From NCBI GenBank assembly GCA_963715985.1, contig CAVQSP010000022.1, forward strand, positions 1 to 40,267: a stretch of 40,267 nt of DNA, written 5' to 3'. Shown here piece after piece: positions 1 to 40,267 of this stretch (positions are counted from its first letter, which is position 1; each line of letters starts with the position of its first letter). This stretch comes from an uncultured Thermoleophilia bacterium. GTDB taxonomy: Bacteria; Actinomycetota; Thermoleophilia; UBA2241. The notes under the pieces were generated by a model. It did not search any database and was not told the DNA's origin. It saw only the letters and a list, made by a program, of their open reading frames with translations. A program made the position numbers and the translations under genes.

Positions 1-43
1 CATAATCCGCGTGTCGTAGGTTCGAGTCCTACCGCCGCTACCA
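1..43 (+). tRNA. 3' part of a CAT-anticodon tRNA (elongator Met or Ile2), truncated by the window edge (or an att copy)
   Basis: CAT-AA anticodon loop, T-arm GTAGG-TTCGAGT-CCTAC, acceptor strand ending ACCA. Anticodon stem lacks the three G-C pairs of initiator tRNA. Confidence 0.88.
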
Positions 44-92
44 CGCTTCTCCAGCCCTCTTCCCTCAGCCCTCCGCGCCGGTCGCGGCGCCA

Positions 93-113
93 GGTGTCAC
101 GCCAGGTGACGAT
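93..113. repeat. 21-bp direct repeat, copy 1 (candidate integrase arm-type site)
   Basis: GGTGTCACGCCAGGTGACGAT; matches 5185-5205 at 20/21. Confidence 0.6.
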
Positions 114-138
114 TCCGTGAGGGCGTTCATGCGTTCGG

Positions 139-429
139 TCATGAGCTGCTTCTCATCCATGCCCGGTGCACGGAGGTGCGTAGGGTGATACCGGCGTCGG
201 AATGGCCCATCGCCTCGGCTACCGCCTTGGGTGAGCCGCCGGCCGCCATCTGGATCCTGCCGAAGCTGTGACGCAGGTCGTGGAAGCGTGAGCCGCCTCG
301 CCGGCGACGCTGAGCCCTGACGCCGGCGTCGACGCATAGCGTGGCGCGGAAGCGGCCGTCTCGGAGACCGCCGCGCGCCCGGCAGCCCGGGCTTCGTGCT
401 TCTGTGACCGGCCCGCTCCGGGAGCCCAA
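139..429 (-). pseudogene. Tyrosine recombinase/integrase remnant
   Basis: RFHDLRHSF...VAEAMGHSDAGITLRTSVH matches the HxLRH and xGH boxes. The expected catalytic Tyr position is Ser, and the ORF is far too short. Adjacent to the tRNA 3' end. Confidence 0.8.
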
Positions 430-536
430 GAGGCGACGGGCGAAGAAGGAAGGCCCGGAAAGGGGCTATCGGGGCCCGGGTCGCGTGAGGAAGAGGTGGC
501 GGTCCCACGAAGCCCAGGAGGACGCTCGCACTCGCC

Positions 537-827
537 GTGCTCGTCCCTGACCTGCTTTCTGTCGCGTCGATCGTGGCCGCGTGGAGCAGGGAAGAGACGG
601 CGACCACTACGCCGACGGCGACCACCACTGCCGGTGGCCCGCCAGATACCGGCGCCATGGTGTTCAGGGGCAACCTTGATCGCACCGGGGTCTTTGCGAG
701 TGGTGGACCCAGCGAAGCAGGTGGACCTCTGTGGAAGTCCAAGACGGGCGATCACGTTGAATCCCCCCGGCCATCTCGGATCGGGTGGTCTCCTTCGGCA
801 GTGATGACTGCCATCTCTTCGGGGTGA
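537..827 (+). pseudogene. Fragment of an exported PQQ-like beta-propeller protein
   Basis: Hydrophobic N-terminus, Thr-rich linker, then FRGNLDRTG...PLWKSKTG resembling the start of PQQ/BamB-like repeat proteins. Terminates early. Confidence 0.45.
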
Positions 828-864
828 AGTAGATTCGGCCAACGCGGCGCTCGGCAGACAGACG

Positions 865-897
865 GGCCCGCCACCCGCGTGAGTAGCGGGCCTCTTG
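865..897 (+). terminator. Possible intrinsic terminator
   Basis: GGCCCGCCAC/GTAGCGGGCC stem followed by TCTT. Confidence 0.3.
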
Positions 898-1110
898 TGC
901 CCCCCGCACTGACAGTGCAGCACCTCAGCTGAACCCGCAGGGTTCCCTGGCCGGCGGCGGGTCGATCGACCTCCGGCCACGCTCCTGGCGGCGTGAGACG
1001 GCGCGTGGCAGGAAGGCCCCTCCCTGTCCGATAATGGCGGCACGGACGGCGGAGTCTTCTCGCGCGAGCCGCCGCGAAACGGAGGCCTGCCTGAAGGAAG
1101 GGATCGCGTG

Positions 1111-2760
1111 ATGGCCGAGTATTCAGTGAGCCCGAGTGGCGAGAAGGTTCCGCTCCCCGCGGAGGAAGACTACCCATCCGAGTTCCAACGCCTCGCGAGC
1201 CTGGCTGCGCAGCGCGCGTAGCGAAGGCATGGAGGTGGTGGTCGTCATGGGGCTGGGTTTCGTCGGCGCGGTGATGGCCGCCATCGTCGCCGATTCGACC
1301 GACGACCGAGGGCAGGCCGACGAAGTTCGTCATCGGCTGCCAGCGCCCCAGCACCCGCAGCTACTGGAAGATCGCGCTGCTCAACCGGGGCGTCTCCCCG
1401 ATCAAGGCGGAGGACCCTGAAGTGGACGCCATCATCGCGCGCTGCGTGCTCGAGAAGAAGACGCTCACCGCGACCTACAACAGCGACTGCCTGAAGCTCG
1501 CCGACTGCGTGGTCGTGGACGTGCAGTGCGACTACGCCAAGCAGGAGCTCGGCAACATGCGCAGCGGCCAGACCGACATGGCTGCGCTGGAGGCGACCCT
1601 GCAGGACGATCGGCGAGAGGATCCCGGAGCACTGCCTGGTGCTGATCGAGACGACCGTCGCGCCCGGGACGACCGAGTTCGTCGCCTGGCCGATCCTCAA
1701 GAAGGCGTTCGCCGCCCGCGGCATCTGCAGCGCACGCCCTTGCTGGCCCACAGCTTCGAGCGCGTGATGCCGGGCCGGGACTACGTCGCCAGCATCCGCG
1801 ATTTCTGGCGCGTGTGCAGCGGCTGCAATGAGGAGGCCCGCGCGCGCGTCGAGAAGTTCCTCAGCGAAGTGCTCAACACCGAGAAGTTCCCGCTCACGGT
1901 CATGGACCGACCGATCGAGTCCGAGACCACGAAGATCGTCGAGAACTCCTACCGCGCGACGATCCTCGCCTTCCTCAACGAGTGGAGCATCTTCGCAGAG
2001 CGCAACGGCGTCGACCTGCTGAAGGTGATCGAGGCGATCAAGATGCGCCCGACGCACAGCAACATGATCTTCCCCGGGCCCGGCATCGGCGGGTATTGCC
2101 TGCCCAAGGATGGAGGCCTGGGCTACTGGGCCTACAAGCACATCCTGGGCTTCGAGGACGGCGACCAGGTGTTCCGCATGAGCACGGCGGCGATCGACAT
2201 CAACGACACGCGCGCGCTCCACGTCGCGACGTTGACGCGCGACGCGCTCCGCAACATGGGGCGCAGCATCGCCGGCGCCGAGGTGCTGATCTGCGGCGCG
2301 AGCTACCGCCAGGACGTCGGCGACACGCGCTACAGCGGCTCCGAGATCATCGTCCGCAAGCTCACGGAGATGGGCGCCGAGATGCGCGTTCACGACCCCT
2401 ACGTCGAGCACTGGTACGAGTTCGAGAAGCAGGACACGTACCCGGCGCCGGGGCACTCCTGGTCGCGCTTCTTCCGCAACCAGGAGCACCTGACGGAGCT
2501 GCGCGTGCAGAAGGACCTTGCCGCGGCGCTGCAGGGCGCCGAGGCGGTGATCCTGGCGGTACCACACGCGCCGTATCTCGAACTCGTCGCCGGACGATGT
2601 CGTCGCCTGGGCGGGCAGACCCGTCGCCGTGGTCGACTGCTTCGGGATCCTCAGCGACGATGAGATCAGGCGGTACTTCGAGCTTGGCTGCGAGGTCAAG
2701 GGGCTCGGGCGCGGGCACATCCAGCGGATCAAGGAGGAGGTGCGCTCCGAGATACAGTAG
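1111..2760 (+). CDS. Nucleotide-sugar dehydrogenase (UDP-glucose/GDP-mannose/UDP-ManNAc dehydrogenase family), several frameshifts
   Basis: VVVMGLGFVG Rossmann motif, ERVMPG, KIVENSYRA, PGPGIGGYCLPKD catalytic motif and DTRYS, spread over several frames. Confidence 0.88.
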
Positions 2761-2831
2761 GTAGTCACGGTGTCTGCCTCTCAGGCCGTGTGGAGGCCTC
2801 ACGGTCGGCCGATGCGCCGGCCATACGAAGC

Positions 2832-2861
2832 GGCCCCGGCGGTGCAGGCACCGCCGGGGCC
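2832..2861. terminator. GC-rich hairpin, likely terminator
   Basis: GGCCCCGGCGGTGC / GCACCGCCGGGGCC inverted repeat downstream of the dehydrogenase. Confidence 0.6.
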
Positions 2862-3133
2862 ATCGGCGAGGAAGGGGCGAGCCTCCCTCACTTCACACTA
2901 TCGAATGAACACGTTTCATAGACAAGAGGGCCATTCGTCTAGCCCCTGGTCCAGATAGCGAGAAGCGATCGGCGGTGCCTGCAAGGGAGCGACCCGGGGG
3001 CACCCCGGGCCGCAGGAGCAATCGGGACCGGCCGCAGTGGCTCTGCACGGTTGGGCCGACCACTCAACAGCGGCGCCGTCACGAGTCAACGTTGAGGGGC
3101 CGGAGGCGCCAGGACGGTGCAACGGCGCGACTC

Positions 3134-3499
3134 ATGGACGCCGTTCGCGCGCGGGTCCAGAATGCAGGGACAATGGCCGCGCCGGGGGACAACGGGAAGG
3201 CTCGCAAGGCCCACTTGCACCAGGTCGTCTGGCGGGCCGTCAGACCACCCGTGCTGCTGTCGCTTGTACAGGTGCGCGAGAGCGGCCTTCCGGCCTTCTT
3301 CTTCGATTTCGGCGAATCGCTGGTCTACTGGGACGACGAGCTCTTCGACATCCACGACTGGGGCGACGCCCTGCAGACCGGGGTCGATCCGATGGCGCTT
3401 CCGCCTGCCGTCCTCGAGCACGCCATCGGCATCGAGCACGGCTGGCGGCACGCAAACGCCTGCACGTGTAGCCTCTGTCGCCGGCGACCCGGTCACTAG
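3134..3499 (+). CDS. Hypothetical protein with C-terminal HxxxCxCxxC motif (start may be 3173)
   Basis: Protein-like aromatic/acidic composition (AFFFDFGESLVYWDDELFDIHDWG); ends WRHANACTCSLC. Confidence 0.6.
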   Translation: MDAVRARVQNAGTMAAPGDNGKARKAHLHQVVWRAVRPPVLLSLVQVRESGLPAFFFDFGESLVYWDDELFDIHDWGDALQTGVDPMALPPAVLEHAIGIEHGWRHANACTCSLCRRRPGH

Positions 3500-5157
3500 C
3501 CTCAATCTTTCACGAGTGCTCTCGGCCTCTCCCCTGAGGGCCCTTGTCTGGCCCTGTCACACGCTGACGCCCGCAGGCCAGCAGCGCCGCGCCCGTGGCG
3601 CCGGCCTCTCGGCGCCCGCAGCGGTCTGCGGCAGGGTCTGCTGCCCGCTTGAGGGCATGCTGCAGCCAGCCTCTCGGACGACCTGCGTCTGCCCCGGCGG
3701 CCGACCGACGTCAACCTGAAGGCAAGGCTTGCAGGCGCGCGAAGGCACTCGCCAAGGCCCGCGCCCACGGCCAGGAGCGCGGCAGGCGCAGGCGCACGCG
3801 CCGCGCGTGACGCACGATCCTGCCGGCGACATGCAGGAGGCGGTACCTGAGGCGCTTGGGCTCGCAGGCCGCGAGATCCGTGCCGGAGAGCAGCAGGCGC
3901 TTCGCCCAGGCGAGCAGGTCGCAGCCCATGAGCACCAGCTCCAGCCAGGCGGCGTTCATGGCCTGCAGGCGCGGAAGGGCAGGTTGCGCAAGCCGCTCGC
4001 TTTGGCGCAGCGGATCGCGTCCTCGATCGCGGCGCGCTGGCGGTGCACCTGCTCGAGGCGCGCGATGCGGCTGCCCTGCTGGTTCGTGAGCATGACCTGG
4101 AAGCGGTGGCCGCCGGCATCAGAGAAGGTGAGCTGCGCCCCCGGGTGGGGACGCTCGCGGCGGCAGAGGGCGCGCGTGCCCTGCGGCCAGGCCGCAAGGC
4201 CCACGGGCAGCTCGGCCACCCAGGCGCCCTCACGCCGATCGCCGCCTGAGTCGAGGGCCGGGCTCCAGGCGCTCTCGGGGAGGGCGAGGATGGTCGCGCG
4301 CAGGCGCTCCGAGAGGTCGCAGCCCACGGAGAAGGAGAGCCCCTTGGCGACCACTGCCTCGAGGAAGGCGTGCGTGGCCCCGCGCCGAGTCGCAGCGCAC
4401 CAGGGTGCCGCGGCCGGCGGCGCCCTCCGGCAGCTGGGCGAGCGCCAGCCTCGAGCACCGCGACGTGGTCGGCGGCGGTGTTGGCGCCGGCGTTACCGGG
4501 GCGCAGGATGCCGGCGAGCGCCTCACCGGTGGTCGCCTCGCAGCAGAGCAGCGGGTGGAAGCCGAAGCCGCCCTTGTAGTTGCCCGCGGCGCCTTCCTTC
4601 TCGGAGTGCGCGGTGAGCAGCGTGGCGTCGATGTCGAGGATCACGCGGCGGGGCGCCTGCCCGAGGCCCCAGGCGCGAGCACGTGCCGCGGCGCGGGCCT
4701 CCCGGATCCCGGCGAGCGCGGCCTCGTCGAGGCGCTCCACGCAGCGGTAGGCGGTGGCGTCCGAGGCGACCGGCCCGAAGAGCACCTCCTGGTCACGCAG
4801 GGCGCCGAGGTCGCTGAGGCAGTCGCCGCCGTCGGCGAGCATCACGGCAAGGTCGCGCACCACGCGTCCGGGTTCGTGACGCACCTTGCGGGAGTGGCAC
4901 TGCAGAACCGTGGTCAGGCCCTGCGTGAGGCCCAGCGTGTCGCAGAGCCCGCTGAGCAGGGCGGTGCCTGCGCGCGAGGTCAGGTCAGGCCCCGAGGCGC
5001 TCACTTCAACGCGGGGCAGCGGCGTGGTAGCGTTCACCTGCACGGTGATCCTCCTGAGCGGGGTCTGCGGGTCTCATCAACACGCATTATCCCTGCTCGG
5101 GGGGATCTTTAATAGCCCGGTCGGCAGCGCTTCAAGGGCGCTCGTGAAGGATCCGGG
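3500..5157 (-). mobile_element. IS1380-family insertion sequence (1658 bp)
   Basis: Imperfect terminal inverted repeats CCTCAATCTTTCACGAGTGCTCT (from 3500) and CCCGGATCCTTCACGAGCGCCCT (reverse strand from 5157). Flanks are CTAG and CTGAG. Encloses a transposase. Confidence 0.88.
3711..5043 (-). CDS. IS1380-family DDE transposase (frameshifted)
   Basis: ILDIDAT, HSEKEGAAGNYKGGFGFHPL, LRPGNAGANTAADH, LVRCDS, HRQRAAIEDAIR and EPKRLRYRLLHVAGRI across frames. Confidence 0.9.
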
Positions 5158-5184
5158 CTGAGACCGGGCCGTCACGCGAACGCG

Positions 5185-5205
5185 GGTGTCCCGCCAGGTG
5201 ACGAT
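5185..5205. repeat. 21-bp direct repeat, copy 2
   Basis: GGTGTCCCGCCAGGTGACGAT; matches 93-113. Confidence 0.6.
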
Positions 5206-5375
5206 CCATTGTCACCCCATGCGTCTGTGCCGCAAGGGCGTCGGGAGAAATGGCCTTGAGCAGTGAAAAGCCCCGACGCGTGACGTAGCGTGAAGCCTCC
5301 TCTGGCAATCATGAACCCACATCGCCGTCTGCCCTTGCGGACGGCGTAACGCGTGGGCTCAGCCGCGGGCGCCGG

Positions 5376-5543
5376 CTACTGCAGCGCGAGGAAATGGATG
5401 AGGAAGCCGACGATGCCGACGATGATGGCCGCGATCAGCAGGAAGCCCCAGACGAGCATCAGGCGATAGAGGAGAGCCTCCCACCGCGTGGCGGGTACGG
5501 CTGCCGGCCGCGCGGGCTCCGGGCCGTGTGGCTGCTCGTCCAT
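5376..5543 (-). CDS. Small membrane protein (55 aa)
   Basis: MDEQPHG... followed by a long hydrophobic segment LMLVWGFLLIAAIIVGIVGFLIHFLAL. Confidence 0.6.
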   Translation of the reverse strand: MDEQPHGPEPARPAAVPATRWEALLYRLMLVWGFLLIAAIIVGIVGFLIHFLALQ

Positions 5544-5773
5544 CGCTCTCATGCTAGACCCGCGCCCGCAGTCGTCACAATCCACTGCCGACTGCGAACG
5601 GGCATCCGGTATACCCGGTATGGGACCCGACGTTCGACCCGACTAGCCTCGCGGTGACCCGGGTACCGTGTGCGACACGTGTACAGGTCGTGCGACGCGA
5701 AAGGGGGAGGCCCGTTTGCGCACGGTCCAGTGGACCATGAAGAGCAACCGTTCCGGCCCGGTGAGGAGAATCA

Positions 5774-6715
5774 ATGGCGAGCTACATCCTGTCTGACCCG
5801 AACATGAGCGACGGCACGCACCCCGAGGTCATCGAAGCGATCATGGACCAGCTGCGGGGGCGCGAGGGCATGAAGCTCATCGGCTACGAGCCCGACGCCG
5901 ACTTCGACCGCCTGCCCGCCGAGATCCTCGGCCGTCCCGAGGTGATGCGTGAGGCGCTGCTCGACATGGCCGGCAAGGCCTACGAGCTCATCGACATGGA
6001 GCAGCAGCACGGCCGTCACCCGCGCGTCGGCGCCGTGGACACGATCGAGGTGTATCCGGCCAAGGGCATCACGATCGACGAGGTCCGCGAGTTCTGTGAG
6101 GACCTCGGCCAGGAGCTCTACAAGCGCTACGAGGTCCCCATCTACTTCACCGGCAAGAACGCCCGCCGCCCGGAGAACTCGGGCCTCACCTTCATCCGCA
6201 AGGGCAACTACGAGGGCCTCAAGGAGGCCGTGCTCGTGGACCCGGACCGGGCGCCGGACATCGGGCCGGCGAGGCTCCATCCCACCGCCGGGGCGACCAT
6301 CGTCGGCGCCCTCGAGGAGCACGACGCGTACTTCAACGTGGTCCTCGACACCGACGACCTCGAGATCGCCCGGCATCTGGCCCGGTGCATCCGCAACACC
6401 ACCGGCGGCTTCACGAACGTCCAGGGCACCATCGGCCTGCCGCAGACGCACCGCCGCACCGGCAAGAAGGTCGTCGAAGTGTCCATCGAGATCAGCAACC
6501 CGCGGCAGACGCCCATCCACCGCGTGTTCAACCTGGTCCGCGATGAGGCCGCGCGCTTCGGCGTCAACGTGATCGCGGGGCAGATCTGCGGCACCATCGG
6601 CGCCGAGGTCCTCGTGCAGACTGCGGAGTGGTATCTCAAGCTCGAGGCCATCAACGGCCCCTGGGACTACAAGTCGCAGATCCTCGAGAACCACCTGCTC
6701 GAGCTCGAGGGCTGA
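5774..6715 (+). CDS. ftcD: Glutamate formiminotransferase family protein (divergent)
   Basis: PNMSDG, IDMEQQHGRHPRVGAVD, IRKGNYEGL, PDIGP..LHPTAGATIVGA, QILEN; RBS GAGGAG. Confidence 0.85.
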   Translation: MASYILSDPNMSDGTHPEVIEAIMDQLRGREGMKLIGYEPDADFDRLPAEILGRPEVMREALLDMAGKAYELIDMEQQHGRHPRVGAVDTIEVYPAKGITIDEVREFCEDLGQELYKRYEVPIYFTGKNARRPENSGLTFIRKGNYEGLKEAVLVDPDRAPDIGPARLHPTAGATIVGALEEHDAYFNVVLDTDDLEIARHLARCIRNTTGGFTNVQGTIGLPQTHRRTGKKVVEVSIEISNPRQTPIHRVFNLVRDEAARFGVNVIAGQICGTIGAEVLVQTAEWYLKLEAINGPWDYKSQILENHLLELEG

Positions 6716-6786
6716 AGGCCCAAGGCGGGCGCGGTCTTCGCGAGGGGGAAAGCGCCGGTCGCCACGCAATAGGGCCCACACGAAAG

Positions 6787-6816
6787 AGGGGCGGGGCGCA
6801 TTCGCGCCCCGCCCCT
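6787..6816. terminator. Bidirectional terminator hairpin between convergent genes
   Basis: Perfect 13-bp stem AGGGGCGGGGCGC-attc-GCGCCCCGCCCCT. Confidence 0.7.
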
Positions 6817-6871
6817 TCATCAGCACGTGCGGCGGGTGTGCAGCTCCCGTCCCCGTCGCCGACGACTCAGG

Positions 6872-7321
6872 TCAGGTCTTGAGCGGCTGGGGGCCTCTGT
6901 CGATCACGAGGCGCGCGGTGAAGACGGGCGCGCTCGCGTTGGTGAGGTCGGCGCGACCGATCAGGTGGACGCGGTCGCCCGGCGCGACGGCACTCAGGGC
7001 GATCTGCGCGGGGTCACCGCCCCCGACCTTGAGGATGATCGCCTCGGTGTGCACCGTGAAGGCGACGGCCTTGCCGCGGAAGTCCTTGAGCGCCCGGTTC
7101 CCCTTCTTGACCGTGGCGGTGATCGTGCTGCCCTGGGCGTTGACGGCAGTCACCACGGCGAAGCAGGTGAACGGGCGTGCCTTGACCTTGGGACCGGTGG
7201 GGTGCTTGGCCGCCGCCGGGCCCGCGATGGACAGCACGAGCAGCGTGGCGGCCGCAACGAGCACGAGCGTGCTCGCCAGCGGACGCCGGATCCTGCGTTT
7301 GGAACCGACCGGCTCGTTCAT
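6872..7321 (-). CDS. Secreted hypothetical protein (beta-rich)
   Basis: Basic N-terminus, hydrophobic signal and PAAA cleavage-like site; RBS GAGGA. Confidence 0.75.
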   Translation of the reverse strand: MNEPVGSKRRIRRPLASTLVLVAAATLLVLSIAGPAAAKHPTGPKVKARPFTCFAVVTAVNAQGSTITATVKKGNRALKDFRGKAVAFTVHTEAIILKVGGGDPAQIALSAVAPGDRVHLIGRADLTNASAPVFTARLVIDRGPQPLKT

Positions 7322-7381
7322 CGTCGTCTTCCTCTCTGTCGACACGGGGAACGTACCATCGTCAGGTGACGTCTCACAGTG

Positions 7382-7410
7382 AGAAACGGTTCTGCGTGCT
7401 CGTCCTTAGC
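7382..7410 (-). promoter_or_regulatory. Candidate ECF promoter GCTAAGG-N16-GTTTCT for the secreted protein gene
   Basis: Same bipartite motif as at 7533-7562 on the opposite strand. Confidence 0.5.
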
Positions 7411-7532
7411 GGTCTTTCCCGATTCGGCCTGCGGCAGGCGTGTGGCGGCCTCCGACAGTCGCCTCGCGGCGGATGCGACCCGGCCGCGTATCGGTTCTGT
7501 CCGTTCCTGTGGTGTGCGGTGTCTCTGCCGGT

Positions 7533-7562
7533 GCTAAGGTCTTGAGGTGCCGGCCGGTTTCT
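7533..7562 (+). promoter_or_regulatory. Candidate autoregulatory ECF promoter GCTAAGG-N17-GTTTCT
   Basis: Directly upstream of the ECF sigma gene; motif shared with 7382-7410. Confidence 0.5.
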
Positions 7563-7572
7563 TGAGGAGACG

Positions 7573-9482
7573 ATGGCAGTAGAACGAGACGATCCGCGCC
7601 TGGCCCGCGATGAATCCGGGCTTGCAGCGGCCGGCACCACCGACCGCCTGCACCGGCGTGACGACGCGCGGCTGGTGGAGGCGCTGCGGGCGGATCGGCC
7701 CGGCGCCTTCGCCGAGCTCGTGACGGACTACCAGAACGCCGTGTTCAGCCTGGCGCTGCGTCTCGTCCGCGACCGCGAGGACGCGCGCGACGTGACGCAG
7801 GACGTCTTCCTCAAGGCGTATCGGCGCATCCCTCATATGCAGGGCGAGCTGCACCTCTGGGCATGGCTGTACCGGGTGACGGTGAACACGTGCTGGGACC
7901 ATCTGCGGGCGGCAAGCCGGCGGCCGCTGCCGTCCGACGAGGCCGACATGCTCGCCGAGACCGGACCCGCGGACGACGGGGAGCGAGCCGAGCTCTCCCG
8001 GCTCTTTTCGCAGAGCCTCGCCGCGCTCTCGCCGCGCCAACAGGCGGCGCTCCTGCTCAAGGACGTCCACGGTCTGAACCACTCCGACATCGCAGACACA
8101 CTCGGCATCACCCGGGCGTCGTCCGAGATCCTGCTGTTCCGCGCCCGGCACTCCTTCAGGCGCGCGTACACTGCGCTGGTGGCCGAGGAGCCGGCGGCCG
8201 CGGTCTGTCGCGTCGCGGAGCACGCGGCCGCCGCGTCCGTGGGCGGGCGTCTGAGCGCCGCACAGCGTCGCAGGATCAGCGCTCACGCACGCACGTGCCC
8301 CGCGTGCCGCAAGGTCGTGGACGGCTGGCAGGGTCCGCAGGCCGTCGGGCTTGCCCTGGCGCTGCCGATGGTGGCCGCTCCGCATCTGTTCGGGGCGCAC
8401 GCCGGCGCGTCTGCGGCGGCCGGTGCCGGGCTGGCCGGCGCCGGGGCTTCCGTGGGGGCGGGCGCTTCAGCTGCGGCCGGCGTCTCTGCCGGCGCGGCGT
8501 CCGCAGGTGTGGGCGCGGCGTCCGCGAGTGTCGCCGCGCCGCTCGCTCGCGGGAGGCGTGTCGTCCGGCGCGGCGCTTGGCGCCGCAGGCGGCCTCGCCG
8601 CGAAGGTGGCCGGGCTGGGGCTCGCCAAGGTGGCCGTGCTCGCGGTGGCCGCCACGTCCGTGGCCACGGTGGGCGGCGTGGAGGCGTACCGCAGCGACGC
8701 CGCCCATCATCCGCCGCCGCGCACGCCGGTGGCGAGCGCGGTCCGCGGTGACGCACGGCGCTCTTCCGGCGCCGCACGCAACGGCGGACGCGCTGGAGGT
8801 CGTCGTCGCGGGCGTCGCCGGGACCGACGTCGCCGGGACCGTCGCGGTCGCTCAGGAGCAGTCAGGGTCGAAGCGCCAGCTTCCGAAATGGCTGCGCAAG
8901 CAGCTCAAGGCGGCCAGGGCTCGCCGCCGCCGCGGCCGCGGGCCGCGGGTCCCGGGGCGGCCGGTGGGCCGGCGTCGCAGGATGGGTGCGTGCGCCGGTC
9001 GGAGAGGGCGCGGCATCGCGGGCGCCCGCGGCTTCGGCATCGGTCTCCTGCCTGGCAGCGGGCCGTGGCGCACGCGCTCAGGGGCGGCAGCGAGCGGCGG
9101 CCCGAAAAGGGCGCGAAGGGACGATCTCGGGCGGGCGTGGGGGCCGGGCTGGTGGCCGCCGCGTCGAAGCCCGTCCGCGGCGCAGCCGGCGCGGCCAGGG
9201 TCCAGCCGGGGACGAGGCCAGTCAAGCCGGCGGCGGACGGCGAGCACGACGAAGGGGACCACCGCGACCGCGCACCTGGGCGTGAAGCCGCTCGAGGCCC
9301 GCGCACCTGGGCGTGAAGCCGCTGAGGCCCGTCACCTCGGCGCGACGCCGCTGAGGCCCGCTCACCCGCGCGTGAAGCCGGCCGGGCCCGCCGCGACGGG
9401 CAAGCCCGCGACGCCGGCGAAGCCCCCGAAGCCGGAGAAGCCGGAGAAGCCCGTCGAGCCGGAGGGATCGGCGGGAACCTGA
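7573..9482 (+). CDS. ECF sigma-70 factor with fused zf-HC2/ZAS domain, probable TM helix and low-complexity tail (frameshifted; 3' end uncertain)
   Basis: Region 2 DARDVTQDVFLKAY..WLYRVTVNTCWDHLR; region 4 LSPRQQAALLLKDVHGLNHSDIADTLG; HARTCPAC; AKVAVLAVAATSVATVGG in another frame. Confidence 0.8.
9268..9380 (+). repeat. ~30-bp coding tandem repeat, about 4 copies (AHLGVKPLRP-like)
   Basis: CCGCGCACCTGGGCGTGAAGCCGCT occurs twice, followed by two diverged copies. Confidence 0.7.
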
Positions 9483-9497
9483 CCGCGCAGGCGGCGC

Positions 9498-10221
9498 TCA
9501 GGCCCCTGGGCCTCCCGGCCCGCTGACCACGCTGCCCGGCCGTCTCCCCGCCGTCCATCACGATCACCGAGCCCGTGAAGTACGCGGCCTCGTCCGAGGC
9601 GAGGTAGGCGAAGAGGCCGGCGATCTCTTCGGGCGCAGCATGGCGGCCCAGGGGGATGCGGCTGTTGACGGCGGCCAGCATCTCCGGCGTGTACTCGGCC
9701 TCCTGCATCGGCGTGAGCACGTATCCTGGGCAGACGGCGTTGACGCGGACCGTAGGCGCCCACTCGAGGGCCAGCGACTTCGTCAGCGCGACGAGGCCGG
9801 CCTTTGTGGCGTTGTAGTCGGCGTAGTAGCGGTAGCCGACGAGGGCGTTGGTGGAGGCCGTGAAGATGATGACGCCGCCCGCACCCGCCAGCATGCGCCG
9901 GGCGGCGGCCTGCGCGACCCAGAACGCTCCGCTGAGGTTCGTGTCCACCACCTGCCGCCACTGCTCCGCGGTGATGTCCACGGCAGGGCTGCGCACGCTC
10001 ACGCCGGCGTTGTCGATGAGCACGTCCAGGCTGCCGATCTCCTCGAAGGCCCGCTCGACCTGGGCGTGGTCGGAGACGTCGCAGCGGACGACCCCAGGGC
10101 CCGGCGTGCGCGCGATGACGACCACGTCCGAGCCTTCGGCGCGGAAGCGCTCCGCCGTTGCGGCTCCGATGCCACTGGTGCCGCCGGTGACGACGACGCG
10201 TTTGCCGGCCAGTCCTCTCAT
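9498..10221 (-). CDS. SDR-family oxidoreductase (FabG-like); one indel near the 3' end
   Basis: TGGTSGIG, DNAG, YNATK, NAVCPG, TGSVIVMDGG. Confidence 0.9.
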
Positions 10222-10290
10222 TCCGCTCTCCTCGTCCTCATGGCTCGCGGCGGCAGCGCCTGCGCCGGCCGCAGCCTGTATCCTACCCGC

Positions 10291-10807
10291 GTGGACCGGT
10301 CATCCGCCCAGACCCCGTTCATCGGCGTGCTCAGCGACACGCACGGCCACTACGACGTGGAACTCGACACGCCTGTTCGCAGGGGCTCTTCACATCGTGC
10401 ACGCCGGCGACGTCGGCGGAGGCGTGCTGGAACCGCTCAGGCGCCTCGCCCCGGTCACGGCGGTCGCCGGCAACACCGACCTGCCGGACTGGCCGGAGGA
10501 ACTGCCCTGGGAGGTCGAGGCCGAGGTCGCCGGCATGCGCATCCTCGTCTGCCACATCGGCCAGAGCCTCATGGGCCGCCACGACCCCGTGGCCGAGGGC
10601 TACGACCTCGTCGTGAGCGGCCACAGCCACAAGGCCGCCGTCGAGTGGCGCGAGGGGACGCTCTTCCTCAATCCGGGCTCGGCGGGACGGGCGCGGTTCG
10701 GGCAACCCCGCACCTGTGCCCTGGTCCTGCTCCCCGGGGGGCGGCTGGAGCCGCACATCGTGCGCGCTCGGCTAGTACGCCGCCGCGCGACCGGGACACC
10801 TCCCTGA
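10291..10807 (+). CDS. YfcE/MJ0936-type metallophosphoesterase (one frameshift near 10370)
   Basis: SDTHG, HAGDVG, GNTD, SGHSH, NPGSAG. Confidence 0.88.
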
Positions 10808-10822
10808 CGCGCTCCAGCCGTG

Positions 10823-12368
10823 TCAGTAGCCGGCGTTCCTGGCGACGTCGTACGCGGCGAGCGCCCGGGCGCGGGCCTCGCGGTGATCGACGATGGGGAA
10901 GGGGTAGGTCTCGCCGAGCACGATGCCGGCGGCGGCGAGCGCTGGTGACGGCGCCGTCCAGGGGGCGTGCAGGTGGTCCAGGCCGAGCCCGCCAGATCTC
11001 GGGGACCCAGCGGCGCACGTACGCACCGTCCGGGTCGTAGCGGCGGCCCTGCGTCACGGGGTTGAAGACGCGGAAGTACGGGGCGGCGTCGGCGCCCGAC
11101 CCCGCCACCCACTGCCAGCCCAGCGCGTTGTTGGCGAGGTCGGCGTCGACCAGCGTGTCCCAGAACCAGTCCTCGCCGAGACGCCAGGGCAGCAGCAGGT
11201 GCTTGACGAGGAAGGACGCCGTCACGAGGCGGGCGCGGTTGTGCATCCAGCCGGTCGCCCAGAGCTCGCGCATGCCGGCGTCCACGAAGGGGTAGCCGGT
11301 GAGGCCGCGCCGCCAGGCCTCGAGCGCGGCCGGGTCGTCCCGCCAGGGGAAGCGCGCGTAGGTCTCGCGCAGAGGATGCTCGGGCGTGGAGGGGAAGTGG
11401 CGCAGCAGGTGGTGACCGAACTCGCGCCAGCCCAGTTGGCGAAGAAAGGCGCCGGCGGACCGCTTGAGGTCCGGCGCCTCGTCGGCGTCTCTGCCGGCCG
11501 GGGCGACGGCTGCCTCGAGGTCGAGGCCGGCCTCCGCGAGCGCGCCTGCGACCGCCCGCCACACCTGCGCGGCCGTGATCTCGCCCCAGTGCAGGTGCGG
11601 CGAGAGGCGTGAGGTCCCGCGCAGGTCCGGCCGGTCGCGGTCGTCCTCGTACGCGCCGACCACGCCGTCGAGGAAGCGCGCGAGCTGCTCACCGGCCCCC
11701 GCCTCGCCGGGCAGCCAGCGATCGCCGAGACCGGAGCTCCAGGCGGCGAGCGGCTTCGGCCTCGAGGGCGCCGAGAGTCAGCCCGCGCGGCGCCGGCGGC
11801 GCCTCGGGCAGGGGGTACGGCGCTCGAGGCAGGGGAGAGCCCGGTCCCGGCCGCGAGCCCGGCGAGGGACGCACGCCAGTAGGGTGTGAACACCGTGTAC
11901 GGACGGCCGTCCCGGGTCAGCGGCCCGGCCGGGTCCAGCAGCAGGTTGCCGGACGACACCACGAGCGTCTCGACGCCCGCTGCCGCCAACGCGTCCGCGA
12001 CCGCCTCGTCGTCGGCGCGCTCCGTGGGCTCCAGGCCGGCCGCCCACACGACCGCGCGAGCCGCGCTCGCTTGCGCGATCTCGGCCAGCGCGGACGCGGG
12101 AGCGCCGGCCATGACGGCGAGGCGTGAGCCCGCGCGGCGCAGGTCTCCGTCCAGCGCTGCGAGCGACTGCCGGAGCCACCAGCGCGCGGCCGCGCCGGGC
12201 GCCCAGGGGCGCCGCGCGCGGGGCTCCCACACGAAGACCGGCAGCAGGCGGGAGCCGCGCCGGCGAGCCAGGTCGGCGGCCGCGGAAAGGGCCGGGTTGG
12301 CCGCCAGGCGGAGGTCGCGGCGCAACCACACGAGCGTGGCTGTCCCTCTCGGTGCGGCGCTCGGTCAT
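10823..12368 (-). CDS. phrB: Deoxyribodipyrimidine photolyase (frameshifted)
   Basis: WLRRDLRL, TSRLSPHLHWGEI, TGYPFVDAGMRELWATGWMHNRAR, DADLANNALGWQW, PYFRVFNP. Confidence 0.9.
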
Positions 12369-12558
12369 GCTCTCTCCACGGCTGCCGGGCGCCTTGCGCG
12401 CCCCCGGATCATGAGGGAGTATGGCCGCCGGGGGGCGGGCTCAACCGCTTGGCCCCGCGCGCACCTGACGCGCTGCCCCAGGCACCGGCGGGTGCGCCGG
12501 CGCTCGCACTGCCGCCGTGGCGCGCGAACACGCCGCAGGACGCGGCGAGGAGGACGGT

Positions 12559-13454
12559 GTGGACGACGCCATGTCGCCTGAGCACGCCCGCGAGCTCGCG
12601 CGGCTGCGCGCGGCGTGGGGGCGCATGGACGGTCGCAGCGTGCTGGTCACCGGCGCCACGAGCGGCATCGGGCTCGAGACCGCGACGCAGCTGGCGCGGC
12701 TCGGGGCGGACGTGCTCGTGCACGGCCGCGACGCGGGCCGCGGAGCGGCCGCTCTGGCGGCCGTGCAGGCCGCGTCCGCCCCTTCGGCCGCGCCGGCGCT
12801 CTACCTTGCCGACCTCTCCACGCCGGCCGGCGTGCGTGACCTCGCCGCGGCGGTGCGCCGCGACCGGCCCCGGCTCGCGGCGCTGGTGGACAACGCCGGC
12901 GTGTTCTCGCCTGAGCGGCGCGTCGCGGAGGACGGCCTCGAGCTCACGTTCGCCGTCAATGTGGTGGCGCCCATCCTGCTGGCCGTGGAGCTGCTGCCTG
13001 CCCTGCGTGCGGCGGCGCCCTCGCGCATCGTCGTGGTGAGCTCCGCCTCGCACTGGACCGGTGAGCTGCACTGGGACGACCTCCAGCTCGCGGCGCCGGG
13101 CGCCTGGGACGCCGTCGCCGCCTACGACCAGTCCAAGCTCGCGGTCACCATGCTCACCCTCGAGCTGGCACACCGACTGCGAGGCTCCGGGGTCACCGCC
13201 GTCTGCCTCGACCCCGGCGACGTGGCCACCAGGATGCTGGCGCTCGGGTGGCCCCAGCTGCCCGGCATCCCGGTGGAGAGCGGGGCCGTCACCAGCGTGT
13301 ACCTGGCCGCGTCGCCGCGCAGGCCGGCGGGCTCTCCGGCGTGTATGTGGAGGACGGCCGTCCCGTCGAGCCACCGGCCGCCGCGCTCGACCCGCAGGCG
13401 CGGGCGCGGCTGTGGCACGAGGTCGCGCGGGTCTGCGGACCGCTGCACGTGTAG
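12559..13454 (+). CDS. SDR-family (retinol-dehydrogenase-like) oxidoreductase; indel near the 3' end
   Basis: TGATSGIG, DNAG, VVVSSASH, YDQSK, ARLW at the C-terminus. Confidence 0.88.
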
Positions 13455-13502
13455 CGCCGGGTATATGCGCTGTGAACCAGCACGTACCACGGAGGCGCGC
13501 CG

Positions 13503-13760
13503 ATGAGCCCGAACCCCCCGGTCACGATCTACTCGCTCACCACCTGTGGCTGGAGCAAGAAGGCCAAGGCGTTCTTCAAGCAGCGCAGAGTGGAGGCCTA
13601 CGTCATCGAGTACGATATGGCAGGCCCCGAGCTGCAGAAGAAGATCTCTGCGGAGATGCGCCGCTACGGTGCGGACGGGTTCCCCTTCGTGAAGATCGGG
13701 CGGCACGTGGTCAAGGGATACGACCCGGCGAGCTTCGAGCGCCTGCTCAAGTCCGCCTGA
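13503..13760 (+). CDS. Glutaredoxin/NrdH-like protein, CGWS active site
   Basis: TIYSLTTCGWSKKAK...FPFVKIG..VKGYD. Confidence 0.85.
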   Translation: MSPNPPVTIYSLTTCGWSKKAKAFFKQRRVEAYVIEYDMAGPELQKKISAEMRRYGADGFPFVKIGRHVVKGYDPASFERLLKSA

Positions 13761-13778
13761 ATCGCGACGGAGGGCGTC

Positions 13779-14054
13779 ATGAGCCAGCAGAGCAAGACCG
13801 TGGAACTGTATACCCTGAGCACGTGCCCGTGGTCACGCTCGGCGAAGGCCTTCCTCGATGCCCACCGGGTGAAGTACAGCTACATCGACTATGACCTCGC
13901 GGACCACGGCGACCAGTCCCGCATCCAGCGGGAGATGCTGGCCCAGGGCGCGGCGGCGTTCCCGTACACGAGGATCGGCGAGGACTTCATCGTGGGGTAC
14001 AACCCCGACGCCTTCACGCGGTTGCTCGAGCTCGAGCCGCGCGAGGAGGGGTGA
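13779..14054 (+). CDS. Glutaredoxin/NrdH-like protein, CPWS active site
   Basis: ELYTLSTCPWSRSAK...FPYTRIG..IVGYN; RBS GGAGGG. Confidence 0.85.
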   Translation: MSQQSKTVELYTLSTCPWSRSAKAFLDAHRVKYSYIDYDLADHGDQSRIQREMLAQGAAAFPYTRIGEDFIVGYNPDAFTRLLELEPREEG

Positions 14055-14095
14055 GCGCGCGGGGGTGAGGGCGCGGGGAGGAGCCGGGGGAGAGC

Positions 14096-14172
<77 letters not shown>

Positions 14173-14236
14173 ACGCGGAGAGGGATTCTATAGGATGGCG
14201 GGCGGGCACGCTACCGCCCGCCGCCCAGGTCGCCTC

Positions 14237-15331
14237 CTAAGCGGGTCCGCGCCCGCCGGCACCGGTCCCCACCGTGCGTCCCAGCTGTGCGAGCAGCGCC
14301 TTCAGGCTCGCGTTGATGGCCTCGGCGGTCTCGTGCACGGCCGCCTTCTCCGGGTAGATCTCGTACTTCTGGCGCTCCTCCAGCGGCGTGAGGTTGGGCA
14401 TCACCACGTTGCCGCCGCGCTGCAGGCCGTGCGCGCGGCCGCCCGACTTGTTGACGAGCGAGAGGGCGGTGGTCGCCGGCAGGTTGGAGTCCGGGCGCGC
14501 GAGGCGCGTGAGCGCGAGGACCTTGCAGGTCATGAGCTCGCTGTTGGGCGCCTGGTCCGGCGGCCAGTCGCCTGCGGCCCGCCGCCGCTCGAACTCCTGC
14601 CCCAGGGGGGTGGCGGGGTGAGGCAGGTACGGGCCGATGCCGATCATGTCCATGTCGAAGCCGCGGAACAGCTCGATGTCGTCGGCGATGCTGGCGTACG
14701 TCTGCCCGGGGATGCCGACCATGATGCCGGTGCCGGCCTCGTAGCCCAGCTCGTGCAGGCGGCGCAGGATGGCGAGCCGGTCGCTCACGCGGCCGGGCAG
14801 GTCCGGGTGGATGCGGCGGTAGAGGTCCGCGTCCGACGTCTCGAAGCGCAGCAGGTAGCGGTCGGCGCCGGCCTCACGCCACGCCGCGAGGTCCTCGTCC
14901 GGGCGCTCGCCGAGGCTCAGCGTGATGGCCGCGACGGAGGTCTCGGCGCGGATGCGGCGCAGCACGCCGGCCATCCACTCCGTCTCGATGCCGTAGTCCT
15001 CGCCGGCCTGCATGACCAGGGTGCCGTACCCGAACTCCACGGCCTTGTGGGCGCAGGCGAGGACCACGTCCTCCGACACCCGGTAGCGCTCGATGCCGCG
15101 GTTGGCGGCGCGGATGCCGCAGTAGGTGCAGCCGCGCACGCAGTAGTTGCTGAGCTCGATGAGGCCGCGGAGGTGCACGGCGTCGCCGACGTAGCGGCGC
15201 CGCGTCTCGTCCGCCGCGGCCCACAGCGTCTCCAGCCGCGCCTCGTCCTCCTCGCGCAGCCAGTGCTCGAGGGCTTCGCGCGTGAGCGCGGCGGAGACGC
15301 CGAGCGGCGGGGGAAGGGGGCGGGAGCTCAC
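14237..15331 (-). CDS. hydE: [FeFe]-hydrogenase H-cluster radical SAM maturase HydE
   Basis: RGLIELSNYCVRGCTYC, YLLRFET, PATTAL, GNVVMPNLTP, YEIYPEK. Confidence 0.93.
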   Translation of the reverse strand: MSSRPLPPPLGVSAALTREALEHWLREEDEARLETLWAAADETRRRYVGDAVHLRGLIELSNYCVRGCTYCGIRAANRGIERYRVSEDVVLACAHKAVEFGYGTLVMQAGEDYGIETEWMAGVLRRIRAETSVAAITLSLGERPDEDLAAWREAGADRYLLRFETSDADLYRRIHPDLPGRVSDRLAILRRLHELGYEAGTGIMVGIPGQTYASIADDIELFRGFDMDMIGIGPYLPHPATPLGQEFERRRAAGDWPPDQAPNSELMTCKVLALTRLARPDSNLPATTALSLVNKSGGRAHGLQRGGNVVMPNLTPLEERQKYEIYPEKAAVHETAEAINASLKALLAQLGRTVGTGAGGRGPA

Positions 15332-16666
15332 GGCGGGGAAGGGCGACGCGCCGCGGTCAGCAGAGGTCGTCGACGGCGGCGTCCGCCGGCAGGCCCGCCG
15401 TCACCGGCTCCGCCGGCACGTGGCCGGCCCGCCGCGCCCGCGCCGCCCGTCACGGCCTCGAGCGCGGCGGGGAAGGGCTGCAGCGCGCGCTCGAAGATCC
15501 CCAGGCTGAAGGCGATCACGAGGCCGTAGTTGGTGATCGGCACGCCCTGCTGCTTGCAGCGCAGGATGCGGCCCAGCATGGCGCGGCGGTTGAACGTGCA
15601 GGCGCCACAGTGGATGACGAGGTCCCAGCGCGAGAGGTCCTCGGGGAAGTCGTGGCCCTGCATGTGCTCGATGTTCAGCTTGCCGCCCACGTACTGCGTG
15701 AGCCAGCGGGGGATCTTGACGCGGCCGATGTCCTCGGCGATGGGGTGGTGGCTGCAGGCTTCGGCGATGAGGATGTTGGCGCCGCTCTTGAGGTCGTCCA
15801 CTGCCAGCGTGCCCTCGACCTGGCTCACGAGGTCGCCCTTGAAGCGGCTGAAGAGGATGCTGAAGCTGGTCATCGGCACCTCGGGTGGCGTGTCCGCCGC
15901 CACCTTGAGGAAGGCCTGCGAGTCGGTGACCACCAGCCGCGGCGGGCGGTTGAGGCGCTCGATGGCGTTGCGGAGCTCGCGCTCCTTCACCACGAGCGCC
16001 ATGGCGTCGCTGTCCATGAGGTCGCGGATGCTCTGCACCTGCGGCAGGATCAGGCGGCCGCGCGGGGCCTCCTTGTCGATGGGCACCACCAGCACGGCGA
16101 GCTCCCCGCGTGTTGACGAGGTCGCCGAGGATGGTGGGGTTGTCGATGAAGTCCGGCGGCGCGGCGTCGAGCAGCGCCTGGCGGAAGTCCAGCACGCCGC
16201 GCCCCTCGCTGGCCGCGGTCATCACCGGCGTGAGCTTGAGCTCCTGCAGGCGCGGCACCGGCGCGGGGCGGCTCACCAGGTCGCTCTTGTTGAACACCAC
16301 GACGACGGGCGTCTTGCGCTCCTGGAACTCGTCCAGGATGCCGTCCTCGTACTCGCCCCAGCTGCCGGCCTCCGTGACCAGCACGCCGAGGTCGGTGCGG
16401 TCGAACACCTGGGTGGTCTTCTTCGCGCGCAACTCGCCGAGCACGCCGACGTCGTCGATGCCGGCCGTGTCGATGAAGAGGATCGGGCCGAGGGGCAGCA
16501 GCTCCATCGGCTTCTCCACCGGGTCGGTGGTCGTGCCGGCGAAGTCGCTGACGATGCTGACCTCCTGGCGCGTGATGGCGTTGAGCAGGCTGCTCTTGCC
16601 CACGTTGCGGCGGCCGAAGATGCCGATGTGAAGCCGCATGCCTTTCGGGGCATCCATGAGACCCAT
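15328..16666 (-). CDS. hydF: [FeFe]-hydrogenase maturation GTPase HydF (frameshift near 16110)
   Basis: GRRNVGKSS, GTTTD, DTAG, NKSD, APRGRLILPQVQ, EACSHH, IHCGAC, TNYG. Confidence 0.93.
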
Positions 16667-17007
16667 CACTGCACCTCCAGGAGGCGAGGCTTCCTCGTGC
16701 CCGGGCGCGCCCGAGGCGCGCCATGCGCAGATCGAAGCCTCATGCCTTTCGGTGCGTCCATCAGGCCCATGGATGGCCTCCTGCGGCGTGCGACGGCTTC
16801 CGTCGCGCCCGGCGCGCGCCCGAGGCGCGCCCATGCGCGGATCGAAGGCCTCATGCCCTTTCGGTGGCGTCCATGAGACCCATGCACTCGGCACCTCCAG
16901 CGGGGCGAGGCTTCCTCGTGACGCCCCGGCGCGCCCGAGGCGCGCCATGCGCAGATCGAAGCCTCATGCCTTTCGGTGCGTCCATCAGGCCCATGCGGAG
17001 TCCTCCA
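16630..17007 (-). repeat. Tandem array of four hydF start regions (RBS + first 12 codons) separated by palindromic linkers
   Basis: 37-40-nt cores at 16630-16666, 16734-16770, 16844-16883 and 16958-16994; period 104-114 bp. Confidence 0.9.
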
Positions 17008-17016
17008 GTGCGGGCA

Positions 17017-18447
17017 TCAGTCCTCCACACCGCGGCCGCGGGTCTGCGGCGTGCCCAGGCGGCACACGGCCTCCGCGGTGAGCAGCTCGTCGTACTGCTC
17101 GGCGCTCAGGATGCCGTCGGCGACGACGACCTCGCGGATGGTCGCCCCGCGCTCCTTGGCCGCCCGCACCACGTCGCAGGCGGCGTCGTAGCCGATCTCG
17201 GGCACGAGGGCGGTGGCGGCGGCGCTGGACGTGCGCACGTGCGCCGCGCAGCGCTCCTCGTCGGCCTCGAGGCCCTCCACGCAGAAGCGCCGCAGGATCT
17301 CGCAGCTGCGGGCCAGCAGCGAGAGGCTCTGCAGCAGGCAGTCGGCGATGAGCGGCAGGAAGGCGTTGAGCTCGAGGCTGCCGAGGCCGGAGGCCGTGGC
17401 GATGGTGGCGTCGTAGCCGGCCACCATGAGCGCCGCCTGGCTCACCGCTTCGGGGATCACCGGGTTGACCTTGCCGGGCATGATGCTGGAGCCGGCCTGC
17501 CGCTGCGGCAGGCGGATCTCGCCGAGCCCGGCCTCCGGGCCGGAACTGAGCAGGCGCAGGTCGCCGCTGATCTTGAGCAGCGACATGGCGTGCGCCTTGA
17601 GGATGCCCGACACCTCCACGAACACGTCGGTGTTCTGCGTGGCCTCGGTGAGGTTCTCGGCACGCGCGAAGCCGATGCTCGTGAGCTCGCGGAGCGCGTC
17701 CACCACGCGGAAGATGTACTGGCGCGGCGCGGCGAAGCCGGTGCCGATGGCCGTGCCGCCCAGGTTCACCACGCGCAGGCGCTCCTCGCACTTGTAGATG
17801 CGCCAGCGGTCCCGGTTCAGGGCCTCGGCGTAGGCGCCCATCTCACGGCCCAGCGTGGTGAGCACGGCGTCCTGGTACTGCGTGCGGCCCACCTTGACGA
17901 CGTGGGCGAACTCCTGCTCCTTGGCCTGGAACGCCTCCTGCAGCGAGACGACCTGCTCCTCGAGCTTGTGGAGCAGCTCGATGGCGGCGAGGCGCAGCGC
18001 GGTGGGGTAGGTGTCGTTGGTGCTCTGGTGCAGGTTGAGGTCGTCCAGCGGCGAGACGCGTCCGTAGGAGCCGGGCGTCTCGCCGAGGATCTGCAGGGCG
18101 CGGTTGGCCAGCACCTCGTTGACGTTCATGTTGGTGCTGGTGCCCGCCCCGCCCTGCAGGCGGTCGACGACGATCTCGGCCGCGAGCCGGCCGTCGGCGA
18201 GCTCGCGGCAGGCGCGCTCGATGGCGTCCGCCTTGGCCTCGTCGCCGTCCCACACGCCGAGCGCCCGGTTGGTGAGCGCGCAGGCGAGCTTGACCGCGCC
18301 GAAGGCGCGCGCCAGCTCGCCGTGCACCGGCTCGCCGGCGAGCGGGAAGTTCTCGAGGGCGCGCTCGGTGTGGGCGCCGTGCAGGCACTGCGCCGGCACG
18401 GCCACCTCGCCGAGCAGGTCGTGCTCGATGCGCGTCTGGTCAGTCAC
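17017..18447 (-). CDS. aspA: Aspartate ammonia-lyase
   Basis: QGGAGTSTNMNVNEV, QSTNDTYPT, GRTQYQDA, GSSIMPGKVNP. Confidence 0.92.
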   Translation of the reverse strand: MTDQTRIEHDLLGEVAVPAQCLHGAHTERALENFPLAGEPVHGELARAFGAVKLACALTNRALGVWDGDEAKADAIERACRELADGRLAAEIVVDRLQGGAGTSTNMNVNEVLANRALQILGETPGSYGRVSPLDDLNLHQSTNDTYPTALRLAAIELLHKLEEQVVSLQEAFQAKEQEFAHVVKVGRTQYQDAVLTTLGREMGAYAEALNRDRWRIYKCEERLRVVNLGGTAIGTGFAAPRQYIFRVVDALRELTSIGFARAENLTEATQNTDVFVEVSGILKAHAMSLLKISGDLRLLSSGPEAGLGEIRLPQRQAGSSIMPGKVNPVIPEAVSQAALMVAGYDATIATASGLGSLELNAFLPLIADCLLQSLSLLARSCEILRRFCVEGLEADEERCAAHVRTSSAAATALVPEIGYDAACDVVRAAKERGATIREVVVADGILSAEQYDELLTAEAVCRLGTPQTRGRGVED

Positions 18448-18472
18448 TGGCTGCGTGGCTCCGGCGTCCGGC

Positions 18473-18733
18473 TCAGCTCCCGAACACCATCTGCTTGATC
18501 TCCACGCCCTCGACGGCGCTCAGCTTGCCGGCCATGCCGTCCGCCTCCGCCGTGGTGCCGAAGAACTCGATGAGCACGACGCCGCTGGGCGAACAGACGG
18601 TGTCGTCGGTGTCGTGCAGGCCGATGCGCGTCTTGATGTTGCAGCCGTACTCGGTGAAGACCTTCTGCACATCCACCGCGTTCTTGAGCCTGTCGCTGAC
18701 GTGGATGCCGAGGATGATGTGCTGGTCGCTCAC
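18473..18733 (-). CDS. Small iron-only hydrogenase system regulator-like protein (TM1266-like, ACT-type fold)
   Basis: ILGIHVSDR..VQKVFTEYGCNIKTRIGLH..CSPSGVVLIE; located between hydG and aspA. Confidence 0.8.
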   Translation of the reverse strand: MSDQHIILGIHVSDRLKNAVDVQKVFTEYGCNIKTRIGLHDTDDTVCSPSGVVLIEFFGTTAEADGMAGKLSAVEGVEIKQMVFGS

Positions 18734-18788
18734 GGATGATCCCTTCTGATGACGATGGACGAGAAAGCTCCTCGGGGCCGGCGTGCGC

Positions 18789-20204
18789 TCAGCAGAGCAC
18801 GTCGCGCCCGCCGGCGCGGACCTTGGCGAGCATCTTCTCGGTGTGCTCGCGGCGCACCGGGTCCATCTCGGCGACCTTCTCGGTGATGAGCTTCTCGCCG
18901 ATCTCGCGCGTGCCCTCGCTGCCGTAGTCCTCGAGGTACTCGAGGAACGTGCTGAGCGCGTTGGGGTCGCAGTGATGCTTGATGTCGCCCGGCTTGGCGA
19001 GGTCCATGAAGTCCATGCCGGTGCGGCCGAGGCGGTAGCAGGCGGTGCAGAAGGAAGGCACGTAGCCGAGCTCGGCCACGTCGCGGATGACATCGTCCAG
19101 GCTGCGGTGGTCGCCGAGCTGGAACTGCGCGGAGTCGAACTTCTCGTCCTCCTCGTAGCCGCCGGGGTTGGTGCGGCTGCCGCCGCTGATCTGGCTCACG
19201 CCGAGGGCGAAGGTCTCGCGGCGCAGGTTGGCGGTCTCGCGCGTGCTCATGATCATGCCGGTGTAGGGCACCGCGAGGCGCAGGATGGCGACGAGCTTGC
19301 GGAAGTCGATGTCGCTCACGGGCATCGGGGGCTCCTCGGCCATGCTGCTGCCCGAGGCCGGCTCGAGGCGCGGCATGCTGATGGTGTGCGGGCCGACACC
19401 GTAGGCGCGCTCGAGCTCGCGCACGTGCTGCATGAGCGCGAGGATCTCGAAGCGCCAGTCGAAGAGGCCGAAGAGCACGCCGATGCCGACGTCGTCGATG
19501 CCTGCCTCCATCGCGCGGTGCATGCCGGTCACGCGCCAGTCGTAGTCCTTCTTCTTGCCGCCCACGTGCACGCGCTGGTACGTGTCGCGGTGGTAGGTCT
19601 CCTGGAAGAGCTGGTAGGTGCCGATGCCGGTGGCCTTGAGGGCGCGGAAGTCGTCCACGGTGAGAGGCGCCACATTGACGTTGACGCGGCGGATCTCGCC
19701 GTTGCCGCGCTTGACGTCGTAGATGGTGCCGATGGAGTCCAGCACGTAGCCGAACCCCCCGTGCTTGGGGTAGGACTCGCCGGCCACCAGCAGGATGCGC
19801 TTGTGGCCCTGGTCCACGAGGATCTCGACCTCGTGACGGATCTCCGCCTGGGTGAGGGCGCGTCGCTTGAGCTCCTTGTTCTTCACGCGGAAGGCGCAGT
19901 AGAGGCAGTCGTTGCTGCACAGGTTGCTGATGTAGAGCGGGGCGAAGAGCACGAGGCGCGCGCCGTAGATCATGTCCTTGGCGTAGCGCGCCGTCTCGAA
20001 GAGCTCGCCGAGCAGCTCGGGGTCGCTCACGGAGCTGAGGACGGCGACCTCGTCCATGTCCAGGCCGCCGAGCTCGCGCGCCTTGGCGAGGATCTCGCGC
20101 ACGCGCGCGGCGTCCTTGGTGGACGCTGCCTTGAGCGCCTCAGTGATGGCAGCCTCGTCGATGAAGCTGCCGGTCTCTACCACTCCCGCGGTCATGTGAC
20201 TCAC
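18789..20204 (-). CDS. hydG: [FeFe]-hydrogenase radical SAM maturase HydG
   Basis: FAPLYISNLCSNDCLYC, FQETYH, GPHTIS, auxiliary cluster CTAC-X22-C. Confidence 0.95.
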   Translation of the reverse strand: MSHMTAGVVETGSFIDEAAITEALKAASTKDAARVREILAKARELGGLDMDEVAVLSSVSDPELLGELFETARYAKDMIYGARLVLFAPLYISNLCSNDCLYCAFRVKNKELKRRALTQAEIRHEVEILVDQGHKRILLVAGESYPKHGGFGYVLDSIGTIYDVKRGNGEIRRVNVNVAPLTVDDFRALKATGIGTYQLFQETYHRDTYQRVHVGGKKKDYDWRVTGMHRAMEAGIDDVGIGVLFGLFDWRFEILALMQHVRELERAYGVGPHTISMPRLEPASGSSMAEEPPMPVSDIDFRKLVAILRLAVPYTGMIMSTRETANLRRETFALGVSQISGGSRTNPGGYEEDEKFDSAQFQLGDHRSLDDVIRDVAELGYVPSFCTACYRLGRTGMDFMDLAKPGDIKHHCDPNALSTFLEYLEDYGSEGTREIGEKLITEKVAEMDPVRREHTEKMLAKVRAGGRDVLC

Positions 20205-21556
20205 ACCCTCTCTTCAGCCGGCGTGATGGCGCACTCCGCCGCCGCCGACATCTCGAAACTGAACTCCGCCCACTCGCCCTGCTTGGACTCGGCGGTGATG
20301 CGGCCCCCGTGCAACTGGATGACGCGCCAGGTGTTGTAGAGCCCGACTCCGGTGCCACGGCGCGTCTTGAGTGCGGGGTCGTCGAGGCGCGAGAAGCGCC
20401 GGAAGAGCTTGTTCTTCTGGGACGGGCCGAAACCCGGGCCCTCGTTCTTGATGCGCACCTTGAGCTTGGGCAGGTGTGCCCAGTCTTCCGGCGTGTACTC
20501 GACCGTGAGCCACACGCGCCCGCCCTCGTTGCCGTACTTGGAGGCGTTGTCGAGCAGGTTCACGAGGGCGATGCGCAGCAGAGTGGCATCGCAGCACATC
20601 TCGGGGCTGGACTCCGGCATGTCGACGATGAGCTCCTGGCCGTGCGCGTCGAATTGTGGGCGCACCAGCTCGATGGCCTCCTGGACGACCTCCGTGTTGA
20701 TGGAGACGCGCGAGCGCGGCTGGCTGCGCAGCTCCATCCCCTCGACGCGCGCGAGGTCGAGGTACTCGTTGACAAGCCCGAGCAGATACCTGCCCTTGCG
20801 CTCGATGCCCTCGAGCTTGGTGCGCTGCGCCTCCGTGAGCTCGCCGAGATACCCCTCGGCCATGAGCTGCGCGTCGGTGACCATGGAGGCCACCGGGCTC
20901 TTGAGCTCGTGGCTCACGAACCCGAGCATCTGCGTGTAGGCGTGGTTGAGCTCTTCGAGCTGCTCGATGCGCCACGCCTTCTCCACGGCCTGGCTGAGCC
21001 GCTCCGTGATGGCCATCTGCAACTCGATGTGGCGTGGCCGGTAGGCGTAGGTGCGCCGCGAGCTGCGGAAGATGAAGCCGACCACGCGGCCCTCCACGCT
21101 CAGGGGGCAGGTGAGATTGGAGCGCACGCCCTCCTGGAGCAGTCGTCTCGTGGCCCGGCTCATCGGTCTGGTCTCGAAGTACAGCTCCAGATTGCCGATG
21201 ATCCGTGGCTGTCCGAGCCGCAGCACTTCGCTCAGTGACGACTGCTGCATGGCTTCGGAGTAGTCCTTGTCGAGAGAGAGGGGGCCGTAGGAAGCGCGGT
21301 TGTAGTAGCTGGTGACGCGCTCGCCGCGCTCGTCCACGAAGGCGAGACCGATGCGGTCGCAGGGGATGAGGGCCTGGGTGTGCTCGAACAGGTAGTCGAC
21401 GATGGCGCGCAGGCTGGGGCGCGCGGCGATCTTCTGATTCACCGTGCGCAGGATGGTGCGCTCCTCGCCGGTGATGGGCGTGAGTGCTTGCGCGTCGCGG
21501 AACGGGTCGACGAAGTGGGCGGTGGTCGGCGTCTTGTGCTGCGGGTCTTCGCCCAT
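20201..21556 (-). CDS. GAF-domain sensor histidine kinase (soluble)
   Basis: GAF (CDRIGLAF..SNLTCPLSVEGRVVG), H-box FVSHELKSP, NLLDNASKY, GTGVGL. Confidence 0.9.
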   Translation of the reverse strand: MGEDPQHKTPTTAHFVDPFRDAQALTPITGEERTILRTVNQKIAARPSLRAIVDYLFEHTQALIPCDRIGLAFVDERGERVTSYYNRASYGPLSLDKDYSEAMQQSSLSEVLRLGQPRIIGNLELYFETRPMSRATRRLLQEGVRSNLTCPLSVEGRVVGFIFRSSRRTYAYRPRHIELQMAITERLSQAVEKAWRIEQLEELNHAYTQMLGFVSHELKSPVASMVTDAQLMAEGYLGELTEAQRTKLEGIERKGRYLLGLVNEYLDLARVEGMELRSQPRSRVSINTEVVQEAIELVRPQFDAHGQELIVDMPESSPEMCCDATLLRIALVNLLDNASKYGNEGGRVWLTVEYTPEDWAHLPKLKVRIKNEGPGFGPSQKNKLFRRFSRLDDPALKTRRGTGVGLYNTWRVIQLHGGRITAESKQGEWAEFSFEMSAAAECAITPAEERV

Positions 21557-21660
21557 CGTCTCCCCAGTCCGTCGCGTGCTGGGCACTTCGGGCCGGCCGC
21601 GCCGCTCGTGATGCGCCCAGCCGCGCCGGAAGCGCCTGCGTGCACTCAGTCTAGACCCAG

Positions 21661-21696
21661 CGGCGGCGGGGCGCTCGTGCGAGCGCCCCGCCGCCG
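21661..21696. terminator. Strong hairpin downstream of hydA-2 (terminator or mRNA stabiliser)
   Basis: CGGCGGCGGGGCGCTCG / CGAGCGCCCCGCCGCCG perfect inverted repeat; no U-tract. Confidence 0.6.
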
Positions 21697-21714
21697 TGGC
21701 CGGCCGGGATCGGC

Positions 21715-23652
21715 CTACTTCTGCGGGATGTACTTGCCGCGCGCCGTGTACGAGGTGTGCAGCAGCTCGTGGCTCTTGTGCCCGCAGGGGCCGTCGGTGA
21801 GGAACTCGGCGTAGGTCTTCGCGACCGCCGGGTTCTCGTAGGACTTGCGGACGTCGTATGCCTTGTCCTCCGCGTAGATCGCCTTGGCACGGGCGGCGCG
21901 GATCTCGGCATTGGTCGGGATCGGCTGTCCGCCGCCGCCCAGGCAGCCGCCCGGGCAGGCCATGAACTCGATGAAGTGGCACTGGCTGAACTGGCCGCCG
22001 GCCTTGATGTCGTCCATGACCTTCTTGGCGTTGGCCGTGCCGTGAGCAACAGCCACCTTGACGGTCACGCCGTTCAGCCACTCCCAGTCGGGCACGAGGT
22101 GCGCGAGGATCTCGGGCACCGGGCCGACCTTGGGGATGGTGATCTCGGCGTACTTGACGCCCTCGAAGCCGCGCACGGGGATGATGTCGCCGTGCTCGTA
22201 GATGCTCTCCACCTTCTCGCCGGTGACCAGCTCGATGACCGTGCGCAAGGCGCTCTCCATCACGCCGCCCGTGGCGCCGAAGATCACGCCGGAGCCGGTG
22301 GCCGTGCCGAAGGGGTCGTCGAAGTCGCTCTTCGGCAGGCTGGGCAGGTGCAGGCCGGCCTCCTTGAACATCTTGCCGAGCTCACGCGTGGTGATGCCGA
22401 AGTCCACGTCCTTGTAGCCGGAGTCGTGCATCTCGGGCCTGTTGCACTCGAACTTCTTGGCCGAGCACGGCATGAGGGCGCAGCTGACGATGGTGGCCGG
22501 GTCCCAGCCCATCTTGTCGGCGTAGTAGGTCTTGATGAGGGCCCCGAACATCTGCTGGGGGCTCTTGGCCGACGAGGCGTTGGGCAGGTACTCGGGGTAG
22601 AAGTGCTCGAGGTACTTGACCCAGCCCGGGGAGCAGCTCGTGAACTGGGGCAGGGCCACCGAGGCGTCGCCCTGGACCAGGGCGCCGTAGAGGCGCTGGA
22701 TGAGCTCGGTGCCCTCCTCGATGATCGTGAGGTCGGCGGTGAAGTTGGTGTCGAAGACGCTGTCGAAGCCGGCGCGGCGCAGGGCGGTGTTCATCTCGAA
22801 CGTCACCGGTGTGCCGGGCTCAAGGCCGAAGAGCTCGCCCATGGCCGAACGCGGCGCCGGGGCGGTCTGGATGACCACGTGCTTCTCGGGGTCGTCGATG
22901 GCCGCCCACACGGCGTCGGTCTCGTCCTTGGCGTACAGGGCGCCGGTGGGACAGCGGTTCACGCACTGGCCGCAGTTGATGCAGACCACGTCGCCGAGAG
23001 GCAGGTCCTCGAAGGTGGCGATCTGTGTACGTGCGCTGCGCCCGATGGCCTCGAGCACGCCGACTTCCTGCAGGTCGATGCAGGTGCGCACGCAGCGCCG
23101 GCAGTTGATGCACTTGTTCATGTCGCGCATCACGGAGTAGCTGGACGTGTCCGTCTCGAACAGCGGCTCGGTGGGATGGCCGAAGACGAACGAGTCGATG
23201 CCGTACTCTTCGGTGAGCGTCTGCAGCTCGCAGTTGCCGTTGCGCACGCAGCTGTAGCACTCGCCGCAGTGCTCGCTCAGCATGAGCTGCAGCATGTGGC
23301 GGCGTGCCTTGCGCACCTTGCGCGTGTGCGTCTTGACGCTGAGGCTGTTGGTGATGGGGTAGACGCAGGCGGCCTGCAGCGTGCGCTGGCCCTCGATGTC
23401 CACCACGCACATGCGGCAGACGCCGGCGACCTTGAGGTCCGGATGGTGGCAGAGCGTGGGGATCTCGACGCCCACCGTCTTGGCGGCGTCGAGGATGGTC
23501 ATGCCGAACGGCACCTTGGTCTGGATGCCGTCGATGGTCACGGAGACCAGCGCACCGATCGCCTCAGGGTTGTCGGCGACGGGCACGGTGCTGCCGACCT
23601 GGCTGGTCGGGATGCGCGGCCCCTTCTCGTCGTCTCGCAGGTTATCGGTCAT
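21715..23652 (-). CDS. hydA: Group A [FeFe]-hydrogenase catalytic subunit (hydA-2)
   Basis: [2Fe-2S], His-ligated and two further [4Fe-4S] motifs; H-cluster P1 TSCSPGW, P2 MPCSAKKFEC, P3 EFMACPGGCLGGGGQP. Confidence 0.95.
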   Translation of the reverse strand: MTDNLRDDEKGPRIPTSQVGSTVPVADNPEAIGALVSVTIDGIQTKVPFGMTILDAAKTVGVEIPTLCHHPDLKVAGVCRMCVVDIEGQRTLQAACVYPITNSLSVKTHTRKVRKARRHMLQLMLSEHCGECYSCVRNGNCELQTLTEEYGIDSFVFGHPTEPLFETDTSSYSVMRDMNKCINCRRCVRTCIDLQEVGVLEAIGRSARTQIATFEDLPLGDVVCINCGQCVNRCPTGALYAKDETDAVWAAIDDPEKHVVIQTAPAPRSAMGELFGLEPGTPVTFEMNTALRRAGFDSVFDTNFTADLTIIEEGTELIQRLYGALVQGDASVALPQFTSCSPGWVKYLEHFYPEYLPNASSAKSPQQMFGALIKTYYADKMGWDPATIVSCALMPCSAKKFECNRPEMHDSGYKDVDFGITTRELGKMFKEAGLHLPSLPKSDFDDPFGTATGSGVIFGATGGVMESALRTVIELVTGEKVESIYEHGDIIPVRGFEGVKYAEITIPKVGPVPEILAHLVPDWEWLNGVTVKVAVAHGTANAKKVMDDIKAGGQFSQCHFIEFMACPGGCLGGGGQPIPTNAEIRAARAKAIYAEDKAYDVRKSYENPAVAKTYAEFLTDGPCGHKSHELLHTSYTARGKYIPQK

Positions 23653-23654
23653 GC

Positions 23655-24860
23655 TCAGCTCCTCGCGGTGTCGGCCTGGGGGGTCCGGCTCGTGATCTCG
23701 TCGCCGAAGTGCTCCAGGATGGACATGAAGGCGTTGGAGCTGGTCTGACCGAGGCCGCACTTGGAGGCGACCTGCATGGTGATGTTCAGCTCGCGCAGCT
23801 CGTCGACGTACTCGGCCGAGCAGGTCCCCTCTTGCAGCATGTGCACGGCCTCGAGCATCTTGACGTTGCCCAGGCGGCAGGGCGTGCACTGGCCGCACGA
23901 CTCGTCCACGAAGAACTCGAGGAAGTTCTCGGCCACGTCCAGCATGTCGCGTTGCGGGCCGAAGACGATGACCGACCCGCCGGTCGGGATGTCCTCGAAG
24001 GCCATCTGGCGGGCGAACTCCTTGCGCGGCACGCAGGTACCGGAGGCGCCGCCGATCTGCACGGCCTTGGCGTCGCTGCCGCCGACCTCTTTGAGCAGGT
24101 CCGCGACGGTGATGCCGAAGGGGAACTCGTACACGCCCGGCTTCTCGCAGTCGCCGGAGATGCTGAACAGCTTGAAGCCCGTGGAGCGGTCGGTGCCGAA
24201 GCTCTTGAACCAGTCCACGCCCTTGGCGAAGATGCAGGCCGCCGAGGCCAGGGTCTCCACGTTGTTGACGGTGGTGGGGCGGTGGCGGAAGCCGGCGACC
24301 ACCGGGAACGGCGGGCGGTTGCGGGGCTCGCCGCGGAAGCCCTCGAGCGACTCGATGAGAGCCGTCTCCTCGCCGCACACGTAGGCGCCGGCGCCCAGGG
24401 CGACGATGATGTCGAAGTCGAAGCCCTTGACTCCGCAGACGTCCTTGCCCAGCAGGCCGTCGGCGCGACGCTGCTTGATGCAGGCGTTGAGGTGAGAGCG
24501 CAGGTACGTGTACTCGCCGCGCAGGTAGACGATGCCCAGCTGGGCGCCGATGGCGCGGCCGGCGATGGTCATGCCGGCGAACACCAGGTCCGGGAACTCG
24601 GTGAGGATGACGCGGTCCTTGAACGTACCGGGCTCACCCTCGTCGGCGTTGCAGATGACGTACTTCTCGTCGCCCTTCTCCGAACCGGCGAAGTTCCACT
24701 TCATCCCGGTGGGGAAGCCGGCGCCGCCGCGACCCTTCATGCCGGACGCGGAGACTGTGTCGACGATATCCGCGCGGGACATGGCGAGGGCGGCCTTGAG
24801 GCCCTCGTTGCCGTCGATCGAAGCGAAGGTGAGGGTGTTCCCCTGAGTCTCGATGCTCAT
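23655..24860 (-). CDS. hydB: Short NuoF/HydB-like FMN/NADH-binding subunit (401 aa)
   Basis: GRGGAGFPTG, NADEGEPGTFKDR, GAGAYVCGEETA, SCGQCTPCR, CGLG; no extra ferredoxin domains. Confidence 0.92.
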   Translation of the reverse strand: MSIETQGNTLTFASIDGNEGLKAALAMSRADIVDTVSASGMKGRGGAGFPTGMKWNFAGSEKGDEKYVICNADEGEPGTFKDRVILTEFPDLVFAGMTIAGRAIGAQLGIVYLRGEYTYLRSHLNACIKQRRADGLLGKDVCGVKGFDFDIIVALGAGAYVCGEETALIESLEGFRGEPRNRPPFPVVAGFRHRPTTVNNVETLASAACIFAKGVDWFKSFGTDRSTGFKLFSISGDCEKPGVYEFPFGITVADLLKEVGGSDAKAVQIGGASGTCVPRKEFARQMAFEDIPTGGSVIVFGPQRDMLDVAENFLEFFVDESCGQCTPCRLGNVKMLEAVHMLQEGTCSAEYVDELRELNITMQVASKCGLGQTSSNAFMSILEHFGDEITSRTPQADTARS

Positions 24861-25378
24861 ACGAGGTACCCCTCCCTGCGCTCGGCCGAGTGGCCGGAGT
24901 AGGCGGCCCTGCACTCGGCCGCGATCTGCCTCACCGTCTCGGCCGTGACGCGCGTGTACACGCGGTCGTTGACGAGCAGGGCGGGACCCTGGTCGCACAT
25001 GCCCATGCAGGCGGCCCAGTCGAGCGTGAAGCGGCCGTCCTCGGAGGTCTCGCCGAAGCCGATGCCGAGCTCGGTCTCGAGCTGGTGGGCGATGGCGTCC
25101 TTGCCGGCGAGCTCGCACGACACGGTGCGGCACAGGCGCACGACGTACTCGCCCTGGGCGGCCGGGTCGAGGAAGGCGTAGAACGTGGCGACGCTGTAGA
25201 CCTCCACCGGGTGGATGTCCAGCAGGTCGGCGATGATCTGCATCGCGTCGCTGTCGATGTCGTGGTAGCGCCACTTGACATCTTGAAGGATCGGGATGAG
25301 CGAGCTCCTGCCCGGGCCGAGTTTGTCGACCAGGGCGTTGACGTCACTGCGGAGCTGCTCCTGCTGGGTAACGAGCAT
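24857..25378 (-). CDS. hydC: NuoE/HydC-like [2Fe-2S] subunit
   Basis: VATFY, CRTVSC, CMGMCDQGP. Confidence 0.92.
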   Translation of the reverse strand: MLVTQQEQLRSDVNALVDKLGPGRSSLIPILQDVKWRYHDIDSDAMQIIADLLDIHPVEVYSVATFYAFLDPAAQGEYVVRLCRTVSCELAGKDAIAHQLETELGIGFGETSEDGRFTLDWAACMGMCDQGPALLVNDRVYTRVTAETVRQIAAECRAAYSGHSAERREGYLV

Positions 25379-25390
25379 CGGCATCCTCTC

Positions 25391-25762
25391 TTATGCGAGC
25401 AGCTTCTGGACCTTGGCGACCAGCGTCTGCGGATCCACCGGCTTGGGCTGGAACTCGTCGACCGGGACCATCTCTTCGTCCTTGTCGATGTTCAGGCCCA
25501 TGGCGGCATTGACGCTGGTGAGCATGATGATGGGGAAGGTGTGACCGGCCTTGCGGATCTCGCGCGCCATCCGCAGGCCGTCGTCGGGCTCCTCCATCAT
25601 CACGTCGAGGATGAGGAGGTCGGGACTGCCCCCCTCGAGGGTCTTCATGCCTTCGGCGCGGCTGGACGCGCCGTTCACCTCGTAGCCCTCACGCTCGAGC
25701 ACGAGGCGGCACGCTTCGACGATGTCGGGATCGTCGTCAACAATGAGGATCTTGGGCACCAC
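25391..25762 (-). CDS. Stand-alone response regulator receiver
   Basis: ILIVDDD, LILDVMM, MLTS, PKP; no output domain. Confidence 0.92.
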   Translation of the reverse strand: MVPKILIVDDDPDIVEACRLVLEREGYEVNGASSRAEGMKTLEGGSPDLLILDVMMEEPDDGLRMAREIRKAGHTFPIIMLTSVNAAMGLNIDKDEEMVPVDEFQPKPVDPQTLVAKVQKLLA

Positions 25763-25964
25763 ACACTCCCTTTCTCTCTCGCCGTTTCCCCATGGCGCTC
25801 CCACTCCGGTGCGCCACAGCGGCCATCTCCGCCGCCCTTCACGAGCCTGCTTCGCTGCCGTTGCGGACGGTGTCCGCGCGAGCGGGAAGGAGGCCGAAGT
25901 CGGGCGATTGGCGGTGGCCGCTTAGTCCACTGTTCCAGTTCGACGTGGTCGGAACTGTCGTCCG

Positions 25965-26003
25965 TTTCTAACGCATTTCGGCAGCTTGTGCAAGGCGTCA
26001 CGA
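25965..26003 (-). promoter_or_regulatory. Internal sigma70-type promoter (TTGCAC-N17-TAGAAA) overlapped by a Rex operator at 25986-26003
   Basis: TTGTGCA-AGGC-GTCACGA vs Rex consensus TTGTGAA-N4-TTCACAA; overlaps the -35 box. Confidence 0.65.
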
Positions 26004-26122
26004 GCGCGCCTTTTGTCAGTATCGCACATGCCCGGACCGCGCGCCCGAGCGGAGGTGCTCGCTAGGCGTGAGCGCGCGGAGCCGAGGCCGGTGCGGGATC
26101 GGCTGCGACGCGTGCAGGCATG

Positions 26123-27364
26123 TCAGGCCGAAGGCGCGGACGCCGCGGCGGCGGGCGGGGCGGCGGCGGTGCTGGCGGCCTCCGCCGCCTTCACCGTGCC
26201 CTCGGCAGGTGCGTCGTGCAGCGTCACCGTGAAGGTGCTGCCCACGCCGGGCTCGCTCTTCACCGTCGCCTCGCCGTCGTACATGTTGGCGATCTTGCGC
26301 ACGGTCGAGAGCCCCAGGCCGCTGCCGAGGATCTTCACCGTGTTCTCGTTCTTGATGCGCGTGAACTCGTTGAAGAGCTTGCCGGCCTCCTCGGGTGTGA
26401 GTCCGATGCCGGTGTCCGTGACCGTCACGCGCACGGTGTCGCCCTTGCGCTGGATCTTGACGGTCACACTGCCGCCGTCGCGGTTGTACTTGACGGCGTT
26501 GGAGAAGAGGTTGTTGAGCACGATCTCCGCCTCGCCGGCGTCGGCGAGCAGCTCCACGCCCGGGTCCGCATCGAGCGTCACGGTGATGCCGCGGCGCTCG
26601 GCGTCGACGGCGAACATCTCCATCGACGCCTTGGCGAGCTCTGCCAGGTCGAGGCGCTTGATGACGCGCTCGCGCTGCCCGGACTCGATGCGCGTGAGGT
26701 CCAGGAGGTCGCCGATCAGCTTCTTCATGCCGTCCACGCGCACGATGCTGCGCTCGACCATCTGCAGGTTCTGGTCTTCCTCGGTGGTGCGCAGGATGTT
26801 GAGGTAGCCCTCCACGGCGTTGAGCGGCGCCTTGAGCTCGTGCGCCAGCACCGAGATGAAGTTGAAGCGGATCTCGCGCTTCTCCTCGGCGAGCTTGCGC
26901 GCCTGCCGGCTGAGGATGAGCTGCTGGGTGGCCTTGCGCAGCGCGTAGCGCAGCTCGTCCGGGGTGAACGGCTTGGCGAGGAAGTCGTAGGCGCCGAGCT
27001 TGGTGGCCTTCACCGCCGTCTCGAAGGTGGCGTAGGCCGTGATCATGATGGTGAGCACCTCACGACCCTGGGAGCTCATCGCGTCGAGCACGTCCATGCC
27101 GCCGACGCCGGGGAGCTTGAGGTCGAGCAGCAGGAGGTCCACCTCGCCGCCTGCGTCCAGGTAGGCGAGGTAGTCCTCGCCGCTCGTGAAGTAGCGGAAC
27201 GCGTAGCTCGCGTCAACGAGCACGTCGGCGACGTGCACCTTGTACTTCTCGATGATGCGGCGCACGCCGAGGCAGAGCGCCTCCTCGTCGTCGACCATGA
27301 CGACCTGTAGGGCGACCTGCTGGGGGTCCATGAGCGACTCGCGTGGCTGCTGCTCCAGGTCCAT
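26123..27364 (-). CDS. Hybrid receiver-histidine kinase
   Basis: VDDEE, LLLLDLKLPG, AKPF, H-box LAHELKAP, NAVKY, DTGIG, GSGLGL. Confidence 0.92.
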   Translation of the reverse strand: MDLEQQPRESLMDPQQVALQVVMVDDEEALCLGVRRIIEKYKVHVADVLVDASYAFRYFTSGEDYLAYLDAGGEVDLLLLDLKLPGVGGMDVLDAMSSQGREVLTIMITAYATFETAVKATKLGAYDFLAKPFTPDELRYALRKATQQLILSRQARKLAEEKREIRFNFISVLAHELKAPLNAVEGYLNILRTTEEDQNLQMVERSIVRVDGMKKLIGDLLDLTRIESGQRERVIKRLDLAELAKASMEMFAVDAERRGITVTLDADPGVELLADAGEAEIVLNNLFSNAVKYNRDGGSVTVKIQRKGDTVRVTVTDTGIGLTPEEAGKLFNEFTRIKNENTVKILGSGLGLSTVRKIANMYDGEATVKSEPGVGSTFTVTLHDAPAEGTVKAAEAASTAAAPPAAAASAPSA

Positions 27365-27366
27365 AG

Positions 27367-29418
27367 TCAGCTCTCCGTGATCTCCTGCAGGCTGGCCGGC
27401 GCTGCGAGCTCACCCTCGAAGCGCGGCAGGACGATGGTGAACGTCGTGTACGTGGGGCCCTTCTCCGGGTCGGCGTTGGACTCCACCGAGATCTGGCCGC
27501 GGTGCATCTTCACGATGCCGTGGCTCACGGCGAGGCCCAGGCCCGTGCCCTTGCCCACCTGCTTGGTGGTGAAGAACGGGCTGAACAGCTTGTCCAGGTT
27601 CTCCTTGGGGATGCCGCAGCCCTCGTCGACCACCGTGACCATGACGTTCTCCTCGGTGCCGTCGAGCGTCACAAGGATGCGCCCGCCGGCGGGCATGGCG
27701 TGCTGGGCGTTGGTGAGCAGGTTGGTGAGCACCTGGACGATCTGGTCGGCGTCCAGCTCGGCCACCGGGTCGCCGAGATGGTCCTCGACCTCGATCGAGA
27801 CGCCCTCGTCGGTGGGGAGGGTGCGCAGCACCTCCCGCACGAGGGCGCTCAGGTCGGTGGGCTGCCGCACCACGCGGCTCTGCCGCGCGAAGTTCAGCAG
27901 CCCGGCGATGATCTTCTTGCAGCGGTTGGCCTGGTCGACGATGAGGCGCACGTCGTCGGCCACCTCGGTGTCGCTCTCGCAGTCCTCCAGCAGCAGGTTG
28001 GCGTGCAGCAGCAGGATGCCCAGGGGGTTGTTGACCTCGTGGGCGATGCCGGCCGCGAGCTGCCCCATGCTGGCCAGCTTCTCGCTCTTGACCAGGGCCT
28101 CCTTGGTGCTCTCCAGCGAGCGGTGCGACTCCTGCAGCTCCGTGATGGTCTTGCGCAGCTCCTCCACGGAGTAGGGGAGGCACATCTCCACCTCGGCGAG
28201 GCCCTGCCACACGGCCTCGGCGTGGTCGCGGCAGCTCTCGTACCCACAGGCGCCGCAGTCGAGCTCGTCTTCCGCCGTGAACTTGTTCATGCTGTCGAGG
28301 ACCTTGCGCAGCTGCCTCTCCGTGGGCGTGTCGGCGAAGCGCTGGTCGAAGCGCTGGAACGTGCGGCTCAGGTCGACGCCGGCGAACTCGGCCATGGCCG
28401 CCTCCCAGGCGTCCTGGTCGAAGTGACGCTGGCGCTCCCTGGTCTCACGGCTCACCTCCGCGCGGCGCCGGAACACGTGCGCCTCGCAGCTGAAGCCGGC
28501 GCCCATGATGCAGCCCTCGCAACAGAGGATGTCCAGGAGGCGCGCCTCGGTCTCGCCCTGCTCGAAATCGATGATGGCGTCGGCGAGGTTGGCGCGTCCG
28601 TCGGCCGTGATGATGTCGCCGCTCATCAGGTCCTCGTCCAGGTCGGCGGCCTGCAGCATCCCGCGGGTGATGGGGAAGAGGGCGCCCAGGCCGCTGTGCG
28701 GCGGGTCGAAGTCGTCGTCCGCGCGCCGCCCCTCCAGGTGGATGCCGCGCGCCGCGAACATGGCTCGCAGCTCCACGTACGTGAGCGCCGCGTCCACCTC
28801 GCCCTCGAACTGCGCGTACCGGGCCTCGCCCTTCTTGGCGATGCAGGGGCCGATGAAGGCGATCTTGAGCTCGGGCCCGTATCTGGCGTGCAACACGCGG
28901 GCGATGGCCAGCATCGGGGAGACGATGGGGGCGAGGTTGTCGAGCAGGTCCGGGTGGTACTTGCGCACGAAGCTGACCACCGCCGGGCAGGTGGTGGCGA
29001 CGTAACGGTTCGCATCCGACAGGAGCAGGTCACGGTAGGCGGCGGCCACGAGGTCGGCGCCGAACCCCACCTCGTGCACCTGCGAGAAGCCGAGCTCGCG
29101 CAGGGCGGCGACAAGCGCTCCGGTGTCGCAGTCGGTGAACTCGGCGGGGTAGCTGGGGGCGATGATGGCCGCCACCGGGGCGTCCCCGGCGAGCAGCTCC
29201 TCGGTGGCCTCGATGCCGCTCAGCACCTGCTTGGCGTTCTGGCTGCAGACGGTGACGCAGTTGCCGCACCCGATGCAGCGCGTCTGGATGACACTGGCCT
29301 GCCCGTCCAGGATCTGGATGGCCTTGGCCGGGCATTCGCGCACACACGTGTAGCAGGTACGGCACTTCTCGCCGATCGTCGTGACCAGCTGGAGGTGGGC
29401 TACCTTCTCCTCGTTCAT
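27367..29418 (-). CDS. Sensory (group C-type, HydS-like) [FeFe]-hydrogenase fused to a histidine kinase
   Basis: Two [4Fe-4S] motifs; variant H-cluster motifs ATTCPA, IGPCIAKKGEA, ILCCEGCIMG; FeS domain DCGACGY..C..MC; H-box IAHEVNNP; FFTTK, GTGLGL. Confidence 0.9.
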   Translation of the reverse strand: MNEEKVAHLQLVTTIGEKCRTCYTCVRECPAKAIQILDGQASVIQTRCIGCGNCVTVCSQNAKQVLSGIEATEELLAGDAPVAAIIAPSYPAEFTDCDTGALVAALRELGFSQVHEVGFGADLVAAAYRDLLLSDANRYVATTCPAVVSFVRKYHPDLLDNLAPIVSPMLAIARVLHARYGPELKIAFIGPCIAKKGEARYAQFEGEVDAALTYVELRAMFAARGIHLEGRRADDDFDPPHSGLGALFPITRGMLQAADLDEDLMSGDIITADGRANLADAIIDFEQGETEARLLDILCCEGCIMGAGFSCEAHVFRRRAEVSRETRERQRHFDQDAWEAAMAEFAGVDLSRTFQRFDQRFADTPTERQLRKVLDSMNKFTAEDELDCGACGYESCRDHAEAVWQGLAEVEMCLPYSVEELRKTITELQESHRSLESTKEALVKSEKLASMGQLAAGIAHEVNNPLGILLLHANLLLEDCESDTEVADDVRLIVDQANRCKKIIAGLLNFARQSRVVRQPTDLSALVREVLRTLPTDEGVSIEVEDHLGDPVAELDADQIVQVLTNLLTNAQHAMPAGGRILVTLDGTEENVMVTVVDEGCGIPKENLDKLFSPFFTTKQVGKGTGLGLAVSHGIVKMHRGQISVESNADPEKGPTYTTFTIVLPRFEGELAAPASLQEITES

Positions 29419-29440
29419 CAGCGTGCCGGTCGCCGGGCGG

Positions 29441-29848
29441 TCAGCCGCGGCGGCCGAGGAGCTCGGCCACCTTGGCGACCAGCGCCCGGGCGTCGATGGG
29501 CTTGTCGAAGTAGGCGTCCACGTTCATCTTCTCCAGGTCCTCGGGTGACTGTGGTCTGAAGTCCAGTCCCAGCGCGCTGCTCACGGACGTGGAGATGATG
29601 ACCGGCACGCCCGCGGTGCGCGGGTCGCTCTTGAGTTCGGCGGCGAAGGTGAAGCCCGCGTCGATGCTCGTCATCATCAGGTCCGTGATGACGAGGTCCG
29701 GCGCCTCCTCGGCGACGCGCTTGCGCGCCTCCGCGGGGTTGGTCGCCGTGACGACGCGGTAGCCGGCGGCCTCGAGGATGAAGCGGTTGATCTCGAGGAA
29801 GTCGTAGTCGTCGTCGACGATCAGTATGAGGGCCTGTTCACCGGTCAT
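29441..29848 (-). CDS. Stand-alone response regulator receiver
   Basis: ILIVDDD, VITDLMM, DKP; no output domain. Confidence 0.92.
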   Translation of the reverse strand: MTGEQALILIVDDDYDFLEINRFILEAAGYRVVTATNPAEARKRVAEEAPDLVITDLMMTSIDAGFTFAAELKSDPRTAGVPVIISTSVSSALGLDFRPQSPEDLEKMNVDAYFDKPIDARALVAKVAELLGRRG

Positions 29849-29884
29849 GGTCCGTTCTCAGTATAGCTGGTCGGTTCTCTCGTC

Positions 29885-29976
29885 CCGGCCGGCCCGCGAG
29901 GGCCGGGGTTGGCGGGGCGAGGCGCTCAGGGTCACCTCGCCCCGCCGGGTCCGGCCGGCCCTCGCGGGCCGGCCGG
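29885..29976. repeat. 92-nt nested inverted repeat (REP-like)
   Basis: Perfect 22-bp outer arms 29885-29906 and 29955-29976; 12-bp inner arms 29911-29922 and 29935-29946. Confidence 0.8.
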
Positions 29977-29991
29977 ATGCTCTGCCGCGTC

Positions 29992-31764
29992 TCAGACGCG
30001 GTCGTGCTCGAAGTAGTGGGTGTGCAGCAGGTGGTGCGAGATCTCGCCGCACGGCGCCCCGAGGTACTCCTCGTAGAGGGCGCACACGGCGGGGTTCTCG
30101 TGGGACTTGCGGATCTCGCGGCCCTCGTCCTCGCGGAAGATGGCCGCCATGCGCGCCTTGCGCACCTCGTTGGTCGTGAACCGCGGCTGCCCGCCACCGC
30201 CGATGCAGCCACCGGGGCAGGTCATGACCTCGACGAAGTGGTACTCGGCTTCGCCGCTCTTGACCTGGTCGATGACCTTCTGCGCGTTGCCGAGACCGTG
30301 GGCCACGGCGACCTTGAGGTCGGCGCCCTCGAGGAAGGCCCAGTCGCCCTTGGCGCCCTCGACCTTGACGGTGGCGACCTTCACGCCCTCGAGACCCTCG
30401 ATGGGCTCGACGTGGAGGTTGGGGAACGGGAACGGCGTCTCGGTGACGATCTCCCACGCCGTGCGCAGGGCCGCCTCCATGACGCCGCCGGTGTTGGCGA
30501 AGATGTCGGCGGCGCCGGTGCTGATGCCCAGCGGCGCGTCCATCTCCTCGTCGGGCAGGCCGCGGAAGTCGATGCCGGCCTGCGTGATCAGGGCGCCGAG
30601 CTCACGCGTGGTGAGCACGATGTCGACGTCCCGCACGCCGCTGTCGTTCATCTCCGGGCGCGCCGCTTCGTACTTCTTGGCGGTGCACGGCATGACCGAG
30701 ACCACGACCATGTCCTCGGGCTTCACGCCGATCTTCTCGGCGTAGTAGGTCTTGGCGATGGCCCCGAACATCTGCTGCGGGCTCTTGCAGGTGCTCAGGT
30801 TGTCGAGCATGTCGGGGTTGAAGTGCTCCATGTAGTTGATCCAGCCCGGAGAGCAGCTGGAGAACTGCGGCAGAGCCACCTGCTCGCCGTCCACGAGCGC
30901 CTTCTTGAGACGCACGAGCAGTTCGGTGCCTTCCTCCATGATCGTGAGGTCGGCGGTGAAGTCGGTGTCGAACACCGCGTTGAAGCCGAGGCGACGGAGC
31001 GCCGCGACCATCTTGCCCGTCACGAGCGTGCCCGGCGCGTAGTCGAAGCACTCGCCGAGGGCGGCACGGATGGCCGGCGCGGTCTGCACGATGACCGTCT
31101 TGGTCGGGTCCTCCAGCGCGTCCCAGACCTGGTCGATCTGGTTGCGCTCCTGGATGGCGCCCACGGGGCACACGGCGGCGCACTGGCCGCACTGCACGCA
31201 GACCACGTCGCTCAGGTTCTGCGAGAACGCCGGGCCGATGAGGGTGGCGAAGCCGCGGCCCTGGGCGAACAGCCCGCCGACCTGCTGCACTTCGTTGCAC
31301 ACCGTGACGCAGCGCCGGCAGGCGACGCACTTGCCCGTGTCGCGGATGAGCGCCGGGGTGCTGTCGTCGATCATCTTGAAGGTCTTCTCGCCCTCGTAGC
31401 GGAGCTCGCCGATGCCGAGGTCGAGGGCGAGGTTGCGCAGCTCGCAGTCGGCGGAACGGCCGCAGACCTGGCAGTCACCGTCGTGCTCCGAGAGGAGCAG
31501 CTCGACGACCATCTGGCGGCCGTCGCGCGCCTTGCCGGAGTTGGTGTGGACGACCATGCCGTCGGTGGCCGGCTGGCTGCACGAGGCGACCAGCGTGCGC
31601 GCGCCCTCCACCTCGACGAGGCAGACGCGGCAGGCACCGATGGACTGGACGTCTTCGAGGTAGCACAGGGTGGGGATCTTCACTCCTGCCTGCCGGGCAG
31701 CCTGGAGCACCGTAGTGCCCCCGGGGACCTCGACAGGGATCCCGTCGATAGTGAGAGTCGGCAT
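29992..31764 (-). CDS. hydA: Group A [FeFe]-hydrogenase catalytic subunit (hydA-1)
   Basis: N-terminal FeS motifs; P1 SSCSPGW, P2 MPCTAKKYEA, P3 EVMTCPGGCIGGGGQP. Confidence 0.95.
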   Translation of the reverse strand: MPTLTIDGIPVEVPGGTTVLQAARQAGVKIPTLCYLEDVQSIGACRVCLVEVEGARTLVASCSQPATDGMVVHTNSGKARDGRQMVVELLLSEHDGDCQVCGRSADCELRNLALDLGIGELRYEGEKTFKMIDDSTPALIRDTGKCVACRRCVTVCNEVQQVGGLFAQGRGFATLIGPAFSQNLSDVVCVQCGQCAAVCPVGAIQERNQIDQVWDALEDPTKTVIVQTAPAIRAALGECFDYAPGTLVTGKMVAALRRLGFNAVFDTDFTADLTIMEEGTELLVRLKKALVDGEQVALPQFSSCSPGWINYMEHFNPDMLDNLSTCKSPQQMFGAIAKTYYAEKIGVKPEDMVVVSVMPCTAKKYEAARPEMNDSGVRDVDIVLTTRELGALITQAGIDFRGLPDEEMDAPLGISTGAADIFANTGGVMEAALRTAWEIVTETPFPFPNLHVEPIEGLEGVKVATVKVEGAKGDWAFLEGADLKVAVAHGLGNAQKVIDQVKSGEAEYHFVEVMTCPGGCIGGGGQPRFTTNEVRKARMAAIFREDEGREIRKSHENPAVCALYEEYLGAPCGEISHHLLHTHYFEHDRV

Positions 31765-31767
31765 CCT

Positions 31768-34700
31768 TCAGCGCTCCTTGTTCGCAGAGCTGTACTTGCC
31801 GTAGTCGCAGCGCAGGCAGCGCCTGGCCTCGGCCAGGGCGACCTGTGCGGCCCAGCCCAGCTCGACTTCGTCGAAGTTGGTGACCCGAGCGGCCACGGGG
31901 AGTTCGTCGACCGCATGACGGTCGACCAGCTGCGGGTCGGCGTCGGGGTCGAAGAAGGTCGGCGGCTCCACGTCCATGCGCCAGAACGCGTGGTTGGCGC
32001 CGGTGAGGAACTGGTCGATGCCGGCCGCGGCCCTCTCGCCGGCGCCGATCGCCTCGACCACGGAGGACGGACCCGTGGCGGCGTCGCCGCCGGTGAAGAC
32101 CCAGTCCGTGGACGTCTGGCCCGTGTCCGGGTCGGCGGAGAGGTAGCCCCAGCGGTTGAGCTCGACGGGCGTGCCGTCCAGGACGGCCGGCGCGTCGAGC
32201 TTCTGGCCGATGGCGGCGATGACGGTGTCGGCCTCCACGACGAAGTCGGGGTTGTGGCCGGCCACAGGGCGCCGCCGCCCGCTCCTGTCGTAGTCGCCGA
32301 GCGCCATCTCCTTGCAGTGCACGCCGCAGACGTTGCCGCTCGCGTCGCGGAGGATCTCCTCCGGGGCCACGAGCGTCATGATCTCGATGCCCTCGAGGTC
32401 GGCGGCGTCGATCTCCTCGCCCCACGCCGGCATCTGCGCGCGCGTGCGGCGGTACAGGATCTTGACGCTCTCGGCGCCGAGGCGCACGGCGGTGCGGGCG
32501 GCGTCGATGGCCGCGTTGCCGCCGCCGATGACGGCGACGTTCTTGCCCACCGTGCCCTTGCCGCTGACGTTGTACTCCTTGAGGAAGGAGAGGCCGTCGT
32601 ACACGCCGGGGCCGTCCTCGCCGGGCACGCCGATACCCATGCCCTGCGGGGCGCCGACGGCCACGAACACGGCCTCGTACCCCTCGTCCTTGAGGGCCTT
32701 GAGCGTGAAGTCGCGGCCGAGGGCCTTGCCGTACTCGAAGCGCACGCCCATGTCCTCGATCATCTTGACTTCGCGCTCGAGCTCCTGGCGCGGCAGGCGG
32801 TAGGCCGGGATGGCCTGGACGAGCATGCCGCCGGCTTTGGGCTCGGCCTCGAACACGACCGGCTTGTAGCCGAGCCGGGCGAGGAAGTACGCGGCCGAGA
32901 GGCCGGCCGGCCCGGAGCCGACGACGGCGACCTTGCGGGCCGCGTTCTCGTCGCTGGCGTGGATCTCGGGCAGCTGCGCGTCCTTCTCCTGCTCCACCAT
33001 GAAGCGCTTGACGTGACGGATCGCGAGGGCCCCGTCGAGGCTCGCGCGCATGCACTTGCTCTCGCAGGGGTGGAAGCAGACGCGGGCGCAGATGCTGGCC
33101 AGCGGGTTGCGCTCGCGGTGCAGCCTGAGCGCCTCGTCGTACCGCTCCTCGCCCACCAGGCTCACGAAGCCGGGGATGTTGACGCTGGCCGGGCACGCGT
33201 TGGAGCAGCGCGCCTTGAACAGCGTCGCGCAGACGCCGGCCTCGCAGTACCCGTCCTTGATGTGCGCTTCGTACTCGTGACGGAAGTGGCGGATGGTGCT
33301 GAGCACCGGGTTGGGGGCCGTCTGGCCGAGGCCGCACAGGGCGGTCGCGCTGATGGACTCGCCGAGGGCGACGAGGCGCTCGATGTCGCCCTCTTCACCT
33401 TCGCCGCGCGTGATGCGCTCGACGATCTCGAGCATGCGCTTGGTGCCCACGCGGCAGGGCGGGCACTTGCCGCAGCTCTCTTCCTGCGTGAACTCGAGGA
33501 AGAAGCGGGCGATGTCCACCATGCAGGTGTCCTCGTCCATCACGATGACGCCGCCGGAGCCCATGATGGCGCCGAGCTCCTGGAGCGTCGCGTAGTCGAC
33601 GGGCACGTTGAGGTGTTCCTTGGGGATGCAGCCGCCGGACGGGCCGCCGAGCTGCGCGGCCTTGTAGGCCTTGCCGTTCGGGATGCCGCCGCCGACCTCG
33701 TAGATGAGCTCGCCGAGCTGCATGCCGATCGGCACCTCGACGAGGCCGGTGTGCTGCACGTTGCCGCCCAGCGCGAACACCTTGGTGCCCTTGCTGGACT
33801 CGGTGCCCGTGCTGGCGTACCACTCGGCGCCCTTGAGGATGATGGGCGCGATGTTGGCGAAGGTCTCCACGTTGTTGAGCACGCTGGGCTTGCCCCAGAG
33901 GCCCGAGACCGCCGGGAACGGCGGGCGCGGGCGCGGCTCGCCGCGATGGCCCTCGATGGAGGTCATGAGCGCGGTCTCCTCGCCGCAGACGAAGGCGCCG
34001 GAGCCCATGCGGATCTCGAGGTCGAAGTCGAAGCCGCTGCCCATGATGTCGTCGCCGAGCAGGCCGTACTCGCGGGCCTGGCCGAGTGCGTGCTCGAGGC
34101 GTTCCACAGCCAGCGGGTACTCGGCGCGCACGTACACGTAGCCCTGGTGCGCGCCGATGGCGAAGGCGCCGATGACCATGCCCTCGATGAGCGAGTGCGG
34201 GTCACCTTCGAGCACCGAGCGGTCCATGAACGCGCCCGGGTCGCCCTCGTCGGCGTTGCAGAGGATGTACTTGGTGTCGTTGTCCTGCTGCTGGGCGAAG
34301 CGCCACTTCATGCCGGTCGGGAAGCCGGCGCCGCCGCGGCCGCGCAGACCGCTGGCGAGGACTTCTTCGACGACCTGTTCGGGGGTCATCTCGGTGAGCA
34401 CCTTGGCCAGCGCCTGGTAGCCCTCGCGGGCGATGTACTCGTCGATCTTGAGGGGGTCGATGATGCCGGAGTTGCGCAGCACGATCTTCACCTGGCGGTT
34501 GAAGAACGGGATGTCGTCCATCTCGGCCTGGGTGCGTTCGGTACCGGGGGCGTGGCTCACGAGGCGATCGACGATGCGCCCCTTGAGCAGATGCTCCTCG
34601 ACGATCTCGGGCATGTCTTCGACGTGCACGTTCTGGTAGAAGACGCCGTCCGGGTAGACGAGCGCCACGGGACCCTGCACGCAGGGACCCAGACAGCCGG

Positions 34701-34836
34701 TCTCGACGACGCCCACCTCGCCGGCGAGGTCGCGCTTGACGAGCTCGGTGCGTGCCGCCTCGGCCACGTCCAGCGAGCCGCAGGCGATGCAGCCGCCGCC
34801 GGTGCAGATCAGGAGTTGACTTCTCACATCAGCCAT
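31768..34836 (-). CDS. hydB: HydB/NuoF subunit fused to a GltD/NfnA-like FAD/NADPH oxidoreductase (1022 aa)
   Basis: N-terminal [2Fe-2S], NADEGDPGAFMDR, GGPSGG, SCGKCPPCR, HIKDGYCEAGVC; then CSNACP, CARVCFHPCE, GSGPAG, GGGNAA, YRRTR, EARRCLRC. Confidence 0.92.
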   Translation of the reverse strand: MADVRSQLLICTGGGCIACGSLDVAEAARTELVKRDLAGEVGVVETGCLGPCVQGPVALVYPDGVFYQNVHVEDMPEIVEEHLLKGRIVDRLVSHAPGTERTQAEMDDIPFFNRQVKIVLRNSGIIDPLKIDEYIAREGYQALAKVLTEMTPEQVVEEVLASGLRGRGGAGFPTGMKWRFAQQQDNDTKYILCNADEGDPGAFMDRSVLEGDPHSLIEGMVIGAFAIGAHQGYVYVRAEYPLAVERLEHALGQAREYGLLGDDIMGSGFDFDLEIRMGSGAFVCGEETALMTSIEGHRGEPRPRPPFPAVSGLWGKPSVLNNVETFANIAPIILKGAEWYASTGTESSKGTKVFALGGNVQHTGLVEVPIGMQLGELIYEVGGGIPNGKAYKAAQLGGPSGGCIPKEHLNVPVDYATLQELGAIMGSGGVIVMDEDTCMVDIARFFLEFTQEESCGKCPPCRVGTKRMLEIVERITRGEGEEGDIERLVALGESISATALCGLGQTAPNPVLSTIRHFRHEYEAHIKDGYCEAGVCATLFKARCSNACPASVNIPGFVSLVGEERYDEALRLHRERNPLASICARVCFHPCESKCMRASLDGALAIRHVKRFMVEQEKDAQLPEIHASDENAARKVAVVGSGPAGLSAAYFLARLGYKPVVFEAEPKAGGMLVQAIPAYRLPRQELEREVKMIEDMGVRFEYGKALGRDFTLKALKDEGYEAVFVAVGAPQGMGIGVPGEDGPGVYDGLSFLKEYNVSGKGTVGKNVAVIGGGNAAIDAARTAVRLGAESVKILYRRTRAQMPAWGEEIDAADLEGIEIMTLVAPEEILRDASGNVCGVHCKEMALGDYDRSGRRRPVAGHNPDFVVEADTVIAAIGQKLDAPAVLDGTPVELNRWGYLSADPDTGQTSTDWVFTGGDAATGPSSVVEAIGAGERAAAGIDQFLTGANHAFWRMDVEPPTFFDPDADPQLVDRHAVDELPVAARVTNFDEVELGWAAQVALAEARRCLRCDYGKYSSANKER

Positions 34837-34853
34837 AGTCGGTTCACTCGCTC

Positions 34854-35225
34854 TCAGCTCTGGATGAGGTAGGCGTCGACGGGGGTCCCGCCTACGAGGT
34901 GGGTCTCCACGATCGCGTGGACCTTCTCGGTGTCGAGCAGCCCGTAGCGGTACATCGTGCCGTCGGGCATGGTGACCGTCGCCATCGGCTCCTCTTCGCA
35001 GAGACCGGCGCAGCCGGACTGGTGGAGGCTCACGTCGGTGACGCCGGCGTCGGCGATCTCGGTCATGAAGGCGGCCACGATGCCGCGCGCGCCGGCGGCG
35101 ATGCCGCAGGTGCCCATGTGCACGGTGACCTGGCGCTCCTTGCGGCCCTCACGCAGGTCGATGTCGGCCTTGGCCTTGGCGGCCAGCGCCATGAGCTGGT
35201 CGGGGCTGGTGATCTTGTCGGCCAT
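34854..35225 (-). CDS. hydD: Thioredoxin-like [2Fe-2S] ferredoxin subunit (HydD/HndB-like)
   Basis: VHMGTCGIAAGA, SGCAGLCEEEP. Confidence 0.85.
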   Translation of the reverse strand: MADKITSPDQLMALAAKAKADIDLREGRKERQVTVHMGTCGIAAGARGIVAAFMTEIADAGVTDVSLHQSGCAGLCEEEPMATVTMPDGTMYRYGLLDTEKVHAIVETHLVGGTPVDAYLIQS

Positions 35226-35226
35226 G

Positions 35227-35773
35227 TCAGGCGCTCCTCACCTACTCCTTCCGCAAGGACGGGCTCCTCGGCGTACTGGGCGAGGATCTCGTTGACGCGC
35301 TTGGGCTTGACGCGGTGATGCACGTCGTCGTCGACCATGATCACCGGGGCGAGGCCGCAGGCGCCGAAGCAGCGCCCGATCTCCAGCGAGAACACGCGGT
35401 CGTCGGTGGTGCCGCCGATGTCGATGCCGAGCTCCTTCTTGAGCGCGTCCATCACCGCGACGCCGCCGCGCACGTAGCAGGCGGTGCCGAGGCAGATGCG
35501 GATGAGATGCTTGCCGCGCGGCACCGTGGTGAAGAACGAGTAGAACCCCACGACGCCGGCGACTTCGCTGTACGGCTTGCGCAGTTCTTTGGCGATGTGT
35601 TTGAGGGCGACCTCGGGCAGGTACCCGAAGATGCCCTGGGCGAGCTGGAGCACCGGGATCAGGGCGCCGGGCTTGCCCCGGTAGTCCGCGATGACGGCGT
35701 CCAGGCGCGCGAGGAGCTCCTCCTCCGTCGGCTCCTCGGTGCAGCAGGCACACCCCTTGACTTCTTCACTCAT
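35227..35773 (-). CDS. hydC: NuoE/HydC (HndA-like) subunit; natural stop probably displaced by an indel
   Basis: LIPVLQ, GFYSFF, CLGTACYVRG, RCFGACGLAP. Confidence 0.9.
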
Positions 35774-35822
35774 GCGGCTCTCCTTCGCTTGATCCTGCGG
35801 GCTGTCCCGCAGCGCGTGGTTG

Positions 35823-36317
35823 TCAGGTCAGGGTCTGCTGGTAGGCGACGAGGGCGGGGAGCCGCTGCGGCAGCTCGCTGCCGCGCACCTCCACGCGCTC
35901 GTCGCCGTCGACAAGGTCCACCCGGAAGTCGATGTCCGGGTTCGTGGCGACCATGGTGAGGATGCTGGTCGCCACGTCGCCGAGCGGCGGCCGGTCCACG
36001 TTGTCCAGGGCCAGCCAGGCGTGGACGGCGACGCCGCCCAGCTCCTCCGACCGGCCCACTGTGAGGCCGCCGCCTGCGTCCTCCGCCGCCTGGCGGAAGA
36101 GGCTCAGGCCGAGGCCGGTCTTCTTGTGCTGCTTGGTCGTGTAGAACGGGTCCATGGCGTCCTCCGCCTGCACCGGGAGGCCGGGCCCGTCGTCCTGCAC
36201 GTCTATGGCGAGGGTCCCGGCGGTGCGGTCGGCGACGATGGTCGTGGCGATCACCGAGGCGCCGGCGCGCACGGAGTTCTCGATGACGTCCAGCAGGTAC
36301 AGCGAGAGGTCATGCAT
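35823..36317 (-). CDS. Stand-alone HATPase_c (histidine-kinase-like ATPase)
   Basis: LLDVIENSVRAGA, DDGPG, DPFYTTK, GLGL, DRPPLGD; no HisKA domain. Confidence 0.88.
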   Translation of the reverse strand: MHDLSLYLLDVIENSVRAGASVIATTIVADRTAGTLAIDVQDDGPGLPVQAEDAMDPFYTTKQHKKTGLGLSLFRQAAEDAGGGLTVGRSEELGGVAVHAWLALDNVDRPPLGDVATSILTMVATNPDIDFRVDLVDGDERVEVRGSELPQRLPALVAYQQTLT

Positions 36318-37050
36318 GCCCCACGCTCCTGCCCTCGCGGCCGGCCAGCGCCAGCGCGAGCTCGTCGAAGCCGGGGCGCTCGCAGCGCACCGCGGTGCGC
36401 GCCACGCCGATCTCGGCCAGGTAGTGGGCGTCGGACGAGTGCACCAGCGGCAGGCCGTGTACGCGGAAGGGCGCTTCGGCCGCGGCGTCGTCCGCCACGT
36501 GGCGGGAGACCTCCACGGCGTCGAAGCCGGCGGCGTCGGGGAAGAAGCCCAGCTGGGCGATGACGCCGAAGCTGCGGCGGTCGATGTGCGCGGCCACGGC
36601 CAGCCCGCCGTGCCGGTGGATGAGCGCCACGACGGCGTCCACGTCCAGCGTGGTCGCCGTGGCCAGGGCGCGGTCCTCGCGGGCCACCTCGGCGCCGCCG
36701 GCGTCCAGCACGAGCTGCTCGCCGAAGAAGGCCTCGTAGCCGTCGTCGGTGCACGGCAGCGTCGCCCCTACCTCGAGGCCGGCGGCCGCGGCCGCTCCGG
36801 CGTCGGGGAAGAGGCCCACCACGTGGCACTCCTCGGCGGTCGTGACCTCCATGCCGGCCAGCACGGCAAGACGTGCGCCGGCGGCCGCCTGGACGGCGGC
36901 GGTGTTGCGGGCGCTGTTGTGGTCACAGACGGCGATCATGCCCAGGCCCTCAGCGAGCGCCCTCTCCACGATGGCGGGCGGGGTCATCTCCCCGTCGGCG
37001 CAGGGCGAGAGCGCGGTGTGCACGTGCAGGTCTGCGAGGCAGACGTTCAC
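36310..37050 (-). CDS. PHP-domain phosphoesterase
   Basis: DLHVHT, CDHN, AAHIDR, SSDAH. Confidence 0.9.
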   Translation of the reverse strand: MNVCLADLHVHTALSPCADGEMTPPAIVERALAEGLGMIAVCDHNSARNTAAVQAAAGARLAVLAGMEVTTAEECHVVGLFPDAGAAAAAGLEVGATLPCTDDGYEAFFGEQLVLDAGGAEVAREDRALATATTLDVDAVVALIHRHGGLAVAAHIDRRSFGVIAQLGFFPDAAGFDAVEVSRHVADDAAAEAPFRVHGLPLVHSSDAHYLAEIGVARTAVRCERPGFDELALALAGREGRSVGHA

Positions 37051-37400
37051 GCATGGGACCCCTTGACGCCCAGCTCGTAGAGGCGGCCGACCACGTCGAA
37101 GGTCTCGTCGGCGGCGACGTAGAGCACGATGTCCTCAGCGGCCGCCTTCGCGATCACGTCGGCCTCCGGCCGGCGCCCGCCCGCGAACACCACGGCCGCG
37201 AGCTCTGCGTGGCTGGCCACGGCGATGACGTTGAGGTGCACCTGCAGCGTGACGAGCAGGCCGCCCTCCGGGGCGTGCGCGAGCACGTCGCTGAGCAGGT
37301 CCGACGCGTACCCGCGGGTGATGTCAGCCTCGGCGATGGCCGGTGTCTCCGGCGTCAGCAACGCCAGGTCGAGCTTCCTTGCGACGTCTGCGAGCTTCAT
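37047..37400 (-). CDS. DRTGG-domain protein
   Basis: MKLADVARKL..RGYASDLLSDVL..LVTLQVHLNVIAVA; HPr-kinase N-terminal/DRTGG type. Confidence 0.85.
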   Translation of the reverse strand: MKLADVARKLDLALLTPETPAIAEADITRGYASDLLSDVLAHAPEGGLLVTLQVHLNVIAVASHAELAAVVFAGGRRPEADVIAKAAAEDIVLYVAADETFDVVGRLYELGVKGSHA

Positions 37401-38959
37401 CCGACGCTCCCCTCCTCGTTCTTCACGTACGGGCACGCCGCGCGTGTGGCGCGGCCCATCACGATGTCTTCGGCCAGGGCCGCGCAGGTCGGTGCCCCGC
37501 ACACGCCGCAGTCCTTGCCGGGCAGGGACCGGGCGGCGGCGTCCAGCTCGCCGAGCTTGCGGATGGCCACGGCCATGTCCTCGTCGAGGCGCACGCCGGG
37601 GCGCGGGCGGAACGGGCGCGCCCGCTCCACGCTGCGGCCGCCGTCGGCGGTGCTGCTCGCGGCGGCGCCCCAGCGCCAGGTGGCCACGAAGGCGTCCTCC
37701 GCGAGCAGCGGAGAGCCGAAGCAGCCGCCGTCGCAGAGATAGGGCTCCACGGCGGCGACGCCGGTGAGCACGCCGTCCTCGATCTGTTCCAGCACGGCCG
37801 TCACGTGCGCGACGCCGTTGACCACGAGCAGGTCGTCGGCGCCGGCCGCCTGCGGCCGCGGCGTCCTCGCGGCGGCCGTCTCGTGCCGCGCCGTGAGGCG
37901 GGGGAGGACAGCCTCGCGTACGAGTCCGGGCGTCACGGTGCGGCGCTGGTCGGTGGGCTGCTGTGCGAGCAGGGCAGTGCGCTGGCTCGGGCACGAGACC
38001 ACGAAGGTGACCTCGCGGTCCCCGAGGTCGCGCTGCAGCGCCTCCCACGGTGAGGCCAGCGGCGCCAGGTGCGGCACCAGGGCCGGGAACTTGAGCTCGA
38101 TGAGGCTCACGGCGGCAGGGCAGACCGGCGAGATCACCGGCGCTCGCAGGGAGGAGCCGGCGACGAGGTCGAGCACCTCGCGGCGCAGCGCGTCCTCGTA
38201 GGGGTGCGCCACGACGACCTCGTCGTACCCGAGGGCACGCAGCTCGTCGAGCACGATGTCGGCGGCGTGGTCGCCGAAGCCGGCCAGCAGCGCCGGCGGA
38301 ACGGCCAGCACGCCGCCGGCCTCGAGCGCGGCGGGCGCGTCCAGCAGCGTCAGCGCGCGCGGCGCGCAGGCGCCGATGCAGCAGGTGCAGTCCACGCAGA
38401 GGTGCGGCAGCACCGACGGCCGCCCGTCGCGCACGCGCACGGCGGCCGTGGGGCAGGCCACCAGGCAGTGGCGGCAGTCTTTGCACAGCTCGGGCACGAC
38501 GCCCAGCGAGCTCGGCCGGGCGCCCTGGTCGGCGGCCTCGGGGCGCAGGGCGATGGAGAAGCTCACCGTGGTGCCCTCTCCGGTCGCCGACGTGACCTTG
38601 ACGCGGTCGCTGTTGCGGGCGATGTTGGGCAGGCCCATGCCGGCTCCAAAGCCCAGGGCGCGGGCTTCGGCCGAGGCCGTGGAGAAGCCCTCGCGCATGG
38701 CCGCGGACACGTCGGGGATGCCGGGCCCCTCGTCCACCACGTCCACGTCCAGCTGCCCGTCGCTCACGGTGGCGTCCAGCCGCCCGCCGCCGCCCGTGTG
38801 GATGACCACGTTCATCTCGGCCTCGTAGGCGGCGATCATGGCGCGGCGCACCGCGTCGGCCTCGGCGCCGATGCGCTTGAGGTGGCGCTTGAGGTCGCGG
38901 GAGGCCGCGCCGGCGCCGGCGTAGTCACCGCTCTCGATGGGGTACGAGAGGCGCTCCAT
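37397..38959 (-). CDS. RsbT/anti-sigma-type Ser/Thr kinase fused to ferredoxin, a degenerate Fe-hydrogenase large-subunit domain and an FeS domain
   Basis: YEAEMNVVIH, DEGPGI, EGFSTA, GAGMGLPN; CKDCRHC..CP, CVDCTCC; SPVCPA, SCPSQR, LCDGGC; DCGVCGAPTC. Confidence 0.87.
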   Translation of the reverse strand: MERLSYPIESGDYAGAGAASRDLKRHLKRIGAEADAVRRAMIAAYEAEMNVVIHTGGGGRLDATVSDGQLDVDVVDEGPGIPDVSAAMREGFSTASAEARALGFGAGMGLPNIARNSDRVKVTSATGEGTTVSFSIALRPEAADQGARPSSLGVVPELCKDCRHCLVACPTAAVRVRDGRPSVLPHLCVDCTCCIGACAPRALTLLDAPAALEAGGVLAVPPALLAGFGDHAADIVLDELRALGYDEVVVAHPYEDALRREVLDLVAGSSLRAPVISPVCPAAVSLIELKFPALVPHLAPLASPWEALQRDLGDREVTFVVSCPSQRTALLAQQPTDQRRTVTPGLVREAVLPRLTARHETAAARTPRPQAAGADDLLVVNGVAHVTAVLEQIEDGVLTGVAAVEPYLCDGGCFGSPLLAEDAFVATWRWGAAASSTADGGRSVERARPFRPRPGVRLDEDMAVAIRKLGELDAAARSLPGKDCGVCGAPTCAALAEDIVMGRATRAACPYVKNEEGSVG

Positions 38960-38962
38960 GGC

Positions 38963-40000
38963 TCAGGCGCTCCTCTCCTCGGAGAGGTACCGGTAGATGA
39001 GGCCGCAGGTCTCGAACACGCCGGCCGGCGAGACGAGCAGCAGCGTCCCGCTGTCGCGGGCCAGCTCCACCACCTCGTCGTCCGGCTCCACGCCGTTGAC
39101 GAAGCAGATGCCCGGCACGTCCATGATCTCGGCCACGCGCAGCATCTGGACACTGGCCAGGTTGCTGACCAGCAGCGTCTTGTCCGTGGCTTCGTTGAGA
39201 AGGTCGCTGACGCGGTCGCCTGCGTAGATGCGCGTGACCTCGGTGCCGCCGGGGCCGCCGGGAGTGATCACACGAGCGCCGATGCTCTCGGCCAACTCTT
39301 CCAGTTTCATCTTCGACCTCGCGAGCAGGGATTCCAGTTTCTTCACCATGGGCTCGATCTGGGCGGCGCTCACGGCCTCTTCCGCTTCGCCGCCGAGCCG
39401 CGCGAAGTATGCGGCCGACTCCAGCGCCGCCGTGATGTCCATGTACTCCACGAAGATGTCGTTGGGCAGGTGCAGCGGGACGGGGGAGAAGCTGATGAGG
39501 CTCTTGACCCCGCGCGCACCAGCACGTCGGCCACCGCCTGTGCCTGGTCGCCGGGCACGGTGAGCACGGCGATCTGCACGCCCAGGTCGCGGACCAGGTC
39601 CTCCATGTCGGCGGCGGCGAAGCAGCGCACGCCGTGGATGATGGTGCCGGCCAGCTCGGGGTCGGCGTCGAACGCCGCCACGATGCCGACCGACGGCGTC
39701 TTGTCCTCGAGGTGGGCGAGCACGGCGCGCCCCAGGTTCCCACGCCGACCAGGGCCACCTCCTGGCGCGCGGTGCCGTCCAGGAAGGTGCCGATGCTGGC
39801 GATGCAGGCGTCCACGTCGTAGCCGCGATTGGGGCTGCCGGAGTAGCCGATCGCCATGAGGTCGCGGCGCACCTGCGCGGCGCTGACGGCGGCGTGGCGG
39901 GCGAGCTGGTGCGAATAGATGCTCTCCACGCCTTCGGCGCGAAGGGACGATAGTAGCGCCTGTAGCGGCTCATGCGCGAGACGGTCTTCCTCGATACCAC
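38963..40000 (-). CDS. rex: Redox-sensing repressor Rex fused to a C-terminal DRTGG domain (frameshifts within the Rex part)
   Basis: SHQLA..SAAQVRRDL..GSPNRGY, LVGVG, AAFDAD, FSPVPL..VEYMD; continues in frame into MKLEELAESIG..YAGDRVSDLL. Confidence 0.87.
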   Translation of the reverse strand: MVSRKTVSRMSRYRRYYRPFAPKAWRASIRTSSPATPPSAPRRCAATSWRSATPAAPIAATTWTPASPASAPSWTAPRARRWPWSAWEPGARRARPPRGQDAVGRHRGGVRRRPRAGRHHHPRRALLRRRRHGGPGPRPGRADRRAHRARRPGTGGGRRAGARGVKSLISFSPVPLHLPNDIFVEYMDITAALESAAYFARLGGEAEEAVSAAQIEPMVKKLESLLARSKMKLEELAESIGARVITPGGPGGTEVTRIYAGDRVSDLLNEATDKTLLVSNLASVQMLRVAEIMDVPGICFVNGVEPDDEVVELARDSGTLLLVSPAGVFETCGLIYRYLSEERSA

Positions 40001-40053
40001 GTCGGCCCCGGCTCCCCTGAAAAGACGGACCTGTGTTCGTTACGGCACAAACG

Positions 40054-40099
40054 CTGTGAAATCTGTCACGATTCTCCACCTTCGAACACCTCCTGTCAA
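40054..40099 (-). promoter_or_regulatory. Main cluster promoter TTGACA-N17-GAGAAT with a Rex operator at 40054-40071
   Basis: -35 at 40094-40099, -10 at 40071-40076; CTGTGAA-ATCT-GTCACGA covers the expected start site. Confidence 0.72.
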
Positions 40100-40267
40100 C
40101 ATCGAACACACGGATCATTCTTGGACATGTTGGACAACGGAGAAGGGTAAATGGTGTCCTCCGCGTGTGGACTTGGAACATCGACACAGGGACCCTTTGC
40201 TAAGATGCAGGCGAGCCATGGGGAGGATCGGGCGCGTCGCGGGCGCCCCCTTCATGGCGGTCCCTAC

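Follow-up and report, generated by a model that had tools for sequence, protein, structure and literature searches.

A duplicated hydF start region as a candidate translated and structured leader between aspA and hydF in Thermoleophilia

Between aspA and hydF, an uncultured actinobacterium of soil and wetland carries extra copies of the hydF start region. On balance, we think that this unit is a tandem duplication of the hydF start, which a minority of species may have kept between the two genes as a structured leader that is translated and acts either as a relay or as an attenuator. Such a leader would probably tune the amount of HydF made. HydF is the scaffold where the [2Fe] subcluster of [FeFe]-hydrogenases gets built. 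PMC11736057 reports that aspA almost always adjoins hydF and that AspA is now thought to supply ammonium to HydF.

Start-region copies at the aspA–hydF junction

All genes at the locus lie on the minus strand of the window, the whole stretch of 40,267 nt that was analysed. The aspA gene, of the aspartate ammonia-lyase family (17017..18447; Pfam Lyase_1, 6e-79, and FumaraseC_C; ORF list), ends with a TGA at 17019-17017. The hydF gene, for the [FeFe]-hydrogenase maturase GTPase (15328..16666; Pfam MMR_HSR1, HydF_dimer and HydF_tetramer), begins with an ATG at 16666-16664. On the 3' side of hydF, in the same operon context, lies a radical SAM gene (14237..15331; Pfam Radical_SAM), which its position suggests is hydE. 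The gap between aspA and hydF measures from a few to about 76 nt in single-start relatives. The window as assembled has four hydF start regions, the real one and three extra ones between it and aspA, with ATGs at 16994, 16883, 16770 and 16666 and intervals of 111, 113 and 104 nt. Each extra copy consists of the hydF ribosome site and first 12 codons, followed by a GC-rich hairpin linker. The palindrome GGCGCGCC-TCG-GGCGCGCC occurs three times in the array at up to one mismatch, and at up to two mismatches the window holds four matches against 0.06 expected, a number reached by none of 100 shuffles. The repeated start regions with palindromic linkers that the first-pass annotation had described are thus real.

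The distal unit (copy 4, 16884..16994, 111 nt) has a ribosome site on its 5' side, the ATG at 16994, 12 hydF-like codons and the hairpin linker, and its frame continues in phase into copy 3. The middle unit (copy 3, 16771..16883, 113 nt) is 22/36 identical to the real start in an ungapped comparison. Its frame ends after 10 codons because of four single-base insertions in the first 55 nt and further indels. The hydF-proximal unit (copy 2, 16667..16770, 104 nt) opens a 34-codon frame, MGLMDAPKGMRLRSAHGAPRARPGTRKPRLLEVQ; the A of its TGA is also the first base of the hydF ATG (stop at -2). A 10-codon mini-frame read from the sequence, MPALEDSAWA (16985..17017), begins with an ATG overlapping the aspA stop (TGATG) and ends with a TGA overlapping codon 4 (ATG) of copy 4. 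Both frames had been annotated with these overlaps; the 34-codon frame is confirmed, and direct reading agreed with the shorter one.

Copies 2 and 4 are each 31/36 identical to the real hydF start. The five differences are all synonymous, as had been reported, and all three sequences encode MGLMDAPKGMRL. Over 73 nt, the two copies share 99% identity and therefore represent one observation, not two. The exclusively synonymous changes had been taken as an argument that the copies are selected. The genus offers 37 other real hydF starts for comparison: at four of the five sites, their commonest state is the one found in the upstream copy, and the real start of the window carries a minority state. 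Most of the changes therefore lie on the functional gene, which tolerates only synonymous ones, and this makes the argument weak. A diversity-generating retroelement was also considered and rejected, the five differences not being adenine-specific (by eye). In three relatives, the first 12 codons of the upstream copy and the real start differ non-synonymously: MSLMDAPSSMRL vs LSLMEAPKGMRL in G063, MGLADTTRGMQL vs VGLMDTPRGMRL in G048 and MVLMDTPNAMRM vs MGLMDTPKGMRL in G168. The proposal that the copies encode decoys of the HydF N-terminus was not borne out by these sequences. Copy and real start are 36/36 identical within each of G015, G004 and G070, which points to concerted evolution; the real hydF starts of G015 and G004 differ at 11/36 positions (manual count).

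Short-read cover was taken from the Logan contigs of four public runs (X1, X2, X16 and X18). In the assembly, hydF appears as two frames, with one surplus base at 16108 that is missing from the short-read contigs of all four runs. This frameshift is an assembly error, and indel errors of such a kind therefore occur in this assembly. The extra bases of copy 3 are probably consensus noise as well, a point that the first-pass annotation had missed. Short-read contigs span the hydF start, the linker and copy 2 (16623-16771), and also the aspA end with copy 4 (16966-17048). The segment holding copy 3 (16810-16917) is without cover in the contigs of the four runs, which is absence of cover only, and the number of three extra units is therefore that of the assembly. 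One X16 contig jumps from 16642 to 17047 (90% likeness, 29-nt side); it probably comes from a single-start relative.

There is a substantial possibility, short of an even one, that the three-unit array is an artefact of assembly or population, with one extra unit or mixed copy numbers and a badly polished consensus in the middle unit. The insertion at 16108 is proven, since the X1 and X2 contigs are otherwise identical to the window without that base, and the insertions clustered in copy 3 also speak for an artefact. Because copies 2 and 4 share 68-73 identical nt, the short-read contigs covering them would also fit a single extra unit. The only other multi-unit array found, in G205, also carries four single-base insertions, again in the middle copy. 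However, tandem repeats are usually collapsed, not expanded, by long-read assemblers. The middle linker has its own coherent variant hairpin with paired changes (GCGACGG-AAG-CCGTCGC), and G205, with two units, is an independent genome. An artefact would concern copy number only: the single-unit leader is confirmed in short-read assemblies (L053/G124 and the Logan contigs). The array of three units, if real, would be a secondary expansion by unequal recombination.

Distribution and origin of the unit

Of the 89 genomes examined from one Thermoleophilia family, 10 gave a match to R1, a covariance (structure) model of the unit, and these 10 belong to three genera. When 151 genomes sampled from the class were scanned, R1 matched 7 of 25 in family f1 and none outside it. 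At the loci inspected, matches lay only between aspA and hydF. Within the genome of the window (G000), R1 matched the three units, with weak opposite-strand matches on them, and nothing else. Homologous units are present in G015, G063, G004 and G048 of the same genus, in truncated form without residues 1-9 in G010, and in G124 (identical to L053, a short-read assembly), G070, G205 and G168 of two other genera. A match in G012 (26 bits, E=0.0097) was lost at a stricter threshold and is not among the 10. A metagenome scan with a degenerate linker motif returned 30 stretches, 29 of them chance; the genuine one (L146) lies at a contig end and gave no new unit.

Judged from these homologous sequences, the unit is old and common to three genera, which the first-pass annotation had missed. 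It is missing, lost or never gained, at 32 of 38 loci of the genus and is therefore dispensable; in the family it is absent from 79 of 89 genomes. Unit-bearing genomes are scattered on a tree of the flanks, with the 110-nt linker type on one side and the 101-107-nt types on the other. Among relatives, the unit may be intact, have a decayed hairpin, be cut short and joined to the aspA stop, be multiplied into an array or be cleanly lost. The unit might be a neutral leftover. The start duplication would then have arisen by slippage or unequal recombination, would have no function and would be slowly lost; gene conversion from the real start would account for the likeness of the copies, template-switch mutation for the palindromes, and selection against a harmful frame running into hydF for the features of the frame. 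We regard this as possible but rather unlikely. The many genomes without the unit speak for it, the scatter on the tree fits many losses, and the full identity of copy and real start in three genomes also agrees with a leftover. Other small tandem duplications at gene ends occur in the same genome, namely 35 nt with a ribosome site and ATG at C8:52755 and 76 nt with a gene 3' end and hairpin at C15:131293. Against it, the unit persists in three genera with homologous linkers, and further evidence on this question comes from the structure and the frame below.

The layout is like that of direct repeats flanking an insert, and the upstream copy of G000 resembles the start of another lineage (35/36 identical to the hydF start of G056). 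An earlier suggestion was a small mobile or integrating element that inserts at gene starts and rebuilds the 5' end, with the expectation that its linker would be found elsewhere. A blastn search with the array in the 22 contigs of the 4.35-Mb genome gave self matches only, other matches being at most 21 nt with E of at least 0.086. The linker thus has no second locus in this genome, and in the family R1 finds the unit only at the inspected aspA–hydF junctions. The split of the 110-nt and 101-107-nt types on the tree indicates that the linker was inherited in step with its flanks. We know of no transposase that would fit a 'target duplication' of 36-76 nt around an insert of 29-70 nt. Such an element is highly improbable.

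By origin, the linker is probably decayed hydF coding sequence. Its first 33 nt resemble hydF codons 13-23 in register; 8 of 10 genomes place this likeness in the top 0-8% of null windows. Local alignment of the linker with hydF codons 13-42 against shuffles was not significant (p 0.377, 0.128, 0.057, 0.841, 0.079 and 0.13).

Conserved RNA structure and the upstream reading frame

The aligned units indicate a conserved RNA structure in the linker, with an outer helix that takes in codons 10-13 of the duplicated start, a feature that had gone unnoticed in the first reading. An 8-bp helix, P1, surrounds a GC-rich hairpin, P2; in P1, codons 10-13 of the duplicated start (strand a) pair with a segment of the linker (strand b). 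The structured element of the proximal unit lies at 16681..16746 (R1 82.3 bits), with strand a at 16734-16741 (codons 10-13 of copy 2), P2 at 16704-16722 and strand b at 16686-16693. Those of the middle and distal units lie at 16788..16857 (56 bits; P2 16813-16831) and 16902..16970 (72.8 bits; P2 16928-16946). Over 11 rows from 10 genomes, 92.4% of cells of the two helices are paired, compared with 30.8-46.6% when partners are slid by 1-3 columns. Both sides have changed at 5 of 16 pairs, and pair 40-83 occurs in three types (GC, UA and CG). The covariation score of 0.294 (shuffles 0.125 +/- 0.022) was reached by none of 500 shuffles; the sample of 10 related genomes is small, and such controls overstate significance for related sequences. 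Perfect GC palindromes can persist through template-switch mutation without selection, and in G048 P2 is decayed, with 7 of 8 pairs broken (manual reading). The compensatory changes in both helices, with three pair types at one position, argue against a functionless leftover.

Strand b has an alternative partner, strand a' (16630..16637), which is codons 10-13 of the real hydF (GCGGCTTC) and offers 7/8 pairs. Pairing holds in 95.2% of cells for b with a and in 96.4% for b with a', the latter with double changes at 3 of 8 pairs. In G168, strand b fits a' (8/8) better than a (6/8), and in G000 and G063 it fits a (8/8) better than a' (7/8). Since a and a' are near-identical copies, the data cannot say which helix forms. 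The co-variation of strand b with the real hydF codons in G168 is also difficult to reconcile with a neutral history.

Partition-function folding was run for 7 genomes on the whole leader, on the leader with a 30-nt footprint kept open and on the hydF initiation region by itself. The leader was not consistently predicted to mask the hydF ribosome site or start codon, nor did holding the 5' strand open with the footprint unmask them consistently across the 7 genomes. This lack of a consistent predicted effect on ribosome-site accessibility favours the neutral explanation. Minimum-free-energy folds were long rods in G000 and G015, differing between species; therefore only P1 and P2 were relied on. 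None of the Rfam 15 families matched in 16400-17200 (best 25.9 bits against a gathering score of 60; the four listed matches were far below threshold). Terminator-like sites (GC-rich hairpin and T run) were absent from either strand of the same interval, and no canonical promoter was found in the array.

The upstream copy keeps an ATG or GTG and a purine-rich ribosome site in all 10 unit-bearing genomes. Its start codon differs from that of the real hydF in G063 (ATG vs TTG), in G048 (ATG vs a GVG-type GTG) and in G124 and G205 (GTG vs ATG). The upstream frame has 30-39 codons in the 10 genomes and stops at -14, -8, -2 (G000), +1, +1, +7, +7, +7 and +7 relative to the hydF start, and also at +7 in the truncated unit of G010 (manual reading). 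Leader and hydF overlap as TGATG in G000, GTGA in G015 and TTGA in G063. The hydF-proximal spacings of 101, 101, 104, 104, 104, 107, 110 and 110 nt are all 2 mod 3 (8/8). With starts kept in every genome, stops this close to hydF and spacing held in phase, the mini-frames are very likely translated and their arrangement constrained, so that the translational relay proposed in the first-pass annotation fits. At 70% G+C, open frames are common by chance, a point in favour of a neutral leftover; against that stands the retention of start codons in 10/10 genomes even where they are unlike the real start. Upstream of P1, no convincing slippery site for programmed frameshifting into hydF was seen by eye.

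Leader codons 13-16, which lie outside hydF, vary by 1.32 bits at third positions and by 0.40 at first and second positions (exact permutation p=2/495), and this too argues against a neutral leftover. After residue 12, the leader peptide keeps the motif (H/Q/R)(T/S)A(H/L/I)G. Motif and third-position variation together could mean that the peptides themselves act, for example as a 34-residue micro-protein mimicking the HydF N-terminus. We consider this quite improbable. The first 12 residues depart from HydF in G063, G048 and G168, G010 is entirely without residues 1-9, and the C-terminal halves of the leaders are poorly conserved. Moreover, 12 residues ahead of the P-loop would be unlikely to fold alone.

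A possible leader mechanism and its relation to known systems

In the leader that we favour, a segment of about 100-110 nt across the hydF translation start would have been duplicated in tandem in an ancestor of the Thermoleophilia family. The duplication would provide a complete second initiation site (ribosome site, start codon and 12 hydF codons), a short upstream frame of 32-39 codons through the linker that stops on or a few bases from the real hydF start, and a conserved RNA stem-loop with P2 inside P1 (a:b). Because strand b is equally complementary to hydF codons 10-13 (a'), the duplicated piece can be a decoy for that pairing. Ribosomes would load at the upstream copy, or arrive from aspA via the overlapping stop and start codons. 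Translation of the leader would melt P1 and P2, and the ribosomes would terminate on reaching the hydF start and initiate again at that point. The balance of a:b and b:a', possibly together with pausing at leader codons 13-16, might set the amount of HydF relative to AspA. A more specific and speculative version, which we hold to be unlikely as it stands, is a three-segment RNA switch. The conserved leader peptide (…MRL-H-T-A-x-G-G-P…) would pause the ribosome over strand a on some signal of H-cluster assembly, deciding between pairing of b with the decoy and with hydF codons 10-13 and so setting HydF against AspA. Ammonium, GTP and iron-sulfur status are guesses at this signal.

Short tandem duplications across the ribosome site and gene 5' end of erm(C), like the unit described here, leave a truncated upstream copy. 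In erm(C), the upstream copy gives an inhibitory RNA strand a second partner and frees the real start; here, strand b can pair with the duplicated or with hydF's own codons 10-13. The erm(C) duplications arose recently, in laboratory or clinical mutants, and abolish regulation, whereas the hydF unit is conserved across three genera with covariation. The hydF unit also differs in having its decoy on the 5' side of strand b and no known inducer, and in that masking of the ribosome site is not predicted. Leader-peptide attenuators and arrest-peptide leaders include ermCL, SecM-secA and MifM-yidC2. The hydF leader is similar to these in its short upstream frame with its own start, in a stem-loop involving leader coding sequence, and in a few conserved leader codons right where the helix begins. 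Stalling, a ligand and masking of the downstream ribosome site, as in the named systems, would be hypothetical for the hydF leader, the one hint of stalling being the third-position variation at leader codons 13-16. As in erm/cat-type attenuators, an upstream frame with its own ribosome site and start lies directly 5' of the gene in 10/10 genomes. What sets the hydF leader apart from the named ones is its paralogy to the 5' end of the very gene that it would regulate, and we know of no other natural leader of that kind.

Termination-reinitiation coupling is described in PMC6728339 and PMC10666635. An upstream stop overlapping or near the downstream start, as in such coupling, is found at -14 to +7 in all 10 genomes. 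The aspA stop and the ATG of the mini-frame (TGATG), the mini-frame stop on a Met codon of copy 4, and the leader stop sharing a base with the hydF ATG all resemble this arrangement. Unlike direct coupling of two genes, coupling to hydF would pass via one to three non-functional mini-frames. Each unit has its own strong ribosome site, so coupling would not be strictly needed.

A literature search on hydF and leader peptide found no paper, and in it we found no earlier report of post-transcriptional control at the aspA–hydF junction. The array is also a warning for long-read metagenome assemblies, in which indel errors, both in the inner units of such arrays and in homopolymers of neighbouring genes, can look like biology. 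If true, the three-segment switch would give [FeFe]-hydrogenase maturation its first described cis-regulatory RNA, and would be a natural case in which tandem duplication of a gene's start gave rise to a regulator of that gene. The unit suggests how a mutational accident as simple as a tandem duplication over a start codon may be captured and retained as a leader that is structured and translated, and intermediate states of such a capture may still be visible in living relatives.

The repeat array and its assembly

The host genome (G000; 4.35 Mb, 22 contigs, 70% G+C) is 88.8% complete with 7.3% contamination, and contig C22 was taken entire (40,267 bases). On its minus strand lie an [FeFe]-hydrogenase gene (21715-24378), a sensor kinase gene between this and a hydG-like radical SAM gene (18789-20204), a TM1266-like gene (18473-18760), aspA (17017-18447), the repeat array, hydF (ATG at 16666, running down to 15328), a hydE-like radical SAM gene (14237-15331) and tRNA-Pro (14096-14172). 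The ribosome site and first 12 codons of hydF recur at 16770, 16883 and 16994 (copies 2, 3 and 4), beside the real start at 16666. Each extra copy is followed by a linker with the palindrome GGCGCGCC-TCG-GGCGCGCC and then a second small hairpin; the array contains this palindrome three times, compared with 0.06 expected across the whole window. The repeated hydF starts described in the first-pass annotation are confirmed, as are the five positions at which copies 2 and 4 differ synonymously, the extra bases in copy 3, a 34-codon frame whose end falls on the hydF ATG and a 10-codon frame linking the aspA stop to copy 4. Tandem Repeats Finder also found tandem repeats at 9268-9464, with periods of 29-30, 18 and 9 nt.

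Window positions 16000-17600 were compared with the short-read contigs of four runs, public data from wetland and soil. The base at 16108 is absent from the contigs of all four, and apart from it the contigs of two runs (X1 and X2) are identical to the window. This surplus base divides hydF into frames 15401..16948 and 15328..16095. Since all four runs lack it, the split is an assembly insertion and not a pseudogene, and hydF is intact in nature. Contigs from related strains span 16623-16771, a stretch that takes in the real start, the linker and copy 2 and in which they show six differences; they likewise span 16966-17048 (end of aspA and copy 4). Therefore, at least one extra unit, joined to aspA and to hydF, is real. 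Among these contigs none covers copy 3, whose unit has four single-base insertions within 55 nt. The only further multi-unit array found, in another genus (locus L166, G205:C25:169550-170300), has two extra units, and its middle copy shows the same oddity: compared with the neighbouring copy, it has four insertions of one base. In the window, the indels of the inner unit are probably consensus noise, and the array of three extra units, a count given by the assembly, is the least secure part of the whole picture.

The array matched only itself when compared by blastn with all 22 contigs. R1, a covariance model built on the linker, found nothing in G000 beyond the array units, save weak matches on their opposite strand. 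The linker is thus absent elsewhere in the 22 contigs, and this confinement to one locus refutes the earlier proposal of a small mobile element inserting at gene starts. Other duplications occur in this genome. At C8:52755-52830 lies another duplicated start region, a much smaller one: 35 nt in tandem with a ribosome site and an ATGATG start, in which the TGA of the first-copy frame overlaps the next ATG. At C15:131293-131445, the last codons and stop of a minus-strand gene are duplicated in tandem along with a hairpin (76 nt), so that the motif TCAGCCCATGCCGAC is present three times. A dispersed repeat of 51-nt period, with a GC hairpin (…GTGCGCC-TCCG-GCGCCCC…) and a sequence unrelated to the hydF linker, stands in tandem at several intergenic sites (C13:292702, C14:124328, C8:90680, C13:536776, C14:305678, C17:263021 and others).

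Distribution and origin of the unit

Among 38 distinct aspA–hydF junctions of the genus, 32 have only one hydF start, which follows aspA after a few to about 76 nt. One further unit, its linker clearly homologous, is present in four (G015, G063, G004 and G048). In G010 the unit is truncated and its frame begins directly on the aspA stop, and G000 has three extra units in its assembly. R1 also matched in two further genera of the family (G124, which is identical to short-read record L053, G070, G205 and G168), each time between aspA and hydF. In total 10 of 89 family genomes were matched, and outside the family none in a 151-genome sample of the class. In a wider collection, an upstream copy of the locus's own hydF start was found at 2 of 78 loci (L049 and L053, both of the Thermoleophilia group) and at none of the 63 titled as other phyla. 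Genomes that carry the unit are spread over a tree built from the flanks, its deepest branches included, and linker types track its two sides (110 nt on one, 101-107 nt on the other). This pattern fits a single ancient origin of the unit followed by many losses, and recombination between the direct repeats would remove a unit cleanly. Copy and real start are identical at 36 of 36 positions within G015, G004 and G070, whereas the real starts of G015 and G004 differ at 11 of 36, so divergence between species is much greater than within a genome. This indicates that the copies are homogenised by conversion.

In register, the initial 33 nt of the linker are similar to hydF codons 13-23, falling within the top 0-8% of null windows for 8 of the 10 genomes; a freer local test of linker against hydF was not significant. 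By eye, the 3' part of the linker is similar to the stretch that precedes the first copy in G015, G004, G070 and G000. Both resemblances fit a plain tandem duplication across the start, from roughly -45 to +60, whose junction may then have been remodelled into a hairpin. Among the single-start relatives, L007 and L010 (G006 and G020) differ in their spacer, which is about 76 nt long and contains a hairpin (GCCCGT…ACGGGC) and a small frame of its own that begins on the aspA stop (TGATG or TAATG). Several single-start species have hydF codons 11-12 (CGC CTC) complementary to the ribosome site of the gene itself. In L021 and L038 (G014 and G064), hydF codons 4-8 are duplicated in part: a 14-nt stretch (ATG-N-N-GGACGC-N-CC) abuts the aspA stop and creates a 7-codon frame that stops within the hydF start region. 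Such duplications seem to arise readily at this junction.

Pairing, frame and codon usage in the leader

RNAalifold predicted an 8-bp helix, P1, between codons 10-13 of the duplicated start (strand a, G-A/C-GGCT-N-C) and a linker segment (strand b), enclosing a GC hairpin, P2. Across 11 rows from 10 genomes, 92.4% of P1 and P2 cells are paired, compared with 31-47% for slid partners, and at 5 of the 16 pairs both sides have changed in a compensating way. One helix position has three pair types, following the third base of the Leu-12 codon, and the covariation score was reached by none of 500 shuffles. Strand b is as complementary to codons 10-13 of real hydF (strand a') as to strand a (96.4% paired, three pairs with double changes). 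Where the two differ, b matches a in G000 and G063 and a' in G168 and G048. The upstream copy keeps a start codon in all 10 genomes, often one differing from that of real hydF. The eight clean hydF-proximal spacings (101, 101, 104, 104, 104, 107, 110 and 110 nt) are all 2 mod 3. Therefore, the upstream frame ends near the hydF start (-14 to +7) without fusion to HydF, and there is no long out-of-frame reading into hydF. Leader codons 13-16, which are not hydF sequence and have the motif (H/Q/R)(T/S)A(H/L/I)G, vary mainly at third positions (1.32 bits against 0.40 at first and second positions; exact p=2/495). The pairing, alternative pairing, frame retention and codon pattern are read as signs of constraint. 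The main rival to a functional leader is a neutral remnant, which we consider the less likely of the two.

The first-pass annotation took the exclusively synonymous changes as an argument against neutral duplication. At four of the five sites the upstream copies have the state that is most frequent in 37 other real starts from the genus; the real start of G000 has a minority state there. Most changes thus lie on the functional gene, where non-synonymous ones are removed, and the pattern does not require selection on the extra peptides. The AGG/CGG difference lies within P1, and GCA/GCC within a predicted basal helix seen in some species only; that two of the five fall at pairing positions of the upstream copy is suggestive. 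The first 12 residues of the copy diverge from HydF in G063, G048 and G168, and nine are missing in G010, which makes an N-terminal decoy peptide unlikely.

A possible translational relay

The sequences present a unit conserved at this one locus, helices that covary, an upstream frame that has been maintained and stop-start overlaps; overlaps of TGATG type with aspA were read by eye in G000, G015, G004, G205 and G010. Ribosomes would probably enter the leader at its own strong site or be handed over from aspA through these overlaps. They would then open P1 and P2, terminate on reaching hydF and initiate again there. Strands a and a' would compete for b, and this, perhaps together with pausing at the conserved codons, would modulate hydF translation. 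Predicted folds give no consistent masking of the hydF ribosome site by the leader, and any effect could therefore go in either direction. Stop-start coupling itself is well described (PMC6728339, PMC10666635). Tandem duplications in the erm(C) attenuator are described as adding a truncated erm(C) with an extra SD2/IR4, which frees the real start (PMC3429524), and this class is the closest documented analogue of the hydF leader.

The earlier interpretation is right in part: the relay through mini-ORFs fits the evidence, with the translation itself something we infer, the decoy peptide is unlikely and the mobile element is refuted. Of more interest is that the aspA–hydF junction holds a conserved, structured leader born by duplication, and we lean towards the view that it is functional.

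Follow-up and report, generated by a model that had tools for sequence, protein, structure and literature searches.

Bifurcating HydABC hydrogenases, with solved structures from Acetobacterium woodii (7q4v/8a5e), Thermoanaerobacter kivui (8a6t) and Thermotoga maritima (7p5h), carry a ferredoxin-using HydB subunit whose C-terminus is a 2x[4Fe-4S] domain of the ferredoxin type (B3/B4). HndC has ferredoxin-type clusters at its end and no known FAD module. It is the NuoF-like subunit of Hnd (HndABCD), the NAD(P)-linked enzyme of Desulfovibrio fructosovorans, whose four-gene layout (NuoE-like HndA, small thioredoxin-like HndB, NuoF-like HndC and catalytic HndD; cited in PMC7483475) is the same as that of the locus described here. 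In the solved Bfu enzymes, B3/B4 forms the low-potential path, which runs from C1 through B3/B4 to ferredoxin (PMC12018979, PMC10482914).

A GltD-like NADPH/FAD module occurs with a Bfu BC core in Stn and Nfn-Bfu (NfnABC) (S. ovata 8oh5, C. saccharolyticus 9bov, T. sibiricus 9n5u): in these enzymes, which lack an H-cluster, the NuoG-like BfuA carries the module as an insertion that feeds the mid-potential input, and ferredoxin is reduced by a BfuB that has retained B3/B4. Mutagenesis and structure showed the Stn FAD site to be non-bifurcating, with Lys170 as a ligand of the proximal cluster (PMC10482914). In NfnAB/NfnSL (T. maritima 4ylf, P. furiosus 5jca), the same fold, with two [4Fe-4S] clusters, FAD and an NADPH site, forms a free subunit, NfnB, with an N-terminal CxxC, a Glu cluster ligand, a bifurcating FAD and an FNR-like NfnA partner.

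HydB subunits that themselves bear such a module were described from genomes in 2024: i) Zheng & Huang (mSystems, PMC11406978), in a bioinformatic study, named as "sub-type I BfuB" the B subunits of BfuABDC clusters (group A3 [FeFe]-hydrogenases) in which DPD_II plus a C-terminal FAD/NAD(P) domain stands for B3/B4, while B5, FMN and B1 are retained; ii) Greening et al. (Cell, PMC11216029) saw a glutamate-synthase-small-subunit-like ('GltA') domain, modelled on 7MFM chain I, on the NuoF-like HydB of archaeal hybrid [FeFe]/[NiFe] complexes, where the partner is a hybrid HydA-HyhS and ferredoxin is the suggested acceptor. Sub-type I is described in Hydrogenedentota, with relatives in Spirochaetota, Pseudomonadota, Planctomycetota, Verrucomicrobiota, Kiritimatiellota and Thermodesulfobacteriota; the passages on this sub-type do not name Actinomycetota. 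Our literature search found no biochemical assay or structure of any fused HydB-GltD enzyme.

Here we analyzed a 40,267-nucleotide window from an uncultured actinobacterium, in which the sub-type I traits recur: the domain replacement, the gene order C-D-B-A, and a following M3a-type HydA with a Ser-type P1 motif (PMC11406978). The fused design is widespread and not new. The original prediction was right about the anatomy (B3/B4 replaced by an FAD/NADPH module), while its implied novelty falls to the two 2024 descriptions (PMC11406978, PMC11216029). New here are the circular permutation of the module, its Stn-type Lys (K610) and further gene contexts of fused HydB.

One gene joins HydB to a GltD-like module

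Positions 31768-34836 are one real gene, encoding the NADH-binding [FeFe]-hydrogenase subunit, with its ferredoxin-docking tail swapped for an NADPH/FAD module (Table 1). The ORF is uninterrupted along its whole length, with a GC3 of 0.96; PF01512, PF14691 and PF07992 co-occur in all 120 homologues among the matches listed (68-92% identity), each of them full-length or with both halves; and in 75/75 related loci, counting only those with at least 1320 nt upstream and spanning many phyla, the NuoF half is followed in frame by the module half after a gap of at most 6 nt. An assembly or gene-calling artefact joining two genes might be suspected of a metagenome-assembled genome (88.8% complete, 7.29% contamination) whose contig C20 holds a near-duplicate copy with frameshifts, but contiguity, homologues and the short contigs from RNA-library runs that span the junction near 33207 refute it for practical purposes, leaving it a negligible chance. 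In an AlphaFold2 model (pLDDT 89.0, pTM 0.84), the HydB half superposes on 7q4v_B (TM 0.85 by target, 63% identity) and the module half on 9bov_A (475 aligned columns, 42% identity); the best E-values, 6.8e-240 to solved HydB chains and 1.5e-108 to solved GltD-like modules, are far above chance.

Table 1. Coordinates of the fused gene, its domains and its neighbours in the window
Feature	Residues	Position	Strand	Basis
Fused hydB-gltD gene	1022 aa + stop	31768..34836	-	Single ORF
Thioredoxin-like [2Fe-2S] domain, B5 site (Cys11, 16, 48, 52), N-terminal	7-81	34594..34818	-	Pfam 2Fe-2S_thioredx
NuoF FMN/NAD(H)-binding domain	161-330	33847..34356	-	Pfam Complex1_51K 2.6e-45; coordinates reproduced in second analysis
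SLBB domain	354-402			Pfam
NuoF [4Fe-4S] domain, B1 (Cys455, 458, 461, 501)	441-525	33262..33516	-	Pfam NADH_4Fe-4S 1.1e-34
His525/Cys531/Cys536 metal motif	525-536	33229..33264	-	Alignment to solved HydB
DPD-domain-II-type 2x[4Fe-4S] domain	529-619	32980..33252	-	Pfam Fer4_20 1.9e-22
FAD + NADP(H) Rossmann domains	635-933	32038..32934	-	Pfam Pyr_redox_2 3.8e-31
NADPH motif GGGNAA...YRRTR	771-776, 795-799	32440-32526	-	Aligned with solved chains
RCLRC tail, C-terminal	1006-1010	31807..31821	-	Supplies CxxC that NfnB/GltD have N-terminally
hydC/bfuC, NuoE-like thioredoxin-fold [2Fe-2S] subunit (C1 cluster)	25-167 (Pfam match)	35238..35773	-	Pfam 2Fe-2S_thioredx 5.4e-47
hndB/bfuD-like small thioredoxin-like [2Fe-2S] protein	123 aa	34854..35225	-	Weak Pfam 2Fe-2S_thioredx 8.6e-4, below cut-off
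hydA, catalytic [FeFe]-hydrogenase subunit	590 aa	29992..31764	-	Pfam Fe_hyd_lg_C 8.1e-96, Fe_hyd_SSU, Fer2_4, NADH-G_4Fe-4S_3
Response regulator receiver protein		29441..29848	-	Pfam Response_reg 8.6e-18; syntenic in related loci
HydS-like sensory [FeFe]-hydrogenase domain + histidine kinase fusion		27367..29418	-	Pfam Fe_hyd_lg_C 4.3e-44, FeS, HisKA, HATPase_c
Hybrid response-regulator/histidine kinase		26123..27364	-	Pfam Response_reg, HisKA, HATPase_c
HATPase_c protein, upstream of hydC		35823-36317	-	Pfam
PHP-domain protein, upstream of hydC		36310-37050	-	Pfam

By sequence, residues 1-543 are a Bfu-type HydB with a predicted N-terminal [2Fe-2S] cluster, FMN/NADH site, [4Fe-4S] cluster and His/Cys metal motif, and they align end to end with the HydB of bifurcating HydABC (E 6.8e-240 to 5.5e-185); among solved HydB chains, 7q4v_B gives 6.8e-240 and 7t2r_B 3.1e-237. 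The signatures named in the original prediction are all there: GDPGAFMD (198-205) and GAFVCGEE (280-287), beside GRGGAGFPTG (166-175) in the NuoF domain, GGPSG (397-401), and the C-terminal metal motif, which reads H525..C531-E-A-G-V-C536 and aligns with HIRDKKCPAGVC of A. woodii HydB and with the equivalents in NiFe-HydB and T. kivui HydB. The corresponding site in solved Bfu enzymes has been interpreted in the structural models either as Zn or as a [2Fe-2S] cluster, 'B2' (PMC12018979, PMC10482914). Among 63 fused proteins from related genomic loci, cofactor-ligand positions are conserved in 60-63: the B5 Cys in 60-62, the B1 Cys and the His525/Cys531/Cys536 site in every one. The NuoF-domain motif residues are kept in 59-63/63, Gly175 excepted; within the NAD(H) glycine loop, G166, G168, G169 and G171 are invariant (63/63) and G175 is found in just 47/63.

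GDPGAFMD, GAFVCGEE and GGPSG also occur together in 4/4 other intact Bfu-type paralogues of the genome and in the near-duplicate copy, whereas the window's short HydB reads GEPGTFKD / GAYVCGEE / GGASG and a further short paralogue MEPGSIKD / GRYICGEA / GGAST. These variants, originally tied to bifurcating enzymes, do tell the Bfu-type NuoF paralogues of this genome apart from the others, in a small sample that yields no validated signature.

Residues 544-1015 form, as judged from alignments, a GltD/NfnB-like module of roughly 480 aa with two predicted [4Fe-4S] sites, FAD and an NADPH motif, starting 8 residues past Cys536, where B3/B4 begins in canonical HydB. A Pfam search found no ferredoxin-type Fer4 match in the fused protein, so the terminal 2x[4Fe-4S] domain is indeed absent in its ferredoxin-type form, as first noticed; the cluster count is not reduced, because the module supplies two [4Fe-4S] sites of its own (predicted ligands Cys544, 548, 583, 587, 591, 595, 1007 and 1010, plus Lys610). 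Residues 543-1015 match solved NfnA (9bov_A 103-571, E 1.5e-108), StnC (8oh5_C 103-570, E 5.6e-94) and NfnB (4ylf_B, E 3.6e-94). Its nearest solved relatives are the domains through which NADPH enters the Stn/NfnABC transhydrogenases, a likeness already drawn in the original prediction, and the GGGNAA...YRRTR motif that this prediction had read as NADP(H)-binding aligns with the NADPH-binding chains 9bov_A, 4ylf_B, 8oh5_C and 9n5u_A, with G771, A776, Y795, R796 and R797 kept in 62-63/63. The module also matches 7MFM chain I (E 6.7e-39), the template of the archaeal 'GltA' domain, to which the likeness is by description (PMC11216029). Conservation of the ligand and motif positions in 60-63/63 sequences suggests that both nucleotide sites and all clusters are under selection.

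The Fer4_20 match covers only profile positions 17-110, and the usual N-terminal CxxC is missing from residues 529-619; the C-terminal Cys1007 and Cys1010 are conserved in 62/63. Against NfnB, tail residues 982-1011 align with 14-43 and residues 544-947 with 47-462. On this alignment the module is a circular permutation of the NfnB arrangement and has the order of 9bov_A and 8oh5_C (StnC/NfnA), in which the CxxC tail follows the Rossmann domains. The Lys ligand is likewise held in common with Stn/NfnABC: Lys610 aligns with StnC Lys170, where NfnB has Glu, and is present in 63/63 sequences from related loci and in 26/29 fused sequences of a more diverse set that adds eight 50%-cluster representatives. 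StnC Cys114 corresponds to Ile554. Arg680, aligned with NfnB/StnC Arg201/Arg239, is invariant in a 42-sequence set and present in 28/29 fused sequences of the diverse set. A Lys or a Glu at this place is an imperfect marker, because the canonical GltD of this genome has Glu at the Lys610 position, yet GltD does not bifurcate. In a quick tree, with 35/73 inner branches unresolved, the module did not group within the Stn clade.

Operon and neighbouring genes

The operon order is hydC-hndB-hydB/gltD-hydA, with HydC and HydA partners as in bifurcating HydABC, and genes for an H2 sensor and two-component proteins adjoin. The listed hydC ORF extends to 35063, with a collapse of GC3 past ~nt 530, where hndB overlaps out of frame; all its matches to NCBIfam HoxE/NuoE-type models fall under the cut-off. 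GC3 of hndB is 0.93-1.0 over its full length, and its position, like the HATPase_c and PHP pair, is conserved in actinobacterial and several Bacillota loci. HydA (2Fe-2S, His-type 4Fe-4S, 2x4Fe-4S and H-cluster domains) matches NCBIfam NF040763, 'NADH-dependent [FeFe] hydrogenase, group A6', at 870.9 bits (cut-off 765) and carries the H-cluster motifs FSSCSPGW, MPCTAKK and EVMTCPGGCIGGGGQ; hydA lies directly downstream of the fused gene in 55 of the 67 related loci with enough downstream DNA. The HydS-like protein has a P2-like GPCIAKK and a loose P3 only.

Possible roles of the NADP(H) module

We give a probability of roughly 45% to a built-in NADP(H) site that replaces ferredoxin, through which a HydC-HndB-HydB-HydA [FeFe]-hydrogenase of a Thermoleophilia-like actinobacterium would link H2 to NAD(H) and NADP(H). 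Electrons from H2 would leave HydA, cross B1 and reach FMN at the NAD(H)-binding site; the low-potential branch, normally running from the mobile C1 of HydC through B3/B4 to ferredoxin, would be rerouted through the two [4Fe-4S] clusters of the module to FAD, which would gather two electrons and then exchange a hydride with NADP(H). Such wiring of the low-potential branch to NADP+ is a reasonable proposal because the replaced domain carries that path in solved Bfu enzymes. The enzyme would then probably couple without ferredoxin (NADH + NADPH + 2H+ <-> 2H2 + NAD+ + NADP+) and, depending on direction, could release H2 from NADH at a higher H2 pressure than NADH alone permits or make NADPH from H2. 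In contrast to Stn/NfnABC, the module sits on BfuB in the B3/B4 place, and BfuA is a true hydrogenase. Several points count against this reading: i) H2 (-414 mV) reduces both NAD+ and NADP+ (-320 mV) exergonically under standard conditions (PMC9304861), so coupling is not thermodynamically required and is argued from assumed cellular potentials; ii) a wire between NADH and NADPH sites is an uncoupled transhydrogenase unless gated; iii) the host has a PntB match and two Stn-like loci, and thus no obvious need for another NADH/NADPH link; iv) the authors who described the architecture preferred other readings.

The same exergonic potentials suit an enzyme in which the module is an independent extra NADPH entry or exit, single electrons running from FAD through 2x[4Fe-4S], C1/FMN and B1 to HydA, so that NADH or NADPH would serve singly and uncoupled, like the non-bifurcating NADH-dependent HydABC of syntrophs. 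The Syntrophomonas wolfei HydB, which lacks B3/B4, is reported to be non-bifurcating (cited in PMC11406978), syntroph lineages are among the relatives (e.g. Pelotomaculum terephthalicicum JT, Syntrophaceae), and permuted GltD-like modules are a general NADPH plug, fused to many unrelated redox partners (DHODH-like, POR/TPP, HdrA/FlpD-like). We nevertheless hold it less likely, though the strongest of the rivals: the fused proteins retain all the Bfu-specific features that the short non-bifurcating HydB of the window has lost (B5 domain, His525/Cys531/Cys536 site, Bfu-type motif variants), and an ungated wire would presumably dissipate the cellular NADPH/NADH disequilibrium. Less probable still is continued use of ferredoxin beside H2, NAD(H) and NADP(H), which has been published in two forms: the FAD as a second, NfnB-like bifurcating flavin (PMC11406978, section 7), or ferredoxin docking on the glutamate-synthase-like domain or HndB (PMC11216029). 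NfnB, 42% identical to the model, does bifurcate at FAD and reduce ferredoxin through two [4Fe-4S] clusters (PMC10482914), Arg680 is conserved, and one Thermoguttaceae relative (L081) has a canonical Fer4-bearing BfuB between the fused gene and hydA; but the Pfam-annotated operon lacks an NfnA/NfnS-like FNR subunit, the proximal-cluster ligand is the Stn-type Lys and not the NfnB Glu, the same fold in Stn is non-bifurcating, the [4Fe-4S] pair that meets ferredoxin in NfnB here covalently adjoins the HydB core, and the B3/B4 Fd-like domain, the observed ferredoxin-binding place in a Bfu enzyme (PMC12018979), is gone. The module FAD is thus favoured as a non-bifurcating NADP(H) site.

A module that binds NADH, or is a structural or regulatory remnant on a plain NADH-dependent hydrogenase, would fit the public label NuoF of the protein and the NCBIfam label of HydA, and nucleotide specificity is beyond proof by sequence; it is very improbable, given that GxGxxA plus Y-R-R is kept in 62-63/63 and aligned with NADPH-binding NfnB, StnC, NfnA and GltD, and that conservation extends to all eight Cys, the Lys and the glycines of the FAD fold. 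The record of one close homologue says 'HndC', and fused HydB homologues also adjoin formate dehydrogenase, [NiFe]-hydrogenase and MetVF genes.

The fused gene and the operon around it

The GC3 of the hydB-gltD frame was 0.96 in a window of ~70% G+C, and Pfam recognised six domains in series in its product (see the table). The motifs quoted in the original prediction (GDPGAFMD, GAFVCGEE, GGPSG, H..C.AGVC and GGGNAA..YRRTR) were all found in the protein. Its claim that the usual terminal ferredoxin-type domain is missing and that a GltD-like FAD module stands in its place was borne out by Pfam: the scan of the fused protein matched no Fer4-type family, Fer4_20 alone being found, and Fer4 was recognised in canonical BfuB paralogues of the same genome and in the Thermoguttaceae locus L081. 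Residues 1-543 aligned over their full length with solved HydB/BfuB chains of the bifurcating type, through the HIxDxxCxAGVC motif; the structural matches included A. woodii 7q4v_B (E 6.8e-240), NiFe-HydB 7t2r_B, T. kivui 8a6t_B, StnB 8oh5_B, NfnB 9n5u_B and T. maritima 7p5h_B. The B5 ligands (Cys11, 16, 48 and 52) and His525/Cys531/Cys536 were present, conserved and aligned to solved HydB. With an AlphaFold2 model built from a 42-sequence alignment (pLDDT 89.0, pTM 0.84), Foldseek matched each half to the same two structure sets as the sequence search, and found no single solved chain covering both halves (best TM by query 0.51).

The genes are transcribed in the order HATPase_c and PHP, hydC, the HndB-like gene, the fused gene, hydA, a response regulator, a HydS-like kinase and a hybrid kinase; HydB and HydC are a textbook binding pair. 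The H-cluster motifs P1-P3 of HydA read FSSCSPGW, MPCTAKK and EVMTCPGGCIGGGGQ, and its N-terminal 2Fe-2S/4Fe-4S domains (Pfam), together with the NuoE/NuoF-like partners, are those of a group A3 [FeFe]-hydrogenase.

Features of the window and domains of the fused protein
Feature	Position	Strand	Remarks
HATPase_c and PHP genes	35823-37050	-	first in operon order
hydC, NuoE-like	35238-35773	-	Pfam
Small HndB-like thioredoxin-fold gene	34854-35225	-	
Fused hydB-gltD	31768-34836	-	single ORF, 1022 aa
Thioredoxin-like [2Fe-2S] domain	residues 7-81		Pfam
NuoF FMN domain (PF01512)	residues 161-330		Pfam 2.6e-45
SLBB (PF10531)	residues 354-402		Pfam
NuoF [4Fe-4S] domain (PF10589)	residues 441-525		Pfam 1.1e-34
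DPD domain II/Fer4_20	residues 529-619		Pfam 1.9e-22
Pyr_redox_2, pyridine-nucleotide-disulphide-oxidoreductase fold	residues 635-933		Pfam 3.8e-31
hydA	29992-31764	-	H-cluster motifs intact; NCBIfam NF040763 'group A6' over cut-off
Response regulator		-	after hydA in operon order
HydS-like sensory hydrogenase fused to histidine kinase		-	after response regulator
Hybrid kinase		-	last of the operon
Response regulator, second operon	25391-25804	-	
NuoE-like gene, second operon	24857-25384	-	
Short NuoF-like HydB	within 23655-25274	-	without B5, His/Cys, B3/B4
HydA, second operon	ORF 21715-24378	-	Fer2_4 from residue 277
GAF-HisKA-HATPase kinase	20201-22081	-	
HydG, H-cluster maturase	18789-20204	-	NCBIfam 536.4 bits (cut-off 312.15)
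Aspartase/fumarase-family lyase	17017-18447		between HydE and HydG
HydE, H-cluster maturase	14237-15331	-	NCBIfam 305.8 bits (cut-off 254.6)

The hydC frame stays open to 35063 (window 35063-35237, minus strand), giving a 163-nt overlap with hndB in another frame, over which GC3 drops to 0.63-0.70, GC2 climbs to 0.93-0.97 and the encoded tail is rich in Pro, Arg, Ala and Ser; the HydC match ends at about residue 175 in some relatives. A stop codon that was lost, or an error of one base, seems a better explanation of this run-on than a real extension. At 37397-38959 (minus strand), a 520-aa protein combines HATPase_c_2 (anti-sigma-factor-type kinase) with a degenerate Fe_hyd_lg_C domain and an 'FeS' motif; it carries none of the H-cluster motifs P1-P3 and, lying upstream of the operon, may act as a second, non-catalytic sensor of H2 or redox state. 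A second [FeFe]-hydrogenase operon adjoins (20201-25804, minus strand), its ORFs overlapping as listed in the table. HydF was not recognised in the window, where ORF 15530-16876 (plus strand) had neither a Pfam nor an NCBIfam match.

Conservation of the fusion and its partner genes

The fusion is real and under selection, on four lines of evidence. A search of a 5.8-billion-protein collection scored 8000 candidates, and PF01512, PF14691 and PF07992 occurred together in each of the best 120 (68-92% identity, 753-1060 aa); these bore names such as NuoF, HndC, 'FAD-dependent oxidoreductase' and 'hydrogenase', and came from Thermoleophilia/Actinobacteria, Planctomycetota and Hydrogenedentes MAGs, the Hydrogenedentes homologue P0120 at 68% identity. 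A second search, with residues 440-1022 against 1.84 billion 50%-cluster representatives, returned full-length fusions in separate clusters (P0123, P0133, P0135, P0148, P0156, P0181, P0204 and P0226). Among one-genome-per-species contigs, 448 stretches encoded relatives of residues 440-1022, and the best 80 of these were kept: 75 had 1320 nt or more of upstream DNA, and in every one of them the end of the NuoF half lay at most 6 nt from the module half, in frame. Across 63 full-length fused sequences (the window and 62 loci), ligand and motif positions were kept in 60-63, namely those of B5, the FMN/NAD(H) motifs, B1, His525/Cys531/Cys536, the eight module cysteines, Lys610, G771/A776 and Y795-R796-R797, with Gly175 as the sole weaker position (47/63). 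Carriers among the best 80 of 448 were mostly Thermoleophilia; the others were Bacteroidales, Spirochaetaceae, Kapaibacterium, Pontiellaceae, Planctomycetota, Anaerolineales, Dehalococcoidales, Limnocylindrales, Bacillota (including the cultured Pelotomaculum terephthalicicum JT), Omnitrophota, Armatimonadota, Desulfarculaceae, Desulfobacterales and Syntrophaceae.

A set of 580-780-aa proteins (P0127, P0129, P0131, P0140, P0142, P0134, P0179 and P0187) starts with the NuoF [4Fe-4S] domain, followed by DPD_II and FAD/NADPH domains, and lacks the FMN domain; several share an identical offset of ~60 residues. Such proteins could represent a fusion that has been split or reduced, or else metagenome genes truncated at the N-terminus.

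Partner genes were surveyed in the 67 loci (among the best 80 of 448) with at least 1800 nt downstream. hydA lay directly 3' of the fused gene in 55 of them, four of these with a broken match at 90% identity or more, and only a NuoG-like N-terminus was found downstream in seven. Pfam, applied to six of these seven (all but L094), identified molybdopterin formate-dehydrogenase-type (FDH) proteins in L078 (with FdhD), L085 and L095, and a NuoG-like protein followed by small and large [NiFe]-hydrogenase subunits in L076, L093 and L096. One locus (L081) had a canonical Fer4-bearing second BfuB and then hydA after the fused gene, and four had neither partner type, among them L090 with MetV/MetF next. 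Since FDH, [NiFe]-hydrogenase and MetV/MetF partners occur, the fused core is not confined to [FeFe]-hydrogenases. The FDH of L095 is in two ORFs (9082-10152 and 10165-11781), possibly with an in-frame stop, e.g. a selenocysteine codon, between them.

The window's own genome holds eight NuoF-domain matches (including the fused gene and a near-duplicate) and at least 11 Fer4_20 matches over the cut-off. The near-duplicate (L097, in the last 13 kb of contig C20) spans the entire operon, PHP through HydS; amino-acid identity is mostly 88-98% across the core genes (PHP to HydA) and 45-80% in some HydC/module pieces, the response regulator and HydS. It lies at a contig end, and its PHP, HATPase, hydB/gltD and hydA frames are broken at several points. 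Because the contamination estimate of the MAG is 7.29%, this copy probably reflects a variant strain or redundancy in the assembly, not a true paralogue. Two further loci (L098 on C17 and L099 on C11) are Stn/NfnABC-like, in the order NuoE, NuoF and BfuA with a GltD-like insertion after the Fer2 domain; the tail of their NuoF is not a GltD-like module, as the similarity of this NuoF to the window protein ends ~10 residues beyond the His/Cys motif. A match to PntB (membrane transhydrogenase beta; G000:C14:328832-330184) contains one in-frame TGA. Given PNTB and the two Stn-like loci, a physiological need for the fused enzyme cannot be argued from a lack of other transhydrogenases.

Anatomy of the module and comparison with known systems

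The best structural match of residues 543-1015 was the NADPH-entry domain of C. saccharolyticus NfnA (9bov_A 103-571, 1.5e-108), followed by T. maritima NfnB (4ylf_B, 3.6e-94), S. ovata StnC (8oh5_C 103-570, 5.6e-94) and T. sibiricus NfnA, with P. furiosus NfnL, GltD and dihydropyrimidine dehydrogenase ranking lower. NfnB aligned in two pieces: the tail 982-1011 (...NFDEVELGW...EARRCLRCD) with NfnB 14-43, and 544-947 with NfnB 47-462. The module is thus a circular permutation of the NfnB/GltD arrangement in which the cluster domain's first CxxC stands last, and for this reason the Fer4_20 match begins only at profile position 17 (a canonical GltD of the same genome matches positions 1-111). 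NfnA (9bov_A) and StnC have the same permuted order. Lys610 aligned with StnC Lys170, which, in the available text of PMC10482914, is an unusual ligand of the FAD-proximal cluster in Stn, NfnB having Glu; there the Stn FAD is described, from mutagenesis and structure, as a non-bifurcating NADPH entry. Lys610 as a marker of non-bifurcation was weakened, and Lys versus Glu is no clean marker, because the canonical, non-bifurcating GltD of the same genome carries Glu. Arg680 corresponds to StnC Arg239, and StnC Cys114 is unmatched (Ile554). The NADPH motif (GGGNAA 771-776, YRRTR 795-799) aligned with 9bov_A, 4ylf_B, 8oh5_C and 9n5u_A, and GGGNAAIDAARTAVRLGA...YRRTR is almost identical in these four NADPH-binding structures. 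GxGxxA has been proposed as the variant favouring NADP(H) (PMC7483475), and the second Rossmann GxGxxA with the basic Y-R-R stretch is a putative NADPH site of the GltD/NfnB type.

The fused protein shares the NuoF FMN, SLBB and NuoF [4Fe-4S] domains of Schut-type BfuB (PF01512, PF10531 and PF10589, which we take to be the Pfam counterparts of its InterPro entries) and keeps B5 and the His/Cys site after the NuoF core, but lacks the C-terminal ferredoxin-type B3/B4 by Pfam; hydC and hydA lie alongside as BfuC and BfuA do, a synteny that recurs. As available, the source defines BfuB by IPR011538, IPR019554, IPR019575 and IPR017896 with BfuC and BfuA alongside (Schut et al. 2022, PMC9304861), and its main text mentions none of GltD, glutamate synthase, NfnB or 'fused'. 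The closest system is the sub-type I BfuB of Hydrogenedentota, in which, according to Zheng & Huang 2024 (PMC11406978), DPD_II and an FAD/NAD(P) domain replace B3/B4; six further phyla contain relatives, and the FAD is postulated, without experiments, to form a second bifurcation centre. The paper's supplementary tables may list actinobacterial members. The fused gene has both this replacement and the group A3 hydA cluster. The architecture is already in print, and what the window contributes is a further example, from an actinobacterium (Thermoleophilia), with some anatomical detail; the kind of system is not new.

The other relatives differ more. In Stn and Nfn-Bfu the GltD-like module sits in a NuoG-like BfuA, BfuB retains B3/B4 and there is no hydrogenase site, whereas here the module sits on BfuB without B3/B4 and BfuA is the hydrogenase. 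NfnAB has a free NfnB with an N-terminal CxxC and a Glu ligand and an FNR-like NfnA, whereas the fused protein is permuted with Lys610, and Pfam found no NfnA-like gene among the window ORFs of the operon. GltD is a free subunit of ~450-490 aa with a full Fer4_20 N-terminus and a GltB partner, unlike the fused protein, which scored below the cut-off of the NCBIfam gltD/gltA models; no GltB-like family was found among the ORFs scanned, at ~11.2 to 40.0 kb (those at 1-11 kb lying outside the scan). In a quick IQ-TREE of 76 module cores, hand-picked from ~230 available sequences, with the careful search incomplete and 35 of 73 inner branches open, Stn-like modules formed their own clade, and the fused-HydB modules grouped, at poor resolution, with other fusions and the GltD of the same genome. 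A derivation of the module from Stn, expected because Stn/NfnABC modules are the best PDB matches and have the same permutation and Lys, was dropped because the quick tree did not nest the modules with Stn/NfnABC. No assay or structure of such a fused enzyme appeared in searches of a full-text collection with few subscription journals; PMC5736913, PMC3543383, bioRxiv 2026.08.07.743378 and bioRxiv 2021.09.25.461819 had no bearing on the fusion.

Proposed reaction, alternatives and habitat

In solved Bfu enzymes, according to the accessible parts of PMC12018979 and PMC10482914, mid-potential electrons reach the FMN via BfuA and B1, NAD(H) reacts at the FMN, and the low-potential electron exits via the mobile C1 of BfuC to B3/B4, ferredoxin docking between the BfuC C-terminal domain and the B3/B4 domain. 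The module begins eight residues after Cys536, in place of B3/B4; continued dependence on ferredoxin appears quite improbable for the fused enzyme. Solved relatives of the module pass electrons between NADPH/FAD and a two-cluster wire, and the same role is proposed here: the FAD would gather two single electrons and then exchange a hydride with NADP(H), which in the simplest reading would be ferredoxin's substitute. A ferredoxin-free NAD(H)/NADP(H) enzyme with a coupled reaction is the reading we prefer, at a probability of roughly 45%; the observation behind the original prediction is confirmed, and its interpretation, an internal wiring of the low-potential branch to NADP+, seems reasonable on sequence grounds.

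A bifurcation-type mechanism is favoured over a plain NAD(P)H hydrogenase because the fused proteins retain every Bfu-specific feature; in the neighbouring operon, by contrast, loss of B5, the His/Cys site and the Bfu motif variants is seen in the short HydB (23655-25274), which resembles the S. wolfei protein. An enzyme with two uncoupled doors, one for each nucleotide, is unlikely, and the remaining readings carry small probabilities. Within the preferred coupled NAD(H)/NADP(H) reaction, an obligately coupled, ferredoxin-free bifurcating/confurcating hydrogenase (2 H2 + NAD+ + NADP+ <-> NADH + NADPH + 2 H+) is possible but doubtful: electrons split at the Bfu flavobicluster would go to two pyridine nucleotides, and the FAD/NADP(H) site, which is covalently linked, would serve as the 'low-potential' acceptor. 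At the cellular potentials assumed in a table of PMC9304861, as available (NADH ~-280 mV, NADPH ~-380 mV), the pair would average ~-330 mV, and by our own estimate confurcation could drive H2 up to ~10^-2.8 atm versus ~10^-4.5 atm for NADH alone.

Obligate coupling, if true, would imply a whole ferredoxin-independent Bfu branch, given the FDH, [NiFe]-hydrogenase and MetVF neighbours, and would offer a natural system with a stable, easily measured nucleotide as the low-potential product. Electron splitting by Bfu-type enzymes is still unsettled in the available text of PMC12018979, and the transience of the ferredoxin partner makes it hard to study; with a natural variant whose ferredoxin branch is hard-wired to NADP(H)/FAD, one could ask if the FMN-cluster core is able to bifurcate to another acceptor. 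Such a variant would also yield an enzyme regenerating NADPH (and NADH) from H2 without ferredoxin, and alter the reading of H2 metabolism in the fusion's many carrier genomes from wetlands, sediments and digesters (448 relatives; wetland metagenome holders).

Wetland metagenome-labelled DNA runs (n=14) held 54-68% of sampled words of window 29992-35773. RNA-library contigs labelled rice paddy, sediment and ice were 90-99% alike to the same stretch, and Logan contigs of three RNA-library runs covered 29-30 of 30 bins at 90% likeness or more. These contigs are only a weak hint of expression, because DNA may be present in RNA libraries and because the contigs stem from relatives (5-10% different). 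The HydB/module junction was bridged by three short RNA-library records.
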